Positions 1 through 64,000 are shown, counted from the first letter of the stretch. The stretch is 64,000 nt of DNA from Alphaproteobacteria bacterium (GCA_965243375.1 CBDEUT010000008.1:872560-936559); one strand, 5' to 3'. The notes: generated by a model from the letters alone, not told the origin. A program made the numbers and translations.

Positions 1-284
1 TCCTCGACCTCGTACTCCGCAGCGATCGCCTTGGCTTCTTCCTCGGTGAAGCCGATCTCCACCAGGTTGCGGAAGGCGATGTACTGGAGCGAATGGCACG
101 CCGAGCAGACTTCCTGGAAGACCTGGAAGCCGCGCTGCAGCTCGCCCCGGTCGAAGGTGCCGAAGACGCCTTCGTGCTGCCAGTCCTGATCGGGAACGTC
201 CGGTGTTTCGCCGGCCGCGAGCGCTGCGTTGCCGCCAAAGAGTGCGAAGGCGCCGATCAGCCCGGCGAGCACGACGCCCCGCAT
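1..284 (-). CDS. petC: cytochrome c1 (5' part; runs off window)
   Basis: Manual translation [18 protein letters not shown]...FGTFDRGELQRGFQVFQEVCSACHSL shows a signal peptide and CxxCH; the ATG overlaps the petB TGA. Not in the ORF track. Confidence 0.93.
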   Translation of the reverse strand, partial: MRGVVLAGLIGAFALFGGNAALAAGETPDVPDQDWQHEGVFGTFDRGELQRGFQVFQEVCSACHSLQYIAFRNLVEIGFTEEEAKAIAAEYEVE

Positions 285-1567
285 CACGCCTTCTCCCCGG
301 TCGCCGCCGTTGCTGCGGCCGCAGCATCCGCCGCTGGCGCCGCAGCCGCCTCACCGCCGCCTTTCAGGACCGCCTGATGGATGCTCTCCGGCAGCTTGGT
401 GGGCCGCTCGAACTTGCCGATGAGCGGCACGATGATGAGGAAGTGCGCGAAGTAGTAGCCGGTGGTGACCTGCCCGATCCAGATGAAGTTGCCCTCGGGC
501 GTGTTCGCACCGACCCAGCCGAGCGCGATGCAATCCACCACGAAGACCCAGAACGCCCACTTGTAGATCGGGCGGAAGCGCGCGCTCCGCACCCGGGACG
601 AATCCAGCCACGGCAGGATGAAGAGGATGAAGATCGAGGCGACCATCGCCACGACCCCGCCGAGCTTGTCGGGGATCGCGCGCAAGATCGCGTAGAACGG
701 CAGGAAGTACCATTCCGGCACGATATGCGCGGGCGTCTGCAGCGGGTTCGCCTTCTCGTAGTTGATCACCTCGCCCAGCGCGTTCGGCATGTAGAAGGTG
801 AAGATCAGCAGGATGAACATCATCACCCCGACCCCGAACGAGTCCTTTACCGTGTAGTAGGGGTGGAAGGGGATGGTGTCCTTCTCGCTCTTGATATCGA
901 TGCCGAGCGGGTTGTTCGACTTGCGGTGGTGCAGCGCCCACAGGTGGATGAAGACGACGCCGAAGAGCACGAAGGGCAGCAGGTAGTGCAGCGCGTAGAA
1001 GCGGACGAGCGTCGGGTGATCGACCGAGAAGCCGCCCCACAGCCAGGTGACGACCGTCTCGCCGATCCACGGGATCGCGGAGGTCATGTTGGTGATCACC
1101 GTCGCCGCCCAGAAGCTCATCTGCCCCCACGGCAGCACGTAGCCCATGAAGGCGCTCGCCATCATGAGCAGCAGGATGATGACGCCCATCCACCACAGGA
1201 TTTCGCGCGGCGACTTGTAGGAGCCGTAGTAGAGGCCGCGGAAGAGGTGGATGTAGACAACGGCGAAGAACATCGAGGCGCCGTTGGCGTGGAGGTAGCG
1301 CATCAGCCAGCCCCACTCCACGTCGCGCATGATGTGCTCGACCGAATCGAAGGCGTGATCGGCATGCGGCGTGTAGTGCATCGCCAGCACCACGCCGGTG
1401 ATGATCTGCACCACCAGCATGATCCCGGCGAGGGAGCCGAAGTTCCACCAGTAGTTCAGGTTGCGCGGGGCCGGATAGTCGACGAGGTGCTTGTTGGTCC
1501 AGCTGAAGACCGGCAGCCGGTACTCGATCCACTGGGCGACGCGGTTCTGCGGTACGGGTGTCGTCAT
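284..1567 (-). CDS. petB: cytochrome b of bc1 complex
   Basis: [44 protein letters not shown] motifs. Confidence 0.98.
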
Positions 1568-1580
1568 CCGGCGCGGTCCC

Positions 1581-2135
1581 TTACCCGATCCGAACCAGTT
1601 CGTCGTCGAGGAACTCGTAGCTCGGCACCGGCAGGTTGGCCGGCGCCGGCCCCTTGCGGATGCGGCCGGAGGTGTCGTAGTGCGAGCCGTGGCAGGGGCA
1701 GAACCAGCCGCCGAACTCGCCCCTCGGGTCGCCGATCTTGGAGCCGAGCGGAACGCAGCCGAGATGCGTGCACACCCCTTCCACGATCAGCCATTGCGCT
1801 TGCGGCGCCCGCTCCGAATCCAGCTGCGGGTCGGAGAGGTCGTCGACATTGACCTCTTGCGCCGCCGCGATCTCCTCGGCCGTGCGATAGCGCACGAAGA
1901 CCGGCCGGCCGCGCCACTTGACCACGATGGTCTGGCCTTCCTCGATGGCGGAGAGATCGACTTCGGTGGACGCCAGCGCAAGCACGTCGGCCGACGGGTT
2001 CATGGTCTCGATCAGGGGCCAGGTGATGCCGACGACAGCCATGCCGCCCATGGCACCCGCTGCCAGCACCAGGAAGTCGCGTCGCGTGCCCGCGTGCTCG
2101 GACGAGCCATCCGTGGGCGGCGCGGCGTCAGCCAT
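1581..2135 (-). CDS. petA: Rieske iron-sulfur subunit of bc1 complex
   Basis: Tat signal TRRDFL; CTHLGC and CPCHGS boxes; petABC gene order. Confidence 0.98.
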
Positions 2136-2301
2136 GGTCGAACCCCCTTCGAACTGCCTGATGGGATTGCCTTCGGGAACCTAGAAACGAGCAACCATCA
2201 CGACACGCTCGCGGCGGCTGCCGCGAGCGGCGACAGGGTTAGCACGCACCGTAGGCAAGGGCAAGACGCTATGAAGGGTGTGCCGGATGCCTGCGGGTTG
2301 T

Positions 2302-4093
2302 CTAAGAATTCGCGCCGCGCAGCGCCTCGGTAGCCGCCCGATCCACCGCCAGCGAATCGGTCTCGCGGTCCCCGGTCAGCACGACTCCGTAGATCTCGCG
2401 GGCACGCTCAGGCGTCTCCCAGCCGCGCGCGACATCCATGCGCACCCGCTCCGGATCGCGCTCAATCGGGTCGCCGTATCCGCCGCCCCCGGCGTCGAGG
2501 CCGCGGATCATCTCGCCCGGCTGCAGGGCGAGCTGCACGACGTTGGGCAGCCGGGTCTCGTCGCCATTGGCGCCGACCTTGAACTGGACGGCCGGCGTGC
2601 CGTCGCGCCCCCCCCTGTGCGCCCCGCGCCGGGTTGATCTGGCAATCGCACGGGATGATCACCGTCATCGGGTCCTCGCGCGGCCCGTAGACCACCTCGG
2701 AGGCAGGGCCGCCCCGGTACCGCCCGGCGCCGCCTGTGCCCGGCAGGAGACGCACCGATTCGAAGATCATCGGGTGCTTCACCTCGGCCAGTTCCACGCT
2801 GTCCCGATACATGAGGCCGGAGACCACGGGCAGCACGTAAGTGACCCAGCCGTCGGCCTTGGGCCCGGCGGGGCCGCCGTTCACCACCATCGTGAGCTGA
2901 TTGACGTAGGGATCGCCGCTTCGGCGAAAGTCATTGCCGCTGATCACCGCGGTGCCTGCGCCCATGGCGCTGCCGCCTTCCGCCAACCCATAGCCGTCGC
3001 CCAGCCGCGCCATCGCGGAGTGGGTGATGTTGACCAGGCGGTCGGCGACATTGGTGGTCGCCATCGAGGTCGAATGGGGAAAGGACGGGCGGCCGACCAC
3101 GCAGCCGTCCCGCAGCAGCACGTCCACGCGCCGGAACGACCCCCCGTTATGGGGAATCTCCGGCCCCAGGCAGTTGAAGAATCCCGCCACGACGTTGTTG
3201 ATCGCGCAGGCCTCGGATTCGTTGAGGCCGCAGTCGAGACAGTCGATGTTGTCGCGCAGGTCGATGGTGACCCGGCCCTCGTCCGGGTCGATGCGAAGCT
3301 GGACCTTGATCGGAATACCGTCGGGCAGGAAGGGCTCGAAGGGGTCGTGCATGCCCTCCGCTTCGACCTCGGCCTTCGGCAAGTCCTTGATCGCCTGCAC
3401 CATGCGGCGCTCGGAATAGTCGAACCACTCGCGGATGAAGGTCTTGATGACCTCCTTGCCGTACTTGTCGCAGAGCTCCTTCAGGCGACGCTCGGCGATG
3501 CGCGCCGCGCCAAGCTCGGCCAGGAAGTCGCCGTACCACTGCTCCGGCACCCGGATCCTGCGGCGGCACATGCGGATCACGTCGTCCACCATCTCGAAGT
3601 CCCGCTGCACGCGCACGCACGGGAAGATCAGCGAGCCCTCCTCGTAAATGTCCTTTGCCGCGGCGTGATACGTGCTCGGGATGCTGTTGCCGATGTCCGC
3701 CTGATGGCCCTTGGCCAGGGCGGAGAACATATGCTCTCCGTCGATGAAGACCGGCACGATCACCGCGTGGTCGGCCGGGTGGGTGTTGCCGAGGTAGGGG
3801 TCGTTATGGAGGAAGGCGTCTCCCTCGGCGAGATCGTCGTGCAGCGCGGTCATCGATTTCGTCTGCAGGTGCGAGCCGAAGATATGGACCGGCAGGCCCT
3901 CCGCCGTCGCCAGCAGCTGGTTGTCGGCGGTGCAGATCGCGCACGAGAAATCCCGCGCCACGGCGATCACCGCCGAGCGCGCCGCCTTCAGCAGCGTGTT
4001 CGACATCTCGCGCACGATGCCGTCGAGCCGGTTGGAGAGCACCGAGAGCAGGACCGGGTCCAGCGCCTCGGGCGGTTGCGCGGGCTGCGTCAT
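2302..4093 (-). pseudogene. hydantoinase B/oxoprolinase family protein with a +1 frameshift (or homopolymer sequencing error)
   Basis: NDPYLGNTHPAD and GGAGRYRGG motifs in ORF 2462..4093. The family C-terminus GGGGYGDPIERDPERV lies in another frame (2302..2538). Removing one G from the G8 run (+ strand C 2608-2615) restores a single 596-aa ORF. Confidence 0.85.
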
Positions 4094-4094
4094 C

Positions 4095-6167
4095 TCACAG
4101 GGCCTCCAGGATGAAGTTTCCGGCCTCGCTCAGGCGGGTCCGCGTGCCGGGGTCGACGACGATGGTGGTGGTCGGCTCCTCGATGATCGCGGGCCCTTCG
4201 ATCGCGGCGCCGGGGCTCAGATTGCGGCCGAGATAGATCGGCGTGTCCACACGCGCGCCGCCGCCGAAATAGGCGGGCCGGCGGCTGTCCGGCTCAGGCG
4301 GGCCGGCGGCGCCGGCGATCGACGGCGGCCGGGCGGCTGCGTCGAGCCCGACGGAGACCCGCCCCTTCCAGTTGAGGCATTCCAGGATGCTGTCGGGATC
4401 GCGCACGGCGAAGACCTGCTCGTGCGTAGCGTGGAAGCGCTCGACCAGGGCCGCGACATCGCGTTCGTTCTCGAAGCGCTCGACCGGGAGCGCCACGTCG
4501 AGCTCCCACACCTGGAACAGGTAGCGCGCCTCGACGAAGCGCTCGATCCGCATGGTCTCGAGCCCGCGCTCGCCGAGGGTGGCGGCGAAGCGCTCCAGCT
4601 CGGCGTCGATCGAACCGAGCACGGCGTTCACACCCTCGAAGTCGAAGCCGGCGGAGCGCGTGACCATGCTCGCCGAGTGCTCGTGAATCACCTCCGAGAC
4701 CTGCATGCCGCAGGCGCTGAGCACGGCGGCGGTACGCGGTAGGATCACCCGCTCGCAGCCGAGCTCGCCCGCGATCGCCATGACGCCGAGGCCCGCCGCG
4801 CCGCCGCCCGCCACCAGCGTGCAGTCGCGCGGATTGAAGCCCTCTGTGACGGTGATGTCCTGGATCGCCTTGATCATCAGCTCGTTGGCGAGGCTCATGA
4901 TGGCGTGCGCCCCGTCGTCGAGGGACTTGCCGAGTTGCTCCGCGAGTCCGCCCACCGCGCGGCGGGCTGCGCCGATGTCGAGGGCAAGCCGCCCGCCCAA
5001 GAAGTAATCGGGGTCGAGATAACCGAGCAGCAGCGCCGCATCCGTCACTGTGGGCTCGGTGCCGTCGGCGCCGTAACAGGCCGGCCCCGGCACCGCGCCC
5101 GCGCTGCGCGGGCCCACCCGGAGCAGGCCGCCCGGATCGATCCAGGCGATCGAGCCGCCGCCCGCGCCGATGCTGCGCACGTCGACCGATGAGATCGCGA
5201 GGATATGTCCGGTCCATAGACCGCCGATCCAGGTCTCGCGGGTCTGCTTGACCGCACCGTCCCGCACCAGGCTCACGTCGAAGGTGGTGCCGCCCGCATC
5301 GCAGACGATCACATCGTCCCCAAAACCCTCCATCTGCGAGTAGGCCAGTGCGGCCACCGGCGCCATGGCGGGGCCGGACTTGACCGTGTGGATGGGGCGC
5401 TCCACCAGCTCGTCCACGTGCATGCAGCCGCCGACGGAGGTGCTCACCAGTATCTCGCCCTTGCAGCCGGCGTCGCGCAGATCGTCCTCCATGCCCTGCA
5501 GGTGCGCCTGCATCAACGGCTTGAGCGAGGCGTCGATGGCGGTCGCCGACGCGCGGCGGTATTCGCGCACGATGGGGATCAGCCGGTGCGAGAGCGTGTA
5601 GGGGACGCCGGGGAGAACCTCCTCGATCAGCGCGGCGAGCGCCTGCTCATGCGTGGGGTTCGCGACCGCCCAGAGCAGGCATACGGCCACCGCCTCGAAG
5701 CCGCGCTCCTTGACCAGCCCGAGCACCGCGCGGGCCTGCTCGCGGTCCAGCGGCGTCACCACGCCGCCCTCGGCATCGATGCGCTCGCCGATCTCGAAGG
5801 TGTGGGCCTGCGGAATGTAGGGGTCCGGGTAGTCGGTCTCGAAGTCGTGGACCCCGTGCTTGCCGCCTTCCTTCAGCACCAGGATGTCGGGGAAGCCGGC
5901 GGTAACCAGGAACGCCGTCTTGGCCACCGCACCCTGCACGATCGCGTTGGTGGCCCGCGTCGTGCCGTAGATCAGCAGGTCGGTCTCGCCCAGCAGCGCG
6001 GGAAGGTTCAGGCCAAGCTGCTCGGCCGCGTTCTCCAGCGCGCCCTGCATGCCGACGAAGATGCGATCGGGCGTGGTCGGTGCCTTGCCGACCACCTCCC
6101 GCCCGTCGCCGCCGGCCACGACATCGGTAAGGGTGCCGCCGGTATCGACGGAAATGCGAAGCCCCAT
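4095..6167 (-). CDS. hydantoinase A/oxoprolinase family protein
   Basis: VDTGGTLTD, GTTRATNA, SGPA, DAGGTTFDVS, SIGAGGGSIA, GPACYG motifs. Confidence 0.93.
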   Translation of the reverse strand: MGLRISVDTGGTLTDVVAGGDGREVVGKAPTTPDRIFVGMQGALENAAEQLGLNLPALLGETDLLIYGTTRATNAIVQGAVAKTAFLVTAGFPDILVLKEGGKHGVHDFETDYPDPYIPQAHTFEIGERIDAEGGVVTPLDREQARAVLGLVKERGFEAVAVCLLWAVANPTHEQALAALIEEVLPGVPYTLSHRLIPIVREYRRASATAIDASLKPLMQAHLQGMEDDLRDAGCKGEILVSTSVGGCMHVDELVERPIHTVKSGPAMAPVAALAYSQMEGFGDDVIVCDAGGTTFDVSLVRDGAVKQTRETWIGGLWTGHILAISSVDVRSIGAGGGSIAWIDPGGLLRVGPRSAGAVPGPACYGADGTEPTVTDAALLLGYLDPDYFLGGRLALDIGAARRAVGGLAEQLGKSLDDGAHAIMSLANELMIKAIQDITVTEGFNPRDCTLVAGGGAAGLGVMAIAGELGCERVILPRTAAVLSACGMQVSEVIHEHSASMVTRSAGFDFEGVNAVLGSIDAELERFAATLGERGLETMRIERFVEARYLFQVWELDVALPVERFENERDVAALVERFHATHEQVFAVRDPDSILECLNWKGRVSVGLDAAARPPSIAGAAGPPEPDSRRPAYFGGGARVDTPIYLGRNLSPGAAIEGPAIIEEPTTTIVVDPGTRTRLSEAGNFILEAL

Positions 6168-6191
6168 GCCGGGGCCCCTGTGGGCGGGGAC

Positions 6192-7589
6192 TCAGCCCTT
6201 GCCGAAGACGCTTTCCACTGCCTCGCCGAAGATGCCGACGGTCTCGTCGACATCGGAGCGCGAGAAGGTGAGCGGCGGCGAGAACGCGTTGACCGGCAGG
6301 AAGGGCAGCCCCCGCGTCAGCAAGCCGCGTTCCTGTGCTGCAACGGAGACGCGCCGGTGCGCCGGCGGGGTCATGTCAGGCGCGGCCTTGCTTCCCGGCT
6401 CTGCGGCGTATTCGACTCCCAGCATGAGGCCCGCGCCCCGGATATCGCCGACGTTGGGATGATCGCCCACCCGCTCGATCAGGCACTGCTTGAAGTAGGG
6501 TCCGACCTCGGCCGCGTTCGCGACCAGGTTCTCGGACTCCATGATCTCAAGGTTCGCGAGACCGACCGCGCCGCCCACCGGATGGCCCGAATAGGTGAAG
6601 CCGTGGGCGAACATGCCGACCTCGGCCGTGCCGTCCGCCAGCACCTGCCAGACCTCGTCCGAGATCGCCACCGCCGACATCGGGAAGTAGGCGCTGGTGA
6701 GGCCCTTGGCAAAGGTCATCATGTCGGGCTTGAGCCCGAAGTAGCTCGCGCCGAACCAGGTGCCGAGCCGCCCGAAGCCGCAGATCACCTCGTCCGCGAT
6801 GAACAGGATGTCGTGCTTCTTCAGGATCGCCTGCACCTTGTCGTAGTAGCCGCCGCCCGGGATGATCACGCCGCCGGTGCCCATTACCGGCTCTGCGATG
6901 AAGGCCGCGATTGTCTCGGGCCCTTCCCGCTCGATCATGGCTTCGAGCGACGCGGCCATGCGGTCGGCGAATTCCTCCTCGCTCTCGCCCTCCAGGCCTT
7001 CGCGCCAGTAATGCGGGCAGTCGGTGTGCAGCACGCCCTCGAAGGGCAGGTCGAAGGCCTTGTGGTAGAGCGGAATGCCGGTGAGGCTCCCGGCCGCGCC
7101 GGTGACGCCGTGATAGGCGCCGAGCCGCGAGATGATCTTCTTCTTCTCGGGCCGGCCGCGCAGGTTGTTGTAGTAGCGGACCAGCTTGAACTGGGTGTCG
7201 TTACCGTCCGAGCCCGAGAGCCCGAAGAACACCTTGCCGATGTGGTGGCAATCGGCGTGCTCGTGCAGCAGCGAGAGCAGCTTCTCGGCGAGCCTGATCT
7301 GCGGCTCGTTGGAGGCGGCGCCGAAGGTGTGGAAGAAGCCGATGCGCGCCATCTCCTCGGCCGCGACCTCGGCGAGCCTGGTCCGCCCGTAGCCGATGTT
7401 GACGCACCAGAGCGCCGCGGCCGCGTCGATGTAGCCCTTGCCCTGGCGGTCGTAGACCTTCACTCCGCCGCTCTTGCCGAAGATGACGGGGCCTGCGTCC
7501 TGATGCTCGGCAATTGAGGTGACCGGGTGAAGCAGGACCTGCTTGTCGAGCTCCTCCAGCGAGATGTTCTGGGCCTGATCGAGCGACAT
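6192..7589 (-). CDS. class III PLP-dependent aminotransferase (omega-amine type)
   Basis: [44 protein letters not shown]; start trimmed to MSLDQ, which follows GGAG. Confidence 0.92.
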
Positions 7590-7720
7590 GCTGCGTCTCC
7601 AATGTTCGAGGGCGGGCAAGCCGCCGCAATGGTCGGACCAGTCGGCAGCCGGGGCCGGCAAGCGTATGTCAGCGGGCCCCTTGCGGCAACGGTGCGGGCG
7701 ACGTGTTGCCGGGATTCGCG

Positions 7721-8452
7721 TCAGGCACCCAGGTAGTACTGCTTGACCATCTCGTTCTCGGAGAGATCGGCGGCGGAGGCGGCGGCGAAGGCTATCTCGC
7801 CGTGGACGATGATGTAGCCGCGATCGGCGATCTTGATGGCCTGGTTGAAGTTCTGCTCGGCCATCAGCACGGTCAGACTGCGCTGCTGCTTCAGCTCCCT
7901 GATCTTGGCGATCACGCGGCTGACCAGGATCGGCGCGAGCCCGACGGAGGGCTCGTCGACCACCAGGATACGGGGCTCCGACATCAGCGCACGCGCAATC
8001 GCCAGCATCTGCTGCTCGCCGCCTGACATCGAGCCCGCGAGCTGGCGCCGTCGCTCGGCCAGCACCGGGAAGGCCTCGAACACGAACTCGAGATTGGCGC
8101 CGATCCGCTTCCGCGCGGATTCACGGTAGGCGCCCAGCGTCAGGTTCTCCGCCACCGTGAGCTGGGGGAACAGGCGGCGCCCTTCCGGCACCAGCGAGAT
8201 GCCGAGCTCGACCACGTCCTGCGGCGTCTTGCCCACGAGCTCGATCCGCTCGCCCTCGTCGGTCTCGTAGGTGATGGAGCCTGAGGAGGGCGCGACGATC
8301 CCCATGATGCAATTGATGAGCGTGGACTTGCCGTTGCCGTTGGTACCGAGCAGCACCACCGTCTCGCCGGAGTCGACGGAGACCGAGACGCCGTGCAGGA
8401 CCCGCACCGAGCCGTAGCCGGCCTCCACGCTATCGACGACGATCCTACTCAC
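7721..8452 (-). CDS. LivF-like ABC ATP-binding protein
   Basis: Walker [10 protein letters not shown]; VPEGRRLF; MSGGEQQM; DEPS. Confidence 0.93.
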
Positions 8453-9167
8453 CGAGATAGGCCCTTTCGACTTCGGGGTCGTTGACGATCTCGTCGGGCG
8501 TGCCCTCCGCTATCTTCTGCCCCGCATCCAGCACCACGATCCGCGTCGAGAAACGCATGACCGCCCGCATGATGTGCTCGATCATGATGATGGTGATCCC
8601 GGCTTCGTTCAGCCGGAACAGGATGTCTAGGATGTCGTCCACTTCGGTCGAGGACAGGCCGGCCATCGCTTCGTCGGAAATCAGCAACTCCGGCTGGGTC
8701 GCCATCGCGCGGGCGAGCTCCAGCTTGCGCATGTCGATCTGCGTGAGCGCGCCCGCGTTCGCGCCGGCGCGGTCCGCCAGCCCGATCGTCTCCAGGATCG
8801 CCATGCCGCGCTCGTGTACTTCGCCCGGCGCCGAATCGGATGCGTATTCCAGCGCGATACCGAGGTTCTCCAGCACCGTCATCGAGCGAAACGGCTTGGG
8901 AATCTGGAACGAGCGCGCGATCCCCAGCCGCGTACGCTGATGGGGTTTCTTGCCGTCGAGCTTGACGCCCTTGAAGACGATCTCGCCGCCGTCGTTGGCG
9001 AGCGTGCCCGAGATGCAGTTGATCATGGTGGTCTTGCCCGAGCCGTTCGGGCCGATCAAGCCGAAGCGCTCGCCGCTCCTGACCTCCATGCTGATCTGGT
9101 CCAGCGCCGTGAAGCCGCCGAAGCGCTTGGTGACGGTGCGCACGTCGAGCAGCGGGTCAGCGGTCAT
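8445..9167 (-). CDS. LivG-like ABC ATP-binding protein
   Basis: GPNGSGKTT, ARSFQ, IEH, AYLGE. Confidence 0.93.
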   Translation of the reverse strand: MTADPLLDVRTVTKRFGGFTALDQISMEVRSGERFGLIGPNGSGKTTMINCISGTLANDGGEIVFKGVKLDGKKPHQRTRLGIARSFQIPKPFRSMTVLENLGIALEYASDSAPGEVHERGMAILETIGLADRAGANAGALTQIDMRKLELARAMATQPELLISDEAMAGLSSTEVDDILDILFRLNEAGITIIMIEHIMRAVMRFSTRIVVLDAGQKIAEGTPDEIVNDPEVERAYLGE

Positions 9168-10131
9168 CGCGACGGCCCCCCAACCACTTCTTGAGCAGCC
9201 CGACGATCCCTTCCGGCGCCACGATTACGAAGAACACCAGGACGACACCGACGATCAGGAGGTTGAGCTCGGACGAGATCGTCACGGTCGCGACCTGCTG
9301 CACGGTGCCAAGCAGGAGCGCGCCGATCAGCGGGCCGAGCCACGTGGTGGCGCCGCCGATCATCGGCATTGCGATGGCGTTCACCGCATAGATGAGATTG
9401 AACGCCGAGGACGGCTCGATAAAGCTCACGTAGAGCGCGAACGGTGCGCCGGCGACGCCCATCAGGAATCCCGACACCGTCGTCGCGATCAGCTTGAGCC
9501 GCAGGGTGGGAACGCCCGCGCATTCGGCGGCAATCTCGTCGTCGCGGATGGCGGTGAAGCCACGCCCCGTCTTAGACAACTCGAGCCAGCGTGCCATCGC
9601 GACCGCGAAGATCGCGAGCAGGAGCATCACGAAGAACAGGAACTCGACGTAGTCGCCGAACGGCGCCATCTCGCGCGAGCGCAGGATGTAGGCGCCGGTG
9701 GCGCCGCCCACGTAATCCCAATTGATGATCAACGTTTCGAGGACGATGGCCATCGCCAGCGTGGCGATGGCGAAGAAGACACCCCGCAACCTGAGCGTCA
9801 GATAGCCCATGGCAAGCCCGAGCAAGCCGCAGACCACGCCCGAGAAGGGAATCATCAGGCCAAGCGGCGCTTCGATCAGGTTGTAGAGGACGACGGAGGC
9901 GTAGGCGCCCACCGCGAAGAAGCCGGCGGTGCCGAAATTAACGTAGCCCATGTAGCCGCCCATGATGTTCCAGGCGGTGGCCAGCACCACGTATTGCAGG
10001 ACGACGTAGCCCGCGAAGAAGATGAACTTGTTGATGACGACCACGTCGAAGATCGTGAGCGCGACTCCCACCAGCACGACGACCGCGGCGCAGATCCAGA
10101 AGGCCGAGAGCTTCAGCGCAGGCATTCTCAT
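9157..10131 (-). CDS. LivM-like ABC permease
   Basis: WNIMGGYMGYVNFG, LRLRGVFFAIATL, AIRDDEIAA; hydrophobic. Confidence 0.92.
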   Translation of the reverse strand: MRMPALKLSAFWICAAVVVLVGVALTIFDVVVINKFIFFAGYVVLQYVVLATAWNIMGGYMGYVNFGTAGFFAVGAYASVVLYNLIEAPLGLMIPFSGVVCGLLGLAMGYLTLRLRGVFFAIATLAMAIVLETLIINWDYVGGATGAYILRSREMAPFGDYVEFLFFVMLLLAIFAVAMARWLELSKTGRGFTAIRDDEIAAECAGVPTLRLKLIATTVSGFLMGVAGAPFALYVSFIEPSSAFNLIYAVNAIAMPMIGGATTWLGPLIGALLLGTVQQVATVTISSELNLLIVGVVLVFFVIVAPEGIVGLLKKWLGGRRDDR

Positions 10132-11000
10132 CGGCCGAACAACCCCTGCGGCCTGAAGGCGAGGGCCGCCAGCAGAATGCCGAAGGCCACGGCGGGCGCC
10201 CAGGACGGGCCGAAGAAGGTCGAGACCAGGCTCTCGGCGATACCGAGCACGACGCCCGCGACCAGAGTACCGGGGATCGAGCCGAGCCCCGCGAGAACCG
10301 CGATCGCGAACACTTGCCCGATGTAGAGCCGGCCCACGGAAGGCTCGACGGGAATGATGATGATCAGCAGCGCGCCGGCCAGCGCGGCGGTGCCGATGCT
10401 GATGCCGAAACCGAGCTGCTTGATCTTGACCGGATCGGCGCCCATGAGCTGCAGCGCGAGGCGATCCTGCGCCACGGCCTTGATCGCGCGGCCGTTGAAC
10501 GTGCGCGACATGTAGAGATAGACGACCGTGAACATGGCGACGGAGACGCAGAACGGCACGAACATGCGGGTCGGCACGCCGATCCCGCCGGCCTTCCAGC
10601 TTTGCCCGATGTAAGAGGCCTGCACGGTGCGGAAGTCCACGCCGTAGACCATGATGAGCGCGACCTCGATGATGAACATGACGCCGAAAAAGAAGGCGAG
10701 GCCGCGCAGCGCTTCATCGTCCTTGCGTTCGAAACTCTCGTAGTAAAGCCGGTAAGCGCCGGCTCCGATCAGGAAGAACACGGGAATGAAAATGATTCCC
10801 GTCAGGATCGGATCCAGCCCCCACAGGCTGTTGCACATGTAGGCGATATAGGAGCCCAGAATGATAAATGCCGGGTGGGCGATATTGACGATGTTGAGCT
10901 GCCCGAACGAGACCGTGAGCCCGAGGCTCACGGCGGCATAAAAGCCACCGAGCAGCACGCCGGCGATCAGCGCATTGAACAAGAGATCGACGGTAAACAA
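10128..11000 (-). CDS. LivH-like ABC permease
   Basis: GLTVSFGQLNIVNIAH, GRAIKAVAQD, AGLGSIPG; TTG start. Confidence 0.9.
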   Translation of the reverse strand: MFTVDLLFNALIAGVLLGGFYAAVSLGLTVSFGQLNIVNIAHPAFIILGSYIAYMCNSLWGLDPILTGIIFIPVFFLIGAGAYRLYYESFERKDDEALRGLAFFFGVMFIIEVALIMVYGVDFRTVQASYIGQSWKAGGIGVPTRMFVPFCVSVAMFTVVYLYMSRTFNGRAIKAVAQDRLALQLMGADPVKIKQLGFGISIGTAALAGALLIIIIPVEPSVGRLYIGQVFAIAVLAGLGSIPGTLVAGVVLGIAESLVSTFFGPSWAPAVAFGILLAALAFRPQGLFGR

Positions 11001-11023
11001 CGGACGACCGCTTACCGGAAACA

Positions 11024-11060
11024 GGAAATGTCATCCCGTCGCGAGCGGGATGACATTTCC
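11024..11060. terminator. intra-operon stem-loop between binding-protein and permease genes
   Basis: Perfect 15-bp stem GGAAATGTCATCCCG / CGGGATGACATTTCC; this position is typical of mRNA-stabilising hairpins in ABC operons. Confidence 0.6.
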
Positions 11061-11098
11061 ATCGGTTGTTGCTGCTGAGCTCCTCTCGGGAGCGTTGG

Positions 11099-12373
11099 CT
11101 ATTCGGCGTAGGGGTAGTTGACGGTCCCCGACTTCCACTCCGCCGGATAGAGCACGACGCGCGTGCCCGCCTTGGTGAAGGTCGCGAGCTCGTTGTCCGC
11201 GATCCCCTGGTACTGGACCATCAGCGTGCGGGTCTTGGCCCACTCGCCGTTCGGCGCGAAGCTCACGTTGCCGACCACCGTGTCGAACGAGTTGTTGCGG
11301 ATGTACTCGCCGAGCACCGCGTGATCCCCGCTGTTGGTGTTGGTGATCGCCTGCTCAAGCACCTGCAGATACGCATAGGCATAGGGCTGGAGGTAGTAGC
11401 CCAGCGGGTCCACGCCCTGGCCCTCGGCCGCCGTCTGGTACTTGGCGAGGAACGCCTCGACGCCCTCGAACTTCAGCGTCGGCTCCGGCACCCAGAAGTC
11501 GTAGTTCACGATGCCGTTCAGCTTCGGCCCGAGACTCGTCATGATCGAGGCGAACTGGAGCCCCACCATGCCGCCGCCGAACATCTTGGTCTTGAGCCCG
11601 ACCTCGGTGGCCGCCTTCACCATCCCGACCGAGTCCGGCGGGTACGAGCCGACATAGACAATGTCGGGATTACGCGCCTGAATCGCATTGACGATCGGGG
11701 TGTAGTCGGCCGTCCTTGGCGGATAGGACTCGTCGTAGACAATCTCGAGCCCCAGGTTCTCCGCGTTGGTCCGCGCACCGTTCACCGCATTCTTGGCGAA
11801 TTCGGCATCGGCGCCGACGAGCGCGATCGTCTTCGGCGGCGGATCCTGTGCCATAGCGACCTCGAAGAAGCCCCGCGACCAGTCGGTCATCGGCTCCGGG
11901 CCCGCCGGCATGATTTGGAAGTAGTTCGGATAATTGAACTTCTCGTTCACCGCGAGACCGAACAGCGATGGAAAGACCAGGCCCCGCTGCATGACGATCG
12001 GCATCGCCGGCGCGATCAGGTTCGTGCCGTAGCCGGACACCACAAAGTCGACCTCGTCGATGTCGAGCAGCTTGGTATAGATCGCCGGTACGGTCGCCGG
12101 GTTGGTCTGGTCGTCGTAGTAGACGAGCTCGACCTGCTTGCCCAGAAGACCGCCCCTGGCGTTGACGTCCTCGGCCCACACCTGCATGGCGATCAAAGCA
12201 CCCTTGCCGGCGCCGGCAAGTCCGCCGGTCAGCGCCATGCTGAAGCCGATCTTGATAGTGTCGTTCGCTTGCGCCGGCGCTGCGAGTGCAACCGCCCCGG
12301 CGATGACCGCCATCGCGAACGACCGCTTCAGCCATCCGCGAAGGTTCGATTTCTCTTTTGATTTCATGAACAT
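11099..12373 (-). CDS. LIV-family ABC substrate-binding protein
   Basis: Signal peptide, IKIGFSMALTG, NARGGLLGKQVELVYYDD; GGAGG upstream of the ATG at 12373. Confidence 0.9.
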   Translation of the reverse strand: MFMKSKEKSNLRGWLKRSFAMAVIAGAVALAAPAQANDTIKIGFSMALTGGLAGAGKGALIAMQVWAEDVNARGGLLGKQVELVYYDDQTNPATVPAIYTKLLDIDEVDFVVSGYGTNLIAPAMPIVMQRGLVFPSLFGLAVNEKFNYPNYFQIMPAGPEPMTDWSRGFFEVAMAQDPPPKTIALVGADAEFAKNAVNGARTNAENLGLEIVYDESYPPRTADYTPIVNAIQARNPDIVYVGSYPPDSVGMVKAATEVGLKTKMFGGGMVGLQFASIMTSLGPKLNGIVNYDFWVPEPTLKFEGVEAFLAKYQTAAEGQGVDPLGYYLQPYAYAYLQVLEQAITNTNSGDHAVLGEYIRNNSFDTVVGNVSFAPNGEWAKTRTLMVQYQGIADNELATFTKAGTRVVLYPAEWKSGTVNYPYAE

Positions 12374-12616
12374 GGTCTTCGTGCCTCCCACGTCCCAGAC
12401 CGCCCTACTCAAAAGGCTATCCCTCGGGTCGGAGACCGTCAAGCAAACGCGAGGAATGTGCGCTGTGGCGTATTTCGACATCGTGACGCTGATCTTTGGC
12501 GGCCGGATATCGACTGCCTGATCCCCGCCGGGTGAGCAGAATGCAGCGATTAGACGCGAGATCGGAACGCTACGGGAACATCGTGACATGGATGGCCGCG
12601 GTCTGCCATCCGCCGG

Positions 12617-14468
12617 CAGGCGGCTTGGTCGAGCGGCGATGTCGGAGGTGGGACAACCGGTCAGCCGGTGTCGAGGTACGGCACCGCGCCGACCAGCGAG
12701 CGCATCCGCTCCGCGTGGCCGGCCCGCACCTGCGCAAGGGCCAGCGCCATCATCACCACCAGCGCCAGCCCGACACGGGTCTTCATCTTAGCGAGCCCGC
12801 GGATGTAGTGGGTCTCGAAGTTGAAGCTGTTGTCGAGGCGGCTGTTGATCCTCTCTATCGCAGAGCGCCGGTTGTAGCCGCGCCGCCAGGACGGGCTGCC
12901 CCAGGGCGTCGGGGTGAAGACGCGCCGGTCGTTCTTGTCGAGATCGATGCGCACGATGCGGCCGTACTCGCCGGGCTCCACCCCGCCCGCCCGGTGGCAC
13001 GCCTTGCTGCCTGCACAGTCGAAGCCGAAGGCCGCCGCCGGGCAGCGGTATTTCAGCGTGCCGCAGAGGCCGCGCTCGGCCTCGAAGCCCTGGAAGGCCA
13101 TGGCGCGGACCTCGCCGGTCTGGGGGCAGATGCAGGACACGCGGCCGCGCTCGTCGTGAACGACGACGTCGGCGCGGTTGGGGAACAGCGCCCGCGTGAT
13201 CGGCTTCGTCGGATCATAGCCCGGCTCCTCCTTCTCGGCCTTCCACATCAAGCGCGTGTCGACCAGCGGCCGAATGGCCCACTTATCCCAGAGCAACTTC
13301 TTCTGGGGAGCGTTGTCGAGACCGCGGTCGGCGCTGAAGTCGTCGCAGCGCTCCACCATTTCCGGCGCTCTTGCGAACAGGTTCTCCAGCATCTTGGGGA
13401 GCATCTTGACCTCCGAGTCCGACGCCCGCGTCACCTCGAAGGCCACCGGGACCTCGTAGTGGGTGTCGGCGATCAGGTGGAGGCCGTAGCCGAACCATGA
13501 TTTCACCTTCTTCCAGATCGCGCCGGTCTTGGCGTTCACCCCGCTCGTCTCATGCTTGCCCCAGTCGGCGTCGGGGTCGGAGGTCTTCCCCTTGTCCTCG
13601 GCAACCCGGCCCGTCGAGTGGCTCTCGATCGCCTTGCCGTCGTAGCCGAGATGGCGGCCGAAGTCGGGCAGCTCTTCGAAGAGCGACGCGCGCAGGCTCT
13701 CGACCATTGCGGACACCAGGCTGCACTCGTTCTCAAGCAGCACGACGCGCCGCAGGAAGCGCGAGAAGTTCCAGTGGCTGGGCACCGTCGAGCGGACCTG
13801 CGCCGGATGCGCCACCGCGCATGGTGGCTCCTTCGTACCTGCGCGAAGCTCCAACACGGGCGCGCTCTGGAAAGGCAGCGGGTCGAACCCGCAGAGTTCC
13901 AGGAGCGCCGGGTTGCGGCCCATCTCCCGCAGCAGCGACTGGATCGAGGCGTGCTGGAACACCACGCCCGCGATCAGCGCACGCCACATCGACCGCACCG
14001 GGTAGTCGTTGCGCCCGCGACCTCGCCCGGCCTCAAGCGCAGCCACGATCTCCTCGTCGGGCAGGGTGTCGAGCACCAGACGCAGGCGATCCAGGTCCGG
14101 CAGGCCTTCGACAGCCTGCCAGGAAAAGGGTAGCTTCTCCGTTGTCGCCATCACGTTCTCCCTACCAGGGCTGGTGGATGGAACGAGGGCCTCTGGCCCG
14201 ATGGCGACACCTTCTATCCGATTCGGGCGGGACGACGCGACGGGGCCGGAAGTGAGCCTGGGAGCGTCGTCGGCTATGGGGTGGAAATCCTCGATCCGCC
14301 CTATCCGCCGATCTCAGGGCCGCAGATGTCTGCGAAGCCGCCGGGGTAAGAAAAATCTCGGATCAGCTGGAGCCCTTGATCACCAAGGGATGCGTGACAG
14401 CGCACACGCCTCAAACGCCATGGCCGGGAGCGATGCTGGGAGGAAATGCGAGGCGATCAAGCCGCCCG
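12617..14468 (-). mobile_element. insertion sequence (IS4/IS5/IS1182-like DDE); ends tentative
   Basis: Contains the transposase. Imperfect IR candidate CAGGCGGCTTGGTCG (12617-12631) vs reverse complement of CGATCAAGCCGCCCG (14454-14468), 13/15 match; no target duplication seen. Confidence 0.5.
12661..14154 (-). CDS. DDE transposase (IS4 superfamily, IS5/IS1182-like)
   Basis: GRGRNDYP N-terminus, YDGKAI, WFGYGLHL, ADRGLD, YNRRSAIERINSRL (YREK-like). Confidence 0.9.
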   Translation of the reverse strand: MMATTEKLPFSWQAVEGLPDLDRLRLVLDTLPDEEIVAALEAGRGRGRNDYPVRSMWRALIAGVVFQHASIQSLLREMGRNPALLELCGFDPLPFQSAPVLELRAGTKEPPCAVAHPAQVRSTVPSHWNFSRFLRRVVLLENECSLVSAMVESLRASLFEELPDFGRHLGYDGKAIESHSTGRVAEDKGKTSDPDADWGKHETSGVNAKTGAIWKKVKSWFGYGLHLIADTHYEVPVAFEVTRASDSEVKMLPKMLENLFARAPEMVERCDDFSADRGLDNAPQKKLLWDKWAIRPLVDTRLMWKAEKEEPGYDPTKPITRALFPNRADVVVHDERGRVSCICPQTGEVRAMAFQGFEAERGLCGTLKYRCPAAAFGFDCAGSKACHRAGGVEPGEYGRIVRIDLDKNDRRVFTPTPWGSPSWRRGYNRRSAIERINSRLDNSFNFETHYIRGLAKMKTRVGLALVVMMALALAQVRAGHAERMRSLVGAVPYLDTG

Positions 14469-14549
14469 ATTGCGGCATCTCCTGGCCCGTGTAGCCGCCG
14501 TCATCTGCGCCGGGAAGTAGGCCTTTGTGAGCGCCACCTCGTACATGGC

Positions 14550-15719
14550 TTATCCGGCGGCCTCTCCACCGCCGGGAGCGAGATTGTGCGGCGCCCGGCT
14601 CAGGCACTCCGGGCCGTCGTCCCCGATGGCGTAGGTCTCGCCCAGCGTCATGGCGAGCCCGTCATCGCTGTTCGCGAGAATGATGTGAACGAAGAGCACC
14701 ATGCCGGGCTCCACGGTCTGCGGATTGCCGGTGTAGAACATCGGTCCGTCCATCCAGGACGGGGCGAAGGTGGCGCCCAGGCTGTAGCCGCAGGCGTTGA
14801 GGCGATGCTTGCGGTAGCCGGCCTTGTCGAGCACGCGGGCGTGGGCGTCGAAGACCTCGCCGAAGCGCCGGCCGGGATGCAGGGTATCGCGGCACGCGCC
14901 GAGGGCGTCGCTGCAGGCCCGGTGCATGGCCTTGTGCTCGTCGGAAACCGGGCCGATCACCAGCGTGCGCATGAGCGCGGCGTGGTAACGGCAATAGGCG
15001 CCGGCAAACTCGATGGTGAGCTGGTCCCGTTCCGTGAGCCGGCGGCGCCCGGCCTTGTCACGGCACAGCAGCGCATCGGGGCCGGAGCTGAGAATGAAGG
15101 GATTTCCCGGATACTCGCCGCCGCCCTTGAAGACCGCGCCCTGCATCGCCGCCAGGATGTCGCCCTCGAACGCGCCAGGCGCGGCCAGCCGCTCGGCCTC
15201 CGCCAGGGCGTCGTCGGCGAGCTCGGCCGCGCGGCGCACATGGGCCAGCTCATCGTCGCTCTTGACCAGGCGGTGCGCGGAGACGAGGTCGGATGCGTCC
15301 TCCAGCGTGCAGAACTCGTCGAACGCCCGCTCGACCCGGAGCCAGTTCGCTGCCGTCAACCCCTGCGTGTCGCGCTCGACGCCGATCAGGGTGCCGGCCC
15401 CGCCATGCCCGGTTACCACATCGCGGAGCGCGCCGGCAGGGTCCGCGCCGGCCTCGTCGACCCAGATGCGGATGTCGTCGATGATCGAGGTGTGCTGCGC
15501 CTGCCTCAGGTCCGGCGCGCGGGTGAGCAGCGTCATGCGCCCGTCGCTGCCGAGCCAGAGACCCTGAAAGAAGCAGAACCCGAAGGTGTCGTAGCCCGTC
15601 AGGTAGTACATGCTCTCCTGCTTGAAGAGCAGGATGCCGAAGAGGCCGCGTCCCTTCAGCGCGCGGACCACCGCATCGCGACGCCGGTCGAACTCGTCTC
15701 TCGTGAAGTGGATCGCCAT
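14550..15719 (-). CDS. M24 Xaa-Pro peptidase/creatinase family hydrolase
   Basis: QESMYYLTGYDTFG, VKSDDEL, YHAALMRT, GYSLGATF; start MAIHF. Confidence 0.85.
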   Translation of the reverse strand: MAIHFTRDEFDRRRDAVVRALKGRGLFGILLFKQESMYYLTGYDTFGFCFFQGLWLGSDGRMTLLTRAPDLRQAQHTSIIDDIRIWVDEAGADPAGALRDVVTGHGGAGTLIGVERDTQGLTAANWLRVERAFDEFCTLEDASDLVSAHRLVKSDDELAHVRRAAELADDALAEAERLAAPGAFEGDILAAMQGAVFKGGGEYPGNPFILSSGPDALLCRDKAGRRRLTERDQLTIEFAGAYCRYHAALMRTLVIGPVSDEHKAMHRACSDALGACRDTLHPGRRFGEVFDAHARVLDKAGYRKHRLNACGYSLGATFAPSWMDGPMFYTGNPQTVEPGMVLFVHIILANSDDGLAMTLGETYAIGDDGPECLSRAPHNLAPGGGEAAG

Positions 15720-15877
15720 GCGCCGTCCGCCCTCCGCCGCGATGCTCCGCCTGCGGCGGACGATAGGGCCGCTCGGCGCAGGCGTAAACCGAACGCCCCG
15801 AGACTCCCCTTCGGCGGCGTTTACCGATAATGAAGGCGACTGTGCCAGGGACGGCATGTAGAGCCAGGGAACACGCG

Positions 15878-18577
15878 ATGGGCGATGGTATGGAATTCGA
15901 CCGGGTGGCGCGGGTTCCGGCGCCAGGAGACAACGTCGCGATCGCGACGCGGCGTTTGGAGGCCGGCACCCGCGTCGCGGACGGAACGGGTGCGTTTCGC
16001 CTGCCCCACACGGTCATGGAGGGGCACCGCTTCGTCCGTGTGCCAGTTCCGCAAGGCGCGCAGCTCACCTCCTGGGGGCTCCCCTTCGGCATCGCCACCC
16101 GCGCACTGGAGCCCGGCGAATACGTCTGCAACGAGAGGATCCTGGGGGCACTGGGGGCCCGCGATATCGACTTCGCGCTGCCCGACGCTGCCAACTTCGT
16201 GGACACCATGGAGACCTACTCGCTGGACGAGGCCTGCTTCGCGCCGGGCGCTCAGGTCGCGCCCGCCGATGTCGGCGCCACCTTCGAGGGCTTCCGCCGT
16301 CCCGGCGGGCGAGGCGTCGGCACCCGCAACTTCGTCGCGGTGGTGGCCACCACGTCGCGCGCCAACGGCTTCGTGCGCGCGGTCGCGGAGCGCGCGGCGG
16401 CCAAGGCGCCCGCCGGGATCGACGGCGTGGTCGCGGTCACCCATACCGAGGGCGGCGGCGCGGGACGGCCCAACAATCTGGGTCACGTGCTCCGCGTGCT
16501 CGCAGGCTTCATGGTGCACCCCAACGTGGGCGCGGTGCTCGCGGCCGACGACGGCGCGGGCGCCTACACCAACGACGACCTGCGGCGATTCATGGCGGAC
16601 CGCGACGACCCGCTCGACCACGTGCCGCACGGGTTTTTCCGTATCGAGGGCGGGTTCGAGGACGAGGTCGCGCGTGCGGCTGCGCTGATCGAAGTCTGGC
16701 TGCCGGAGGTCGCGGCCGCGCGCCGCACACCCGAGCCTGCCGGCGACCTTCGACTCGCCCTCCAGTGCGGCGGCTCGGACGCCTTCTCCGGCGTCTCCGG
16801 CAACGCGCTCGCAGGCTGGGTGGCGAAGGAGGTCATCCGGCACGGCGGCGCCGCGAACCTGGCCGAGACCGACGAACTCATCGGCGCCGAGCCCTACGTG
16901 CTGGAGAACGTGCGCGACGCCGCCACTGCCCGCGCGTTCCTGGACAAGATCGAGAACTTCAAGCGCTACGCCGCCAATCACGGGGCCACGGCAGAAGGGA
17001 ATCCCACGGGCGGGAACAATTTCCGCGGGCTCTACAACATCGCCCTCAAATCCCTCGGCGCCGCGCGCAAGAAGGCGCCAGCGGTCCGGCTCGACCACGT
17101 CATCGACTACGGCGAGCCCATGCGCGCCCCCGGTTACTACTTCATGGACAGCCCCGGCAACGACCTGGAGAGCATCGCGGGCCAGGTGGCGGCGGGCTCC
17201 AACCTCATCCTGTTCATTACCGGCAACGGCTCGATCACCAACTTCCCCTTCGTGCCGACCCTCAAGTTCGTGACCACAACCGGGCGCTTCGAGCTGCTCG
17301 CGAACGAGATGGACGTGAACGCCGGCCGCTACAACGACGGCATGGAGATGGACGCGCTCGGCGCGGAGACCTTCGAGCTCGCGCTCGACATCGCCTCCGG
17401 CCGGCGCAGCAAGGGGGAGCTCGCCGGCCATGCCCAGGTCTCGATCTGGCGCGACTGGCCGCGCACGGACAGGGACGGGCTGGAGGAGGCCCGTGGGCGT
17501 CCTGTTCCTGACGGACGGCCCGTGGCGGTGCGGCAGGCGCCGCCGCTCGACCTCGCCTTCGACGCGTTGGTCACCGAAGAGGGCGTGGCCTCAGATCAGA
17601 TCGCGCTGGTGATGCCAACCAGCCTCTGCTCCGGCCAAGTCGCGCGCCTCATTGCAGACGAACTCGACGCGGACCCGCCGCCCTGGAGCGACGTGTCGCG
17701 GTTCGTCGCGCTCGTGCACACGGAGGGCTGCGGCTCGGCCAACGGCGCCGGCCTCTATCTCGACACGCTCACCGGCCACCTCGCGCACCGCAGCGTGCGC
17801 CACGCGGTTCTGCTGGAGCACGGCTGCGAGATGACCCACAACGACGCGGTGCGTAACCACCTCGCCGCGCATGGCGTCGCGGCTGACCGCTTCGGCTGGG
17901 CGAGCGTGCAGCTGGACGGCGGCATCGCCAGCGTCAAAGACAAGGTGACAGGCCAGCTCGAAGCCATGGCGGCGGACCGTGCCGCGGCCGCACCTGAGCG
18001 CCGGCGCGTGGGCGCGGACGAGATGCGCGTGGCGCTTGCCGCGCACGGGCCGCTGCCGAACGAGGTGGCGGAGGCGTTCGGCCGGCTGGCCACGGGCCTC
18101 GTCGCGGCCGGCGCGACCGTGGTCGTGCCCGACAACGAGGGCCTGCTCGGCAACGAGGGCTTCCGGCGCGCGGTATTCCCCGATGGAACGGCGCCCCCTG
18201 CCTCGCTCGCCTTCGGCCGGCCGGCCGCCGGCGCGGGGTTCCACATCATGGAGACCCCGACGGAGAACCCGGTGGAGGCGTTCACGGGCCTCGGCGCGAC
18301 CGGGGTCGATCTGATGCTCTGCCATGTTGGGCAGACCCCGCTTCAGGGGCATCCGATGCTCCCGCTTCTCCAGGTGACGAGCGTTCCCAAGGTCGCTGCG
18401 CAGTACGGCAACGACCTGGATCGCGTGCTCGCGCCGGAACAGGACGTCGAGGAGACGGTCGCCGCGCTCGCCACGCTGATCGCCGACGTGGCGTCCGCCC
18501 GCTACCGGCCGGCGCTCTGGTCGCGCGGCGTCACCGAGTTCCAGCTCACTCGCGGCCGGCTCGGCCTTTCGCTGTAG
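15878..18577 (+). CDS. UxaA/GarD family sugar-acid dehydratase, internally duplicated (~900 aa)
   Basis: SAF domain (DNVAIA, GHRF), VGTRNF, QCGGSDAFSG, ETDELIGAE, MDSPGNDLES, followed by a second divergent UxaA-like module. Confidence 0.85.
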   Translation: MGDGMEFDRVARVPAPGDNVAIATRRLEAGTRVADGTGAFRLPHTVMEGHRFVRVPVPQGAQLTSWGLPFGIATRALEPGEYVCNERILGALGARDIDFALPDAANFVDTMETYSLDEACFAPGAQVAPADVGATFEGFRRPGGRGVGTRNFVAVVATTSRANGFVRAVAERAAAKAPAGIDGVVAVTHTEGGGAGRPNNLGHVLRVLAGFMVHPNVGAVLAADDGAGAYTNDDLRRFMADRDDPLDHVPHGFFRIEGGFEDEVARAAALIEVWLPEVAAARRTPEPAGDLRLALQCGGSDAFSGVSGNALAGWVAKEVIRHGGAANLAETDELIGAEPYVLENVRDAATARAFLDKIENFKRYAANHGATAEGNPTGGNNFRGLYNIALKSLGAARKKAPAVRLDHVIDYGEPMRAPGYYFMDSPGNDLESIAGQVAAGSNLILFITGNGSITNFPFVPTLKFVTTTGRFELLANEMDVNAGRYNDGMEMDALGAETFELALDIASGRRSKGELAGHAQVSIWRDWPRTDRDGLEEARGRPVPDGRPVAVRQAPPLDLAFDALVTEEGVASDQIALVMPTSLCSGQVARLIADELDADPPPWSDVSRFVALVHTEGCGSANGAGLYLDTLTGHLAHRSVRHAVLLEHGCEMTHNDAVRNHLAAHGVAADRFGWASVQLDGGIASVKDKVTGQLEAMAADRAAAAPERRRVGADEMRVALAAHGPLPNEVAEAFGRLATGLVAAGATVVVPDNEGLLGNEGFRRAVFPDGTAPPASLAFGRPAAGAGFHIMETPTENPVEAFTGLGATGVDLMLCHVGQTPLQGHPMLPLLQVTSVPKVAAQYGNDLDRVLAPEQDVEETVAALATLIADVASARYRPALWSRGVTEFQLTRGRLGLSL

Positions 18578-18584
18578 CGGCTGC

Positions 18585-20207
18585 GTGGAGACGCGCGTGG
18601 CAGCCCCCGCACCGCTCGAAGGCCGCTACGACTACATCATCGTTGGCGCCGGCACTGCCGGTTGCGTGCTCGCCAACCGCCTCACCGAAGACCCTCGCGT
18701 CCGTGTGCTGCTGCTGGAAGCTGGCCGCAGCGACGCCTACCACTGGGTCCATATCCCCGTGGGCTACCTCTACTGCATCGGCAACCCCCGCACCGACTGG
18801 ATGATGAAGACGGCGCCCGAGCCCGGCCTCAACGGGCGCAGCCTGGTCTATCCCCGCGGCAAGGTGCTGGGCGGCTGCACCGCGGTCAACGGCATGATCT
18901 ACATGCGCGGCCAGGCGGCGGACTACGACCACTGGCGCCAGCTGGGCAACCTCGGCTGGGGCTGGCACGACGTCCTGCCCTACTTCCTCAAGTCGGAGGA
19001 CCACTACGCCGGTGCGAGCCCGATGCACGGGGCGGGGGGCGGCTGGAAGGTCACCACGCAGCGACTGAGCTGGGAGATCCTCGAAGCGGTGCAGGAAGCC
19101 GCGAAGGAGTTCGGCATCCAGCCCCGCGCCGACTTCAACGACGGCGACAACGAGGGCTCGGGCTTCTTCGAGGTGAACCAGCGCAACGGCGTGCGCTGGA
19201 CCACGGCCAGGGGCTTCCTCAAGCCTGCGATGAAGCGGCCCAACCTGCGCGTCGTCCTCCAGGCCGAGACCGAGCGGCTGATCCTCGAAGGCCGCGCGGT
19301 GCGCGGCCTGGTCTATCGTCACAAGGGCGCGCGTCGTGAGGCACACGCCGATGGCGAAGTGCTGCTCGCCGCAGGCTCCATTAACTCGCCCAAGATCCTG
19401 GAGCTATCCGGCATAGGCCAGCCCGACCGGCTCGCCGGGCTCGGCATCGAGGTGGCGCACGAGAGCCCCGGCGTGGGTGAGAACCTGATGGATCACCTGC
19501 AGATCCGCACGGTCTACGGGGTGAGTGGCGCGAAGACGCTGAACACGCTCGCGAACAGTCTCTGGGGGAAGGCGGGCATCGTCCTCGAATACGCATTGCG
19601 CCGGAGCGGCCCGATGTCGATGGCGCCGAGCCAGTTCGGCATGTTCACGAAGTCCGATCCCGCGCTCTCGACCCCCGATCTGGAGTATCACGTCCAGCCG
19701 CTTTCCACCGACCGGCTGGGTGACCCGCTCCACCCCTACCCCGCCATAACCATGTCGGTCTGCAACCTGCGCCCGGAGAGCCGCGGGACCTGCCACGTGA
19801 CCACCACCGACCTCGCCGCGCAGCCCGAGATCAAGCCGAACTATCTCTCGACCGCGCATGACCGCCGCATCGCGGTCAAGTCCGTGCACCAGGTCCGACG
19901 GATCATGACGGCTAAGGCGCTGGAGCGTTACATGCCTGAGGAGCTTGTTCCCGGCCCGGAGGTTCGGTCCGACGACGACCTTGTGAAAGAGGTCGGCAAC
20001 ATCGCGACCACGATCTTCCACCCGACCGGGACGTGCAAGATGGGCGATGACCCGCACGCGGTGGTGGACTCGGAGCTGCGCGTGCACGGGCTGAGCGGCC
20101 TCCGCGTCGTCGATGCCTCGATCATGCCCCGCATCACGTCGGGCAACACCGCCTCGCCCGTCATCATGATCGCGGAGAAGGCCGCCGACCTGATCCGCGG
20201 GGCGTGA
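18585..20207 (+). CDS. GMC family FAD oxidoreductase (choline dehydrogenase-like)
   Basis: DYIIVGAGTAGC, RGKVLGG, NGMIYMRG, VGENLMDH, FHPTGTCKMG, RVVDASIMP..GNT. Confidence 0.93.
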   Translation: METRVAAPAPLEGRYDYIIVGAGTAGCVLANRLTEDPRVRVLLLEAGRSDAYHWVHIPVGYLYCIGNPRTDWMMKTAPEPGLNGRSLVYPRGKVLGGCTAVNGMIYMRGQAADYDHWRQLGNLGWGWHDVLPYFLKSEDHYAGASPMHGAGGGWKVTTQRLSWEILEAVQEAAKEFGIQPRADFNDGDNEGSGFFEVNQRNGVRWTTARGFLKPAMKRPNLRVVLQAETERLILEGRAVRGLVYRHKGARREAHADGEVLLAAGSINSPKILELSGIGQPDRLAGLGIEVAHESPGVGENLMDHLQIRTVYGVSGAKTLNTLANSLWGKAGIVLEYALRRSGPMSMAPSQFGMFTKSDPALSTPDLEYHVQPLSTDRLGDPLHPYPAITMSVCNLRPESRGTCHVTTTDLAAQPEIKPNYLSTAHDRRIAVKSVHQVRRIMTAKALERYMPEELVPGPEVRSDDDLVKEVGNIATTIFHPTGTCKMGDDPHAVVDSELRVHGLSGLRVVDASIMPRITSGNTASPVIMIAEKAADLIRGA

Positions 20208-20264
20208 CCGCACTCGGCGTCCCGGCCGAGACGTTTCAGTCCAAGCGCACGGTACCCCCCAACA

Positions 20265-20368
20265 CGTCATGGCCGCACTTACCCGGACTTGATCCGGGTA
20301 TCCGGCCATCCACGTCGGGCCGCCGCATGGGGCCGAAATGGATGCGCGGATCAAGTCCGCGCATGACG
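20265..20368. repeat. GTCAT...ATGAC double-hairpin palindromic repeat, copy 1 (with nested mini-hairpin)
   Basis: CGTCATGGCCG...CGGCCATCCAC...GGATGCGCGGATCAAGTCCGCGCATGACG; homologous copies at 50116, 55503, 60790. Confidence 0.85.
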
Positions 20369-20390
20369 ACATATGGGAGGGGCTCAAACT

Positions 20391-21203
20391 TTACAGGGCG
20401 GCGCCACCGTCGAGATTGATGGCCTGCCCGGTGACATGGGGCGCGCGCACGAGATAGAGCGCGAGCTCCGCCATGTCCTCCTCGGTCTGTGGCACGCCCT
20501 GGGGAATGTAGCCTTCGACGAAGCGTGCGTAGACCTGCTCCGGCGTCTCCCCCGGCTCCGCGAAGGCGTCGTTGAGCATGGTCCACATCTGCGTGCCCAC
20601 GATGCCGGGGCAGATGCAGTTCACCGTGATATCCTCGCGCGCAACCTCCTTGGCGAGCGCGTTCGAGAAGCCGATGACCGCGAACTTGGACGCGCAGTAG
20701 TGCGAGAGGGTCGCCGTGCCGAACTTTCCCGCCACCGAAGAGATGTTGATGATCCGCCCGCCGCCCCCTTGCGCGCGCATCTGGATGACCGCCGCCTGGT
20801 TCACCAGGAACGTGCCCTTGGCGTTCACGTCCATGATGTTGTCCCACTCCGCCTCGGTCATGTCGGCGATCGGGCGGGCGGTGATCACGCCGGCGGCGTT
20901 CACCACGACATCGACGCGGCCGAAGCGCTCGACCGTCTGTGCGAACATGGCCTCGACCGCAGCGGCGTCGGCCACGTCCGCATCGATGGCAATGGCGTCG
21001 CCGCCGATCTCGTCCGCCACGGCCTGCGCCGCGGAGTAGCCGCCGATGTGCTTCGTCTCGTACTGATTGTCGGCGGTCGGCGCATGCTCCAGCCCGTTGA
21101 GGGCGAGCTTCATGCCCTCCCGCCCGAATAGCTGCGCGATACCCTTGCCGATGCCGGTGCCGCCACCGGTGATGAGTGCAACCTTCCCTGTTACGTCGGA
21201 CAT
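20391..21203 (-). CDS. SDR family oxidoreductase
   Basis: TGGGTGIG, NAAG, NISS, YCASK, VNCICPG. Confidence 0.92.
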   Translation of the reverse strand: MSDVTGKVALITGGGTGIGKGIAQLFGREGMKLALNGLEHAPTADNQYETKHIGGYSAAQAVADEIGGDAIAIDADVADAAAVEAMFAQTVERFGRVDVVVNAAGVITARPIADMTEAEWDNIMDVNAKGTFLVNQAAVIQMRAQGGGGRIINISSVAGKFGTATLSHYCASKFAVIGFSNALAKEVAREDITVNCICPGIVGTQMWTMLNDAFAEPGETPEQVYARFVEGYIPQGVPQTEEDMAELALYLVRAPHVTGQAINLDGGAAL

Positions 21204-21266
21204 GGTCCCAAAACTCCGTCGTCGATCCATGCGGATAGTGCCACGCATCACCCCGCAACGCTGCCG

Positions 21267-21294
21267 TTGACTGGCCAGAGTCCTGTGGCATACT
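21267..21294 (+). promoter_or_regulatory. putative sigma70 promoter of rplM-rpsI
   Basis: TTGAC-N17-CATACT upstream of rplM. Confidence 0.45.
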
Positions 21295-21369
21295 CCCGGC
21301 GGCGCGCTGGCCGGCGAGAGCCGAATGAGGCCGCGCGCCGTTTTGTCACATCCTATCGTCGTGAGCGAA

Positions 21370-21843
21370 ATGAGAACCTTCTCGGCAACGCCTGCCACAA
21401 TCGAGAAGAAGTGGATGCTGGTGGACGCCGAGGATCTCGTCCTCGGCCGGCTCGCCAGCATCGTCGCGACCCGTCTGCGCGGCAAGCACAAGCCGAGCTA
21501 CACCCCGCACATGGATTGCGGCGACAACATCATCATCGTCAATGCAGGGAAGGTGCGGCTCACCGGGCGCAAGCGGGAAGACAAGGTCTACCATCACCAC
21601 ACCGGGTATCCCGGCGGCCTCAAGACCCGCACGGTCGGGCGCATCCTCGGCGGCAAGCGGCCCGAGGAGGTGGTGATCAAGGCGGTGCAACGGATGATCC
21701 CCAAGGGCCCCCTAGGCCGCCGGCAGATGTCGAACCTCAAGGTCTACCCCGGCCCGGACCATCCGCACGAGGCGCAGCAGCCCGAGCCTCTCGACATCGC
21801 CGCGATGAATCCGAAGAACGCGAGGAGCACGCTCCGTGGCTGA
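21370..21843 (+). CDS. rplM: 50S ribosomal protein L13
   Basis: [38 protein letters not shown]. Confidence 0.98.
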
Positions 21844-22318
21844 CGAGCCGAAGACTCTGACCAGCCTTGCCGAGCTCGGCGAGGTCGCCCGGCCCGACGC
21901 CGACATCGAGCCCGAGCCGCAGATCGACCGCCTGGGCCGAACCTATTCGACCGGCAAGCGCAAGGACGCCGTGGCGCGCGTGTGGCTGCGGCCCGGCATC
22001 GGCACGATCACGGTCAACAAGCGCTCGGTGGAAGATTACTTTGCGCGCCCAGCGCTCAGGATGATCATCAACCAGCCAGCGGAACTGGTCGGGCGCCGCA
22101 CCCAGTACGACGTCATTTGCACGGTCAAGGGCGGCGGCCTCTCCGGCCAAGCCGGGGCGCTGCGGCACGGCATCAGCCGGGCGCTCGCGGCGCGCGAGCC
22201 GGAGCTGCGCAAGATGCTCAAGTCCGGCGGCTTCCTCACCCGGGACAGCCGCGTCGTGGAGCGCAAGAAGTACGGCAAGCGCAAGGCCCGCCGCAGCTTC
22301 CAGTTCTCGAAACGCTGA
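21836..22318 (+). CDS. rpsI: 30S ribosomal protein S9
   Basis: [36 protein letters not shown]...QFSKR. Confidence 0.98.
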
Positions 22319-22375
22319 GTTTGGCGTTGCCGGCGCGCCTGTTCCTCCGGCTCCTGCGATCGCAATAGGCTACCC

Positions 22376-23434
22376 ATGGGCCCCTCCTCCTCAGGCACGG
22401 GCAACACCGCGCGCGTTGGCGTGCTCGGCGCGAGCGGCTATACCGGCGGCGAGCTGCTGCGCCTGCTGGCGCGCCACGACGGCTTCTCGGTTGGCCTGCT
22501 GACCGCCGAGCGCCGCGCAGGCCAGAGCCTGGGCGCGGTCTTTCCCCATCTCGACTGCGCGGGCTTTCCCGACCTTATCAAGATCGAGGATGCCGCTTGG
22601 GACTCGCTCGACGCGGTCTTCTGCTGCCTGCCCCACGGCACCACGCAGGAGGTCGTTGACGCCCTCCCCGAGCACCTGAAGGTGGTGGACCTTTCGGCCG
22701 ACTTCCGGCTATCGGACCCCGAGGTCTACGCGGAATGGTATGGGCGTGCGCATGGCGCCGTGGCGCTGCAGGCGGAGGCGGTCTATGGGCTGACCGAGCT
22801 TGCGCGCGATGAAGTCAGGGGTGCCCGCCTCGTGGCGAACCCCGGCTGCTACCCGACCTCCGCGCAGTTGCCGCTCGCGCCGCTGCTCGAAGACGGGCTG
22901 ATCGAGAGCGACGACATCATCATCGATGCCAAGTCGGGGGTCTCCGGCGCGGGGCGCGAGGCCAAGCAGGCGAGCCTCTTCGCCGAGGTCGGCGAGGGCG
23001 TGAACGCATACGGTATCGCCGCCCACCGCCACGCGCCCGAGATCGAGCAGGGACTCTCGGCGGCGGCCGGTGCGCCGGTGCGGGTCAACTTCACGCCCCA
23101 CCTCATGCCGATGAACCGGGGCATTCTGGCGACAATTTACGTGCGCTGCCGCGCGGGTGCCGACGCCCTGCGCGGGGCCCTGTCCGCGCGCTACGCGGAC
23201 GAGCCGTTCGTGCGCGTGTTGCCTGCGGGCACTGCGCCGGCGACGCGACACGTGCGGGGCTCCAACCACTGCCTCATCGGGGTCTTCGACGACCGGATCG
23301 AGGGACGCGCCATCCTGATCTCCGCCATCGACAATCTGGTCAAGGGCGCCTCGGGCCAGGCGATCCAGAACATGAACCTGATGCACGCCCTGCCGGAGAC
23401 GACGGGGCTGGAACAGGCGCCGCTCTTCCCCTGA
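22376..23434 (+). CDS. argC: N-acetyl-gamma-glutamyl-phosphate reductase
   Basis: GASGYTG, DLSADFRL, VANPGCYPT, SGVSGAG, DNLVKGASGQA. Confidence 0.96.
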   Translation: MGPSSSGTGNTARVGVLGASGYTGGELLRLLARHDGFSVGLLTAERRAGQSLGAVFPHLDCAGFPDLIKIEDAAWDSLDAVFCCLPHGTTQEVVDALPEHLKVVDLSADFRLSDPEVYAEWYGRAHGAVALQAEAVYGLTELARDEVRGARLVANPGCYPTSAQLPLAPLLEDGLIESDDIIIDAKSGVSGAGREAKQASLFAEVGEGVNAYGIAAHRHAPEIEQGLSAAAGAPVRVNFTPHLMPMNRGILATIYVRCRAGADALRGALSARYADEPFVRVLPAGTAPATRHVRGSNHCLIGVFDDRIEGRAILISAIDNLVKGASGQAIQNMNLMHALPETTGLEQAPLFP

Positions 23435-23448
23435 GGAGGCGGGAGCCC

Positions 23449-24042
23449 ATGTCCGCCGGTCTGCTGCTCCCCTATCACCACCGCTGGCCTCAGGTAGCGC
23501 CGAACGCCTTTGTCGCCGCCGGCAGTTCCGTGATCGGCGACGTCATCATGGGGGCGGAGTCGAGCATCTGGTTCAACTGCGTTCTCAGGGGTGACGTGAA
23601 CTACATCCGCGTCGGCGCGCGCAGCAATGTCCAGGACGGCACAATTATCCACACCGCCACGGCAGACGGCCCCACGCTCATCGGAGAAGACGTGGTCGTG
23701 GGTCACATGTGCCTGCTGCACGCCTGCATCCTGGAAGACGCCTGCATGATCGGCATGGGCGCCACGGTGATGGACTTCGCGGTTGTGGAGTCCGGCGCCT
23801 GGGTCGCCGCCGGCGCGCTGGTAACGCCGGGCAAGCGGGTCAAGAGTGGCGAGATGTGGATGGGCCGGCCCGCGAAGGCGGTGCGCATGGTGAGCAACGC
23901 CGAGCGCGAGACCATCACCACCATCGCCCGGCGCTACGCCAACCGCGCGGGCGAGTACCGCGTCGCGTCAGGCCCGCCGCAGCGGGCGACCGCGGCTACC
24001 CCGCCAAGACGTAGGCGCCCGGCGCGTCCTCAATCGGCCTGA
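23449..24042 (+). CDS. gamma carbonic anhydrase family (hexapeptide repeat) protein
   Basis: IWFNCVLRGDVNYIRVG, NVQDG, GH..LH; 3' end overlaps the convergent phaC. Confidence 0.9.
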   Translation: MSAGLLLPYHHRWPQVAPNAFVAAGSSVIGDVIMGAESSIWFNCVLRGDVNYIRVGARSNVQDGTIIHTATADGPTLIGEDVVVGHMCLLHACILEDACMIGMGATVMDFAVVESGAWVAAGALVTPGKRVKSGEMWMGRPAKAVRMVSNAERETITTIARRYANRAGEYRVASGPPQRATAATPPRRRRPARPQSA

Positions 24043-25789
24043 GCGCGCCGTCGCCGGGCACCCGCGCCGGCACCTTCCTGCCGCCGGCCCGGCGGCGCTG
24101 CCAGGCATGCCAGTCGTTCCACCACGAGCCTTCGTGGTGCTCGGCGGCGGTGAGCCAGGTGTCGGCGTCCTGCGCCTCGACGACCGGCCCGGTCCAGTAG
24201 CCGTACTTGCCGGCCGCCGGCGGGTTGATGATGCCGGCTATATGACCGGAGGCGCCGAGGACGAAGCGGCGTTGCCCCCGGTAGAGCCCGCAGGCCGCGA
24301 AGCAGGACTGCCACGGCGCGATGTGATCCTCCCGCGTCGCCACGATGTATGTCGGAACGTCGATGCGGCCGAGGTCGATGGGCACGCCGGCGAGGCTCAG
24401 GCCGTCCGGCCGGGCCAGCAGGTTCTCCCGGTACATCTTGCGCAGGTAGAAGCCGTGCATCGCCGCCGGCATCCGGGTGGAATCCGCGTTCCAGAAGAGC
24501 AGGTCGAAGGGCAGCGGCTCGCGGCCGAGCAAGTAGTTGTTGACGACGAATGACCAGATCAGGTCGTTGTCGCGCAGCATGTTGAAGGTCGTCGCCATGT
24601 GGCGGCCGTCGAGATAGCCCTTCTCCGCCATCGTGGCTTCCAGCGACTCGAGCTGGGCATCGTCGATGAAGACTCCGAGCTCGCCGGGCTCGGCGAAATC
24701 GACGAGGGAGGCGAAGAAGGTCGCGCTCCTGATTCGCTTGTCGCCCCGCGTCGCGAGATAGGCCAGGGTCGCCGCCGTCAGCGTGCCGCCCAGGCAATAG
24801 CCGATCGCCGCGACATCGCGCTCGCCCGTCGCCTGTTCGACGGCATCGAGCGCCGCGAGTGGGCCCTCGACCATGTAGTCCTCGAAGGCCTTCTCGGCGA
24901 GCGCTTCGTCAGGGTTGACCCAGGAAATGACGAAGACCGTGTAACCCTTTGAAATCGCCCACTTCACAAAGGAATTCTTCGGCCTGAGATCGAGCACGTA
25001 GTACTTGTTGATCCAGGGCGGCACGATCAGGAGCGGCCGGCGAAACGCCGTCTCCGTGCTCGGCGCGTACTGGATCAGTTGCATGAGCTCGTTCTGGAAA
25101 ACGACCTTGCCGGGCGTCGTCGCGATGGTCTCCCCCAGGGTGAAATGGCTCTCGTCCGTCATGCGGGGCGAGAACCGGCCCTCGTTCCGCTCCAGATCGT
25201 CGAGCACGTTGCGCAGGCCCTTTAGCAAGTTCTCGCCCTTGGTCTCGGCGGTCTCCTTCAGTGCCGCGGGGTTGGTGGCGAGGAAGTTGGTCGGCGCCAG
25301 CGCATCGACGAATTGGCGCGTGTAGAAGGCGAGCTTTGCGGCGTCCTTCTCGTCGAGGCCGCTCAGGTTCCCCACCGCCGACTGCACGCAGGCGGCGGTC
25401 AGCAGGTACGACTGCTTGAGATGATCGAAGACCCAGCTCTCGGTCCAGGCGGGATCGCGAAAACGTCGGTCGTCGGGCCCGGGCGCGGCCACCGGCTCAG
25501 CCGGTTCTTCGCCTTGTAGACGTTGCGCGCCCTGCTGCCATAGCCTGAGGTAGCCGTCCCACCACTTCATCTGCGCGTCGATCAGTGGAGACGGATTGTC
25601 CGCCAGGCTCCGCGCCATCGCCCCCAGGGCAGCGCTCAGGTTGAGCGGGTCGGAAGCCGCCCCGGCACCCGTCGCACCCTGCCCGCTGAGGAAGCGCGCT
25701 GCGATCCGCTGGCTCTGCTCCGCAATGGCGGCGAAGTGGGCGGCTGTGTTGTGTTCCGCCGCGTCTGCGGCGGGCGAGTCGTCAGGCAT
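23996..25789 (-). CDS. phaC: class I polyhydroxyalkanoate synthase
   Basis: PPWINKYYVLDL, lipase box GYCLGG, DHIAPW, SGHIAG, GSWW, DAPGAYV. Confidence 0.96.
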   Translation of the reverse strand: MPDDSPAADAAEHNTAAHFAAIAEQSQRIAARFLSGQGATGAGAASDPLNLSAALGAMARSLADNPSPLIDAQMKWWDGYLRLWQQGAQRLQGEEPAEPVAAPGPDDRRFRDPAWTESWVFDHLKQSYLLTAACVQSAVGNLSGLDEKDAAKLAFYTRQFVDALAPTNFLATNPAALKETAETKGENLLKGLRNVLDDLERNEGRFSPRMTDESHFTLGETIATTPGKVVFQNELMQLIQYAPSTETAFRRPLLIVPPWINKYYVLDLRPKNSFVKWAISKGYTVFVISWVNPDEALAEKAFEDYMVEGPLAALDAVEQATGERDVAAIGYCLGGTLTAATLAYLATRGDKRIRSATFFASLVDFAEPGELGVFIDDAQLESLEATMAEKGYLDGRHMATTFNMLRDNDLIWSFVVNNYLLGREPLPFDLLFWNADSTRMPAAMHGFYLRKMYRENLLARPDGLSLAGVPIDLGRIDVPTYIVATREDHIAPWQSCFAACGLYRGQRRFVLGASGHIAGIINPPAAGKYGYWTGPVVEAQDADTWLTAAEHHEGSWWNDWHAWQRRRAGGRKVPARVPGDGALRPIEDAPGAYVLAG

Positions 25790-26000
25790 TGTGAGCCTTA
25801 TCCGTGTGGAGTGGTTTGGCGGGTGCGCCCATCGGCCGCCGCCCGCCAATGCGAATGATCGGAATTGAGTATATGCTACTCACGAGTCGGACCGTGCTCA
25901 ATGCCGGCGACCGCAGGCCAGCGCCAGCCAACCAGGAGAATGCCCCATGCACGATTCCCAGGGCCAACAGACGATTGAACCCGCGCTCAGGCGGCAGCGG

Positions 26001-26360
26001 ATGCGGCCACTCGCGCTCCTCGCGATCGGCCCGATCGCACTCGGCCTCCTCGTCACCGGATGCACGGCGATCGAGGACACGACCGACTACATCGGCGACC
26101 TGTTCAGCCACGTCGAGGACGACGACGAGATTTTCGGCAGCGACGACGTCTCCGGCGGCGACGAGCCCTATCGTTCCGTCAGCGAGGTGCCGAGCGAAGC
26201 GCCGCCCGTCTCGACCGAGGAAGAGCGCCTTCGGCTGACGGCCGGCCTGGTCGCGGATCGCGAGAAGGCGCAGTACACGGCCGAGGAGCTCCGCGCGCGC
26301 GTGGAGGAGGAAGAGCCGTTCGCACAGGTTCGCGCCGTGTATCAGCCGGTGGAGGAGTAG
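26001..26360 (+). CDS. putative lipoprotein (possibly truncated)
   Basis: Hydrophobic leader with lipobox LVTGC; acidic body with GLVADREKAQYT. Confidence 0.6.
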   Translation: MRPLALLAIGPIALGLLVTGCTAIEDTTDYIGDLFSHVEDDDEIFGSDDVSGGDEPYRSVSEVPSEAPPVSTEEERLRLTAGLVADREKAQYTAEELRARVEEEEPFAQVRAVYQPVEE

Positions 26361-26531
26361 ACGGAGCCTGCTCTGACCGCCGCCGGCTCGCGCCACCACC
26401 CGCCTCGCGGCCGGCTCGCCGAGGCCCCTATCCCGTCGTGACCCATCGCTTTCACGGTTTGCCGGGCGGCCGGGGATCGGCCGGCTGCGCTCACCCCACG
26501 CCACGGACCAGCTCGAAAGAAGAACGACTCT

Positions 26532-27839
26532 ATGCCTGAGCCGCTAAGAATCGGCATCGCCGGGCTCGGCACGGTCGGCTGCGGCGTGCTCGCGCTGCTG
26601 CGCGACAATGCCCCGCTGCTGGTGCAACGCACCGGCCGGCCGATCGAGGTGGTCGCGGTCTCCGCCCGCGACAAGGGAAAGGATCGCGGGATTGCGCTTG
26701 ACGGGCTCGACTGGCGGGACGACGCCGGGGAGCTCGCCGCCCACCCCGCCGTCGATGTCGTGGTCGAGCTGATCGGCGGCTCCGAGGGCACCGCGCGCGC
26801 TCTCTGCGAGGCCGCCTTCGCCAACGGCAAGCACCTGGTGACCGCCAACAAGGCCCTGCTCGCCCATCACGGGGCGGCGCTGGCGGAAGCCGCCCGGCGG
26901 GCGGACCGCCACCTCGGCTACGAGGCCGCGGTCGCTGGCGGAATCCCCATCGTCAAGGCGCTGCGCGAGGGCCTCGCGGGCAATCGGATCGGCGGCGTCT
27001 ACGGCATCCTGAACGGCACCTGCAACTACATCATGACGGCGATGCACGAATCGGTGCAGGCCGGCCAGGCGCGGGATTTCGACTCCGTGCTTCAGGAGGC
27101 GCAGGGGCTCGGTTACGCCGAGGCCGATCCTTCGACCGATATCGACGGCATCGATGCCGCCCACAAGCTCGCGATCCTCACCAGCGTCGTGTTCGGCTGC
27201 CCGGTGGACTTCGACGCCGTGCACGTCGAGGGCATCCGCCACGTCAGCGCGCTCGACATCGGCTTCGCCATCGAGCTCGGCTACCGGGTCAAGCTCTTAG
27301 GAATCGCCCGCGCCGACGAAGCGGCGATCACCCAGCGAGTGCACCCTTGCATGATCCGCGAGACGGCGCCCATCGCCCGCGTCGACGGTGTGTTCAACGC
27401 CGTGGTGGCGGAGGGTGACCGAATCGGCAGCGCGCTATTCGAAGGCCCTGGCGCCGGCGCCGGCCCGACCGCATCGGCCGTGGTCGCCGACCTCGTGGAC
27501 ATCGCCCGCGGCCAGATCATGCCGGCCTTTCCCGCCGCAGCGGCGAGCACGCTCCGGGCGGCGGCGCGGCCCATGGACCACCACGTCGGCGCCTACTACA
27601 TTCGCCTGATGGTGGTGGACAAGCCGGGTGTGATCGCCGGCATCGCTGCCTGCCTGCGCGACGAGCAGGTCTCCGTGGAGGCCATGCTGCAGCGCGGACG
27701 GAACCCCGGTGAGCTGGTCCCCGTGGTGCTTACCACCCACGAGGCGCAGGAGGCGGCGGTGGTGAGCGCGCTCGCTGCGATCGACCGCCTCGACACGGTG
27801 CTGGAGCCACCACGCATGATCCGGATCGAGGCTTTCTAG
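26532..27839 (+). CDS. hom: homoserine dehydrogenase
   Basis: GLGTVG, VTANKA, YEAAVAGGIP, GILNGTCNYI, GYAEADP, C-terminal ACT domain. Confidence 0.96.
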   Translation: MPEPLRIGIAGLGTVGCGVLALLRDNAPLLVQRTGRPIEVVAVSARDKGKDRGIALDGLDWRDDAGELAAHPAVDVVVELIGGSEGTARALCEAAFANGKHLVTANKALLAHHGAALAEAARRADRHLGYEAAVAGGIPIVKALREGLAGNRIGGVYGILNGTCNYIMTAMHESVQAGQARDFDSVLQEAQGLGYAEADPSTDIDGIDAAHKLAILTSVVFGCPVDFDAVHVEGIRHVSALDIGFAIELGYRVKLLGIARADEAAITQRVHPCMIRETAPIARVDGVFNAVVAEGDRIGSALFEGPGAGAGPTASAVVADLVDIARGQIMPAFPAAAASTLRAAARPMDHHVGAYYIRLMVVDKPGVIAGIAACLRDEQVSVEAMLQRGRNPGELVPVVLTTHEAQEAAVVSALAAIDRLDTVLEPPRMIRIEAF

Positions 27840-27848
27840 AGGTTGCCC

Positions 27849-28835
27849 ATGGCTGAGGAGGCGATCTCCCTCGACCGGAACCTGGCGCTGGATGCTGTGC
27901 GCGTGACCGAGGCCGCGGCCCGCGCGGCGGCACGCCTGATCGGCCGCGGCGACGAGATGGCCGCCGATCAGGCCGCCGTCGATGCCATGCGGCGCGGCCT
28001 TAACGCGCTCGACATCGACGGCACCGTGGTGATCGGCGAAGGCGAGCGGGACGAGGCGCCGATGCTCTTCATCGGCGAGACCGTCGGCACCGGCAAGGGC
28101 CCCAGCCTCGATGTCGCGCTCGACCCGCTCGAAGGCACGACGATCTGCGCCACCGGCGGCCCCAACGCGCTCGCCGTGCTGGCCATGGCGGAGAAAGGCG
28201 GCTTCCTCGCCGCGCCCGACACCTACATGGACAAGATCGCCGTCGGCGACGGGCTGCCGGACGAGCTGGTCGATCTCGACGACCCGCCGGCCACGACGCT
28301 GGCCAAGCTCGCCAAGGCGAAGGACTGCGATGTCAACGAGCTCACCGTCCTGATCCTGGACCGGCCCCGGCATGAGGAGCTGATTGCCAAGGTGCGCGAG
28401 ACCAGTGCCCGCATCCAGCTGATCCGGGACGGCGACGTCGCCGGCGTGATCGCGACCACACGGCTCAACCGCACCGTCGACATCTACATGGGGATCGGCG
28501 GCGCACCCGAGGGGGTGCTCGCCGCCGCGGCGCTCCGCTGCATCGGCGGCCAGATGATGGGCCGCCTCGTCTTCCGCAACGACGACGAGAAGAAGCGCGC
28601 GCGGGCGATGGGCGTCACCGATCTCAAGCGCAAATACAGCCTGCACGAACTTGCCGGCGGCGAGGTGATGTTCTGTGCGACGGGAGTCACCGACGGCGCC
28701 ATGCTGCGCGGAGTCTCGCGCCTCCCCCACGGTGCGCGCACCAGCTCGGTGGTGATGCGCTCGCGCACCGGCACCTTGCGCATGATCGAGGCCGAGCACG
28801 ATTTCTCCCGCGCGCCCGAACGCATCGGCGCGTGA
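27849..28835 (+). CDS. glpX: class II fructose-1,6-bisphosphatase
   Basis: VIGEGERDEAPML, DPLEGT, DGDV, GGAPEGVL, ATGVTDG. Confidence 0.96.
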   Translation: MAEEAISLDRNLALDAVRVTEAAARAAARLIGRGDEMAADQAAVDAMRRGLNALDIDGTVVIGEGERDEAPMLFIGETVGTGKGPSLDVALDPLEGTTICATGGPNALAVLAMAEKGGFLAAPDTYMDKIAVGDGLPDELVDLDDPPATTLAKLAKAKDCDVNELTVLILDRPRHEELIAKVRETSARIQLIRDGDVAGVIATTRLNRTVDIYMGIGGAPEGVLAAAALRCIGGQMMGRLVFRNDDEKKRARAMGVTDLKRKYSLHELAGGEVMFCATGVTDGAMLRGVSRLPHGARTSSVVMRSRTGTLRMIEAEHDFSRAPERIGA

Positions 28836-28853
28836 TGAGGCTGGACCGCGACT

Positions 28854-29062
28854 CCCCCACCTCTCCCTGTCCCTCTCCCAACCTGTTCATTTCCCTCAAT
28901 CGCCGGGCGCTCGCTCCGCTCGCTTGGCTACGCGCATGCGCGCGCGGCGCAGTCGCGCCGTCCGGGCCTACGGCCCGGGAGGGCGGAGAAGGGACTACAT
29001 TGCAGCCGCCCGTCTCTCCCTCTCCTCCCCTCGGGGAGGAGAGGGTTGGGGTGAGGAGGGGG
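28854..29062. repeat. CCCTCTCC/GGAGAGGG palindromic repeat (family A) carrying a nested family-B insert
   Basis: Ends match the uninterrupted copy at 38101-38217; the middle (28887-28980) matches 34133-34285. Confidence 0.75.
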
Positions 29063-29098
29063 CACGTGCTCCCCTCCTTCACGGCGTAGAGCGAGGCG

Positions 29099-30907
29099 AT
29101 GAACGACGGGGCGGCGATGCTCGGGGTCGAGCGGTCGCTGCTCGGCAAGCGCTGGCGTTCAAGGCTTGAAGACTCGATGACGGGCCTCACCCTCGCCCAG
29201 GCCATCGAGGTGCCGGAGCTGGTCGGCCGCGTGCTCGCTGCCCGCGGCATCGCGGCGGAAGACGCGCCGGACTACCTCGACCCGACGCTCCGCCGGCTCC
29301 TGCCCGACCCGCTTCACTTGCTGGACATGGAGAGGGCCATCGCGCGGCTCGCGGGCGCACTGGAGGCGGGCGAGAAGATCGCGATCTTCGGCGACTACGA
29401 CGTGGATGGCGCGACCTCGGCCGCGCTGCTCAGCAGATTCTTCGAGGCCGTGGCCGAGACGCCGACCATCTACATCCCCGATCGCCTGCGCGAGGGCTAC
29501 GGCCCGAACGCCGCCGCCATGCGCATGCTGGCAGCGCAGGACGTGCGCGTGGTTATCACGGTGGATTGCGGTATCAGCGCCTTCGACGCACTTGCGGACG
29601 CCGCCGACGCCGGGCTCGACGTGATCGTGGTGGACCACCACGTGGCCGAGGCGCGACTGCCCGGGGCCTGCGCCGTGATCGACCCCAACCGTCTGGACGA
29701 CGCGAGCACCCACCGCCAGCTCGCCGCCGTGGGCGTGGCCTTCCTGCTTGTCGTCGGGCTCAACCGGCACCTGCGCGAGACGGGCTGGTACCGCGAGCGC
29801 GCGGAGCCCGACCTGCTGCAATGGCTCGACCTGGTGGCGCTCGGCACGGTCTGCGACGTGGTGCCGCTCACCGGCGTCAACCGCGCCTTCGTGCGCCAGG
29901 GCCTTACGATGATGCGGCAGCGCCGCAACGTGGGGCTGAGGGCGCTCGGCGACGTCGCCGGGCTGGAGGAACCGCCGGGGGTCTATCACCTGGGCTTCAT
30001 CCTGGGCCCCCGCGTCAACGCCGGTGGCCGGGTGGGCGAGGCCAGTCTGGGCGCGCGCCTGCTGACCACGGAGGACGACGACAAGGCACGCGAGATCGCC
30101 CGGCACCTCGATGCCCTCAACCGCGAGCGCCAGGCCATCGAGCAGGCGGTGCTGGAGGAGGCCGTCGAGCAGGTCGAGACGGCAGGCGACGGCGCGACGG
30201 CGTCGGCGCCCCTGGTCCTCGTGCACGACGAGCGCTGGCACGCCGGCGTGATCGGCATCGTCGCGAGCCGGCTGAAGGAGCGCTACAACCGGCCGGCCGT
30301 CGTCGTCGCCTGGGAGGACGGCGCGGGAGGCGTCGGCAAGGCGTCGTGCCGCTCGGTGCCGGGCGTCGATATCGGTGCGGCGATCACCGCCGCGCGGCAG
30401 GCGGAGCTACTGGTCAACGGCGGCGGCCATCCGATGGCGGCGGGCTTTACGGTCGAGAAGGCGAAGCTCTCACCGCTCCAGGAATTCCTGCGTCACCGCC
30501 TGGGCGCGGATGCAGACGAGGCCGCCCACGCGCCGACCCTCGGACTCGACGGCGCGCTCGGCGTCGAGGGCGCGACGGCGGACCTGCTGGAGATGCTGGA
30601 GGCCGCCGGCCCCTACGGCGCCGGCAACCCGGAGCCCCGCTTCGCCGTCGCCGGCGCCCAGCTGCTGCGCGCCGATATCGTGGGCCGGGGCCACGTGCGC
30701 TGCCAGCTTGCGGGCCGCTCGGGCAAGCGGCTCAAGGGCATCGCCTTCCGCGCCGCCGACAACGCCTTGGGCCACGCGCTCCTGGCCGGCGCGGAGCACC
30801 CCTTCCACATCGCGGGCCGGCTCCGCCTCGACCGCCGGCGGGGCACTCGCGCGGTCGAGCTGCACATCGACGACGGCGCCCCCGCCCCGCCGCCCGACGG
30901 CCCTTGA
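29099..30907 (+). CDS. recJ: single-stranded DNA exonuclease RecJ
   Basis: GDYDVDG, EGYG, TVDCG, DHH, GPRVNAGGR, GGGHPMAAG. Confidence 0.96.
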   Translation: MNDGAAMLGVERSLLGKRWRSRLEDSMTGLTLAQAIEVPELVGRVLAARGIAAEDAPDYLDPTLRRLLPDPLHLLDMERAIARLAGALEAGEKIAIFGDYDVDGATSAALLSRFFEAVAETPTIYIPDRLREGYGPNAAAMRMLAAQDVRVVITVDCGISAFDALADAADAGLDVIVVDHHVAEARLPGACAVIDPNRLDDASTHRQLAAVGVAFLLVVGLNRHLRETGWYRERAEPDLLQWLDLVALGTVCDVVPLTGVNRAFVRQGLTMMRQRRNVGLRALGDVAGLEEPPGVYHLGFILGPRVNAGGRVGEASLGARLLTTEDDDKAREIARHLDALNRERQAIEQAVLEEAVEQVETAGDGATASAPLVLVHDERWHAGVIGIVASRLKERYNRPAVVVAWEDGAGGVGKASCRSVPGVDIGAAITAARQAELLVNGGGHPMAAGFTVEKAKLSPLQEFLRHRLGADADEAAHAPTLGLDGALGVEGATADLLEMLEAAGPYGAGNPEPRFAVAGAQLLRADIVGRGHVRCQLAGRSGKRLKGIAFRAADNALGHALLAGAEHPFHIAGRLRLDRRRGTRAVELHIDDGAPAPPPDGP

Positions 30908-30960
30908 TCGCCCTTGATTCCGAGGCGCCCCGCGCGCTACATGGCGCGGCCCATGGCAAT

Positions 30961-31035
30961 GACCCCTTCGTCTAGAGGTTAGGACACCACTCTTTCAAGG
31001 TGGAGACACGGGTTCAATTCCCGTAGGGGTCACCA
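30961..31035 (+). tRNA. tRNA-Glu (TTC)
   Basis: Acceptor GACCCCT/AGGGGTC + ACCA; anticodon arm CCACT-CTTTCAA-GGTGG; T-arm ACGGG-TTCAATT-CCCGT; 75 nt. Confidence 0.97.
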
Positions 31036-31038
31036 TCG

Positions 31039-31779
31039 TCATCCACCCGCCCCTTCCCGCCGCGCCCGCTTGGCGATGAGGTCGAGCCAGGCGTCGCCGA
31101 CGCGGTAGCAGAAGTCGTGCGAGGCGTAGTGGTGCAGCTGCAGCTGGTGCGGCAGCGCCTCGGGCAGCGTCGGATAGAGGGTGGGCACGATCTCGTCGGA
31201 GATCGAGACCCAGTGGGTCATCATCTCCGGCGTCACCTCGAAATGGGGCTGGAAGGAATAGGTTGCGGCCCCGATGCGGAAGGCCTGGTTGGGCACCGCG
31301 TCGCCCACCATGAGCCGGGTCGCGCCTTCGGGCAGGTCGAAGGTCTGGCTGTGGAACTCGGCGAGGTGGACGGGGTTGTCGAAGGACTGGCCGAGCAGCG
31401 GGTCGGTCTCCGCCGCCTCGGTCAGCCGGATCGGCACGAAGCCCACCTCGGGCACCGCCATGTCGTAGCAGCGCGCGCCGAAGGCGCGCGCGACGATCTG
31501 CGAGCCCAGGCAGACGCCGAGCACGGGCTTCTCCGCTTGCGTGAAGCGCCGCACCAGCGCCGCCGCATCCTCGAGCCAGGGGTGCTCCTCCACGTGGCCC
31601 GCGTGCATGGCGCCGCCCATGAGAAGGAAGCCGTCGTAGCCTGAGTCGTCCCTGGGCAGCCGGTCGTCGGCATTGAGGTGCGGCATGCAGGCCTCGAAGC
31701 GCGCGCCGCGCCTTGCCGCGGGCTCCTCCAGATAGCCCGGCCCGGAATTGTCGTGATTCTGCAGGAGAAGGATACGCAC
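31039..31779 (-). CDS. type 1 glutamine amidotransferase (GMP synthase-like GATase)
   Basis: PVLGVCLGSQ nucleophile elbow; FQPHFE. Confidence 0.88.
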   Translation of the reverse strand: MRILLLQNHDNSGPGYLEEPAARRGARFEACMPHLNADDRLPRDDSGYDGFLLMGGAMHAGHVEEHPWLEDAAALVRRFTQAEKPVLGVCLGSQIVARAFGARCYDMAVPEVGFVPIRLTEAAETDPLLGQSFDNPVHLAEFHSQTFDLPEGATRLMVGDAVPNQAFRIGAATYSFQPHFEVTPEMMTHWVSISDEIVPTLYPTLPEALPHQLQLHHYASHDFCYRVGDAWLDLIAKRARREGAGG

Positions 31780-31785
31780 CGCCGC

Positions 31786-32472
31786 TCAGCCCCCGCGCCA
31801 GAAGCGCTTGAAACTCTCGACCGTCACATCGGGGCCGCGGCAGAAGTCGACGATCGCCTGCTCCTTCTTGGTGACCTCGGCAGCCGCCTCCAGGATCTGC
31901 GGCACGTGTTCGGGGGACACGGCGACGGCGCCGTTCACGTCCGCATGAATGAGCGTGTCGGTTCGGGCGTAGAGCCCTGCGACATTGACCTCGCAGTCGA
32001 AATCCGCGCGGTGGAAGCCTGCGCGGTTGGGCGCGATGCCGCCGCAGAGCACCCGGAAGCCCTCGGCCATGCCGGCCACGTCGCGCACGGCGCCGTTGGT
32101 GAGGAGGCCGATGCAGCCGAGCACGCTGTGCATGAAGCTCATCACCTCGCCGAAGATCGCGTTTGTGGCGGCATGGGGCGTGTCGCCGTCCTGCACCACG
32201 ACGATGCGGGGCTCGGGACCGGCGGCGACGTAGTCGAACCAGGCGAGGTCCTGTGCCTTCTCGGCCTCGGCATCGAGGGCGCCCGGCTCCACCGTGCGGT
32301 AGATCGTGGTGCGCGCGAAGCCCACCATGGGCGGCAGGTCAGGGCGCGCGCAGTGGAGCGTCATCTTGGTCGAGCGGCCCGCCGCCTCCGGCGCGATGGC
32401 GAGCAACGCGTTGCAGATGGTGGGCGTGTCGTAGCGGCCGAGCGCTGCGAGATCGATGTCGTGTGCGGTCAT
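31786..32472 (-). CDS. RraA/HMG-CHA aldolase family protein
   Basis: DTPTICNA, PMVGFART, FGEVM, TNGAVRD, HADVNGA. Confidence 0.85.
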   Translation of the reverse strand: MTAHDIDLAALGRYDTPTICNALLAIAPEAAGRSTKMTLHCARPDLPPMVGFARTTIYRTVEPGALDAEAEKAQDLAWFDYVAAGPEPRIVVVQDGDTPHAATNAIFGEVMSFMHSVLGCIGLLTNGAVRDVAGMAEGFRVLCGGIAPNRAGFHRADFDCEVNVAGLYARTDTLIHADVNGAVAVSPEHVPQILEAAAEVTKKEQAIVDFCRGPDVTVESFKRFWRGG

Positions 32473-32582
32473 GCGGTCCTCCCCGCCCCCTCTTAGCCGC
32501 CGCACCGCCCGCTGACAATGCGTGCGGCCTTGCGCGCGGCACCACCCGCCGCCACCATCGGGCAAACGGAAGGGTGACGCGC

Positions 32583-33500
32583 ATGAGCATCAGGATCGAG
32601 TGCATCCTCGACTGCGGAAACCATCTGGGCGAAGGCCCGGTGTGGGACGTGGACGAAGGCCGGCTCTACTGGGTGGACGGCACCGGCCGCCGGGTCGGCA
32701 AGCCCGAGCTTTGGCGCATGGACCCGCGCACGGGCAAGGTCGAGAACTGGACCCTCGGCGAGCACGACATCGGCGCCATGGCGCTCCGGGCCGGCGGCGG
32801 CGCGGTGATGGCGCTCGACGACGGATTCTACTTCTTCGACTACGACAAGGCGGAGATGGAACTGATTACCAAGGTCGACGAAGACCAGCCGCGCACCCGG
32901 CTCAATGACGGCAAGTGCGACCGGCGCGGGCGCTTCTTTGCCGGCGGCATGGACGACAAGGAGGAGCTCACCATCTGCGGCCTCTGGCGGCTCGACCCCG
33001 ATCTCAGCGTCACCAAGGTGGACGGCGGCATCATCTGCACCAACGGCCCGTGCTGGAGCCCGGACGACAAGACCTTCTACCTGGCCGACAGCTTCCAGGA
33101 CGAGTTCTGGGCCTTCGACTACGACATCGAGACGGGCTCGCTCTCCAACAAGCGGGTGTTCGCCTCGACCAAGGAGGACGCGGGCGTGGCCGACGGCTCG
33201 ACGGTGGACGAGGAGGGCTGCCTCTGGAACGCGCAGGTGATCGGCGGCGAGCTGGTGCGCTACGCGCCGGACGGCTCGGTGGAGCGCCGCATCGGGATGC
33301 CGGTGAAGAACGTCACCAGCGTGATGTTCGGCGGCGACGACCTCGACGTGCTCTACGTCACCTCCATGGCCCGCGTGCAGCACCCGGCGGTGCACGACAT
33401 GTTCGCGGTGGAGGCCAAGCCGCAGTTCCTCGCCGGCGGCCTGTTCGCAGTCACCGGCCTCGGCATCAGGGGCATTCCCGAGCCGCGGTTTGCGGGGTGA
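32583..33500 (+). CDS. SMP-30/gluconolactonase family protein
   Basis: LGEGPVW, RLNDGKCD, NGPCWSPD, DGSTVD..GCLW. Confidence 0.92.
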   Translation: MSIRIECILDCGNHLGEGPVWDVDEGRLYWVDGTGRRVGKPELWRMDPRTGKVENWTLGEHDIGAMALRAGGGAVMALDDGFYFFDYDKAEMELITKVDEDQPRTRLNDGKCDRRGRFFAGGMDDKEELTICGLWRLDPDLSVTKVDGGIICTNGPCWSPDDKTFYLADSFQDEFWAFDYDIETGSLSNKRVFASTKEDAGVADGSTVDEEGCLWNAQVIGGELVRYAPDGSVERRIGMPVKNVTSVMFGGDDLDVLYVTSMARVQHPAVHDMFAVEAKPQFLAGGLFAVTGLGIRGIPEPRFAG

Positions 33501-33511
33501 GTTGTCCGACC

Positions 33512-33706
33512 GTGCACATCCCCGAGGAAACTATCGACCGGTCGAACGCCTCTGAAGGAGTAGCAGTCAAGACGGCTTCGCAGAGCGATCCCTTAGAGGC
33601 GCCCAAGAGGCCCTACGAACTCGCCGACTTGTTGAGCCGCATTACCGACGACAACTTGCATCCCGAGCGAGACACCGGCGAGCCACAGGGCAATGAGCAT
33701 TGGTAG
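33512..33706 (+). pseudogene. MazE/ChpS-like antitoxin remnant
   Basis: VHIP...SEG...YELADLLSRITDDNLHPERDTGEPQGNEHW resembles the MazE C-terminus. The AbrB N-terminal WGNS motif and any cognate toxin are absent. Confidence 0.6.
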
Positions 33707-33793
33707 AAATTTGGCTTGTCCCAAACACGGGATTCGCCGTGTAGCCTGCCTAATCGTCGCAAGTTAGTCGCAACTAGGCGCGAAGGCGCCGCC

Positions 33794-34081
33794 TCAGGTC
33801 TTGCGGATGAAGTTGTCGGCGTAGGACTTGGGCCGGACGGGGCGCGACTGCGGCTCGTCCACCACATAGGCGAGGCCCTTGCGCTTGGCGTAGGCGATCG
33901 CCTGCTGCTTGGTCGCGAAGCTCAGCGTGATCTGCTGGGTGGTGTCGTCGGAGCCGGTCCAGCCCATGAGGCTGTCTACCGCGCGCTGGCCGCGCGGCGC
34001 GTGCTCAAGCACCCAACGGTTGGTCTTCGCCCGGCCCGACTGAGTCGCCGTCTTCGCCGGCCTGTAGATGCGCACCTCCAT
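33794..34081 (-). CDS. ETC complex I subunit (NDUFS4-like)
   Basis: RIYRPAKTATQSG, LMGWTGS.DT..Q, AIAYA, KSYADNF. Confidence 0.9.
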   Translation of the reverse strand: MEVRIYRPAKTATQSGRAKTNRWVLEHAPRGQRAVDSLMGWTGSDDTTQQITLSFATKQQAIAYAKRKGLAYVVDEPQSRPVRPKSYADNFIRKT

Positions 34082-34132
34082 CGCCCGCTCATAGCGCGGC
34101 CGCGCGATGGCGGCAAGCCTTAGCCGGTCTAA

Positions 34133-34285
34133 TCATTTCCCTCAGTCGCCGGGCGCTCGCTCCGCTCGCTTGGCTACGCGCCAAAGGCGCGGCGCGCGGT
34201 CGCGCGCTCCGGACCTGCGGTCCGGCACTCATAACAGCAGACACCTCGTGGGCCGGTCGCGTCGTCCGGGCCTGGCGGCCCGGGA
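34133..34285. repeat. dispersed structured repeat (family B)
   Basis: 48/49 identity to 28887-28935 plus a shared 3' hairpin CCGGGCC...GGCCCGG. Confidence 0.75.
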
Positions 34286-34295
34286 TTGGGGCAGC

Positions 34296-34928
34296 CTAGG
34301 CCGAGGCGCTGGGGCGCTCGCCGACTTCGGCGAACCAGCGGGCGACGTTGGGGCAGTCCTCGGGAATCTCGATCTCGGCGCGCTTGGCGAAGTCGATGGT
34401 CACGAAGGCCGTGATGTCGGCGATGGAGAACCGGTCGCCGGCGAGATGGCTGCTCTCGGCAAGCCGGCGGTCGAGCTTGGCGAAGAAGCGCCCCATGGAC
34501 TGCTTGCCCCGCTCGACCAGCGCCGGGATCTGGGGCACCCCACCCGTCACGCCGGCCAGTCCGCGGCCCTCGAACATCGGCGCGCTGTTTCGCACCGCGT
34601 CGACGGCGGCGAGATAGCCCTCAAGCTCCGCCTGCCGGTTCCACATCTCGATGACCGCCTTCTCCTTGGCGTCCCTGCCCATCAGGTTGGGCTCGGGCCG
34701 GGTCTCCTCCAGATAGCGGCAGATTGCCACCGATTCGCCGATGCTGGTGCCGTCGTCGAGTACCAGGGTGGGCACCACGCAGTTGGGGTTCACGGCGCGG
34801 TACTCGTCGGTGAACTGCTGACGCTCGCGGGTGTTGATCTGGACGGAGGGAATCTCGATCCCCTTCTCGGCGATGAACATGCGCACCCGGCGCGGGCCGG
34901 GCGCGAGCGAGAATTCGTAGAGCTTCAT
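34296..34928 (-). CDS. glutathione S-transferase family protein
   Basis: PRRVRMFIAEKG, VNP..VVPTL, ESVAICRYLE, FSIADI. Confidence 0.92.
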   Translation of the reverse strand: MKLYEFSLAPGPRRVRMFIAEKGIEIPSVQINTRERQQFTDEYRAVNPNCVVPTLVLDDGTSIGESVAICRYLEETRPEPNLMGRDAKEKAVIEMWNRQAELEGYLAAVDAVRNSAPMFEGRGLAGVTGGVPQIPALVERGKQSMGRFFAKLDRRLAESSHLAGDRFSIADITAFVTIDFAKRAEIEIPEDCPNVARWFAEVGERPSASA

Positions 34929-34950
34929 GGCGTAGGTTCTCCCTGGGTGG

Positions 34951-35031
34951 CGCCTCGTCCTCGCTGAGGTGCATGCTGAGCTGCGCGCCGACCTCGACGA
35001 TCCGGTCGGTGGTGGGTGCCTCGATCGCCAT
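34951..35031 (-). pseudogene. possible amidase N-terminal remnant
   Basis: Strong RBS then MAIEAPTTDRIVEVGAQLSMHLSEDEA, resembling N-termini of signature-family amidases; similarity stops after about 27 codons. Confidence 0.35.
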
Positions 35032-35159
35032 GGACTGCCCTCCCCTCGCCGCTCGACCGGAAGCCGGTTCTTTCATAAATTCTTCAATATAATCAGCAAG
35101 TTATGTGAAATTGGGTTCGTTTTGTAATTTTCGGACTTTCACCGCCGCAAGCCTCCGCC

Positions 35160-35624
35160 CTAGGCCGTCGCTTCCACCGCAGGCGTGCCGTAGAGCTGGC
35201 GGGCGCGGACCTCGAAGGCGCGGACCATGCGGTCCACGGCATCGGCGAAAAGGGCGCCCATGACGCGCCTGAGCAGCCTGGAGCGGAACTCGAAATCGAC
35301 GAAAAAGTCCACCTCGCAGCCGTCCGTGCGCTCCCTGAAGCGCCAGCGGTTGACCATGTAGTGGAATGGCCCGTGGGTGTGGTTCACCTCGATCCGGTGC
35401 TCGTCGCGGTGAAGCTGCATCCGCGAGCCGAAGCGCTCGCGGAGCATCATGAAGCCGATCAGCATGTCGGCCTCGACGATGCCGGGCTCGCCGACCTCCC
35501 GCTTTGTTACCCGCGTGCCGAGGCACCAAGGCAGGAACTCGGGGTAGTACTCGACCTCGGCCACCAGATCGAACATCTGGTCCGAGCTGTAGGGCATGAA
35601 GCGGCGCTCGACGTGCTGCGGCAT
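35160..35624 (-). CDS. Coq10/RatA START-domain protein
   Basis: MFDLVAEVEYYPEFLPWC, GPF...NRWRF, FEFRS; usual position after lipA. Confidence 0.9.
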   Translation of the reverse strand: MPQHVERRFMPYSSDQMFDLVAEVEYYPEFLPWCLGTRVTKREVGEPGIVEADMLIGFMMLRERFGSRMQLHRDEHRIEVNHTHGPFHYMVNRWRFRERTDGCEVDFFVDFEFRSRLLRRVMGALFADAVDRMVRAFEVRARQLYGTPAVEATA

Positions 35625-35634
35625 GGGCGCGCCT

Positions 35635-36585
35635 TCAGGCGCTGGCGGGGGGAGCGCCCGCGTCGGCGGCGAGCTTGGCCTCTCGGTTAGCCCGCAGGGT
35701 CTGGAAATCGTCGCCGGCATGGTAGGAGGAGCGCGTGAGCGGCGAAGACGACACCATCAAAAAACCCTTGGCGTAGGCCAGCCGCTCGTACTCGGCGAAC
35801 TCGTCCGGCGTGACGTAGCGCATCACCTCGTGGTGACGCTCGGTCGGGCGCAGGTACTGGCCGACGGTCAGGAAATCCACGTCGGCCGAGCGCAGATCGT
35901 CCATCACCTGGAGGATCTCGCGGCGCTCCTCGCCGAGGCCCACCATGACGCCGGACTTGGTGAAGATCGAAGGATCGCGGCGCTTCACCGTGTCCAGAAG
36001 GCGGAGCGAGTGGTAGTAGCGCGCGCCGGGGCGCACCTCCGTGTAGAGGCGCGGCACCGTCTCCAGATTATGGTTGTAGACGTCGGGCTTCGCGTCGGTC
36101 ACCGCCTCGATGGCGCCCGGCTTGTTGCGAAAATCGGGCGTCAGCACCTCGATGGTGGTCTCCGGCGCGGTCTCGCGCAGCCGCTCGATACAGCGCACGA
36201 ACTGGAAGGCGCCGCCGTCGTCGAGATCGTCCCGGTCGACCGAGGTGATGACCACATGGTCCAGGCCGAGGGAGCCCACCGCTTGCGCGAGCTCGTCCGG
36301 CTCGTGCGGGTCGAGCTGATCGGGCCGGCCGGTCGCGATGTTGCAGAAGGCGCAAGCGCGGGTGCAGACCGAGCCCAAGATCATCACCGTCGCGTGGCCC
36401 TTGGCCCAGCACTCGCCGATGTTGGGGCACGCCGCTTCCTCGCACACGGTGTTGAGCTGGTGCGTTCGCATCAGCTTCCGCGTCGCGTTGTATTCTGTCG
36501 AGGTGGGGGCTTTGACCCGGAGCCAGCGCGGCTTGGGCTCGCGGTCGCTACGCGACTTCAGCGGTGTGACCTGCGACTCAGCCAT
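35635..36585 (-). CDS. lipA: lipoyl synthase
   Basis: [30 protein letters not shown]. Confidence 0.97.
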
Positions 36586-36607
36586 CGGCGGCTCCTCGGC
36601 TTCCCGC

Positions 36608-38011
36608 CTAGATGTGGATGACGCGCCCATAGGCGTCAAGCACCGATTCGTGCATCGCCTCGGATAATGTCGGGTGCGGGAAGATCGTCTCGACAAGGTC
36701 CGCCTCGGTGCACTCCAGCGAGCGGGCGACCGTGTAGCCCTGGATCAGCTCGGTCACCTCGGTGCCGATCATATGGGCGCCGAGCAGCTCGCCGGTGGTC
36801 TCGTCGAACACGGTCTTGACCATGCCCTCGGGCTCGCCGAGCGCGATGGCCTTGCCGTTGCCGATGAAGGGGAAGCGTCCGACCCGCACGGCATGCCCCG
36901 CCTCCTTGGCGGCAGCTTCGGTGAGACCGACCGAAGCGACCTGGGGCCGGCAGTAGGTGCAGGCCGGCACGCGGCTGGCATCCAATGGATGCACGCCGTC
37001 TGCGCCCGCGATCTTCTCCACGCAGAGCACGCCTTCGTGGCTGGCCTTGTGGGCGAGCCAGGGCGGGCCGGTGACATCGCCGATGGCGTAGACGCCGGGC
37101 TCGCCCGTCGCCATCCAGGGGTCGGTCCGGATGTGGCCTTTCTCGACCACGACGCCGGTGCCCTCCAGCCCGATGTCCTCGACGTTGCCGACGATGCCGG
37201 CGGCGAGGATCGCACGGTCGAAGGTGGCGTCCTGCGCCTTGCCGTCTGCGGTCTCGATGGCGGCCTGCACCGCGCCGCCGCTCGCGGCGAGGCTGGTCAC
37301 CCGCGCGCCGGTGTGGATGGTCATGCCTTGCGCTTCGAAGGCCTTGAGGGCGGCGGCCGAGATTTCCTCGTCCTCCACCGGCAGCACGCGCGGCAGGATC
37401 TCGACCACGGTGACGGCGCTGCCGAGGTCGGCATAGAAGCTCGCAAACTCCATGCCGATGGCGCCGGCGCCGATCACCAGCAGCGATGCCGGGTGCGCGC
37501 GCGGCACCATCGCCTCCTTGTAGGTCCAGATCGTCTCGCCGTCGGGCTCCAACCCTGGCAGCACCCGCGCGCGTGCGCCAGTCGCGAGGATGATGTGGGC
37601 GGCGCGGACGGTCTCGGCCGTTCCGTCCTCTTTGGTGACTTCAAGGGCGCCAGGGCCCGCGAGCCGGGCGTGGCCCTCGATGACCGCGATCCCGTTCTTC
37701 TTCATCAGGTAGGCGACGCCGCGGGAGAGCTGGTCCGCGACCTTGCGCGAATGGGCGACGACCTTCTCGATATCGACCGAGATGTCGCCGACGCTGATGC
37801 CGAAGTCGCCGAGCCGGCCGAGGGTGTGGCGCAGCTCCGAGACCCGGAGCAACGCCTTGGTCGGGATGCAGCCCCAGTTGAGACAGATGCCACCGAGGTG
37901 CTCGCGCTCGACCACGGCGGTCTTCAGGCCGAGCTGGCTCGCGCGGATCGCCGCGACATAGCCGCCGGGGCCCGTGCCGACGATGACCACGTCAAAGGAC
38001 GGATCGGCCAT
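36608..38011 (-). CDS. lpdA: dihydrolipoyl dehydrogenase (E3)
   Basis: [32 protein letters not shown]. Confidence 0.97.
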
Positions 38012-38100
38012 GATGTCCTCCGGTCTGGTATGCGTGAGGGGCCGGCGCGGCCGGCGCGTTAGTCAGAGCACTACTCGACCGTGCCGAATCTCGGCGGCTC

Positions 38101-38217
38101 GAACCCACCTCCCCCTGTCCCCCTCCCCCCGAAGGGCGGAGGGGGGACGTGGCGGCACCAGCTTGCTCTCCCTCTCCGCCCCTGGGGGCGGAGAGGGCCG
38201 GGGTGAGGTGGGGGTTC
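38101..38217. repeat. family A palindromic repeat, uninterrupted copy
   Basis: Terminal IR GAACCCACCTC.../...GAGGTGGGGGTTC enclosing two hairpins, including CCCTCTCCGCCCC-T-GGGGGCGGAGAGGG. Confidence 0.75.
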
Positions 38218-38290
38218 CTCGGGCCGCACGGCATGCGAAATGAGGGACCGTGCGGCGGCTGGGTACGATCCCGTTCGGTCGGACAGCGCA

Positions 38291-39607
38291 CTAGAGAAGC
38301 ATGGTGAGAGGGTCTTCGATCAGGCCCTTGAATGCCTGCAGGAACCGGGCGCCGAGCGCGCCGTCGACCACGCGGTGATCGACCGAGAGCGTGCACGACA
38401 TCACTGTGGCGACGGCAAGCGCGCCGTCCTTGACCACCGGCCGCTGCTCGGCGGTGCCGACGGCGAGGATCATCGACTGCGGCGGGTTGATGATCGCCGC
38501 GAACTCCTTGATGCCGTACATGCCGAGGTTGGAGACGCTGAAGGTGCCGCCCTGGTACTCCTCCGGCGCGAGGCCCATCGGCTTGGCGCGGGCGCGGGCG
38601 GCGAGCTCCTTCACCTCGGCCGAGATCTCGGCCAGCCCCTTGCCGTCGGCATTGCGCACGATGGGTGTCACCAGCCCGTCCTCGATGGCAACGGCTACCG
38701 AGACATCGGCGCTTGCGTATTGGCGGAGCGCACCGTCCACCCACGACGCATTGGCGGCCGGGACCTTGCGCAGCGCCAGCGCCGCGGCGCGGATCACGAA
38801 GTCGTTGACCGAGAGGCTGTAGTCGTCCGAGCGCTGGTTGAGCTGCGCGCGGGTCTCCAGCAGCGCGTCGACCGCGCAGTCGACGGTCAGATAGAAGTGC
38901 GGGACCTCGCGCTTCGCCTCCTGCAGCCGCTGCGCGATGACCTTGCGCATGGTGCTTGCAGGCGCGTCCTGGTAGGCCGCGGCGGGTGCGACGGGCGCCG
39001 CTGCCGGCACCGCGGCGGGTGCAGCAGCAGGTGCCGGTGCCGGAGCGGCAGCCGCAGGCGCGGCCGCTGCAGCGGCGATCGCCGCCTCGACATCGACCTT
39101 GACGATGCGCCCGTTTGGGCCGGTGCCGGCGATGGCCTCCAGCACGAGGCCGGCCTGCTTGGCCATCCGGCGCGCCAGCGGGCTTGCGAAAATGCGCGCG
39201 CCGGCCTCGCGCTGAGGTGCAGGCGGGGTCGCGCCGTTGCCGCCGGGCGTAGGAGCCGCTGGCGCTGCTGCCGGCGCGGATTCGGCTGCGGCCTCAGCCG
39301 CCGGTTCCGCCGGGACGGCGGCGGGTGCTGCGGCCTCTGCGCCTTCGAGCGTGGATGCGTCCTCGCCCTCCTCCAGAATCAACCCGATGACGGCGTTCAC
39401 CGCCACTCCTTCGGAGCCCGCGGGGGCGACGATCCTGGCAAGAGTGCCTTCGTCGGTCGCCTCCACCTCCATGGTCGCCTTGTCGGTCTCGATCTCGCAC
39501 AGGATATCGCCGGCCTGGACCGCGTCTCCCTCGTTCTTGAGCCAGCTCGCGACGTTGCCCTCGGTCATCGTCGGCGAGAGGGCCGGCATGAGAATTTGGA
39601 TCGGCAT
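38291..39607 (-). CDS. pdhC: pyruvate dehydrogenase E2 dihydrolipoamide acetyltransferase
   Basis: Lipoyl domain ETDKATME, ASPLARR E3-binding domain, DHRVVDG. Confidence 0.96.
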   Translation of the reverse strand: MPIQILMPALSPTMTEGNVASWLKNEGDAVQAGDILCEIETDKATMEVEATDEGTLARIVAPAGSEGVAVNAVIGLILEEGEDASTLEGAEAAAPAAVPAEPAAEAAAESAPAAAPAAPTPGGNGATPPAPQREAGARIFASPLARRMAKQAGLVLEAIAGTGPNGRIVKVDVEAAIAAAAAAPAAAAPAPAPAAAPAAVPAAAPVAPAAAYQDAPASTMRKVIAQRLQEAKREVPHFYLTVDCAVDALLETRAQLNQRSDDYSLSVNDFVIRAAALALRKVPAANASWVDGALRQYASADVSVAVAIEDGLVTPIVRNADGKGLAEISAEVKELAARARAKPMGLAPEEYQGGTFSVSNLGMYGIKEFAAIINPPQSMILAVGTAEQRPVVKDGALAVATVMSCTLSVDHRVVDGALGARFLQAFKGLIEDPLTMLL

Positions 39608-39616
39608 GACGTCTCC

Positions 39617-40600
<984 letters not shown>

Positions 40601-40624
40601 GTGTCGCGGGTTTCCGGGTGAGCT

Positions 40625-41644
40625 TCAGGCGTGCGCCACGACGTCGGCCTCGAGAGAGACCGGGGCGGGCTCGGGTGCAGACTGGGCGAAGTCTGCGGCG
40701 TCGTTGACGACGGCCTTGATCTCCCGGTCGATCTCTTTGATCGCGTCCTCGTCGGCGTGGCCGCCATCGATCAGGGCCTGGCGCGCCTGCTCGATGGCGT
40801 CTCGTTCCTTGCGGACCTTGCTCACCTCCTCGCGGCTCCGGTACTTCGCCGGATCGGACATCGAGTGGCCGCGGTAGCGGTAGGTCATCGCTTCGAGCAG
40901 CAGCGGCCCGTTGCCCGCTCGCAGACCCGCGACGGCCTCCTCGGCCGCCTGGTGCACGGCCGCCACGTCCATGCCGTCGACCCGCCCGCCGGGAATGCCG
41001 AAGGCGGCGCCGCGCTCGTGCAGCTCCGCCACCGCCGCCGAACGCTCGACCGAAGTGCCCATGGCGTACTGGTTGTTCTCGATCACGAAGAGCACCGGGA
41101 GCTGCCAGAGCGCCGCCATGTTGAAGGCCTCGAACACCTGGCCCTGATTGGCCGCGCCGTCGCCGAAATAGGTGACGGAGACGCGATCCGAGGCGCGGTA
41201 CTTGTGGGCAAAGCCGAGGCCGACGCCGAGCGGCACCTGGGCGCCGACGATGCCGTGGCCGCCGTAGAAGCCGCGCTCGGGCGCGAACAGGTGCATCGAG
41301 CCGCCCTTGCCCTTGGAGGAGCCGGCGGCCCGCCCGGTGAGCTCCGCCATGACCTCCTTGGGCGGAACGCCCGCAATCAGCATGTGGGCGTGGCAGCGAT
41401 AGCCGGTGATGACCGAATCGCCGGGCCCGAGCGCGTACTGGATGCCCGTGACCACCGCCTCCTGCCCGATGTAGAGGTGGCAGAAGCCTCCGATCAACCC
41501 CATGCCGTAGAGCTGGCTCGCCTTCTCCTCGAAGCGGCGGAGCAGCAGCATGTCGCGGAAGGCGCGATGCAGCGTCTCCGGCTCCATCGCCGCTGCCTGG
41601 GCGGGCGCGGCCCCGCTCCGGGCCCGTTTTCTGGCGGTCGCCAT
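40625..41644 (-). CDS. pdhA: pyruvate dehydrogenase E1 alpha
   Basis: GGFCHLYIGQEA, GKGGSMH, GDGAANQGQ, YRYRGHSMSDP. Confidence 0.97.
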   Translation of the reverse strand: MATARKRARSGAAPAQAAAMEPETLHRAFRDMLLLRRFEEKASQLYGMGLIGGFCHLYIGQEAVVTGIQYALGPGDSVITGYRCHAHMLIAGVPPKEVMAELTGRAAGSSKGKGGSMHLFAPERGFYGGHGIVGAQVPLGVGLGFAHKYRASDRVSVTYFGDGAANQGQVFEAFNMAALWQLPVLFVIENNQYAMGTSVERSAAVAELHERGAAFGIPGGRVDGMDVAAVHQAAEEAVAGLRAGNGPLLLEAMTYRYRGHSMSDPAKYRSREEVSKVRKERDAIEQARQALIDGGHADEDAIKEIDREIKAVVNDAADFAQSAPEPAPVSLEADVVAHA

Positions 41645-41743
41645 CTCTTCCTCGCCTCCGGTGCCCGCTGCACCCGTTACGTAATCGGCAGGTGCGGAAC
41701 TTCAAGGCACGCTAGGTCAAACCGGGCACTCTGACAAGGGCAA

Positions 41744-41760
41744 GGCAAGTACTACTTGCC
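41744..41760. promoter_or_regulatory. perfect inverted repeat upstream of pdhA (candidate operator)
   Basis: GGCAAGTA-C-TACTTGCC. Confidence 0.4.
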
Positions 41761-41795
41761 ATAGCAAGCAGTCTGGGCCTTCGTTGAGGATAGCG

Positions 41796-42137
41796 CTACT
41801 CGCCGGGTGCCGGCGCGGGCTGCGTTGGCCCTTCGAGGAACAGCACCTCCTCGTCCGGATGCCCCAGGTTGAGCATCCGACGGGCCTCCTGGTCGAGCAG
41901 GTCGAGGTCCAGGCTCTCGGTCCTGAGCTGGGAGACGCGGCGCTCCAGCTTACGCCGCTCCTCGGCGAGCGCAGCCACCTCGGCGCGGGTCCGCTCGACC
42001 TCGGCGGAGCGCTCGACCCACCTGAGCAGCCCCCGCTCGCCCTGCACGCTCTGATAGCCCACGTAGAGCAGGCCCAGCGCGCAGGTCAGCAGCACGATGA
42101 TCGTCCGGTAGCGAACGCGCGCGAATCGCTCGGCCAT
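41796..42137 (-). CDS. ftsB: septum formation initiator FtsB/DivIC family
   Basis: TM helix, GERGLL, coiled coil, LDLDLLDQEAR; eno-ftsB-pdhA order. Confidence 0.88.
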   Translation of the reverse strand: MAERFARVRYRTIIVLLTCALGLLYVGYQSVQGERGLLRWVERSAEVERTRAEVAALAEERRKLERRVSQLRTESLDLDLLDQEARRMLNLGHPDEEVLFLEGPTQPAPAPGE

Positions 42138-42225
42138 GATGGGAAGACATCAACGCCGGCGCCGGCGACTGTCAAGACAGCAGTGCCGGCCTAAACGGTC
42201 GGACGGCGAGCGCCCGACCGCCGGA

Positions 42226-44268
<2,043 letters not shown>

Positions 44269-44433
44269 TCACGTCGTCGGCAGCGCCAACGCGAGGCGAC
44301 CCACCGCCGGGCAGGTTCGACCGGCGGAGCCGCACGATCCTGCCGGCGCCCGCGCCGCAGCCCGCAGAACCGGGATCGCGACGTGCTATCGTCCGAAGGC
44401 TAAGAGGCCGTCCGTCAGCGCGGGATATCGACG

Positions 44434-45549
44434 ATGCGCACGAGCACAAACTTTCTGAACGAGCAGGCGTGGCGGTACTTCTGGCACCCGGTGTGCACGG
44501 TTGCGGAACTGCGCGCCGCGGCGGCAGACGGGAACCGGCCGCTCGCCGTAACCCTGCTGGGCGAGAGGCTGGCGGTGGCGGAGATCGGGGGCCGCGTTGC
44601 AGCGTTCGAGGACCGTTGCATCCACCGCTCGACGAAGCTCACGGTGGGACGCGTCGAATCCGGAGGACTGCGCTGCGCGTATCACGGATGGCTCTACGGA
44701 GCGGACGGGCGGTGCCGGGAGATTCCCTCGATGCCCGAGCACTCGATTCCCGAAGACTGCAAGGTCGGGGCTCACGACGCGGCCATCGCATACGACCTGG
44801 TCTGGGTGCGGCTCGATTCCTCCCTCGATACCCTAATCCCCGGCTGCCCCGCGTTCGGCGATGCCGCATTTCGCTGCGTGGCCGGCGAGCCCTACACATG
44901 GCCGACGTCGGCGGCTCGGCGGCTGGAGAACTTCGTCGACCTTGCACACTTTCCCTTCGTGCACGACGGCTCGCTCGGCGACCGGCGACAGACACGGGTT
45001 CCCATCGCCAAGGTCGACCGGCTCAACCGGGAGCTGCGATTCCAGTTCGTGCCGTCGCCGGAGATGCAGCTCCCCGGCGTCGCGCTCATGGCGCCTACCG
45101 ACTATCGCCTCTGGGTGCCGTTTACCGTCAATCTCGAGTTCTTCTTCCCCGACGGCGAGCGCAGCCAGCTTTGGATGTCCGCCTCCCCGGTTGAATCTGG
45201 CGTGTGCCGCAGCTTCTGGTTCACCAGCCGGACTGCGGATCGGGATGGATCCGACCAACCGCACCTCGACTTCCAGGCTCTGGTGCTGAGCGAAGACCTG
45301 CCGGTGATCGAGGCGCAGGAGCCGCCCGAGATCCCTGCCCCCGCCGAGGAGTATTCCGTGCTCACCGACAAGGTCTCCATCGCCTATCGCAGGTGGCTCA
45401 AGGAGTTGTCGAGAGCTGCTGACGAGAGCGCGGATGCCCTGGCCCGCTGCCTCGATTCGGTACGCATCGAATCCGACCGGATTTTTGACGACATGCCGCC
45501 TCCCGCTTCAGTGGCAGGCGACGGCGCTTCCGCTTCGGTAGCTGAGTAA
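44434..45549 (+). CDS. Rieske non-heme iron oxygenase alpha subunit (VanA/demethylase-like)
   Basis: DRCIHR...CAYHGW Rieske cluster; ENFVDLAHFPFVH and ED iron ligands. Confidence 0.9.
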   Translation: MRTSTNFLNEQAWRYFWHPVCTVAELRAAAADGNRPLAVTLLGERLAVAEIGGRVAAFEDRCIHRSTKLTVGRVESGGLRCAYHGWLYGADGRCREIPSMPEHSIPEDCKVGAHDAAIAYDLVWVRLDSSLDTLIPGCPAFGDAAFRCVAGEPYTWPTSAARRLENFVDLAHFPFVHDGSLGDRRQTRVPIAKVDRLNRELRFQFVPSPEMQLPGVALMAPTDYRLWVPFTVNLEFFFPDGERSQLWMSASPVESGVCRSFWFTSRTADRDGSDQPHLDFQALVLSEDLPVIEAQEPPEIPAPAEEYSVLTDKVSIAYRRWLKELSRAADESADALARCLDSVRIESDRIFDDMPPPASVAGDGASASVAE

Positions 45550-45608
45550 AGTTGAGACGGCTGCCGCGCGCGGCCGCGGTCGACGGCACGGAAGGGAGCC
45601 GACGGCAG

Positions 45609-45929
45609 ATGGGGAGCGTCGCGTATCACGTCGTGGGCGAAACAGCCCATCTCGGCGAAGGCGAGGTCAAGTGTGTCGTCGTCGAGGGACGGGAGATCGC
45701 GCTCTACAGAATTGCCGGCGAGTTCTTCGCCACCGACGACACCTGCACCCATGCCCACGGCTCCCTGAGCGAGGGATACGTGGAAGGCGAGGAAATCGAA
45801 TGTCCGCTTCACGGCGCCCGCTTCAACATCCGCACCGGCGAAGCGACGTGCCCGCCGGCCACGGAGCCCCTTGCCACCTACGAGGTGAAGGTCGAGGGCG
45901 AGGATATCCTGATCGGCATTCGCGCCTGA
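45609..45929 (+). CDS. Rieske-type ferredoxin
   Basis: CTH...CPLHG, FNIRTG. Confidence 0.92.
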   Translation: MGSVAYHVVGETAHLGEGEVKCVVVEGREIALYRIAGEFFATDDTCTHAHGSLSEGYVEGEEIECPLHGARFNIRTGEATCPPATEPLATYEVKVEGEDILIGIRA

Positions 45930-45982
45930 GCGTCGCCACGGGCGGGCTCCACGGGGCGGTGCCTGCCGACGGTTCGGACTGC

Positions 45983-46972
45983 TCAGGCGAAGAGCGCCTG
46001 GGCCATGAATTTCTTCGCGTCGATGTTGGTGCCGCAGACGATGACCGCCGTGCGCTTGCCCCGAAGCCGGCCTGCGAGCGGGCCGAGCAGCGCGGCCGTT
46101 GCCGCGGCGCCTGCCGGCTCCACGGCGAGCTTCATCTCGGCGAAGAGCAGCCCCATGGCGCGGCGCATGGCCTCGTCGTCGATCGTCACCAGCTCGTCCA
46201 CGTAGCGCCGGCAAAGTCCGAACGAATAAGGGGCGGCATGGGGCGCGCCGAGGCTGTCGGCGATGGTGGCGACCTTGTCGATGGGCTGGGGCGAGCCTGC
46301 GGCGAAGCTGCGGTGCATGGTATCCGCGCCCTCGGGCTCGACACCGTAGACCCGGCACTGCGGCTGCAGGGTCTTGATGGCGCAGGAGACACCGGCGCAG
46401 AGCCCGCCGCCGCCGATGGGCACGACGACCGCATCCAGCGCCGGCACCTGGCGCGCAAGCTCCAGGCCCACGGTCGCGGTGCCGAGCGCTGTCGTTGGCC
46501 CCTCGAAGGGATGGATGAAGGCGCGCCCCTCGTCGGCCTCGATGGCGCGCACGGCCTCGAACGCCGCGTGCACGTCCGGCACCTGCACAAGCTCGGCGCC
46601 GTAGCGGCGCACCTGGGCCACGCGGAAGGGATCGGCGCCCTCCATCATCACCACCTTGGCAGAGGTGCCGACGCCCTGCGCGGCAAAGGCCACCGCGATG
46701 GCGTGGTTGCCGGCGCTCACCGCCGTGACGCCACGCGCGCGCCCCGCCTCGTCGAGAGCCAGCGCGTTGAGCAGCGCGCCCCGCGCCTTGAAGGTGCCGG
46801 TGCGCTGGAACAGTTCGAGCTTGAGGAAGACCGCGCTCTCCGGCCCGAGCGCATCCGAGACTGGGGCCGCCCGCCAGCGGTGCACCGGGGTCTCCTCGAT
46901 CAGATCGCCGAGTGTGGCCCGCGCTTCCTCGATCGCCGCAAGGTCCGGCGGGGCCGGGTTCTCCGCCGCCAT
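45983..46972 (-). CDS. threonine/serine dehydratase family PLP enzyme
   Basis: KLELFQRTGTFKARGA, SAGNHA, HPF, GGGGL, EPAGA. Confidence 0.9.
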   Translation of the reverse strand: MAAENPAPPDLAAIEEARATLGDLIEETPVHRWRAAPVSDALGPESAVFLKLELFQRTGTFKARGALLNALALDEAGRARGVTAVSAGNHAIAVAFAAQGVGTSAKVVMMEGADPFRVAQVRRYGAELVQVPDVHAAFEAVRAIEADEGRAFIHPFEGPTTALGTATVGLELARQVPALDAVVVPIGGGGLCAGVSCAIKTLQPQCRVYGVEPEGADTMHRSFAAGSPQPIDKVATIADSLGAPHAAPYSFGLCRRYVDELVTIDDEAMRRAMGLLFAEMKLAVEPAGAAATAALLGPLAGRLRGKRTAVIVCGTNIDAKKFMAQALFA

Positions 46973-46976
46973 CGCG

Positions 46977-47768
46977 CTACCGCCCCTGGAAGCGCGGCGC
47001 GCGCTTCTCGACGAACGCCTGCACCGCCTCGCGGTGATCGTCGGTGGAGCCGAGCACGCCATAGGTGGCGGAGGCCCGATCCAGCCCGGCGCGCAGATCG
47101 CCGCCGATGCCGTCCCGCACCAGCCGCTTGATGGCGCGGATGGCGAGAGTCGGGCCGTCCGCGAGGCGACGCGCGAGGTCCAAGGTCTGGGGCATCAGCT
47201 CGTCGTCCGCGAAAACCCGGTTGACGAGGCCGATGCGCTCGGCCTCCGCCGCGTCGATGGCATCGCCGGTCCACAGCAGCTCCAGCGCCTTGGCCTGGCC
47301 CACCAGCCGCGGCAGCCAATGGGCGCCGCCGGCGCCGGGCGCGAGCCCGACCCTGACATAGGTCTCGGCGAACTTCGCCGAGGCCGCGGCGAAGCGCAGG
47401 TCCATCGCAAGTGCGAGGTCGAGACCGGCGCCGATGGCCGCACCGTTGATCGCCGCGATCACCGGCTTGTCCATGTCGGCGAGGGCGAGCGGGATGCGGT
47501 GCACGTGCTCGCCGATGGTTGCCCGCTGCTCGGCCGGCGCCTGCTCCAGCCCCTCCCCCATCAGCTCCTTGATGTCGCCGCCGCTGCAAAAGGCCTTGCC
47601 GGCGCCGGTCACCACCAGCACGTGCACGTCCTCGCGGTCGCGACAGTCGGCGAGGGCGGCAGCCCAGGCGTCGATCATGGTGCGGGTAAAGGCGTTTCGC
47701 CGCTCGGGCCGGTTGAGCGTGATCGTCGCGATACGCTCTGCGACCTCCAGGCGGATCTCGTCGCTCAC
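46977..47768 (-). CDS. enoyl-CoA hydratase/isomerase family protein
   Basis: ITLNRPERRNA, AFCSGGD, KPVIAAING.A.GAG; GTG start overlapping the upstream stop. Confidence 0.9.
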   Translation of the reverse strand: MSDEIRLEVAERIATITLNRPERRNAFTRTMIDAWAAALADCRDREDVHVLVVTGAGKAFCSGGDIKELMGEGLEQAPAEQRATIGEHVHRIPLALADMDKPVIAAINGAAIGAGLDLALAMDLRFAAASAKFAETYVRVGLAPGAGGAHWLPRLVGQAKALELLWTGDAIDAAEAERIGLVNRVFADDELMPQTLDLARRLADGPTLAIRAIKRLVRDGIGGDLRAGLDRASATYGVLGSTDDHREAVQAFVEKRAPRFQGR

Positions 47769-48787
47769 GGGCTCACTCCTTCTTCTGGTGCCGCGCTGCC
47801 ACCGGCGGTGACCATCGTGGGCCAGAGCGCCGCGCCGCCGCCCCGCGCGGTCTCGGCGCCGAGCACCCGCCACCAATGGGCCTCGTTGCCGCACTCGTCG
47901 CGCCACGCCCAGAGCCGCTTGGTCCAGATGTGCAGGTCGTGCTCGGCGGTGTAGCCGATAGCGCCGTGCACCTGGTGCGCGAGGCGGGCGACGGTGCCCG
48001 CCGCCTGGCTCGCCCGCGCCTTGGCGGCGGCGAAGGCAAAGGGGGTGCCCGCCTCGGCAGCCGCGTCCACCGCCGCCCCGGTGGCCGCCGCCTCGCCCGC
48101 CATCTCGGCAAGATAGTGCTGGATCGCCTGGAAGCGCGCCAGCGGCCGGCCGAACTGCACGCGATCGTGCGCGTAGCCCACGCTCATGGCGAGCACTTGC
48201 TCCATCGCGCCCCGCAGCTGGGCGGCGCGGGCGAGGGCCATCAGCGCGAAGCCGTCCACCTCGGGCGGCAAGGCGGCAAAGCGGTCCGGCGGGCCGGCAA
48301 GCGTGACGTCGTCGCGCGGCTCGCCGGCCAGGTTGGCGCCTTCGCTGACATCGACCGGCTTGCACGAGGCCAGCCCCTCGCCTGGAACGGCGACCACGAT
48401 GGCGGAGGTGAAGCGCGCCCACGGGACTCGCGGCAGGGCAGCGGCGTCGCTAGTGCCCGCTCTATCCGCCAGAGCGTGCACGGCAAGCGGGCCGTCCGGC
48501 GCCTCGGTGCCCGCCGCATGGCAGAGAAGCCCGCCCACCAGCGCCTCCGCGACCGGAATTGGCGCGGCATGACGGCCTGCCGCGCGCAGCACCGCGAGCC
48601 CAGCCGCGAGGCCGGCGCCGCCCGCCTCCTCCGGCAATGCCGCCTGCGCCAGCCCGGTCTCGGCAAAGGCCTGCCAGAGCCGTTCCGGCCAGGAGCCTTC
48701 GGCGAGCGCCGCGCGCGCGGCCTCGCTCTCCGCCGCGAACAGGTCGTCGGCCGTCTGCTCGACCAGGCGCGCCGTGTCGTCGCTCAT
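47765..48787 (-). CDS. acyl-CoA dehydrogenase, short partner subunit
   Basis: RVQFGRPLARFQAIQH, HQVHGAIGYT.EH. Confidence 0.87.
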   Translation of the reverse strand: MSDDTARLVEQTADDLFAAESEAARAALAEGSWPERLWQAFAETGLAQAALPEEAGGAGLAAGLAVLRAAGRHAAPIPVAEALVGGLLCHAAGTEAPDGPLAVHALADRAGTSDAAALPRVPWARFTSAIVVAVPGEGLASCKPVDVSEGANLAGEPRDDVTLAGPPDRFAALPPEVDGFALMALARAAQLRGAMEQVLAMSVGYAHDRVQFGRPLARFQAIQHYLAEMAGEAAATGAAVDAAAEAGTPFAFAAAKARASQAAGTVARLAHQVHGAIGYTAEHDLHIWTKRLWAWRDECGNEAHWWRVLGAETARGGGAALWPTMVTAGGSAAPEEGVSP

Positions 48788-48794
48788 CGGCCCC

Positions 48795-49952
48795 TCACCG
48801 GACACCCAGGCCGCGCGCGATGATCGAGCGCAGCACCTCGTTGGTGCCGCCACGCAGGGTGAACGACGGCAAACCCAGCAGCGTCGCGCCCAGCGCGGAT
48901 TCGAGCGAGGGCGCGTTGGCGCTTCCCCCCGCGACCGGCTCCAGCGGCACGGCGCGGCGCAGCGTCTCCGCAACCTCGGCCTCGAAGCGGGTGCCCATGT
49001 CCTTGACGATGGCGGCCTCGACGTCCGGAAACTCTCCTCGCTCCAACTGGCCGGCGACCGCGAGGGACATGGCGCGGAGCGCGTAAAGCTCCGCCGTGAG
49101 CCGTCCGATCGCCTCGGCGAGCCGGGGCTCGGGCGCAGGGCCGGCCGCCTCGACCAGCGCGGCGAACAGATGGAAGGTGCTGAGGATGCGCTCGGGCCCG
49201 CTCCGCTCCAGCGCGAGCTCGCCCGTGACCTGACGCCAGCCGTCGCCCTCCTGCCCGATCAGCCGGTCGGCAGGAATCGTCACGTCCTCGAAGACACATT
49301 CGTTGAAGTCGTGCTTGCCGGCCAGGTTGACGATGGGGCTGACCCGCACGCCGTCGGCTTCGAGGTCGATCAGGAATTGGCTGAGCCCCTCGTGGCGGCT
49401 CTCTCCGGCCGGCCCCGTGCGGCAGAGCGCGATCATGTACTGCGAGCGGTGCGCGTTGCTGCTCCACACCTTGGTGCCGTCGATGCGCCAGCCGTCCGCC
49501 GTCCGCTCCGCGCGGGTGCGCACCGAGGCGAGATCGGAGCCGGAATCGGGCTCGCTCATGCCGATGGCGAAGTAGCATTCGCCCGCGGCGATTCTGGGGA
49601 GGATCGCCTGGCGCTGTTCCTCGCTGCCGAAGCGCAGCAGCAGCGGGCCGCTCTGTCGGTCCGCCACCCAGTGGGCGTAGACCGGCGCGCCGGCCGCCAG
49701 CAGCTCCTCGATCACGACGTAGCGCTCGAGCGCCGAGCGTTCGTGTCCGCCGTAGCGCCTGGGCCAGCACATGCCGATCCAGCCCCGCGCACCGAGCGAA
49801 CGGCTGAACGAGGCCGACCACTCCGAGCCGAAGTCGGAATCGGGCCGCCAGCCCTCGGCCTCCTGCGACTCCGCAAGGAACGCCCGGACCTCGGCGCGCA
49901 GCGCGTCGGTGCCGGGCGGCATCGCCGGCGGCGGGAAATCGAATCCGGTCAC
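48795..49952 (-). CDS. acyl-CoA dehydrogenase
   Basis: IGMSEPDSGSDLA, GTKVW, FNECVF, LALERS, GGTNEV; start uncertain (GTG 49952 or ATG 49994). Confidence 0.9.
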   Translation of the reverse strand: MTGFDFPPPAMPPGTDALRAEVRAFLAESQEAEGWRPDSDFGSEWSASFSRSLGARGWIGMCWPRRYGGHERSALERYVVIEELLAAGAPVYAHWVADRQSGPLLLRFGSEEQRQAILPRIAAGECYFAIGMSEPDSGSDLASVRTRAERTADGWRIDGTKVWSSNAHRSQYMIALCRTGPAGESRHEGLSQFLIDLEADGVRVSPIVNLAGKHDFNECVFEDVTIPADRLIGQEGDGWRQVTGELALERSGPERILSTFHLFAALVEAAGPAPEPRLAEAIGRLTAELYALRAMSLAVAGQLERGEFPDVEAAIVKDMGTRFEAEVAETLRRAVPLEPVAGGSANAPSLESALGATLLGLPSFTLRGGTNEVLRSIIARGLGVR

Positions 49953-50029
49953 GGTGCGCGGCGCCCTACCAGATCTCGCCGAGGACGCGGCCATCGCCGC
50001 GCCCTCCGGGATACGGCGCACCCAAGAGT

Positions 50030-50076
50030 TAGGTGAGATTGTCCGGGATTAAGTGGGATGAGCGGGACAAGTGAGA
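50030..50076 (+). repeat. degenerate TAAGTGGGA-like tandem repeat (about 5 units)
   Basis: TAGGTGAGA TTGTCCGGGA TTAAGTGGGA TGAGCGGGA CAAGTGAGA. Confidence 0.5.
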
Positions 50077-50115
50077 TGTCGCTGAAGTCCGTGTGCACTT
50101 GTGGGACCCACGACA

Positions 50116-50210
50116 CGTCATGGCCGGGCTTGTCCCGGCCATCCACGTGGTCACTCAGCCACCGACGGTGCTGGCGGAGAGAGATGCCCGGATCAAGTCC
50201 GGGCATGACG
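50116..50210. repeat. GTCAT...ATGAC palindromic repeat, copy 2 (intact)
   Basis: CGTCATGGCCGGGCTTGTCCCGGCCATCCAC...GATGCCCGGATCAAGTCCGGGCATGACG. Confidence 0.88.
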
Positions 50211-50308
50211 GTGTGAAAGGGTGGCGCCGACGAGAGCACACTCGGAACGAACCGCATGAGGCCTCGAAAAACGAGACACCAACAATGTTCGCCCCTGGCG
50301 ACAGAGGG

Positions 50309-51361
50309 TCAGCCACCAAAGATCTCGGCGTAGCGGGCGAGCTTGGCGCGCCAGGCCGCGTTGTCGAGAATCTCGCGGTTGACCACGGCGGGCGGCACCT
50401 CGCCCTGCTTCAGCGCCTTGCAGGCAATGACGTCGCCGGCGCCGAGTCCCGCGAAGCACTGGTCGGTCCAGGCCAGCGCGTGCGGCGAGAGGACCACGTT
50501 GTCGAGCTTGAGGATGGGGTCGTCCGCGTCCGGCGGCTCGGGGTCGAGCACATCGAGGCCGGCGCCGGCGATCCGCCCCTCCTGCAGCGCCGCGGTGAGC
50601 GCCTTCTGGTCGACCGTGCCGCCGCGCGAGGTGTTCACCAGATAGGCCGTGGGCTTCATCATGCCGATGAGGCGCCCGTCCACGATGTGGCGGGTCTCGT
50701 CGCTCAAGAAGCAGTTGACCGTCAGGATGTCCGACTCCCGGCAGAGCGTGTCGAGATCGACCATCTTCACGCCCAGCTCCTCCGCCACCGCCGGGTCGGC
50801 GTAGGGGTCGCAGGCCATGAAGTTCATGTCGAACGGCTTGGCCAGGCGGAACATCTCCGCCCCGATGTTGCCGATGCCGACGGAGCCCAGTGTCTTGCCG
50901 ACGATGCCCACCCCCATATGGCCGGACCTCTTGGCGAAGCCGGCCGGGCCTTCGACGGTCAGCTGGTGCTTGATGAGGAGCTTGCAGGTGACCGCGAGGA
51001 TCAGCGCGATGATGGCGACCGCGACCGGCCGGCGCACACCGTCCGGCGTGATGACCAGGCAGATGCCGTTGTCGGTGCAGGCCTGCACGTCCACGCTGTC
51101 GTAGCCGACGCCGAAGCGCGCCACCATGGCGAGCCTGCCGTCGGCCGGCACGCTGGAGCGCTCGAAGCGCTGGGCCAGCAGGATCAGCGCGTCGTGGCCT
51201 GCGAGCTCCTCCGCGTCCACCGGCCCGTCGCTGTTCTTGAGGTAGCTCCACTCGATGTCGGGATCGTCGTCGAGCGGCCCCCGGTCGAACATGGGGAAGA
51301 GCGGCTCGCCCTCCGGTGTGAGATAGTCCGCGCTCAGTGCGATTCTGAACTTTTCAGCCAT
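50309..51361 (-). CDS. D-isomer 2-hydroxyacid dehydrogenase
   Basis: RFGVGYDSVD, VGIGNIG, VNTSRG, GAGLDV..EP, LSPH. Confidence 0.9.
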   Translation of the reverse strand: MAEKFRIALSADYLTPEGEPLFPMFDRGPLDDDPDIEWSYLKNSDGPVDAEELAGHDALILLAQRFERSSVPADGRLAMVARFGVGYDSVDVQACTDNGICLVITPDGVRRPVAVAIIALILAVTCKLLIKHQLTVEGPAGFAKRSGHMGVGIVGKTLGSVGIGNIGAEMFRLAKPFDMNFMACDPYADPAVAEELGVKMVDLDTLCRESDILTVNCFLSDETRHIVDGRLIGMMKPTAYLVNTSRGGTVDQKALTAALQEGRIAGAGLDVLDPEPPDADDPILKLDNVVLSPHALAWTDQCFAGLGAGDVIACKALKQGEVPPAVVNREILDNAAWRAKLARYAEIFGG

Positions 51362-51377
51362 AACCTGTTGATCTCCC

Positions 51378-52178
51378 TTATCTCTTCGGCCGCCGCCGGC
51401 CTCGCTTGCATTGGGCACGCAGGCCCTCTGCACCCTCGCGCATCGCCTGCTGCAACAGCCAGACATCGCCCGAGTAGCAGATGAAGTCGAACCCTTCCTT
51501 GAACAGCGCCACGCCGGTCTCGACGTTGGGCACGAGCCTCCCTAAGGACTTGTTGTGCTGCTTCGCCGCGTTCGCGATCCGCGCCACCGCCGCGACAAAG
51601 TCCGGGTGGTCGAACTGGCCGGCGATGCCCATGGAGACCGAGAGGTCGAAGTGGCCGATCCAGAGCACGTCCACGTCCTCGATCGCCGCGATGTCGTCGA
51701 CGTTCTCGACCCCCTCGCCGGTCTCGATCAGGGCGACGAAGGTGCAGCGCCGGTTGGCGCCCCGCAGCTTCTGCTTCACGTCGCCCGGCGCGTAGCGGTC
51801 GTGCGCGATCTGCAGCGCGACGCCGCGCTCGCCGTCCGGCGCGTACTTGACGTAACTCAGCAGCTCCCGCGCCGCCTTCGCCGAGCCCACCATCGGCAGC
51901 ATGATGCCCTCGGCCCCCATATCCATGGCGCGCGCCGCGTGGTGGTACTCGCGCGAGGGCACCCGCACGATCGCCGGCATGTCTCCAGCCTGCATGTAGC
52001 GCAGCATCTGCTTCACCGTGTCGAAGCCGAAGCCCGAATGCTCCATGTCGAGCAGCACGTACTCGCAGCCGGCGGCCTTCAGGATCTGGCCGATCCCCGG
52101 CGTGCTGAACTCGACCAGGAACGTGCCGACCTTGAGCCGGCCGTGGCGGGACATCTCCTTGAGGGCGAATTCTGTCAT
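51378..52178 (-). CDS. HpcH/HpaI class II aldolase
   Basis: LDMEHS, AIVRVP, DMGAEGIMLPMV, IET, WIGHFDLS. Confidence 0.9.
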   Translation of the reverse strand: MTEFALKEMSRHGRLKVGTFLVEFSTPGIGQILKAAGCEYVLLDMEHSGFGFDTVKQMLRYMQAGDMPAIVRVPSREYHHAARAMDMGAEGIMLPMVGSAKAARELLSYVKYAPDGERGVALQIAHDRYAPGDVKQKLRGANRRCTFVALIETGEGVENVDDIAAIEDVDVLWIGHFDLSVSMGIAGQFDHPDFVAAVARIANAAKQHNKSLGRLVPNVETGVALFKEGFDFICYSGDVWLLQQAMREGAEGLRAQCKRGRRRPKR

Positions 52179-52230
52179 GTGCTCCTACCTTTTCGATCCG
52201 TCGGAATGCTCTGTCGGCGGCCGCTTGGGC

Positions 52231-54210
52231 CTAGGCGCCGAGCTCGATGCGTGAGACCGCGAACGGCGCAAGCTCGACTCGGCTCGGGTCGCCCGGCTCG
52301 CCGAGGGCTGCCGCGAAGCCCGCCGGGTCGGTCACGGCGTCAACGAAGCTGCTCGAATCCAGCCTGCCGATGGTGGCCGTGCCGCCCGAGAGGCCCGAGA
52401 CGGTCACCGTCTGCGGCGTTGGCGTGAGGTTGGCGAGCCAGAGCAGGGTGCCGCCGCCATGCTCGTAGGCGAGGCCCAGCACTTGCGTGGGATCGCCGCT
52501 GGTCACGGCGCGAACCGCCGCCCCCTTTGCCGCCGCCAGCGCCGCCACGATGTGATAGAGCGGCATCACCGCCGGGCCTGAGAGATCGTCGAACCAGGGC
52601 TGCGGGTGCTCGGTCCTGCGGTAGACCATGCCGAGCGCGCCGGAGGGCTGGCCGATCGCCAGCGCTTCCAGGCCGAGCGGCGCCACCCGTGCAGCATAGC
52701 CGAGCGTGAAGGCCGCGCCGAGCAGCGCGCGGTGGCGCGGGTCCTGACGGTTGAAGGAGTAGCGGCCGTTGTCGCCGTTCTGGTGGACGTCCTGCCCGTA
52801 GGGATTGAAGCGCATGCCGATGCCGCTCGGCGCGATGCGGTAGGGCTTGCCGCCGGCCCACGCCTTGGCCGAGGCGACGATGTCCGGCAGCGTCTGCAGG
52901 GTCTCGATTACCGAGCTGTCGTCCGGCTCGTGCACCACGGCGCAGGTGGCGTGGGTGAGGAAGTCGAACAGGTCCGGCGCGGCGACATTGCGGTTGAGCT
53001 CGGTGAAGTTGGTGAAGACGCCGCCGCCGAGCCGCACGCCGGGGAAGGCCGCGCGCGCCGCGCCGTAGACCTCGTCGAAGTCGGGGATGCCGAGGGCCGG
53101 TATCTTCTCCAGGGTGAACTTCAGGAGCCGCGCCTGCTCGGACACGATGGCGTCGGGTGCGAGCCCGGCGCGGCCCGCGATCTCGGCAGCCTGCGCCAGC
53201 TCGTCGGCCACCGGCTGCTCGCAGGGCACCGTAATCTCCAGCACGACCTCGGCATCGAGGGCCTCTGCCAGGCCCCTGCCGGCGGCGAGTGCGTCGACTG
53301 CTTCGGCGTCGCGCGGGTCGCATTCGCAGACGAGGTGCCCCGGCCCCAGCGCCTTCAGCAGGTCGAGCCCGTGCTCGAGGTGGTCGCGCTCCAGGTTGGC
53401 GACGCCGAGCCCGATCTCCGGCATCTGCGTCCCGGTTGCGCCGCCGAGGGCGATCTCGATCGCACCGTCGCCGCCCGCCCCGGTCGCCACGGCCGCCGAG
53501 CCCCCCTCGATGGTGAGGGTCGCGACCTGCCGCAGCCGCTCGCCTGCCGCCAGCGTGTAGGGGAAGGGCAGCGCCAGCGGGCGGTAGTAGGTCTTGTAGG
53601 ACGCATCGGTCCAGTTGCGCTGGTCCTCGGTCTCCCACGGGTCGGCGCCCTCGAAAGCGCAGGTTAGCCAGACACCCGGCGAGACCCGGTGGCGCATGGC
53701 GGCGATGTCGTAGAAGGGCTGCAGCGGCATGATCAGACCGGGGAAGGCGGTCTCCTCCACCGTGTCGTCGCTGTGGGTGATGGCGCAGGCCTCTCCCGCC
53801 ACGCCCTCGATCGCATGCAACGCGACGAAGCCCGTGCGGCTGGTCCTGAACTCGCCTTCCGGCTCGAAGTCCACCGTGAAGACCAGGCTGCGCTCGCTCT
53901 CCGCGACGATCTCGGCCCGGAAGTCGAGCACGCCGTCGGGGGAGTCGATCCGCCCGTCGTAGCCCACGCGAAAGCCGCCGCCCGCCTGCTCGATCTCCAG
54001 GTTGACGATCTCCGGCGAGCGGGTCTCCCAGCCCGCGCCGCGCACGACGAAGGCGAGGCCGCGTAATGCTTCCACACCGCCGTAGCGGATCCAGCGCAGC
54101 TTGCCGGCCTCGAGCGTGGCCGTGAGCGCGCCGGCGGCGAGAGTCCGCGCCTCCGGCCTCTCCTGCTCGGTGCCGTAGAGCTTGAGCGCCTCGCTCGGTG
54201 CCGTGGTCAT
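52231..54210 (-). CDS. D-apionate lactonase-like protein
   Basis: LYGTE N-terminus, RTGFVALH, ETEDQRNWTDASYKTY.RPLALP.PY, GGG.FTNFTELNR, RFNPYG, DPRHR; resembles ApnL as recalled. Confidence 0.75.
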   Translation of the reverse strand: MTTAPSEALKLYGTEQERPEARTLAAGALTATLEAGKLRWIRYGGVEALRGLAFVVRGAGWETRSPEIVNLEIEQAGGGFRVGYDGRIDSPDGVLDFRAEIVAESERSLVFTVDFEPEGEFRTSRTGFVALHAIEGVAGEACAITHSDDTVEETAFPGLIMPLQPFYDIAAMRHRVSPGVWLTCAFEGADPWETEDQRNWTDASYKTYYRPLALPFPYTLAAGERLRQVATLTIEGGSAAVATGAGGDGAIEIALGGATGTQMPEIGLGVANLERDHLEHGLDLLKALGPGHLVCECDPRDAEAVDALAAGRGLAEALDAEVVLEITVPCEQPVADELAQAAEIAGRAGLAPDAIVSEQARLLKFTLEKIPALGIPDFDEVYGAARAAFPGVRLGGGVFTNFTELNRNVAAPDLFDFLTHATCAVVHEPDDSSVIETLQTLPDIVASAKAWAGGKPYRIAPSGIGMRFNPYGQDVHQNGDNGRYSFNRQDPRHRALLGAAFTLGYAARVAPLGLEALAIGQPSGALGMVYRRTEHPQPWFDDLSGPAVMPLYHIVAALAAAKGAAVRAVTSGDPTQVLGLAYEHGGGTLLWLANLTPTPQTVTVSGLSGGTATIGRLDSSSFVDAVTDPAGFAAALGEPGDPSRVELAPFAVSRIELGA

Positions 54211-54278
54211 GTCCCCTTCCCTGCCCCGATCCGGTCCGGGTCGTTATAGCAGCGCAAGCAGCCCTCGGCACCGGGCGC

Positions 54279-55289
54279 TCATGCCCCGACCTCTTCCCAC
54301 CGGCCGCTTTCGCCCGAGCGCACCAGCGCATCCAGCGCCCGCATCATCTTGACCGACTCCTCCAGCGGGAAGAACGGCGGCGCCTCGCCCCGCACCACCG
54401 CGCAGAACCGTTCCGCCTGCGGCACGTACTGGTTGACCCGTTCGACGGTCTCGACCTCCGCGTCAATCGGCGCCCAGATATCGCGTGGGCCGAGGATCGA
54501 GATGCGCGCGTTGCGGGTGTAGTGCTGGGCGAAGGGGTCGGGCAGCTCGATCCGCCCCTCCGTGCCGTGGATCGCCATGTGCTGATGGAACATGAGGCGC
54601 ATGGCGCAGGTGAAGGTCAGGATGCCGGTCGGGAAGGCCAGCATCGCGCTCGTCAGCACGTCGACACCGCTCTCAGGGTCGCGTTCGATGGAGGCGAAGG
54701 CCCGCAGCGGCTCGGCCTCGAAGATGTAGCGCCCGGTGAGCAACGGGTAGACGCCGATGTCGAACAGCGGGCCGCCGCCCATCTCGCGCTTGTTGCGGTA
54801 GTTGTCGGGGTCCTCCAGCCTGAAGCTGAACCAGCCCTGGATCGCCTGCAGGGTGCCGATGCGGCCCGCGCGCACCAGCTCCCGCACCCGCTGCCACTGC
54901 GGGTGGTGGATGACGACATAGGCCTCCTGGATCTGCACGCCGGTCTCGTCGCGGACCGCGATGAGCGAGGCGGCCTCTTCGGCGTCCAGCGCGATCGGCT
55001 TCTCGCAGAGAACGTGCTTTCCGGCGCGCGCCGCTTTCGCCGTCCAGGGCACGTGGAGGTGGTTGGGCAGCGGGTTGTAGATCACGTCGATCGCGGGATC
55101 GGCGAGCAGGGACTCGTAGTCGCCGTAGGCCTGCGCCATGCCGAACTGCTCGGCCACCGCCTCCGCCCTGGCCAACTCGCGGCTCGCGATGGCGTGGACG
55201 CGGACGCCTTCGGTCTGTTGCAGTGCCGGGATCATGTGCTCGATGGCGAATGTCGAGGCGCCGAGCACGCCCCAGGAAAGTTCCGTCAT
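54279..55289 (-). CDS. Gfo/Idh/MocA family oxidoreductase
   Basis: WGVLG, YNPLPNHLH, GKHVLCEKP, GGGPLFDIGVYP. Confidence 0.92.
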   Translation of the reverse strand: MTELSWGVLGASTFAIEHMIPALQQTEGVRVHAIASRELARAEAVAEQFGMAQAYGDYESLLADPAIDVIYNPLPNHLHVPWTAKAARAGKHVLCEKPIALDAEEAASLIAVRDETGVQIQEAYVVIHHPQWQRVRELVRAGRIGTLQAIQGWFSFRLEDPDNYRNKREMGGGPLFDIGVYPLLTGRYIFEAEPLRAFASIERDPESGVDVLTSAMLAFPTGILTFTCAMRLMFHQHMAIHGTEGRIELPDPFAQHYTRNARISILGPRDIWAPIDAEVETVERVNQYVPQAERFCAVVRGEAPPFFPLEESVKMMRALDALVRSGESGRWEEVGA

Positions 55290-55502
55290 CCTCCTGCTCC
55301 CCGTCCCGGCAAACCCGCGCCATCCTGCGGGAAGCCCGGTCCAGGCTCAAGGAAGAGGTCTCGGCAAGGTCGGACCGACCCAAGTCTTCCTCGCTCCAAG
55401 CTCGAACACGGGCCCGCGCGACGGGCCAGTGTCAGTTCTCGAGTTTCGTTCGTGTTCGTTCGCGTCGGCGCGCGGTGTCTCCGACCGGACCTCTCCACCA
55501 CT

Positions 55503-55597
55503 CGTCATGCCCGGACTCGTTCCGGGCATCTCTCTCAGCTGGACTCACCGCACGCGGGGCAAGCACGTGGATGGCCGCAACAAGTGCGGCCATGACG
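55503..55597. repeat. GTCAT...ATGAC palindromic repeat, copy 3 (inverted relative to copy 2)
   Basis: CGTCATGCCCGGACTCGTTCCGGGCATC...GTGGATGGCCGCAACAAGTGCGGCCATGACG. Confidence 0.85.
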
Positions 55598-55657
55598 TGG
55601 GGGGGCGCCGTGCGAGTGGATAGAAACGTCTCCCACAGGGCACCAGAAGCCGCGCGC

Positions 55658-56755
<1,098 letters not shown>

Positions 56756-57014
56756 GGGTCTCGCTACTCGCGAAGCGGGCCGGTCCAGTTCAGCCGGTGG
56801 CCGGCATCCCGACGTATCTCTTGGAACTCCGGAACGCGGTCCCAGGTTCCGCTCGGACGGTATCCACAGGCGCGACGAGGGTCAACTCGACGCGGACCGC
56901 GGCAATGCTTTCGGCGTAACGCCCCGGACCACGGTGCGGTGAACGGCGCGGGGCGGCCGCGTCAGGATCGCGCCATGCGGAACGAGGGCGGACGGGGCGC
57001 CGCAGCTGCGGCGA

Positions 57015-57383
57015 GGCGGCGCTTCCCGGTCGAGCGGCCGCGGCCCGCGCCGCCTGGCTCAGGGACATGCGATGGCTAGACGGCTTCGTCTGTCCCTCGT
57101 GCGGCCACCACAAGGGATGGGCCCTGCGCGGCAAGGCCCACACCTTCGGGTGCGCCGGCTGCCGACGCCAGACCTCGGTGACCGCCGGGCCGATCATGCA
57201 CGCCAGCAAGCTGGCGCTGACCGTCCGGTTCTGGGCTGGGCACGAGGCGTCTACCACGGGCTGCGCCGCAAGCATCTGCAGGCCTACCTCGACGAGTTCG
57301 CCTTCCGCTCCCTCCTCGCCCTCGCCCTCAAAGCCAAACCCATCACCTACAACATCTTGATCAAACCGGAACCATGTGAATAA
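57015..57383 (+). pseudogene. IS1595-family transposase remnant with internal deletion
   Basis: RRFP / WLRDMRW.DGFVCPSCG...CAGCRRQTSVTAG zinc ribbon joined out of frame to the C-terminal GVYHGLRRKHLQAYLDEFAFR; DDE core missing. Confidence 0.85.
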
Positions 57384-57387
57384 GCGG

Positions 57388-57570
57388 TAAGTGGGAATAA
57401 TTGGGATAAGTGGGATTTAGTGGGATAAGTGGGATTTAGTGGGATAAGTGGGATAAGTGGGATAAGTGGGATAAGTGGGATAAGTGGGATAAGTGGGATA
57501 AGTGGGATAAGTGGGATAAGTGGGATAAGTGGGATAAGTGGGATAAGTGGGATAAGTGGGATAAGTGGGA
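57388..57570 (+). repeat. 9-bp tandem repeat (TAAGTGGGA)n, about 20 units
   Basis: 14 consecutive perfect units at 57445-57570, preceded by 6 units (2 perfect; variants TTTAGTGGGA x2, TAATTGGGA, TAAGTGGGAA). Confidence 0.97.
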
Positions 57571-57766
57571 TTCTGCGGCATCCGTAGCGGTCGCAACGAA
57601 GCAGAGTGTCGGCGGCGGCGCGGCGGCGCCCCGCAACCGGCCGTTCCCGCTCATGCTGCGGCCCGAGGCACTCGGCTCGCTCTCGATCGACATGGCACAG
57701 TTCTAGCGCAGGTAGCGCGCGCTGGGCATCGCACCATAGTCCGGGGTACGGCGAGGGCCTTCCCCG

Positions 57767-58198
57767 TCAACTGTCGAGAAGATTGACTATGCGCAGCCCG
57801 GGATAGATCGAGAAGCCGCGATCCAGCGTCACCCATTCGCAGCCGTGTTCAATGGCGAGGGCGGCGTGGTAGGCGTCAGGCAGCCGATTGCCCGTGAGCT
57901 GGAGCGTGACGGTCAAGCCGCGGAATATGCGCCAGTGACCGTCGCCAGGCCGGAGCGTCACGCTCCCCGGCTGAGCCAGCAATGCATCGACGAATTCGAC
58001 CGCCGCGCCGCTGGCCGATGGCGGGTCGAAGATGCGGGCATGCGTCAGCACTCGCAGCACGCTGCTCAGCACGAGTTCCGACAAGCCCACCCGTTCCCTG
58101 CCCGCCAAGGCGTCGTCTAGCCATCTTCGGCTACGCTCGTGGTGGACGGCGTCCTCGCGGAATGCGCTTACCAGGATGTTAACGTCAGGGCACTGCAT
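57767..58198 (-). CDS. vapC: VapC PIN-domain toxin
   Basis: DVNILV, SELVL, PDAYHAALAIEH, TLDRGF. Confidence 0.88.
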   Translation of the reverse strand: MQCPDVNILVSAFREDAVHHERSRRWLDDALAGRERVGLSELVLSSVLRVLTHARIFDPPSASGAAVEFVDALLAQPGSVTLRPGDGHWRIFRGLTVTLQLTGNRLPDAYHAALAIEHGCEWVTLDRGFSIYPGLRIVNLLDS

Positions 58199-58424
58199 CC
58201 ATGATCGCCAGGAGCGCGGCGTTGTCGGTCAGGTCCACGCCAGGTTGCACGCCTTTTCCGCGAAACGTTGGAATGCGCGGTGCGTCGGTAGTGGCGCCGG
58301 CAGGTCCCGTCAGATACTCGCGGAGCGCCTGCTCGAAAGTTTCCTTCAAGGTCTTGCGCTCGTTCGCTGCGCGCGTCTTGACTGCCTTCAGCAGCGCGTC
58401 GTTGACTTCGATGGTCGTTCTCAT
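58185..58424 (-). CDS. vapB: VapB ribbon-helix-helix antitoxin
   Basis: MRTTIEVNDALL...PGVDLTDNAALL; overlaps the vapC start. Confidence 0.85.
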   Translation of the reverse strand: MRTTIEVNDALLKAVKTRAANERKTLKETFEQALREYLTGPAGATTDAPRIPTFRGKGVQPGVDLTDNAALLAIMDAVP

Positions 58425-58433
58425 GTGCGAATA

Positions 58434-58455
58434 TGTAACATCAATTATGCTTACA
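58434..58455. promoter_or_regulatory. AT-rich inverted repeat, candidate VapBC operator
   Basis: TGTAACAT-CAATT-ATGCTTACA immediately upstream of vapB. Confidence 0.4.
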
Positions 58456-58616
58456 CACAATCACGCTTGAGAGCTTCGAGACGAAGCACGGCCGTTGCCG
58501 CCTCAATCGTCGAACCGGGACGCGAACCGTGACCGCGGTTAGACTTCCGGGCTAGTCTAAGTGGCCATTGGGGCAATAACCCCCACGGGCGGCGGGTGAG
58601 AGACGGCAGGCGGGAC

Positions 58617-59771
58617 ATGAGCGAGGCGCAGCCCGCGAGCACTGAGACGGGCAATCGCGAGGCGGCGCTTGCCGCGCTCTACGACGACGTCCACCGCGGC
58701 CACATGTTTCCGTTCTGGGCGACCACCACCGACGTCGCGCACGACGAGATCAGGCAACTTATGGGGAGTCGCGGCGCCATCCCCTATCTCTGGCGCTACG
58801 AGAGCGAGATCGGGCCCCTGCTCCGCCGCTCGGCCGAGCTGGTCTCGATGGCGGACTCCGAGCGCCGCTCGCTGATCCTGGTGAACCCCGGCCTCGCGCC
58901 GACGCGCGCGACGGTCTCCACCATGTACTCCGCCTACCGGCTTAACGACCCTAACGAGGTGATGCCGCCTCACCGGCACTCGCCCAATGCCATCCGCCTC
59001 GGGCTCACGGGCTCGATGAACTTCACCGGCGTCGAAGGCGAGGACATCGTTTTCGGCCCCGGCGACATGGTGCTGACACCGCAGGACACCTGGCACAACC
59101 ACGGCAACAAGGGCGACGAGCCTGCCGTGAACCTCTCCGTGCTCGACCTGCCGCTGGTCGAGGTGCTCAACGCGATCTACTTCGAGCTCGACTACAAGGA
59201 AGAGAAAGACGGCCGCGCGGTCTCCGCGAAGGAGCAGTCCGCCCGCTTTAGTGCCGACTATTCGGCGGAGGTCTACGGCTCGGGCGGCCTGATGCCCTGC
59301 TTCGTCCCTCACGGGCGCGGCAGCGGCACCGGCTCGCCCATGTACGTCTACCGCTGGGAGCCGATGCGCGAGATGCTGGAGGCGCACCGCGACCGCGACG
59401 GCGACCCCCACGAGGCCCTGATGGTGGAGTACGTGGACCCCACGCGTGGCGGCCCGGTGTTCAGGACCATGACCTTCTACGCCCAGATGCTGCGGCCCGG
59501 CGAGAAGACCCGGCCGCTGCGGCAGACCGCGAGCTTGCTGGTCTCGCCCCTCGAAGGGCAGGGCCACAGCATCGTGGGCGAGACCCGCTTCGTCTGGCGG
59601 CCCTTCGACACGCTCGCGGTGCCGGGTGGCGAATGGTGCCACCACGTCAACGAGTCGGAGACCGAGCCCGCAATCCTCTTCGTGGCGAGCGACAAGCCGG
59701 CGCTCGCCGCGCTCGGGCACTTCAAGAAATGGGGCCGCGACGAGGCCGGCGATAGCGTTCGCCTCGTCTAG
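58617..59771 (+). CDS. gentisate 1,2-dioxygenase-like bicupin
   Basis: ERRSLILVNPGL, PPHRHSPNAIR, TPQDTWHNH; YVDPTRGGPVFRTM; the second cupin lacks HxH. Confidence 0.85.
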   Translation: MSEAQPASTETGNREAALAALYDDVHRGHMFPFWATTTDVAHDEIRQLMGSRGAIPYLWRYESEIGPLLRRSAELVSMADSERRSLILVNPGLAPTRATVSTMYSAYRLNDPNEVMPPHRHSPNAIRLGLTGSMNFTGVEGEDIVFGPGDMVLTPQDTWHNHGNKGDEPAVNLSVLDLPLVEVLNAIYFELDYKEEKDGRAVSAKEQSARFSADYSAEVYGSGGLMPCFVPHGRGSGTGSPMYVYRWEPMREMLEAHRDRDGDPHEALMVEYVDPTRGGPVFRTMTFYAQMLRPGEKTRPLRQTASLLVSPLEGQGHSIVGETRFVWRPFDTLAVPGGEWCHHVNESETEPAILFVASDKPALAALGHFKKWGRDEAGDSVRLV

Positions 59772-59819
59772 GGGGCGCAAGCCGGCGGACCCGCATCCAC
59801 CAGAGGGAGCACGAAAGAC

Positions 59820-60743
59820 ATGACCACGGCAGCGGTGATCGGCCTCGGCACCATGGGGCCCGGCATGGCGGCAACGCTCGCGCGCGGCGGGCTCACGGTG
59901 CGCGCCTTCGATACGGAGGCGGCACAGCTCGAGAAGGCGCCGGGCACCGCCGGCATCGCGTTCGGTGTGCTCGAAAAACTCGGGATGCCCGATCGCGGCG
60001 GGGCCGACGCCATCAGCTATCACGACACCCTGGCCGATGCCGTGGCGGGCTGCGATCTCGTCCTGGAGAGCGTGCCCGAGAAGGTCGAGATCAAGCGCGC
60101 CGTGTTCGCGGACCTGGACAAGCTGGTCTCGAAGGAGTGCATCCTCGCCTCCAATACCTCGGGCATCCCCGTGACCACGCTGCAGGAGGGCAACTCGGCG
60201 CCCGGCCGGGTGGTCGGCATGCACTGGTCGAACCCGCCCTTCATCATCCCGGTCATCGAGGTCATCGCCGGCGCCGAGACCACGCAGGCCACCTGCGATG
60301 CGATGGTGCAGGCGATCAAGGACCTCAACCTGCTGCCCGTGGTGGTGAAGAAGGACGTGCCCGGCTTCGTCGAGAACCGCATCCTCTACGCGATCATGCG
60401 CGAGGCCTGCGATCTGGTGGAGAACGGCGTGATCGAGCCGGAGGGCCTCGACACCTGCGTCTCCTGGGGCATCGGCTACAAGCTCGCGGTCGTCGGCCCG
60501 ATGTCGCTGCTCGACATGGCCGGCCTCGACATCTACCAGGCTGTCGGCAGCTACCTGAACGCCGACCTCTGCAACCGCGACAACGTGAGCGGCTACATCA
60601 CGGAGCGGACCGAGAAGGGCGATCTCGGCATGAAGACCGGCACCGGCATCTTCTCCTACACGCCTGACGACATCAAAGCCCTGCAAGGCAAGCGGGCCGG
60701 CCAGCTCGTCGCCGTCCGCCGCGCGCTCGAAGGCCGCTCGTAG
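59820..60743 (+). CDS. 3-hydroxyacyl-CoA dehydrogenase family, close to 5-formyl-3-hydroxy-2-methylpyridine-4-carboxylate (FHMPC) dehydrogenase
   Basis: IGLGTMGPGMAA.LARGG, GMHWSNPP, VVKKDVPGFVENR, LDTCVSWGIGYK, LVAVRR.LEGR resemble the Mesorhizobium B6-degradation enzyme as recalled. Confidence 0.75.
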   Translation: MTTAAVIGLGTMGPGMAATLARGGLTVRAFDTEAAQLEKAPGTAGIAFGVLEKLGMPDRGGADAISYHDTLADAVAGCDLVLESVPEKVEIKRAVFADLDKLVSKECILASNTSGIPVTTLQEGNSAPGRVVGMHWSNPPFIIPVIEVIAGAETTQATCDAMVQAIKDLNLLPVVVKKDVPGFVENRILYAIMREACDLVENGVIEPEGLDTCVSWGIGYKLAVVGPMSLLDMAGLDIYQAVGSYLNADLCNRDNVSGYITERTEKGDLGMKTGTGIFSYTPDDIKALQGKRAGQLVAVRRALEGRS

Positions 60744-60789
60744 TGCCCCGTTCGGGAAGTTTCTATCTATCTACTCAACGCCCTCTACT

Positions 60790-60874
60790 CGTCATGGCCG
60801 GACTTGATCCGGCCATCCACGTCACCCGTCACTCGATGACGGGCCCGACGGATAAAGATGCCCGGATCAAGTCC
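60790..60874. repeat. GTCAT...ATGAC palindromic repeat, copy 4, truncated at the element junction
   Basis: First hairpin intact. The second hairpin GATGCCCGGATCAAGTCC is identical to copy 2 but lacks the final GGGCATGACG. Confidence 0.85.
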
Positions 60875-62519
60875 CCGTTTTAGCCGAGACCGACAATCCC
60901 GAGCCGGGCGTGCCGTTCCCGCCCTTTCCGCCGCCGTTTTCGGTCCATTCGACGATGGTGGCGAGGTCGCCGTGCAGCGTGGCGTGGACCTCGCCCCATT
61001 TCTCGCCGGGGGTGAGCACGATCCGCTCGATCAGCCCCCGGATGGCGTCCGCCGCCTCGGCGCGCTCGTCGGGGCGCTTCAGCGCCTCGGCAAGCCGCTC
61101 GACCTTGCGCCGGTAGATCGCCGCGACGTTGGGATGGATGTCCGGCAGGTCGGCCGGGACGGCGGCGAGAAGTGCGGTCAGCTCGTCCTGGCGCGCTTCC
61201 AGCTCGCGCAGCCGGTCCGACATGCCTCGCACATAGCCGCCGTCCTCGATGGCCGCGATCATCGAAGCGATCTTCTTCCCGATGGCGGCAAGTTCCCTGC
61301 GGTCGCTCGCGCCCGAAGCGCGACGCTCGCGGTTGAGCCGGTTGGTCTCCTCGGCGTAGGCCCGCATCGCCGCCTCGGCCGCCTCGGGAGCCATCAGCCG
61401 GTGCTTCAGCCCCGTCAGCACCCGCTCCTCGATGACGGTCCTGCGGATGCCCCTGCGGTTCGTGCAGCCGCCCGTGACATGGCCGGTGCAGGAATAGCGG
61501 TCCTGGCCGCGCATCGCATACGGCCCGCCGCACACGGCGCATTCGAGCAGGCCCGACAGCAGGTGGCGGGGCCGGTGGGCCGCGTTCAGCCGGTTCACGT
61601 TCGCCGCGCGCACCCCCGCGATCACCGCCGCGTATTTCTCCGCCTGTTCCGCCTGCCGGTCCTTCACCGCCTGCCACAGCGCGTCGTCTACGATGCGGAG
61701 TTCGGGAACCTCGACCTCGATCCACTCCTCCGGCGGGTTGAGCCGCGTCACCCGCTTGCCGGTCTCCGGGTCCTTCATCCCGCGAAGCCGGTTCCACACC
61801 AGCCGCCCGATATAGAGCGGGTTGTTGAGCACGCCCGTGCCCGCGCTCGCATGGCCGCGCACCGTGCTGTCGCTCCACCGCTTGCCCGTGGGGCCGGGGA
61901 TGCCCTCCGCGTTCAGGCCCCGCGCGATCGCGCGGGGGCTCATTCCTGCGGCATACTCCCGGAAGATGCGCCGCACGACTTCGGCCTGGCCCTCGTTGAC
62001 GGTGCGCTCGCCGCGTATCCGCTCGCCTGCGGCGTCCAGCGCCTTCACCACGTCGTAGCCGTAGCAGATGCCGCCGCCCGCCTTGCCGGCCTCCACGCGG
62101 CCCCGGATGCCCCGGTGCGTCTTCGCCGCGAGGTCCTTCAGGAACAGCGCGTTCATCGTGCCCTTGAGGCCGACGTGAAGCTCGTTGATCTCGCCCTCGG
62201 CCAGCGTCACCACCGGCACGCCCGCGAAGCGAAGATGCTTGTAGAGGATCGCAACGTCGGCCTGGTCGCGGCTCACCCGGTCCAGCGCCTCGGCCACCAC
62301 GACCTCGAACGCGCCCCGCCGCGCGTCCTCGATCAGCCCCTGGATGCCGGGGCGCAGGATCACGCTGTCGCCGGAGATCGCGGAGTCCTTGTAGGTCGCG
62401 GCGACGGTCCAGCCCTCGCGCTCGGCGTGTTCCCGGCAGATACGGAACTGGTCTTCGATGGAAGCGGCCCGCTGCTGGTCGGACGAATAGCGGGCATAGA
62501 GCGCACAGCGAAGGGTCAT
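60867..62519 (-). CDS. large serine recombinase (integrase)
   Basis: YARYSS catalytic Ser motif, DSAISG, RPG, EALDRVSRD, recombinase domain (YGY, IARGLN, NPLYIG), zinc ribbon CAVCG...CTG...C, coiled coil; RBS AGGAG. Confidence 0.95.
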   Translation of the reverse strand: MTLRCALYARYSSDQQRAASIEDQFRICREHAEREGWTVAATYKDSAISGDSVILRPGIQGLIEDARRGAFEVVVAEALDRVSRDQADVAILYKHLRFAGVPVVTLAEGEINELHVGLKGTMNALFLKDLAAKTHRGIRGRVEAGKAGGGICYGYDVVKALDAAGERIRGERTVNEGQAEVVRRIFREYAAGMSPRAIARGLNAEGIPGPTGKRWSDSTVRGHASAGTGVLNNPLYIGRLVWNRLRGMKDPETGKRVTRLNPPEEWIEVEVPELRIVDDALWQAVKDRQAEQAEKYAAVIAGVRAANVNRLNAAHRPRHLLSGLLECAVCGGPYAMRGQDRYSCTGHVTGGCTNRRGIRRTVIEERVLTGLKHRLMAPEAAEAAMRAYAEETNRLNRERRASGASDRRELAAIGKKIASMIAAIEDGGYVRGMSDRLRELEARQDELTALLAAVPADLPDIHPNVAAIYRRKVERLAEALKRPDERAEAADAIRGLIERIVLTPGEKWGEVHATLHGDLATIVEWTENGGGKGGNGTPGSGLSVSAKTGT

Positions 62520-62532
62520 GGTCTCGGGTCTC

Positions 62533-62760
62533 CTATCGGTCGTGCGCCTCCTTCTCCGGCGGCGCATTGTCGTTGGCGGCTTCGGACTGCCGGAACTGCT
62601 CGCGCGCGATCTGGCGCCCGAGAAGCCGGGCGAGCCGCATCACGGCGGCGTCGATCCGCGCTTCCGGCCCGCTGCCCGTCCCGGCCTTCGAGCCGGGGTT
62701 GTCGTTCGCGGCAACGCGGGAAACTCCCTCCCGCTCGCGGCCCTTTCCGTCTCTCCGCAT
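62533..62760 (-). CDS. small hypothetical protein upstream of the integrase (two AANDN motifs)
   Basis: 75 aa; helix IDAAVMRLARLLGRQIAREQF; GGAGG RBS; ends 13 bp before the integrase start. Confidence 0.65.
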   Translation of the reverse strand: MRRDGKGREREGVSRVAANDNPGSKAGTGSGPEARIDAAVMRLARLLGRQIAREQFRQSEAANDNAPPEKEAHDR

Positions 62761-62953
62761 CGCCTCCGCCTTCCCGGATTTCGTGACCCTGGAAGGGAGA
62801 TTTGAACCTGCGAACAGGGCTTGTCAAACCGTCGGGCAAGGGAATTTCCTGCATGGAATCAACTTCTTGGGGCCTCATGTCACCCCTTGGCGGTCCATGA
62901 GGCGACAGGAGGCACCAGGAGGATGATCGAAAAAATCTGAAAAAATTTCGCGA

Positions 62954-63382
62954 TCATCGCGTTTGCGCGTAATCGGCCAGCGTCAGGACGGATTCGCCGT
63001 GCTCGGTCGGTGCCACGGCATTCGCGAATCGGCGGTCCGCCGTCACCACCGTCGCGCCGATGCGGTGCGCGAGCGCGAGATATACGCAGTCGTAGATCGG
63101 GTGGTCGAGGGCCAGCGCCAGACGCACGGCATCGGCGGAAACGAACTCGTCGGCGCTCCAGCGCACCGGGATGTCCGGCAGGTTGTCCAGCAGGACGCCC
63201 GCAGCATGGCGTTCCATCCCGCCTGTCCGCGCCTTGCGCCAGATAGCATTGGCGACCTCGGACGCCATCAGGCGCGGCGCGTGCAGGTCGTGGCCGCTCG
63301 TCGCCAGCTCCCGCGCAACGCCCGCATCCTCCTCGACGACCAGCCACTTGACCGCCACGCTCGCATCGACCACGAAGCGCAT
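62954..63382 (-). CDS. vapC: VapC PIN-domain toxin
   Basis: VVDASVAVKW, EVANAIW, IYDCVYLALA, VTADRR. Confidence 0.9.
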   Translation of the reverse strand: MRFVVDASVAVKWLVVEEDAGVARELATSGHDLHAPRLMASEVANAIWRKARTGGMERHAAGVLLDNLPDIPVRWSADEFVSADAVRLALALDHPIYDCVYLALAHRIGATVVTADRRFANAVAPTEHGESVLTLADYAQTR

Positions 63383-63642
63383 CAGTAGTCGTCGCGATGG
63401 CCGCGGTCGCGGTCCTCGCGGATCAGCACTTCCGCCGGGGTCTGCTTGCGTCCCTCGGTCAAGGGGCGCAGCCGGTCCATGGTCTCCGCGAACGCGGCAC
63501 GCTTCGCTGCCATGTCGTCATCGGCGGCGCATTGCAGAATGTGGCGGGCCTCGCCCTCCAGCGAGCGGTTGTTCAGGGCGGCGCGTCGCTTGAGACGTTC
63601 CACCACATCGTCGTCGAGCCGCCGCACGTTGATCGTCACCAT
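63382..63642 (-). CDS. FitA/Arc-like RHH antitoxin
   Basis: INVRRLDDDVVERLKRRAA.NNRSLEGEAR...LIREDRD; TGATG coupling to the toxin. Confidence 0.88.
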   Translation of the reverse strand: MVTINVRRLDDDVVERLKRRAALNNRSLEGEARHILQCAADDDMAAKRAAFAETMDRLRPLTEGRKQTPAEVLIREDRDRGHRDDY

Positions 63643-63665
63643 CGGTCCGTCTCCAAGTGTCGGTT

Positions 63666-63687
63666 GTCAAATTGTTATCAGATTGAC
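63666..63687. promoter_or_regulatory. imperfect palindrome, candidate TA operator
   Basis: GTCAAATTGTTATCAGATTGAC just upstream of the antitoxin. Confidence 0.45.
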
Positions 63688-63869
63688 GCGACCCCTGCAA
63701 GCACCTGCGGGGAGGATATTCGCCGAAAGTTGAGGCCATGAGAGGACAGGAGATGACTCCAGGATGAGACCGTTCGTTCGGCCCTTGTTCCGTAGCTCGC
63801 GAGCGCATATCTGGCCTTTATGGACAGGCACCAACCCTCGAAATCCGTCCCTGCCCGAGCGCCCCGGCG

Positions 63870-64000
63870 ATGGTAGCGTCCATCGGCGTGATCGCCTCGC
63901 CGTCGCAGGGCGCGGCCTATTTCGAACGCGACGGATACTATTCGAAGGACGACCCGGCGCACCGGGAAGCGAGCGCCTGGGCGGGCAAGGGCGCGGCGGC
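63870..64000 (+). CDS. MobF/TrwC conjugative relaxase (5' part; runs off window)
   Basis: Manual translation MVASIGVIASPSQGAAYFERDGYYSKDDPAHREASAWAGKGAA: the Y..DGYY tyrosines and W.GKGA are typical of MOBF. Not in the ORF track. Confidence 0.85.
   Translation, partial: MVASIGVIASPSQGAAYFERDGYYSKDDPAHREASAWAGKGAA

Follow-up and report, generated by a model that had tools for sequence, protein, structure and literature searches.

Insertion sequences that target REP elements include IS1397, ISPpu9/10, IS621, and other IS110/IS1111 types. They insert without harm into an abundant extragenic palindrome, depend on DDE or DEDD transposases, some of which are RNA-guided, are ~1-2 kb long, and carry no cargo. 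REP targets are mentioned in the accessible part of the IS110/IS1111 literature.

Tn4451/Tn4453 (TnpX) and Tn5397 (TndX), which are clostridial elements of Firmicutes, rely on one large serine recombinase (LSR) for both integration and excision with a 2-bp crossover; they are mobilisable or conjugative, occur in several copies per genome, and are relaxed in target choice. The accessible part of one published account describes integration and excision by one enzyme and relaxed targets for LSR elements of the Tn4451/Tn5397 type, and places serine-recombinase integrative mobilisable elements (IMEs) in Firmicutes only, with targets that lie within genes or are of low specificity (PMC5704250). Multi-targeting LSRs such as Cp36, which are at least 90% identical at several unrelated sites, are presented in the accessible part of another study, with the suggestion that some LSRs perhaps evolved toward sequences present at multiple host sites (Durrant et al., 2022; PMC10083194). 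The strings 'palindrom' and 'repetitive' are absent from the main text of that study, whose supplements may list relevant motifs (PMC10083194). In the accessible parts of the literature searched, where supplements may hold attB motifs, insertion into REP elements by a serine recombinase or integrase was not described.

Here we analyzed a 64-kb window of DNA (positions 872560-936559 of contig C8 of genome G000), in which a sequence-only reading had proposed that an LSR element interrupts a multi-copy palindromic repeat. We consider it very probable that the window holds the left part of a ~13.84-kb IME inserted in the loop of a REP-like hairpin, and that the LSR of this element uses the hairpin as a preferred attB with tolerated secondary sites. 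Comparisons of junctions and relatives establish the boundaries of the element, restoration of the hairpin across it, insertion relative to kin, repeated independent insertions, and a link between the site used and the repeat content of the host. LSRs, IMEs, and REP-targeting insertion sequences are known kinds; what is new is a serine-integrase IME with a multi-copy REP-like hairpin as preferred attB.

The window element resembles REP-targeting insertion sequences in its use of an abundant extragenic palindrome, but it is a 14-kb mobilisable element with a serine integrase, and thus extends landing in harmless repeats, so far an insertion-sequence strategy, to a cargo-carrying mobilisable element. 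The features of Tn4451/Tn4453 and Tn5397 listed above appear to be shared, whereas the TrwC (MOBF-type) relaxase and the strong preference for one hairpin family are not, and a palindromic-repeat target has not been described for those transposons. Likeness between TnpX (2mhc) and the window LSR is limited to the catalytic domain (E 9.4e-5). The multi-targeting clade of Durrant et al. is marked by DUF4368, unlike the window LSR, for which the Pfam matches are PF00239, PF07508, and PF13408 only; the window enzyme appears to work like that clade without belonging to it.

Target hairpin and left junction

The repeat unit is a doublet of two hairpins inverted relative to each other. Four doublets lie in the window (~20266-20368, 50117-50209, 55504-55597, and a truncated unit at 60791-60874), the number of repeat copies that the sequence-only reading had counted. 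When up to three mismatches were allowed, the 18-mer of the right hairpin occurred six times in the window compared to 0.12 times expected, and none of 100 shuffles reached six. Positions 60857-60874 read GATGCCCGGATCAAGTCC, as do positions 50183-50200. After these letters, the intact copy (50183-50209) continues with GGGCATGACG, whereas the text from 60875 is instead CCGTTTTAGCCGAG. The switch at 60874/60875 proposed earlier is therefore real: the hairpin breaks off in its loop, where element DNA begins, and the element sits in the 3' side of that loop. The hairpin itself lies downstream of a 3-hydroxyacyl-CoA dehydrogenase gene. The features around this junction are as follows.

50117-50209: intact double-hairpin repeat, the reference copy of the sequence-only reading and, from its sequence, an unoccupied potential attB
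60791-60821: left hairpin of the doublet (GTCATGGCCGGACTTGATCCGGCCATCC...), intact, host DNA (families D3, D18)
60857-60874, plus strand: right hairpin, 5' arm and loop only (GATGCCCGGATCAAGTCC), the attB left half within attL; intact equivalents at 50183-50209 and 20341-20367
60870-60874: AGTCC, the sole identity between target and element at the window site, from comparison of the left and right junctions
60875-60894, plus strand: left terminal arm of the element (CCGTTTTAGCCGAGACCGAC), its outer 14 nt a perfect inverted complement of the right-end arm
60875-64000: in-window part of the ~13.84-kb element, which continues to C8 942792 and, via a 4.3-kb overlap, to C4 424839

Across G000, GATCAAGTCC is found at 68 sites (both strands counted), two of which, the window copy and C7 37435, lead into the left end of the element. 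Loops of the hairpin family read (A/T)C(A/G)AGTCC, with variants that include GATCAAGTCC and GAACGAGTCC; a further loop variant, GGGACAAGCCC, is found in G035. Perfect-stem ATG...CAT hairpins number 143 in this genome, and 30 of them represent one unrelated-looking loop type. The family consists of short imperfect palindromes with many extragenic copies, often in inverted pairs, as is characteristic of REP and BIME sequences. A search for a RAYT gene (Y1 transposase, PF01797) gave no match in G000, which is 99.5% complete, with a control that was positive in six of 14 reference genomes; the term REP-like is therefore used here, as the repeat is not a proven REP. A separate DDE insertion sequence, different from the LSR element, also sits in loops of the same hairpin family, making this one family in G000 a hot spot common to two unrelated mobile elements.

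Candidates for the crossover dinucleotide are TC (60872-60873) and CC (60873-60874), and the midpoint between the inverted arms of the element is TC. When all sites are considered, identity between element and target narrows from AGTCC to TCC, and the crossover is probably TC or CC within this common TCC. A shared CC/GG dinucleotide had been proposed; a short core does exist, but it is AGTCC at the window site and TCC overall. The crossover is offset by 3.5 bp from the dyad axis of the hairpin, and by our own reading the attB half-sites show little symmetry, so the palindrome as such does not explain recognition. In solved serine-integrase complexes, half-site motifs are displaced by ~5 bp. 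Searches of attB for dyad symmetry and for attP-like half-site motifs displaced by ~5 bp yielded nothing convincing.

Far boundary and syntenic relatives

Half-hairpins without a left arm were found at two places, C4 424838 (minus strand) and C7 53257, and at both ...GTCGGTCTCGGCT(A/G)TAACGAGTCC comes before G(G/C)GCATGACG. On the minus strand of C4, ...GTCGGTCTCGGCTATAACGAGTCC closes the right arm of the element, and GGGCATGACG comes next. The outermost 14 nt of this right arm and of the left arm are exact inverted complements of each other. The far boundary thus carries the missing half-hairpin, as the sequence-only reading had anticipated. The tail of C8 and the reverse-complemented tail of C4 overlap over 4314 aligned positions with no mismatches and a single 24-nt gap, which equals two units of a 12-nt tandem repeat. 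This overlap places the element between C8 933434 and C4 424839, a span of ~13.84 kb that runs past the ends of the window and the contig and is far larger than the extent of 60790-62519 originally assigned. Stem variants match across each element (GCCC before and GGGC after the C8/C4 copy; GCGC on both sides of the C7 copy), and each pair of half-sites therefore reconstitutes one particular hairpin.

The flank bearing the 3-hydroxyacyl-CoA dehydrogenase gene was matched in all 21 genomes of the genus (G000 included), and loci were fetched from nine of the 20 matching relatives, four of which were inspected at the sequence level (G035, G027, G041, and G034). In all nine loci the left flank directly adjoins the C4 flank, which ties C8 to C4 independently of the overlap. 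In seven of the nine, the flank matches are 13-19 nt apart, leaving no space for a doublet. At the orthologous spot, G035 and G027 have an intact hairpin doublet, and the doublet is absent from G041 and G034. These alignments show that the element inserted cleanly into a repeat already in place.

Several observations might suggest that assembly of this metagenome-derived genome created a chimera at 60874/60875. The contamination estimate for G000 is 4.62%, contigs break inside the element, and no public contig compared spans the junction with 31 letters on either side; the longest public piece over the junction (run X16, 60458-60892) extends only 18 letters past 60874. Independently assembled genomes nevertheless show this type of junction (three further MAGs and G041, the latter on one contig), the stem variants of the two half-hairpins agree, and synteny closes exactly over the element. 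With these agreements, we regard a chimera as extremely improbable.

The window stretch occurs in sponge and marine metagenome runs, and the host is judged to be an uncultured alphaproteobacterium of sponge metagenomes. One X16 contig diverges from the window at 60743 into text like the repeat-less arrangement of G041, which may point to an empty site in a related strain that is more abundant.

Element genes

From left to right, the element encodes the recombinase, a 75-residue ORF, VapC, a FitA-like protein, TrwC, a 1.3-kb gap, an 1863-residue protein, and a regulator. The genes that lie wholly or partly in the window are listed here.

60867-62519, minus strand: LSR gene, 550 amino acids (PF00239 E 2.2e-23, PF07508 E 4e-26, PF13408 E 4.1e-9)
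62533-62760, minus strand: 75-residue ORF just upstream of the recombinase gene, no family match, conserved in the C7 copy
62954-63382, minus strand: VapC-like PIN-domain toxin (PF01850 E 9.9e-13)
63382-63642, minus strand: FitA-like ribbon-helix-helix antitoxin (PF22513 E 6.7e-14)
63870-64000, plus strand: start of a TrwC-type relaxase-helicase, 1039 amino acids in full, which leaves the window (L001 3630-6749: PF08751 E 5e-86, AAA_30 E 4e-50)

The recombinase has Resolvase, Recombinase, and Zn_ribbon_recom domains in Pfam searches. Its N-terminal domain matches the TP901-1 integrase structure (E 3.6e-11), with YARYSSDQQ aligned to YTRVSTTNQ, the putative serine motif, of the TP901-1 catalytic domain. 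The protein thus has the layout of an LSR: a catalytic domain with a serine motif, and Recombinase and zinc-ribbon domains C-terminal to it. The final codons of its gene cross the junction, where the TCA of the repeat loop provides, as its complement, the TGA stop (60867-60869); in our reading of the sequence at the right end, joining the ends would extend the ORF by 13 codons. The inverted arms, with their perfect 14-nt outer part, and the very short identity with attB are as expected for an attP. Apparently, the element integrated through its own serine integrase, and we infer that the window recombinase would catalyze attP x attB recombination. The 75-residue ORF may possibly encode a regulator or directionality factor, which is a guess.

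Beyond the window, the 1.3-kb gap holds a 12-nt tandem repeat, and its short ORFs have no Pfam match. The 1863-residue protein is a surface protein with a Calx-beta match and weak LapA matches, and on our reading its C-terminus looks like an outer-membrane barrel. The regulator at the right end is split over two frames. No mating-pore or coupling gene was seen among the element ORFs listed, and with its own LSR and a TrwC relaxase the element is therefore classed as an IME. The mobilisable character proposed by the sequence-only reading is borne out to this extent, and helper-driven excision and mobilisation would be expected from this gene content. The locus shows that IMEs combining a serine integrase with a TrwC relaxase occur in Proteobacteria; the serine-recombinase IMEs treated in the accessible part of the earlier account are from Firmicutes (PMC5704250).

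Other copies and their junctions

The left-arm 20-mer CCGTTTTAGCCGAGACCGAC is also present at C7 37445, at C9 1033592, in G041, and in 10 true matches among species-representative genomes. G000 thus has three elements with the same left arm, on C8, C7, and C9. On C7, the element (37445-53256) interrupts a different hairpin at the identical position. It differs from the C8 copy by 1.3-2.7% and in its cargo, and neither is therefore a fresh copy of the other. The C9 copy (1033592-1050343) has a left flank of ...GATGCTGTCC, a right flank of GGGCTTCGAACC..., and no hairpin; by our reading of the frame, an isochorismatase-family gene contains this copy in its 3' part. In a family-level scan, two of 44 genomes contained the left arm, G000 and its congener G041, in which both junctions are on a single contig, 15.1 kb apart, and the hairpin is split.

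An exact left-arm scan of species-representative genomes returned 11 stretches, 10 of them true element ends; the other, L008, was discarded as a chance match. The hairpin text ...GCCCGGAAC(A/G)AGTCC precedes four true ends (L007, L011, L012, and L014), and unrelated text ending in TCC precedes the remaining six. With L032, an arm variant outside a hairpin, there are 15 independent left junctions, seven in hairpins and eight elsewhere. In a right-arm scan, GGGCATGACG came next in two of six stretches, which belong to the same MAGs as left junctions L012 and L007/L014, and other text came next in four. Right flanks outside hairpins start with GGGCTT, GGGTTC, GCGATT, TCGGCC, or CCGGTT, a weak G-rich preference only. 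A scan of viral contigs for further junctions gave none. The same repeat is thus linked with near-identical integrases in the C7 copy, in the congener G041, and in three MAGs.

Might the half-hairpins instead be terminal sequences of the element, or repeats added secondarily beside its ends, so that the repeat was never targeted? Half-hairpins do flank both ends of three elements, and an insertion sequence in the same loops indicates that the repeats are dynamic. Against this explanation, the same element ends stand beside unrelated DNA at C9 and in six other genomes, half-hairpins vary between copies while element ends are identical, and an uninterrupted doublet occupies the orthologous site in the congeners G035 and G027. 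We therefore give this possibility almost no weight and retain insertion into the hairpin as the explanation.

Recombinases of elements in hairpins (C7, G041, and a partial sequence from L011) are 97-99% identical to the window enzyme, and four full-length recombinases of elements outside hairpins are 94.7-96% identical; with this split, host lineage, recombinase subclade, and target are confounded. Nine residue positions separate the two groups. They were rejected as evidence of a specificity change, as the hairpin group consists of three close relatives. LSRs with 94.7-100% identity are found at hairpins, in the 3' part of a gene, and beside other flanks, and thus at more than three unrelated targets within the bound of at least 90% identity that defines multi-targeting LSRs.

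Target preference

As the most telling test of target choice, the repeat content of host genomes was counted with a degenerate 21-nt pattern for an intact attB-like hairpin, allowing at most one mismatch.

G000: hairpin insertions 2/3; 50 pattern matches
G041: hairpin insertion; 22 pattern matches
G049 (L007/L014): hairpin insertions; 75 pattern matches
G051 (L012): hairpin insertion; 332 pattern matches
G050 (L011): hairpin insertion; 0 pattern matches
Five hosts of L005, L006, L009/L015, L010, and L013: non-hairpin insertions; 0 matches each

The repeat family (22-332 matches) is present in four of five hosts of hairpin insertions, compared to none of the five non-hairpin hosts tested. The zero count for G050 may reflect misbinning of a 2.7-kb contig or the presence of other loop variants only.

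These distributions bear on the possibility that the recombinase is a transposon-like enzyme of low specificity, like those of Tn4451 and Tn5397, which needs only a short core such as GTCCGGGC that the repeat contains by chance. Eight of the 15 left junctions lie outside hairpins beside diverse flanks, right flanks there show only the weak G-rich preference, and the C9 copy sits outside hairpins although G000 has 30 free hairpin sites. By contrast, in the four repeat-bearing hosts, six of seven insertions are in hairpins (two of three in G000, one of one in G041, two of two in G049, and one of one in G051), and all six share loop position and orientation. Moreover, intact attB-like hairpins account for only 30 of 52,323 GTCC sites in G000, giving a probability of ~1e-6 for at least two of three insertions in hairpins, and for 30 of the 1,679 GTCCGSGC sites, to which the corresponding probability is ~9e-4. 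A low-specificity enzyme that meets the repeat by chance is therefore an improbable explanation.

We conclude that the hairpin is the probable preferred attB and that other sites are secondary. Because eight of 15 left junctions are elsewhere and distant LSR relatives occupy tRNA-Met genes, the repeat is a preferred rather than exclusive attB. The earlier assignment of the repeat as attB is thus upheld as to preference and not as to exclusivity. The repeat appears to act as a many-copy landing site, with related elements in other sponge-associated bacteria at the same spot.

Proposed mechanism

In the mechanism that we propose, the ends of the excised element would join into an attP with 18-nt imperfect inverted arms (outer 14 nt perfect) around an 8-nt center into which the 3' end of the recombinase gene extends. 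With this attP and repeat DNA in double-stranded form as partners, the LSR would carry out strand exchange at the 2-bp crossover, TC or CC, inside the common TCC, leaving one half-hairpin at each end of the element. Preferred attB sites would be hairpins with the (A/T)C(A/G)AGTCC loop, providing dozens of intergenic sites per genome; sites sharing little beyond (G)TCC would be used with lower preference, or when the host is without the repeat. The TrwC relaxase would let the excised circle use the mating pore of another element, and VapBC would stabilize the element. Neither an excised circle nor a repaired site turned up for this strain, and the element may be active at the present day.

Relatives at tRNA-Met genes

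Among 80 loci that encode relatives of the LSR, 24 have the 3' end of the recombinase gene adjoining the T-arm and acceptor end of a tRNA, and the inner arm at these loci reads CCGC(A/T)ACCA. The tRNA was tRNA-Met(CAT) at each of the four loci tested. These sister elements resemble the window element in that their recombinases are 60-78% identical to its LSR, their outer arm is CCGAGACCGAC, and the recombinase gene reads across the attachment site in all. They differ in their inner arms, which are CCGC(A/T)ACCA rather than the CCGTTTTAG of the window clade, and in their target, the tRNA acceptor end. In a FastTree phylogeny of 51 sequences (48 hand-picked loci and five from G000, minus L065 and L077, which have internal stops), the CCGTTTTAG clade is tight and has a CCGTTTCAG clade as its sister, the pair branching from within the tRNA-Met types.

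On this basis, we lean somewhat toward a history in which the LSR lineage arose from tRNA-Met-specific ancestors and was retargeted, through changes in the attP inner arms and in a few percent of the DNA-binding domains, to a REP-like hairpin of ~25 bp that is present in tens to hundreds of copies per genome in several sponge-associated lineages. The hairpin would then be a true high-preference attB, with fallback sites used only where the repeat is missing, and the LSR would give the first natural example of a serine integrase whose landing pad is both defined and multi-copy. Serine integrases are valued genome-engineering tools that accept large cargo, act in one direction, and do not need host factors, and the evolution of their target specificity is poorly understood. 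Here, a natural series leads from tRNA-Met targeting through an intermediate clade to a REP-like hairpin with fallback sites, and specificity determinants could be mapped directly because the attP changes are visible in the sequence.

Likeness between the repeat loop GGATCAAGTCC and the tRNA T-loop GGTTCAAATCC beside the sister elements was considered as T-loop mimicry and rejected: their registers differ by 5 nt when aligned on the crossover, and we therefore take the likeness as coincidence. The plasmid collection gave no named relative; its best LSR match, at 64.6% identity, is annotated only as 'recombinase family protein'. Within G000, contig C6 carries two tRNA-type copies, one of them interrupted, beside 3' tRNA fragments only, Aragorn finding no complete tRNA adjacent to either, and contig C2 carries a more distant recombinase.

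Recombinase reading frame and the attachment site

The reading frame of the large serine recombinase crosses the element's attachment site (window 60867-60894), and its last residues and stop codon are therefore set by the target. In hairpin insertions the loop supplies the TGA codon of the recombinase, at the non-hairpin site on contig C9 the frame is longer by five codons, and at tRNA sites it continues into the tRNA gene. In some tRNA-type relatives (loci L034, L037, and L038), the flank adjoining the recombinase gene mirrors the element arm, with GGTGGTTGCGGG before CCGCAACCACC. A flank of this kind would be expected of an attP that has not recombined, or of a tandem junction, rather than of an attL.

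A second mobile element in the hairpin loops

An IS of ~1.26 kb lies inside the same hairpin loops as the serine-recombinase element in the source genome, at these positions:

C8 420963-422241 (locus L197), IS in hairpin loop
C9 ~360436-361714, IS in hairpin loop
C9 ~491497-492774, IS in hairpin loop
C7 ~315802-318131, IS in hairpin loop

Its transposase has DDE_Tnp_1 and DUF4372 domains, and GGATCAAGTCC flanks the IS on either side, resembling a target duplication of 11 bp. Two unrelated mobile elements, the IS and the serine-recombinase element, thus share the hairpin repeat as a hot spot. In the window, the loop of the left hairpin of one doublet (20266-20312) encloses another hairpin, ATGGCCGCACTT[ACCCGGACTTGATCCGGGTAT]CCGGCCAT, an arrangement that suggests entry of one repeat unit into another.

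Element cargo and right-end regulator

Upstream of the gene for an 1863-aa surface protein is a 12-nt tandem repeat, GCCGGGTCGCCG (locus L001 ~7905, corresponding to C8 ~940704, and the equivalent place on C4). The overlapping C8 and C4 contig ends differ by two units in this array, which probably caused the assembly break there. The C7 element copy has a 4.4-kb insertion between the antitoxin and relaxase genes (C7 40283-44702; locus L003 ~3480-7900) that codes for an rve-type integrase, an HTH protein, and an AAA_25/GntR-like protein.

At the right end of the element, the coding sequence of a regulator is divided between two reading frames:

L002 2154-2873, minus strand, split regulator
L004 ~16500-17340, split regulator
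L003 ~15500-16470, split regulator

The N-terminal part starts MARRVVGWD..., and the C-terminal part matches RovC_DNA-bd weakly, below the cut-off (E 8.9e-4). The C8/C4 and C9 copies have this split in common, with 93% identity between them over that part of the element, and the C7 copy has additional frame shifts. The split may reflect programmed frameshifting, or else decay or assembly errors. Programmed frameshifting reportedly occurs in FseA of a Mesorhizobium ICE, a parallel for the split regulator.

Other repeats in the window

At window 57402-57599, a 9-nt unit, AGTGGGATA, is repeated in tandem about 20 times, the first copies including a few TTT variants; the genome otherwise has 68% G+C. 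Two more families of short repeats, neither related to the hairpin family, are also present:

28887-28935 and 34133-34181, short repeat pair
29014-29062 and 38166-38214, short repeat pair

One family is a 49-nt pair with 98% identity, and the other is a pair of CTCTCCCTCTCC...GGAGAGGG palindromes.
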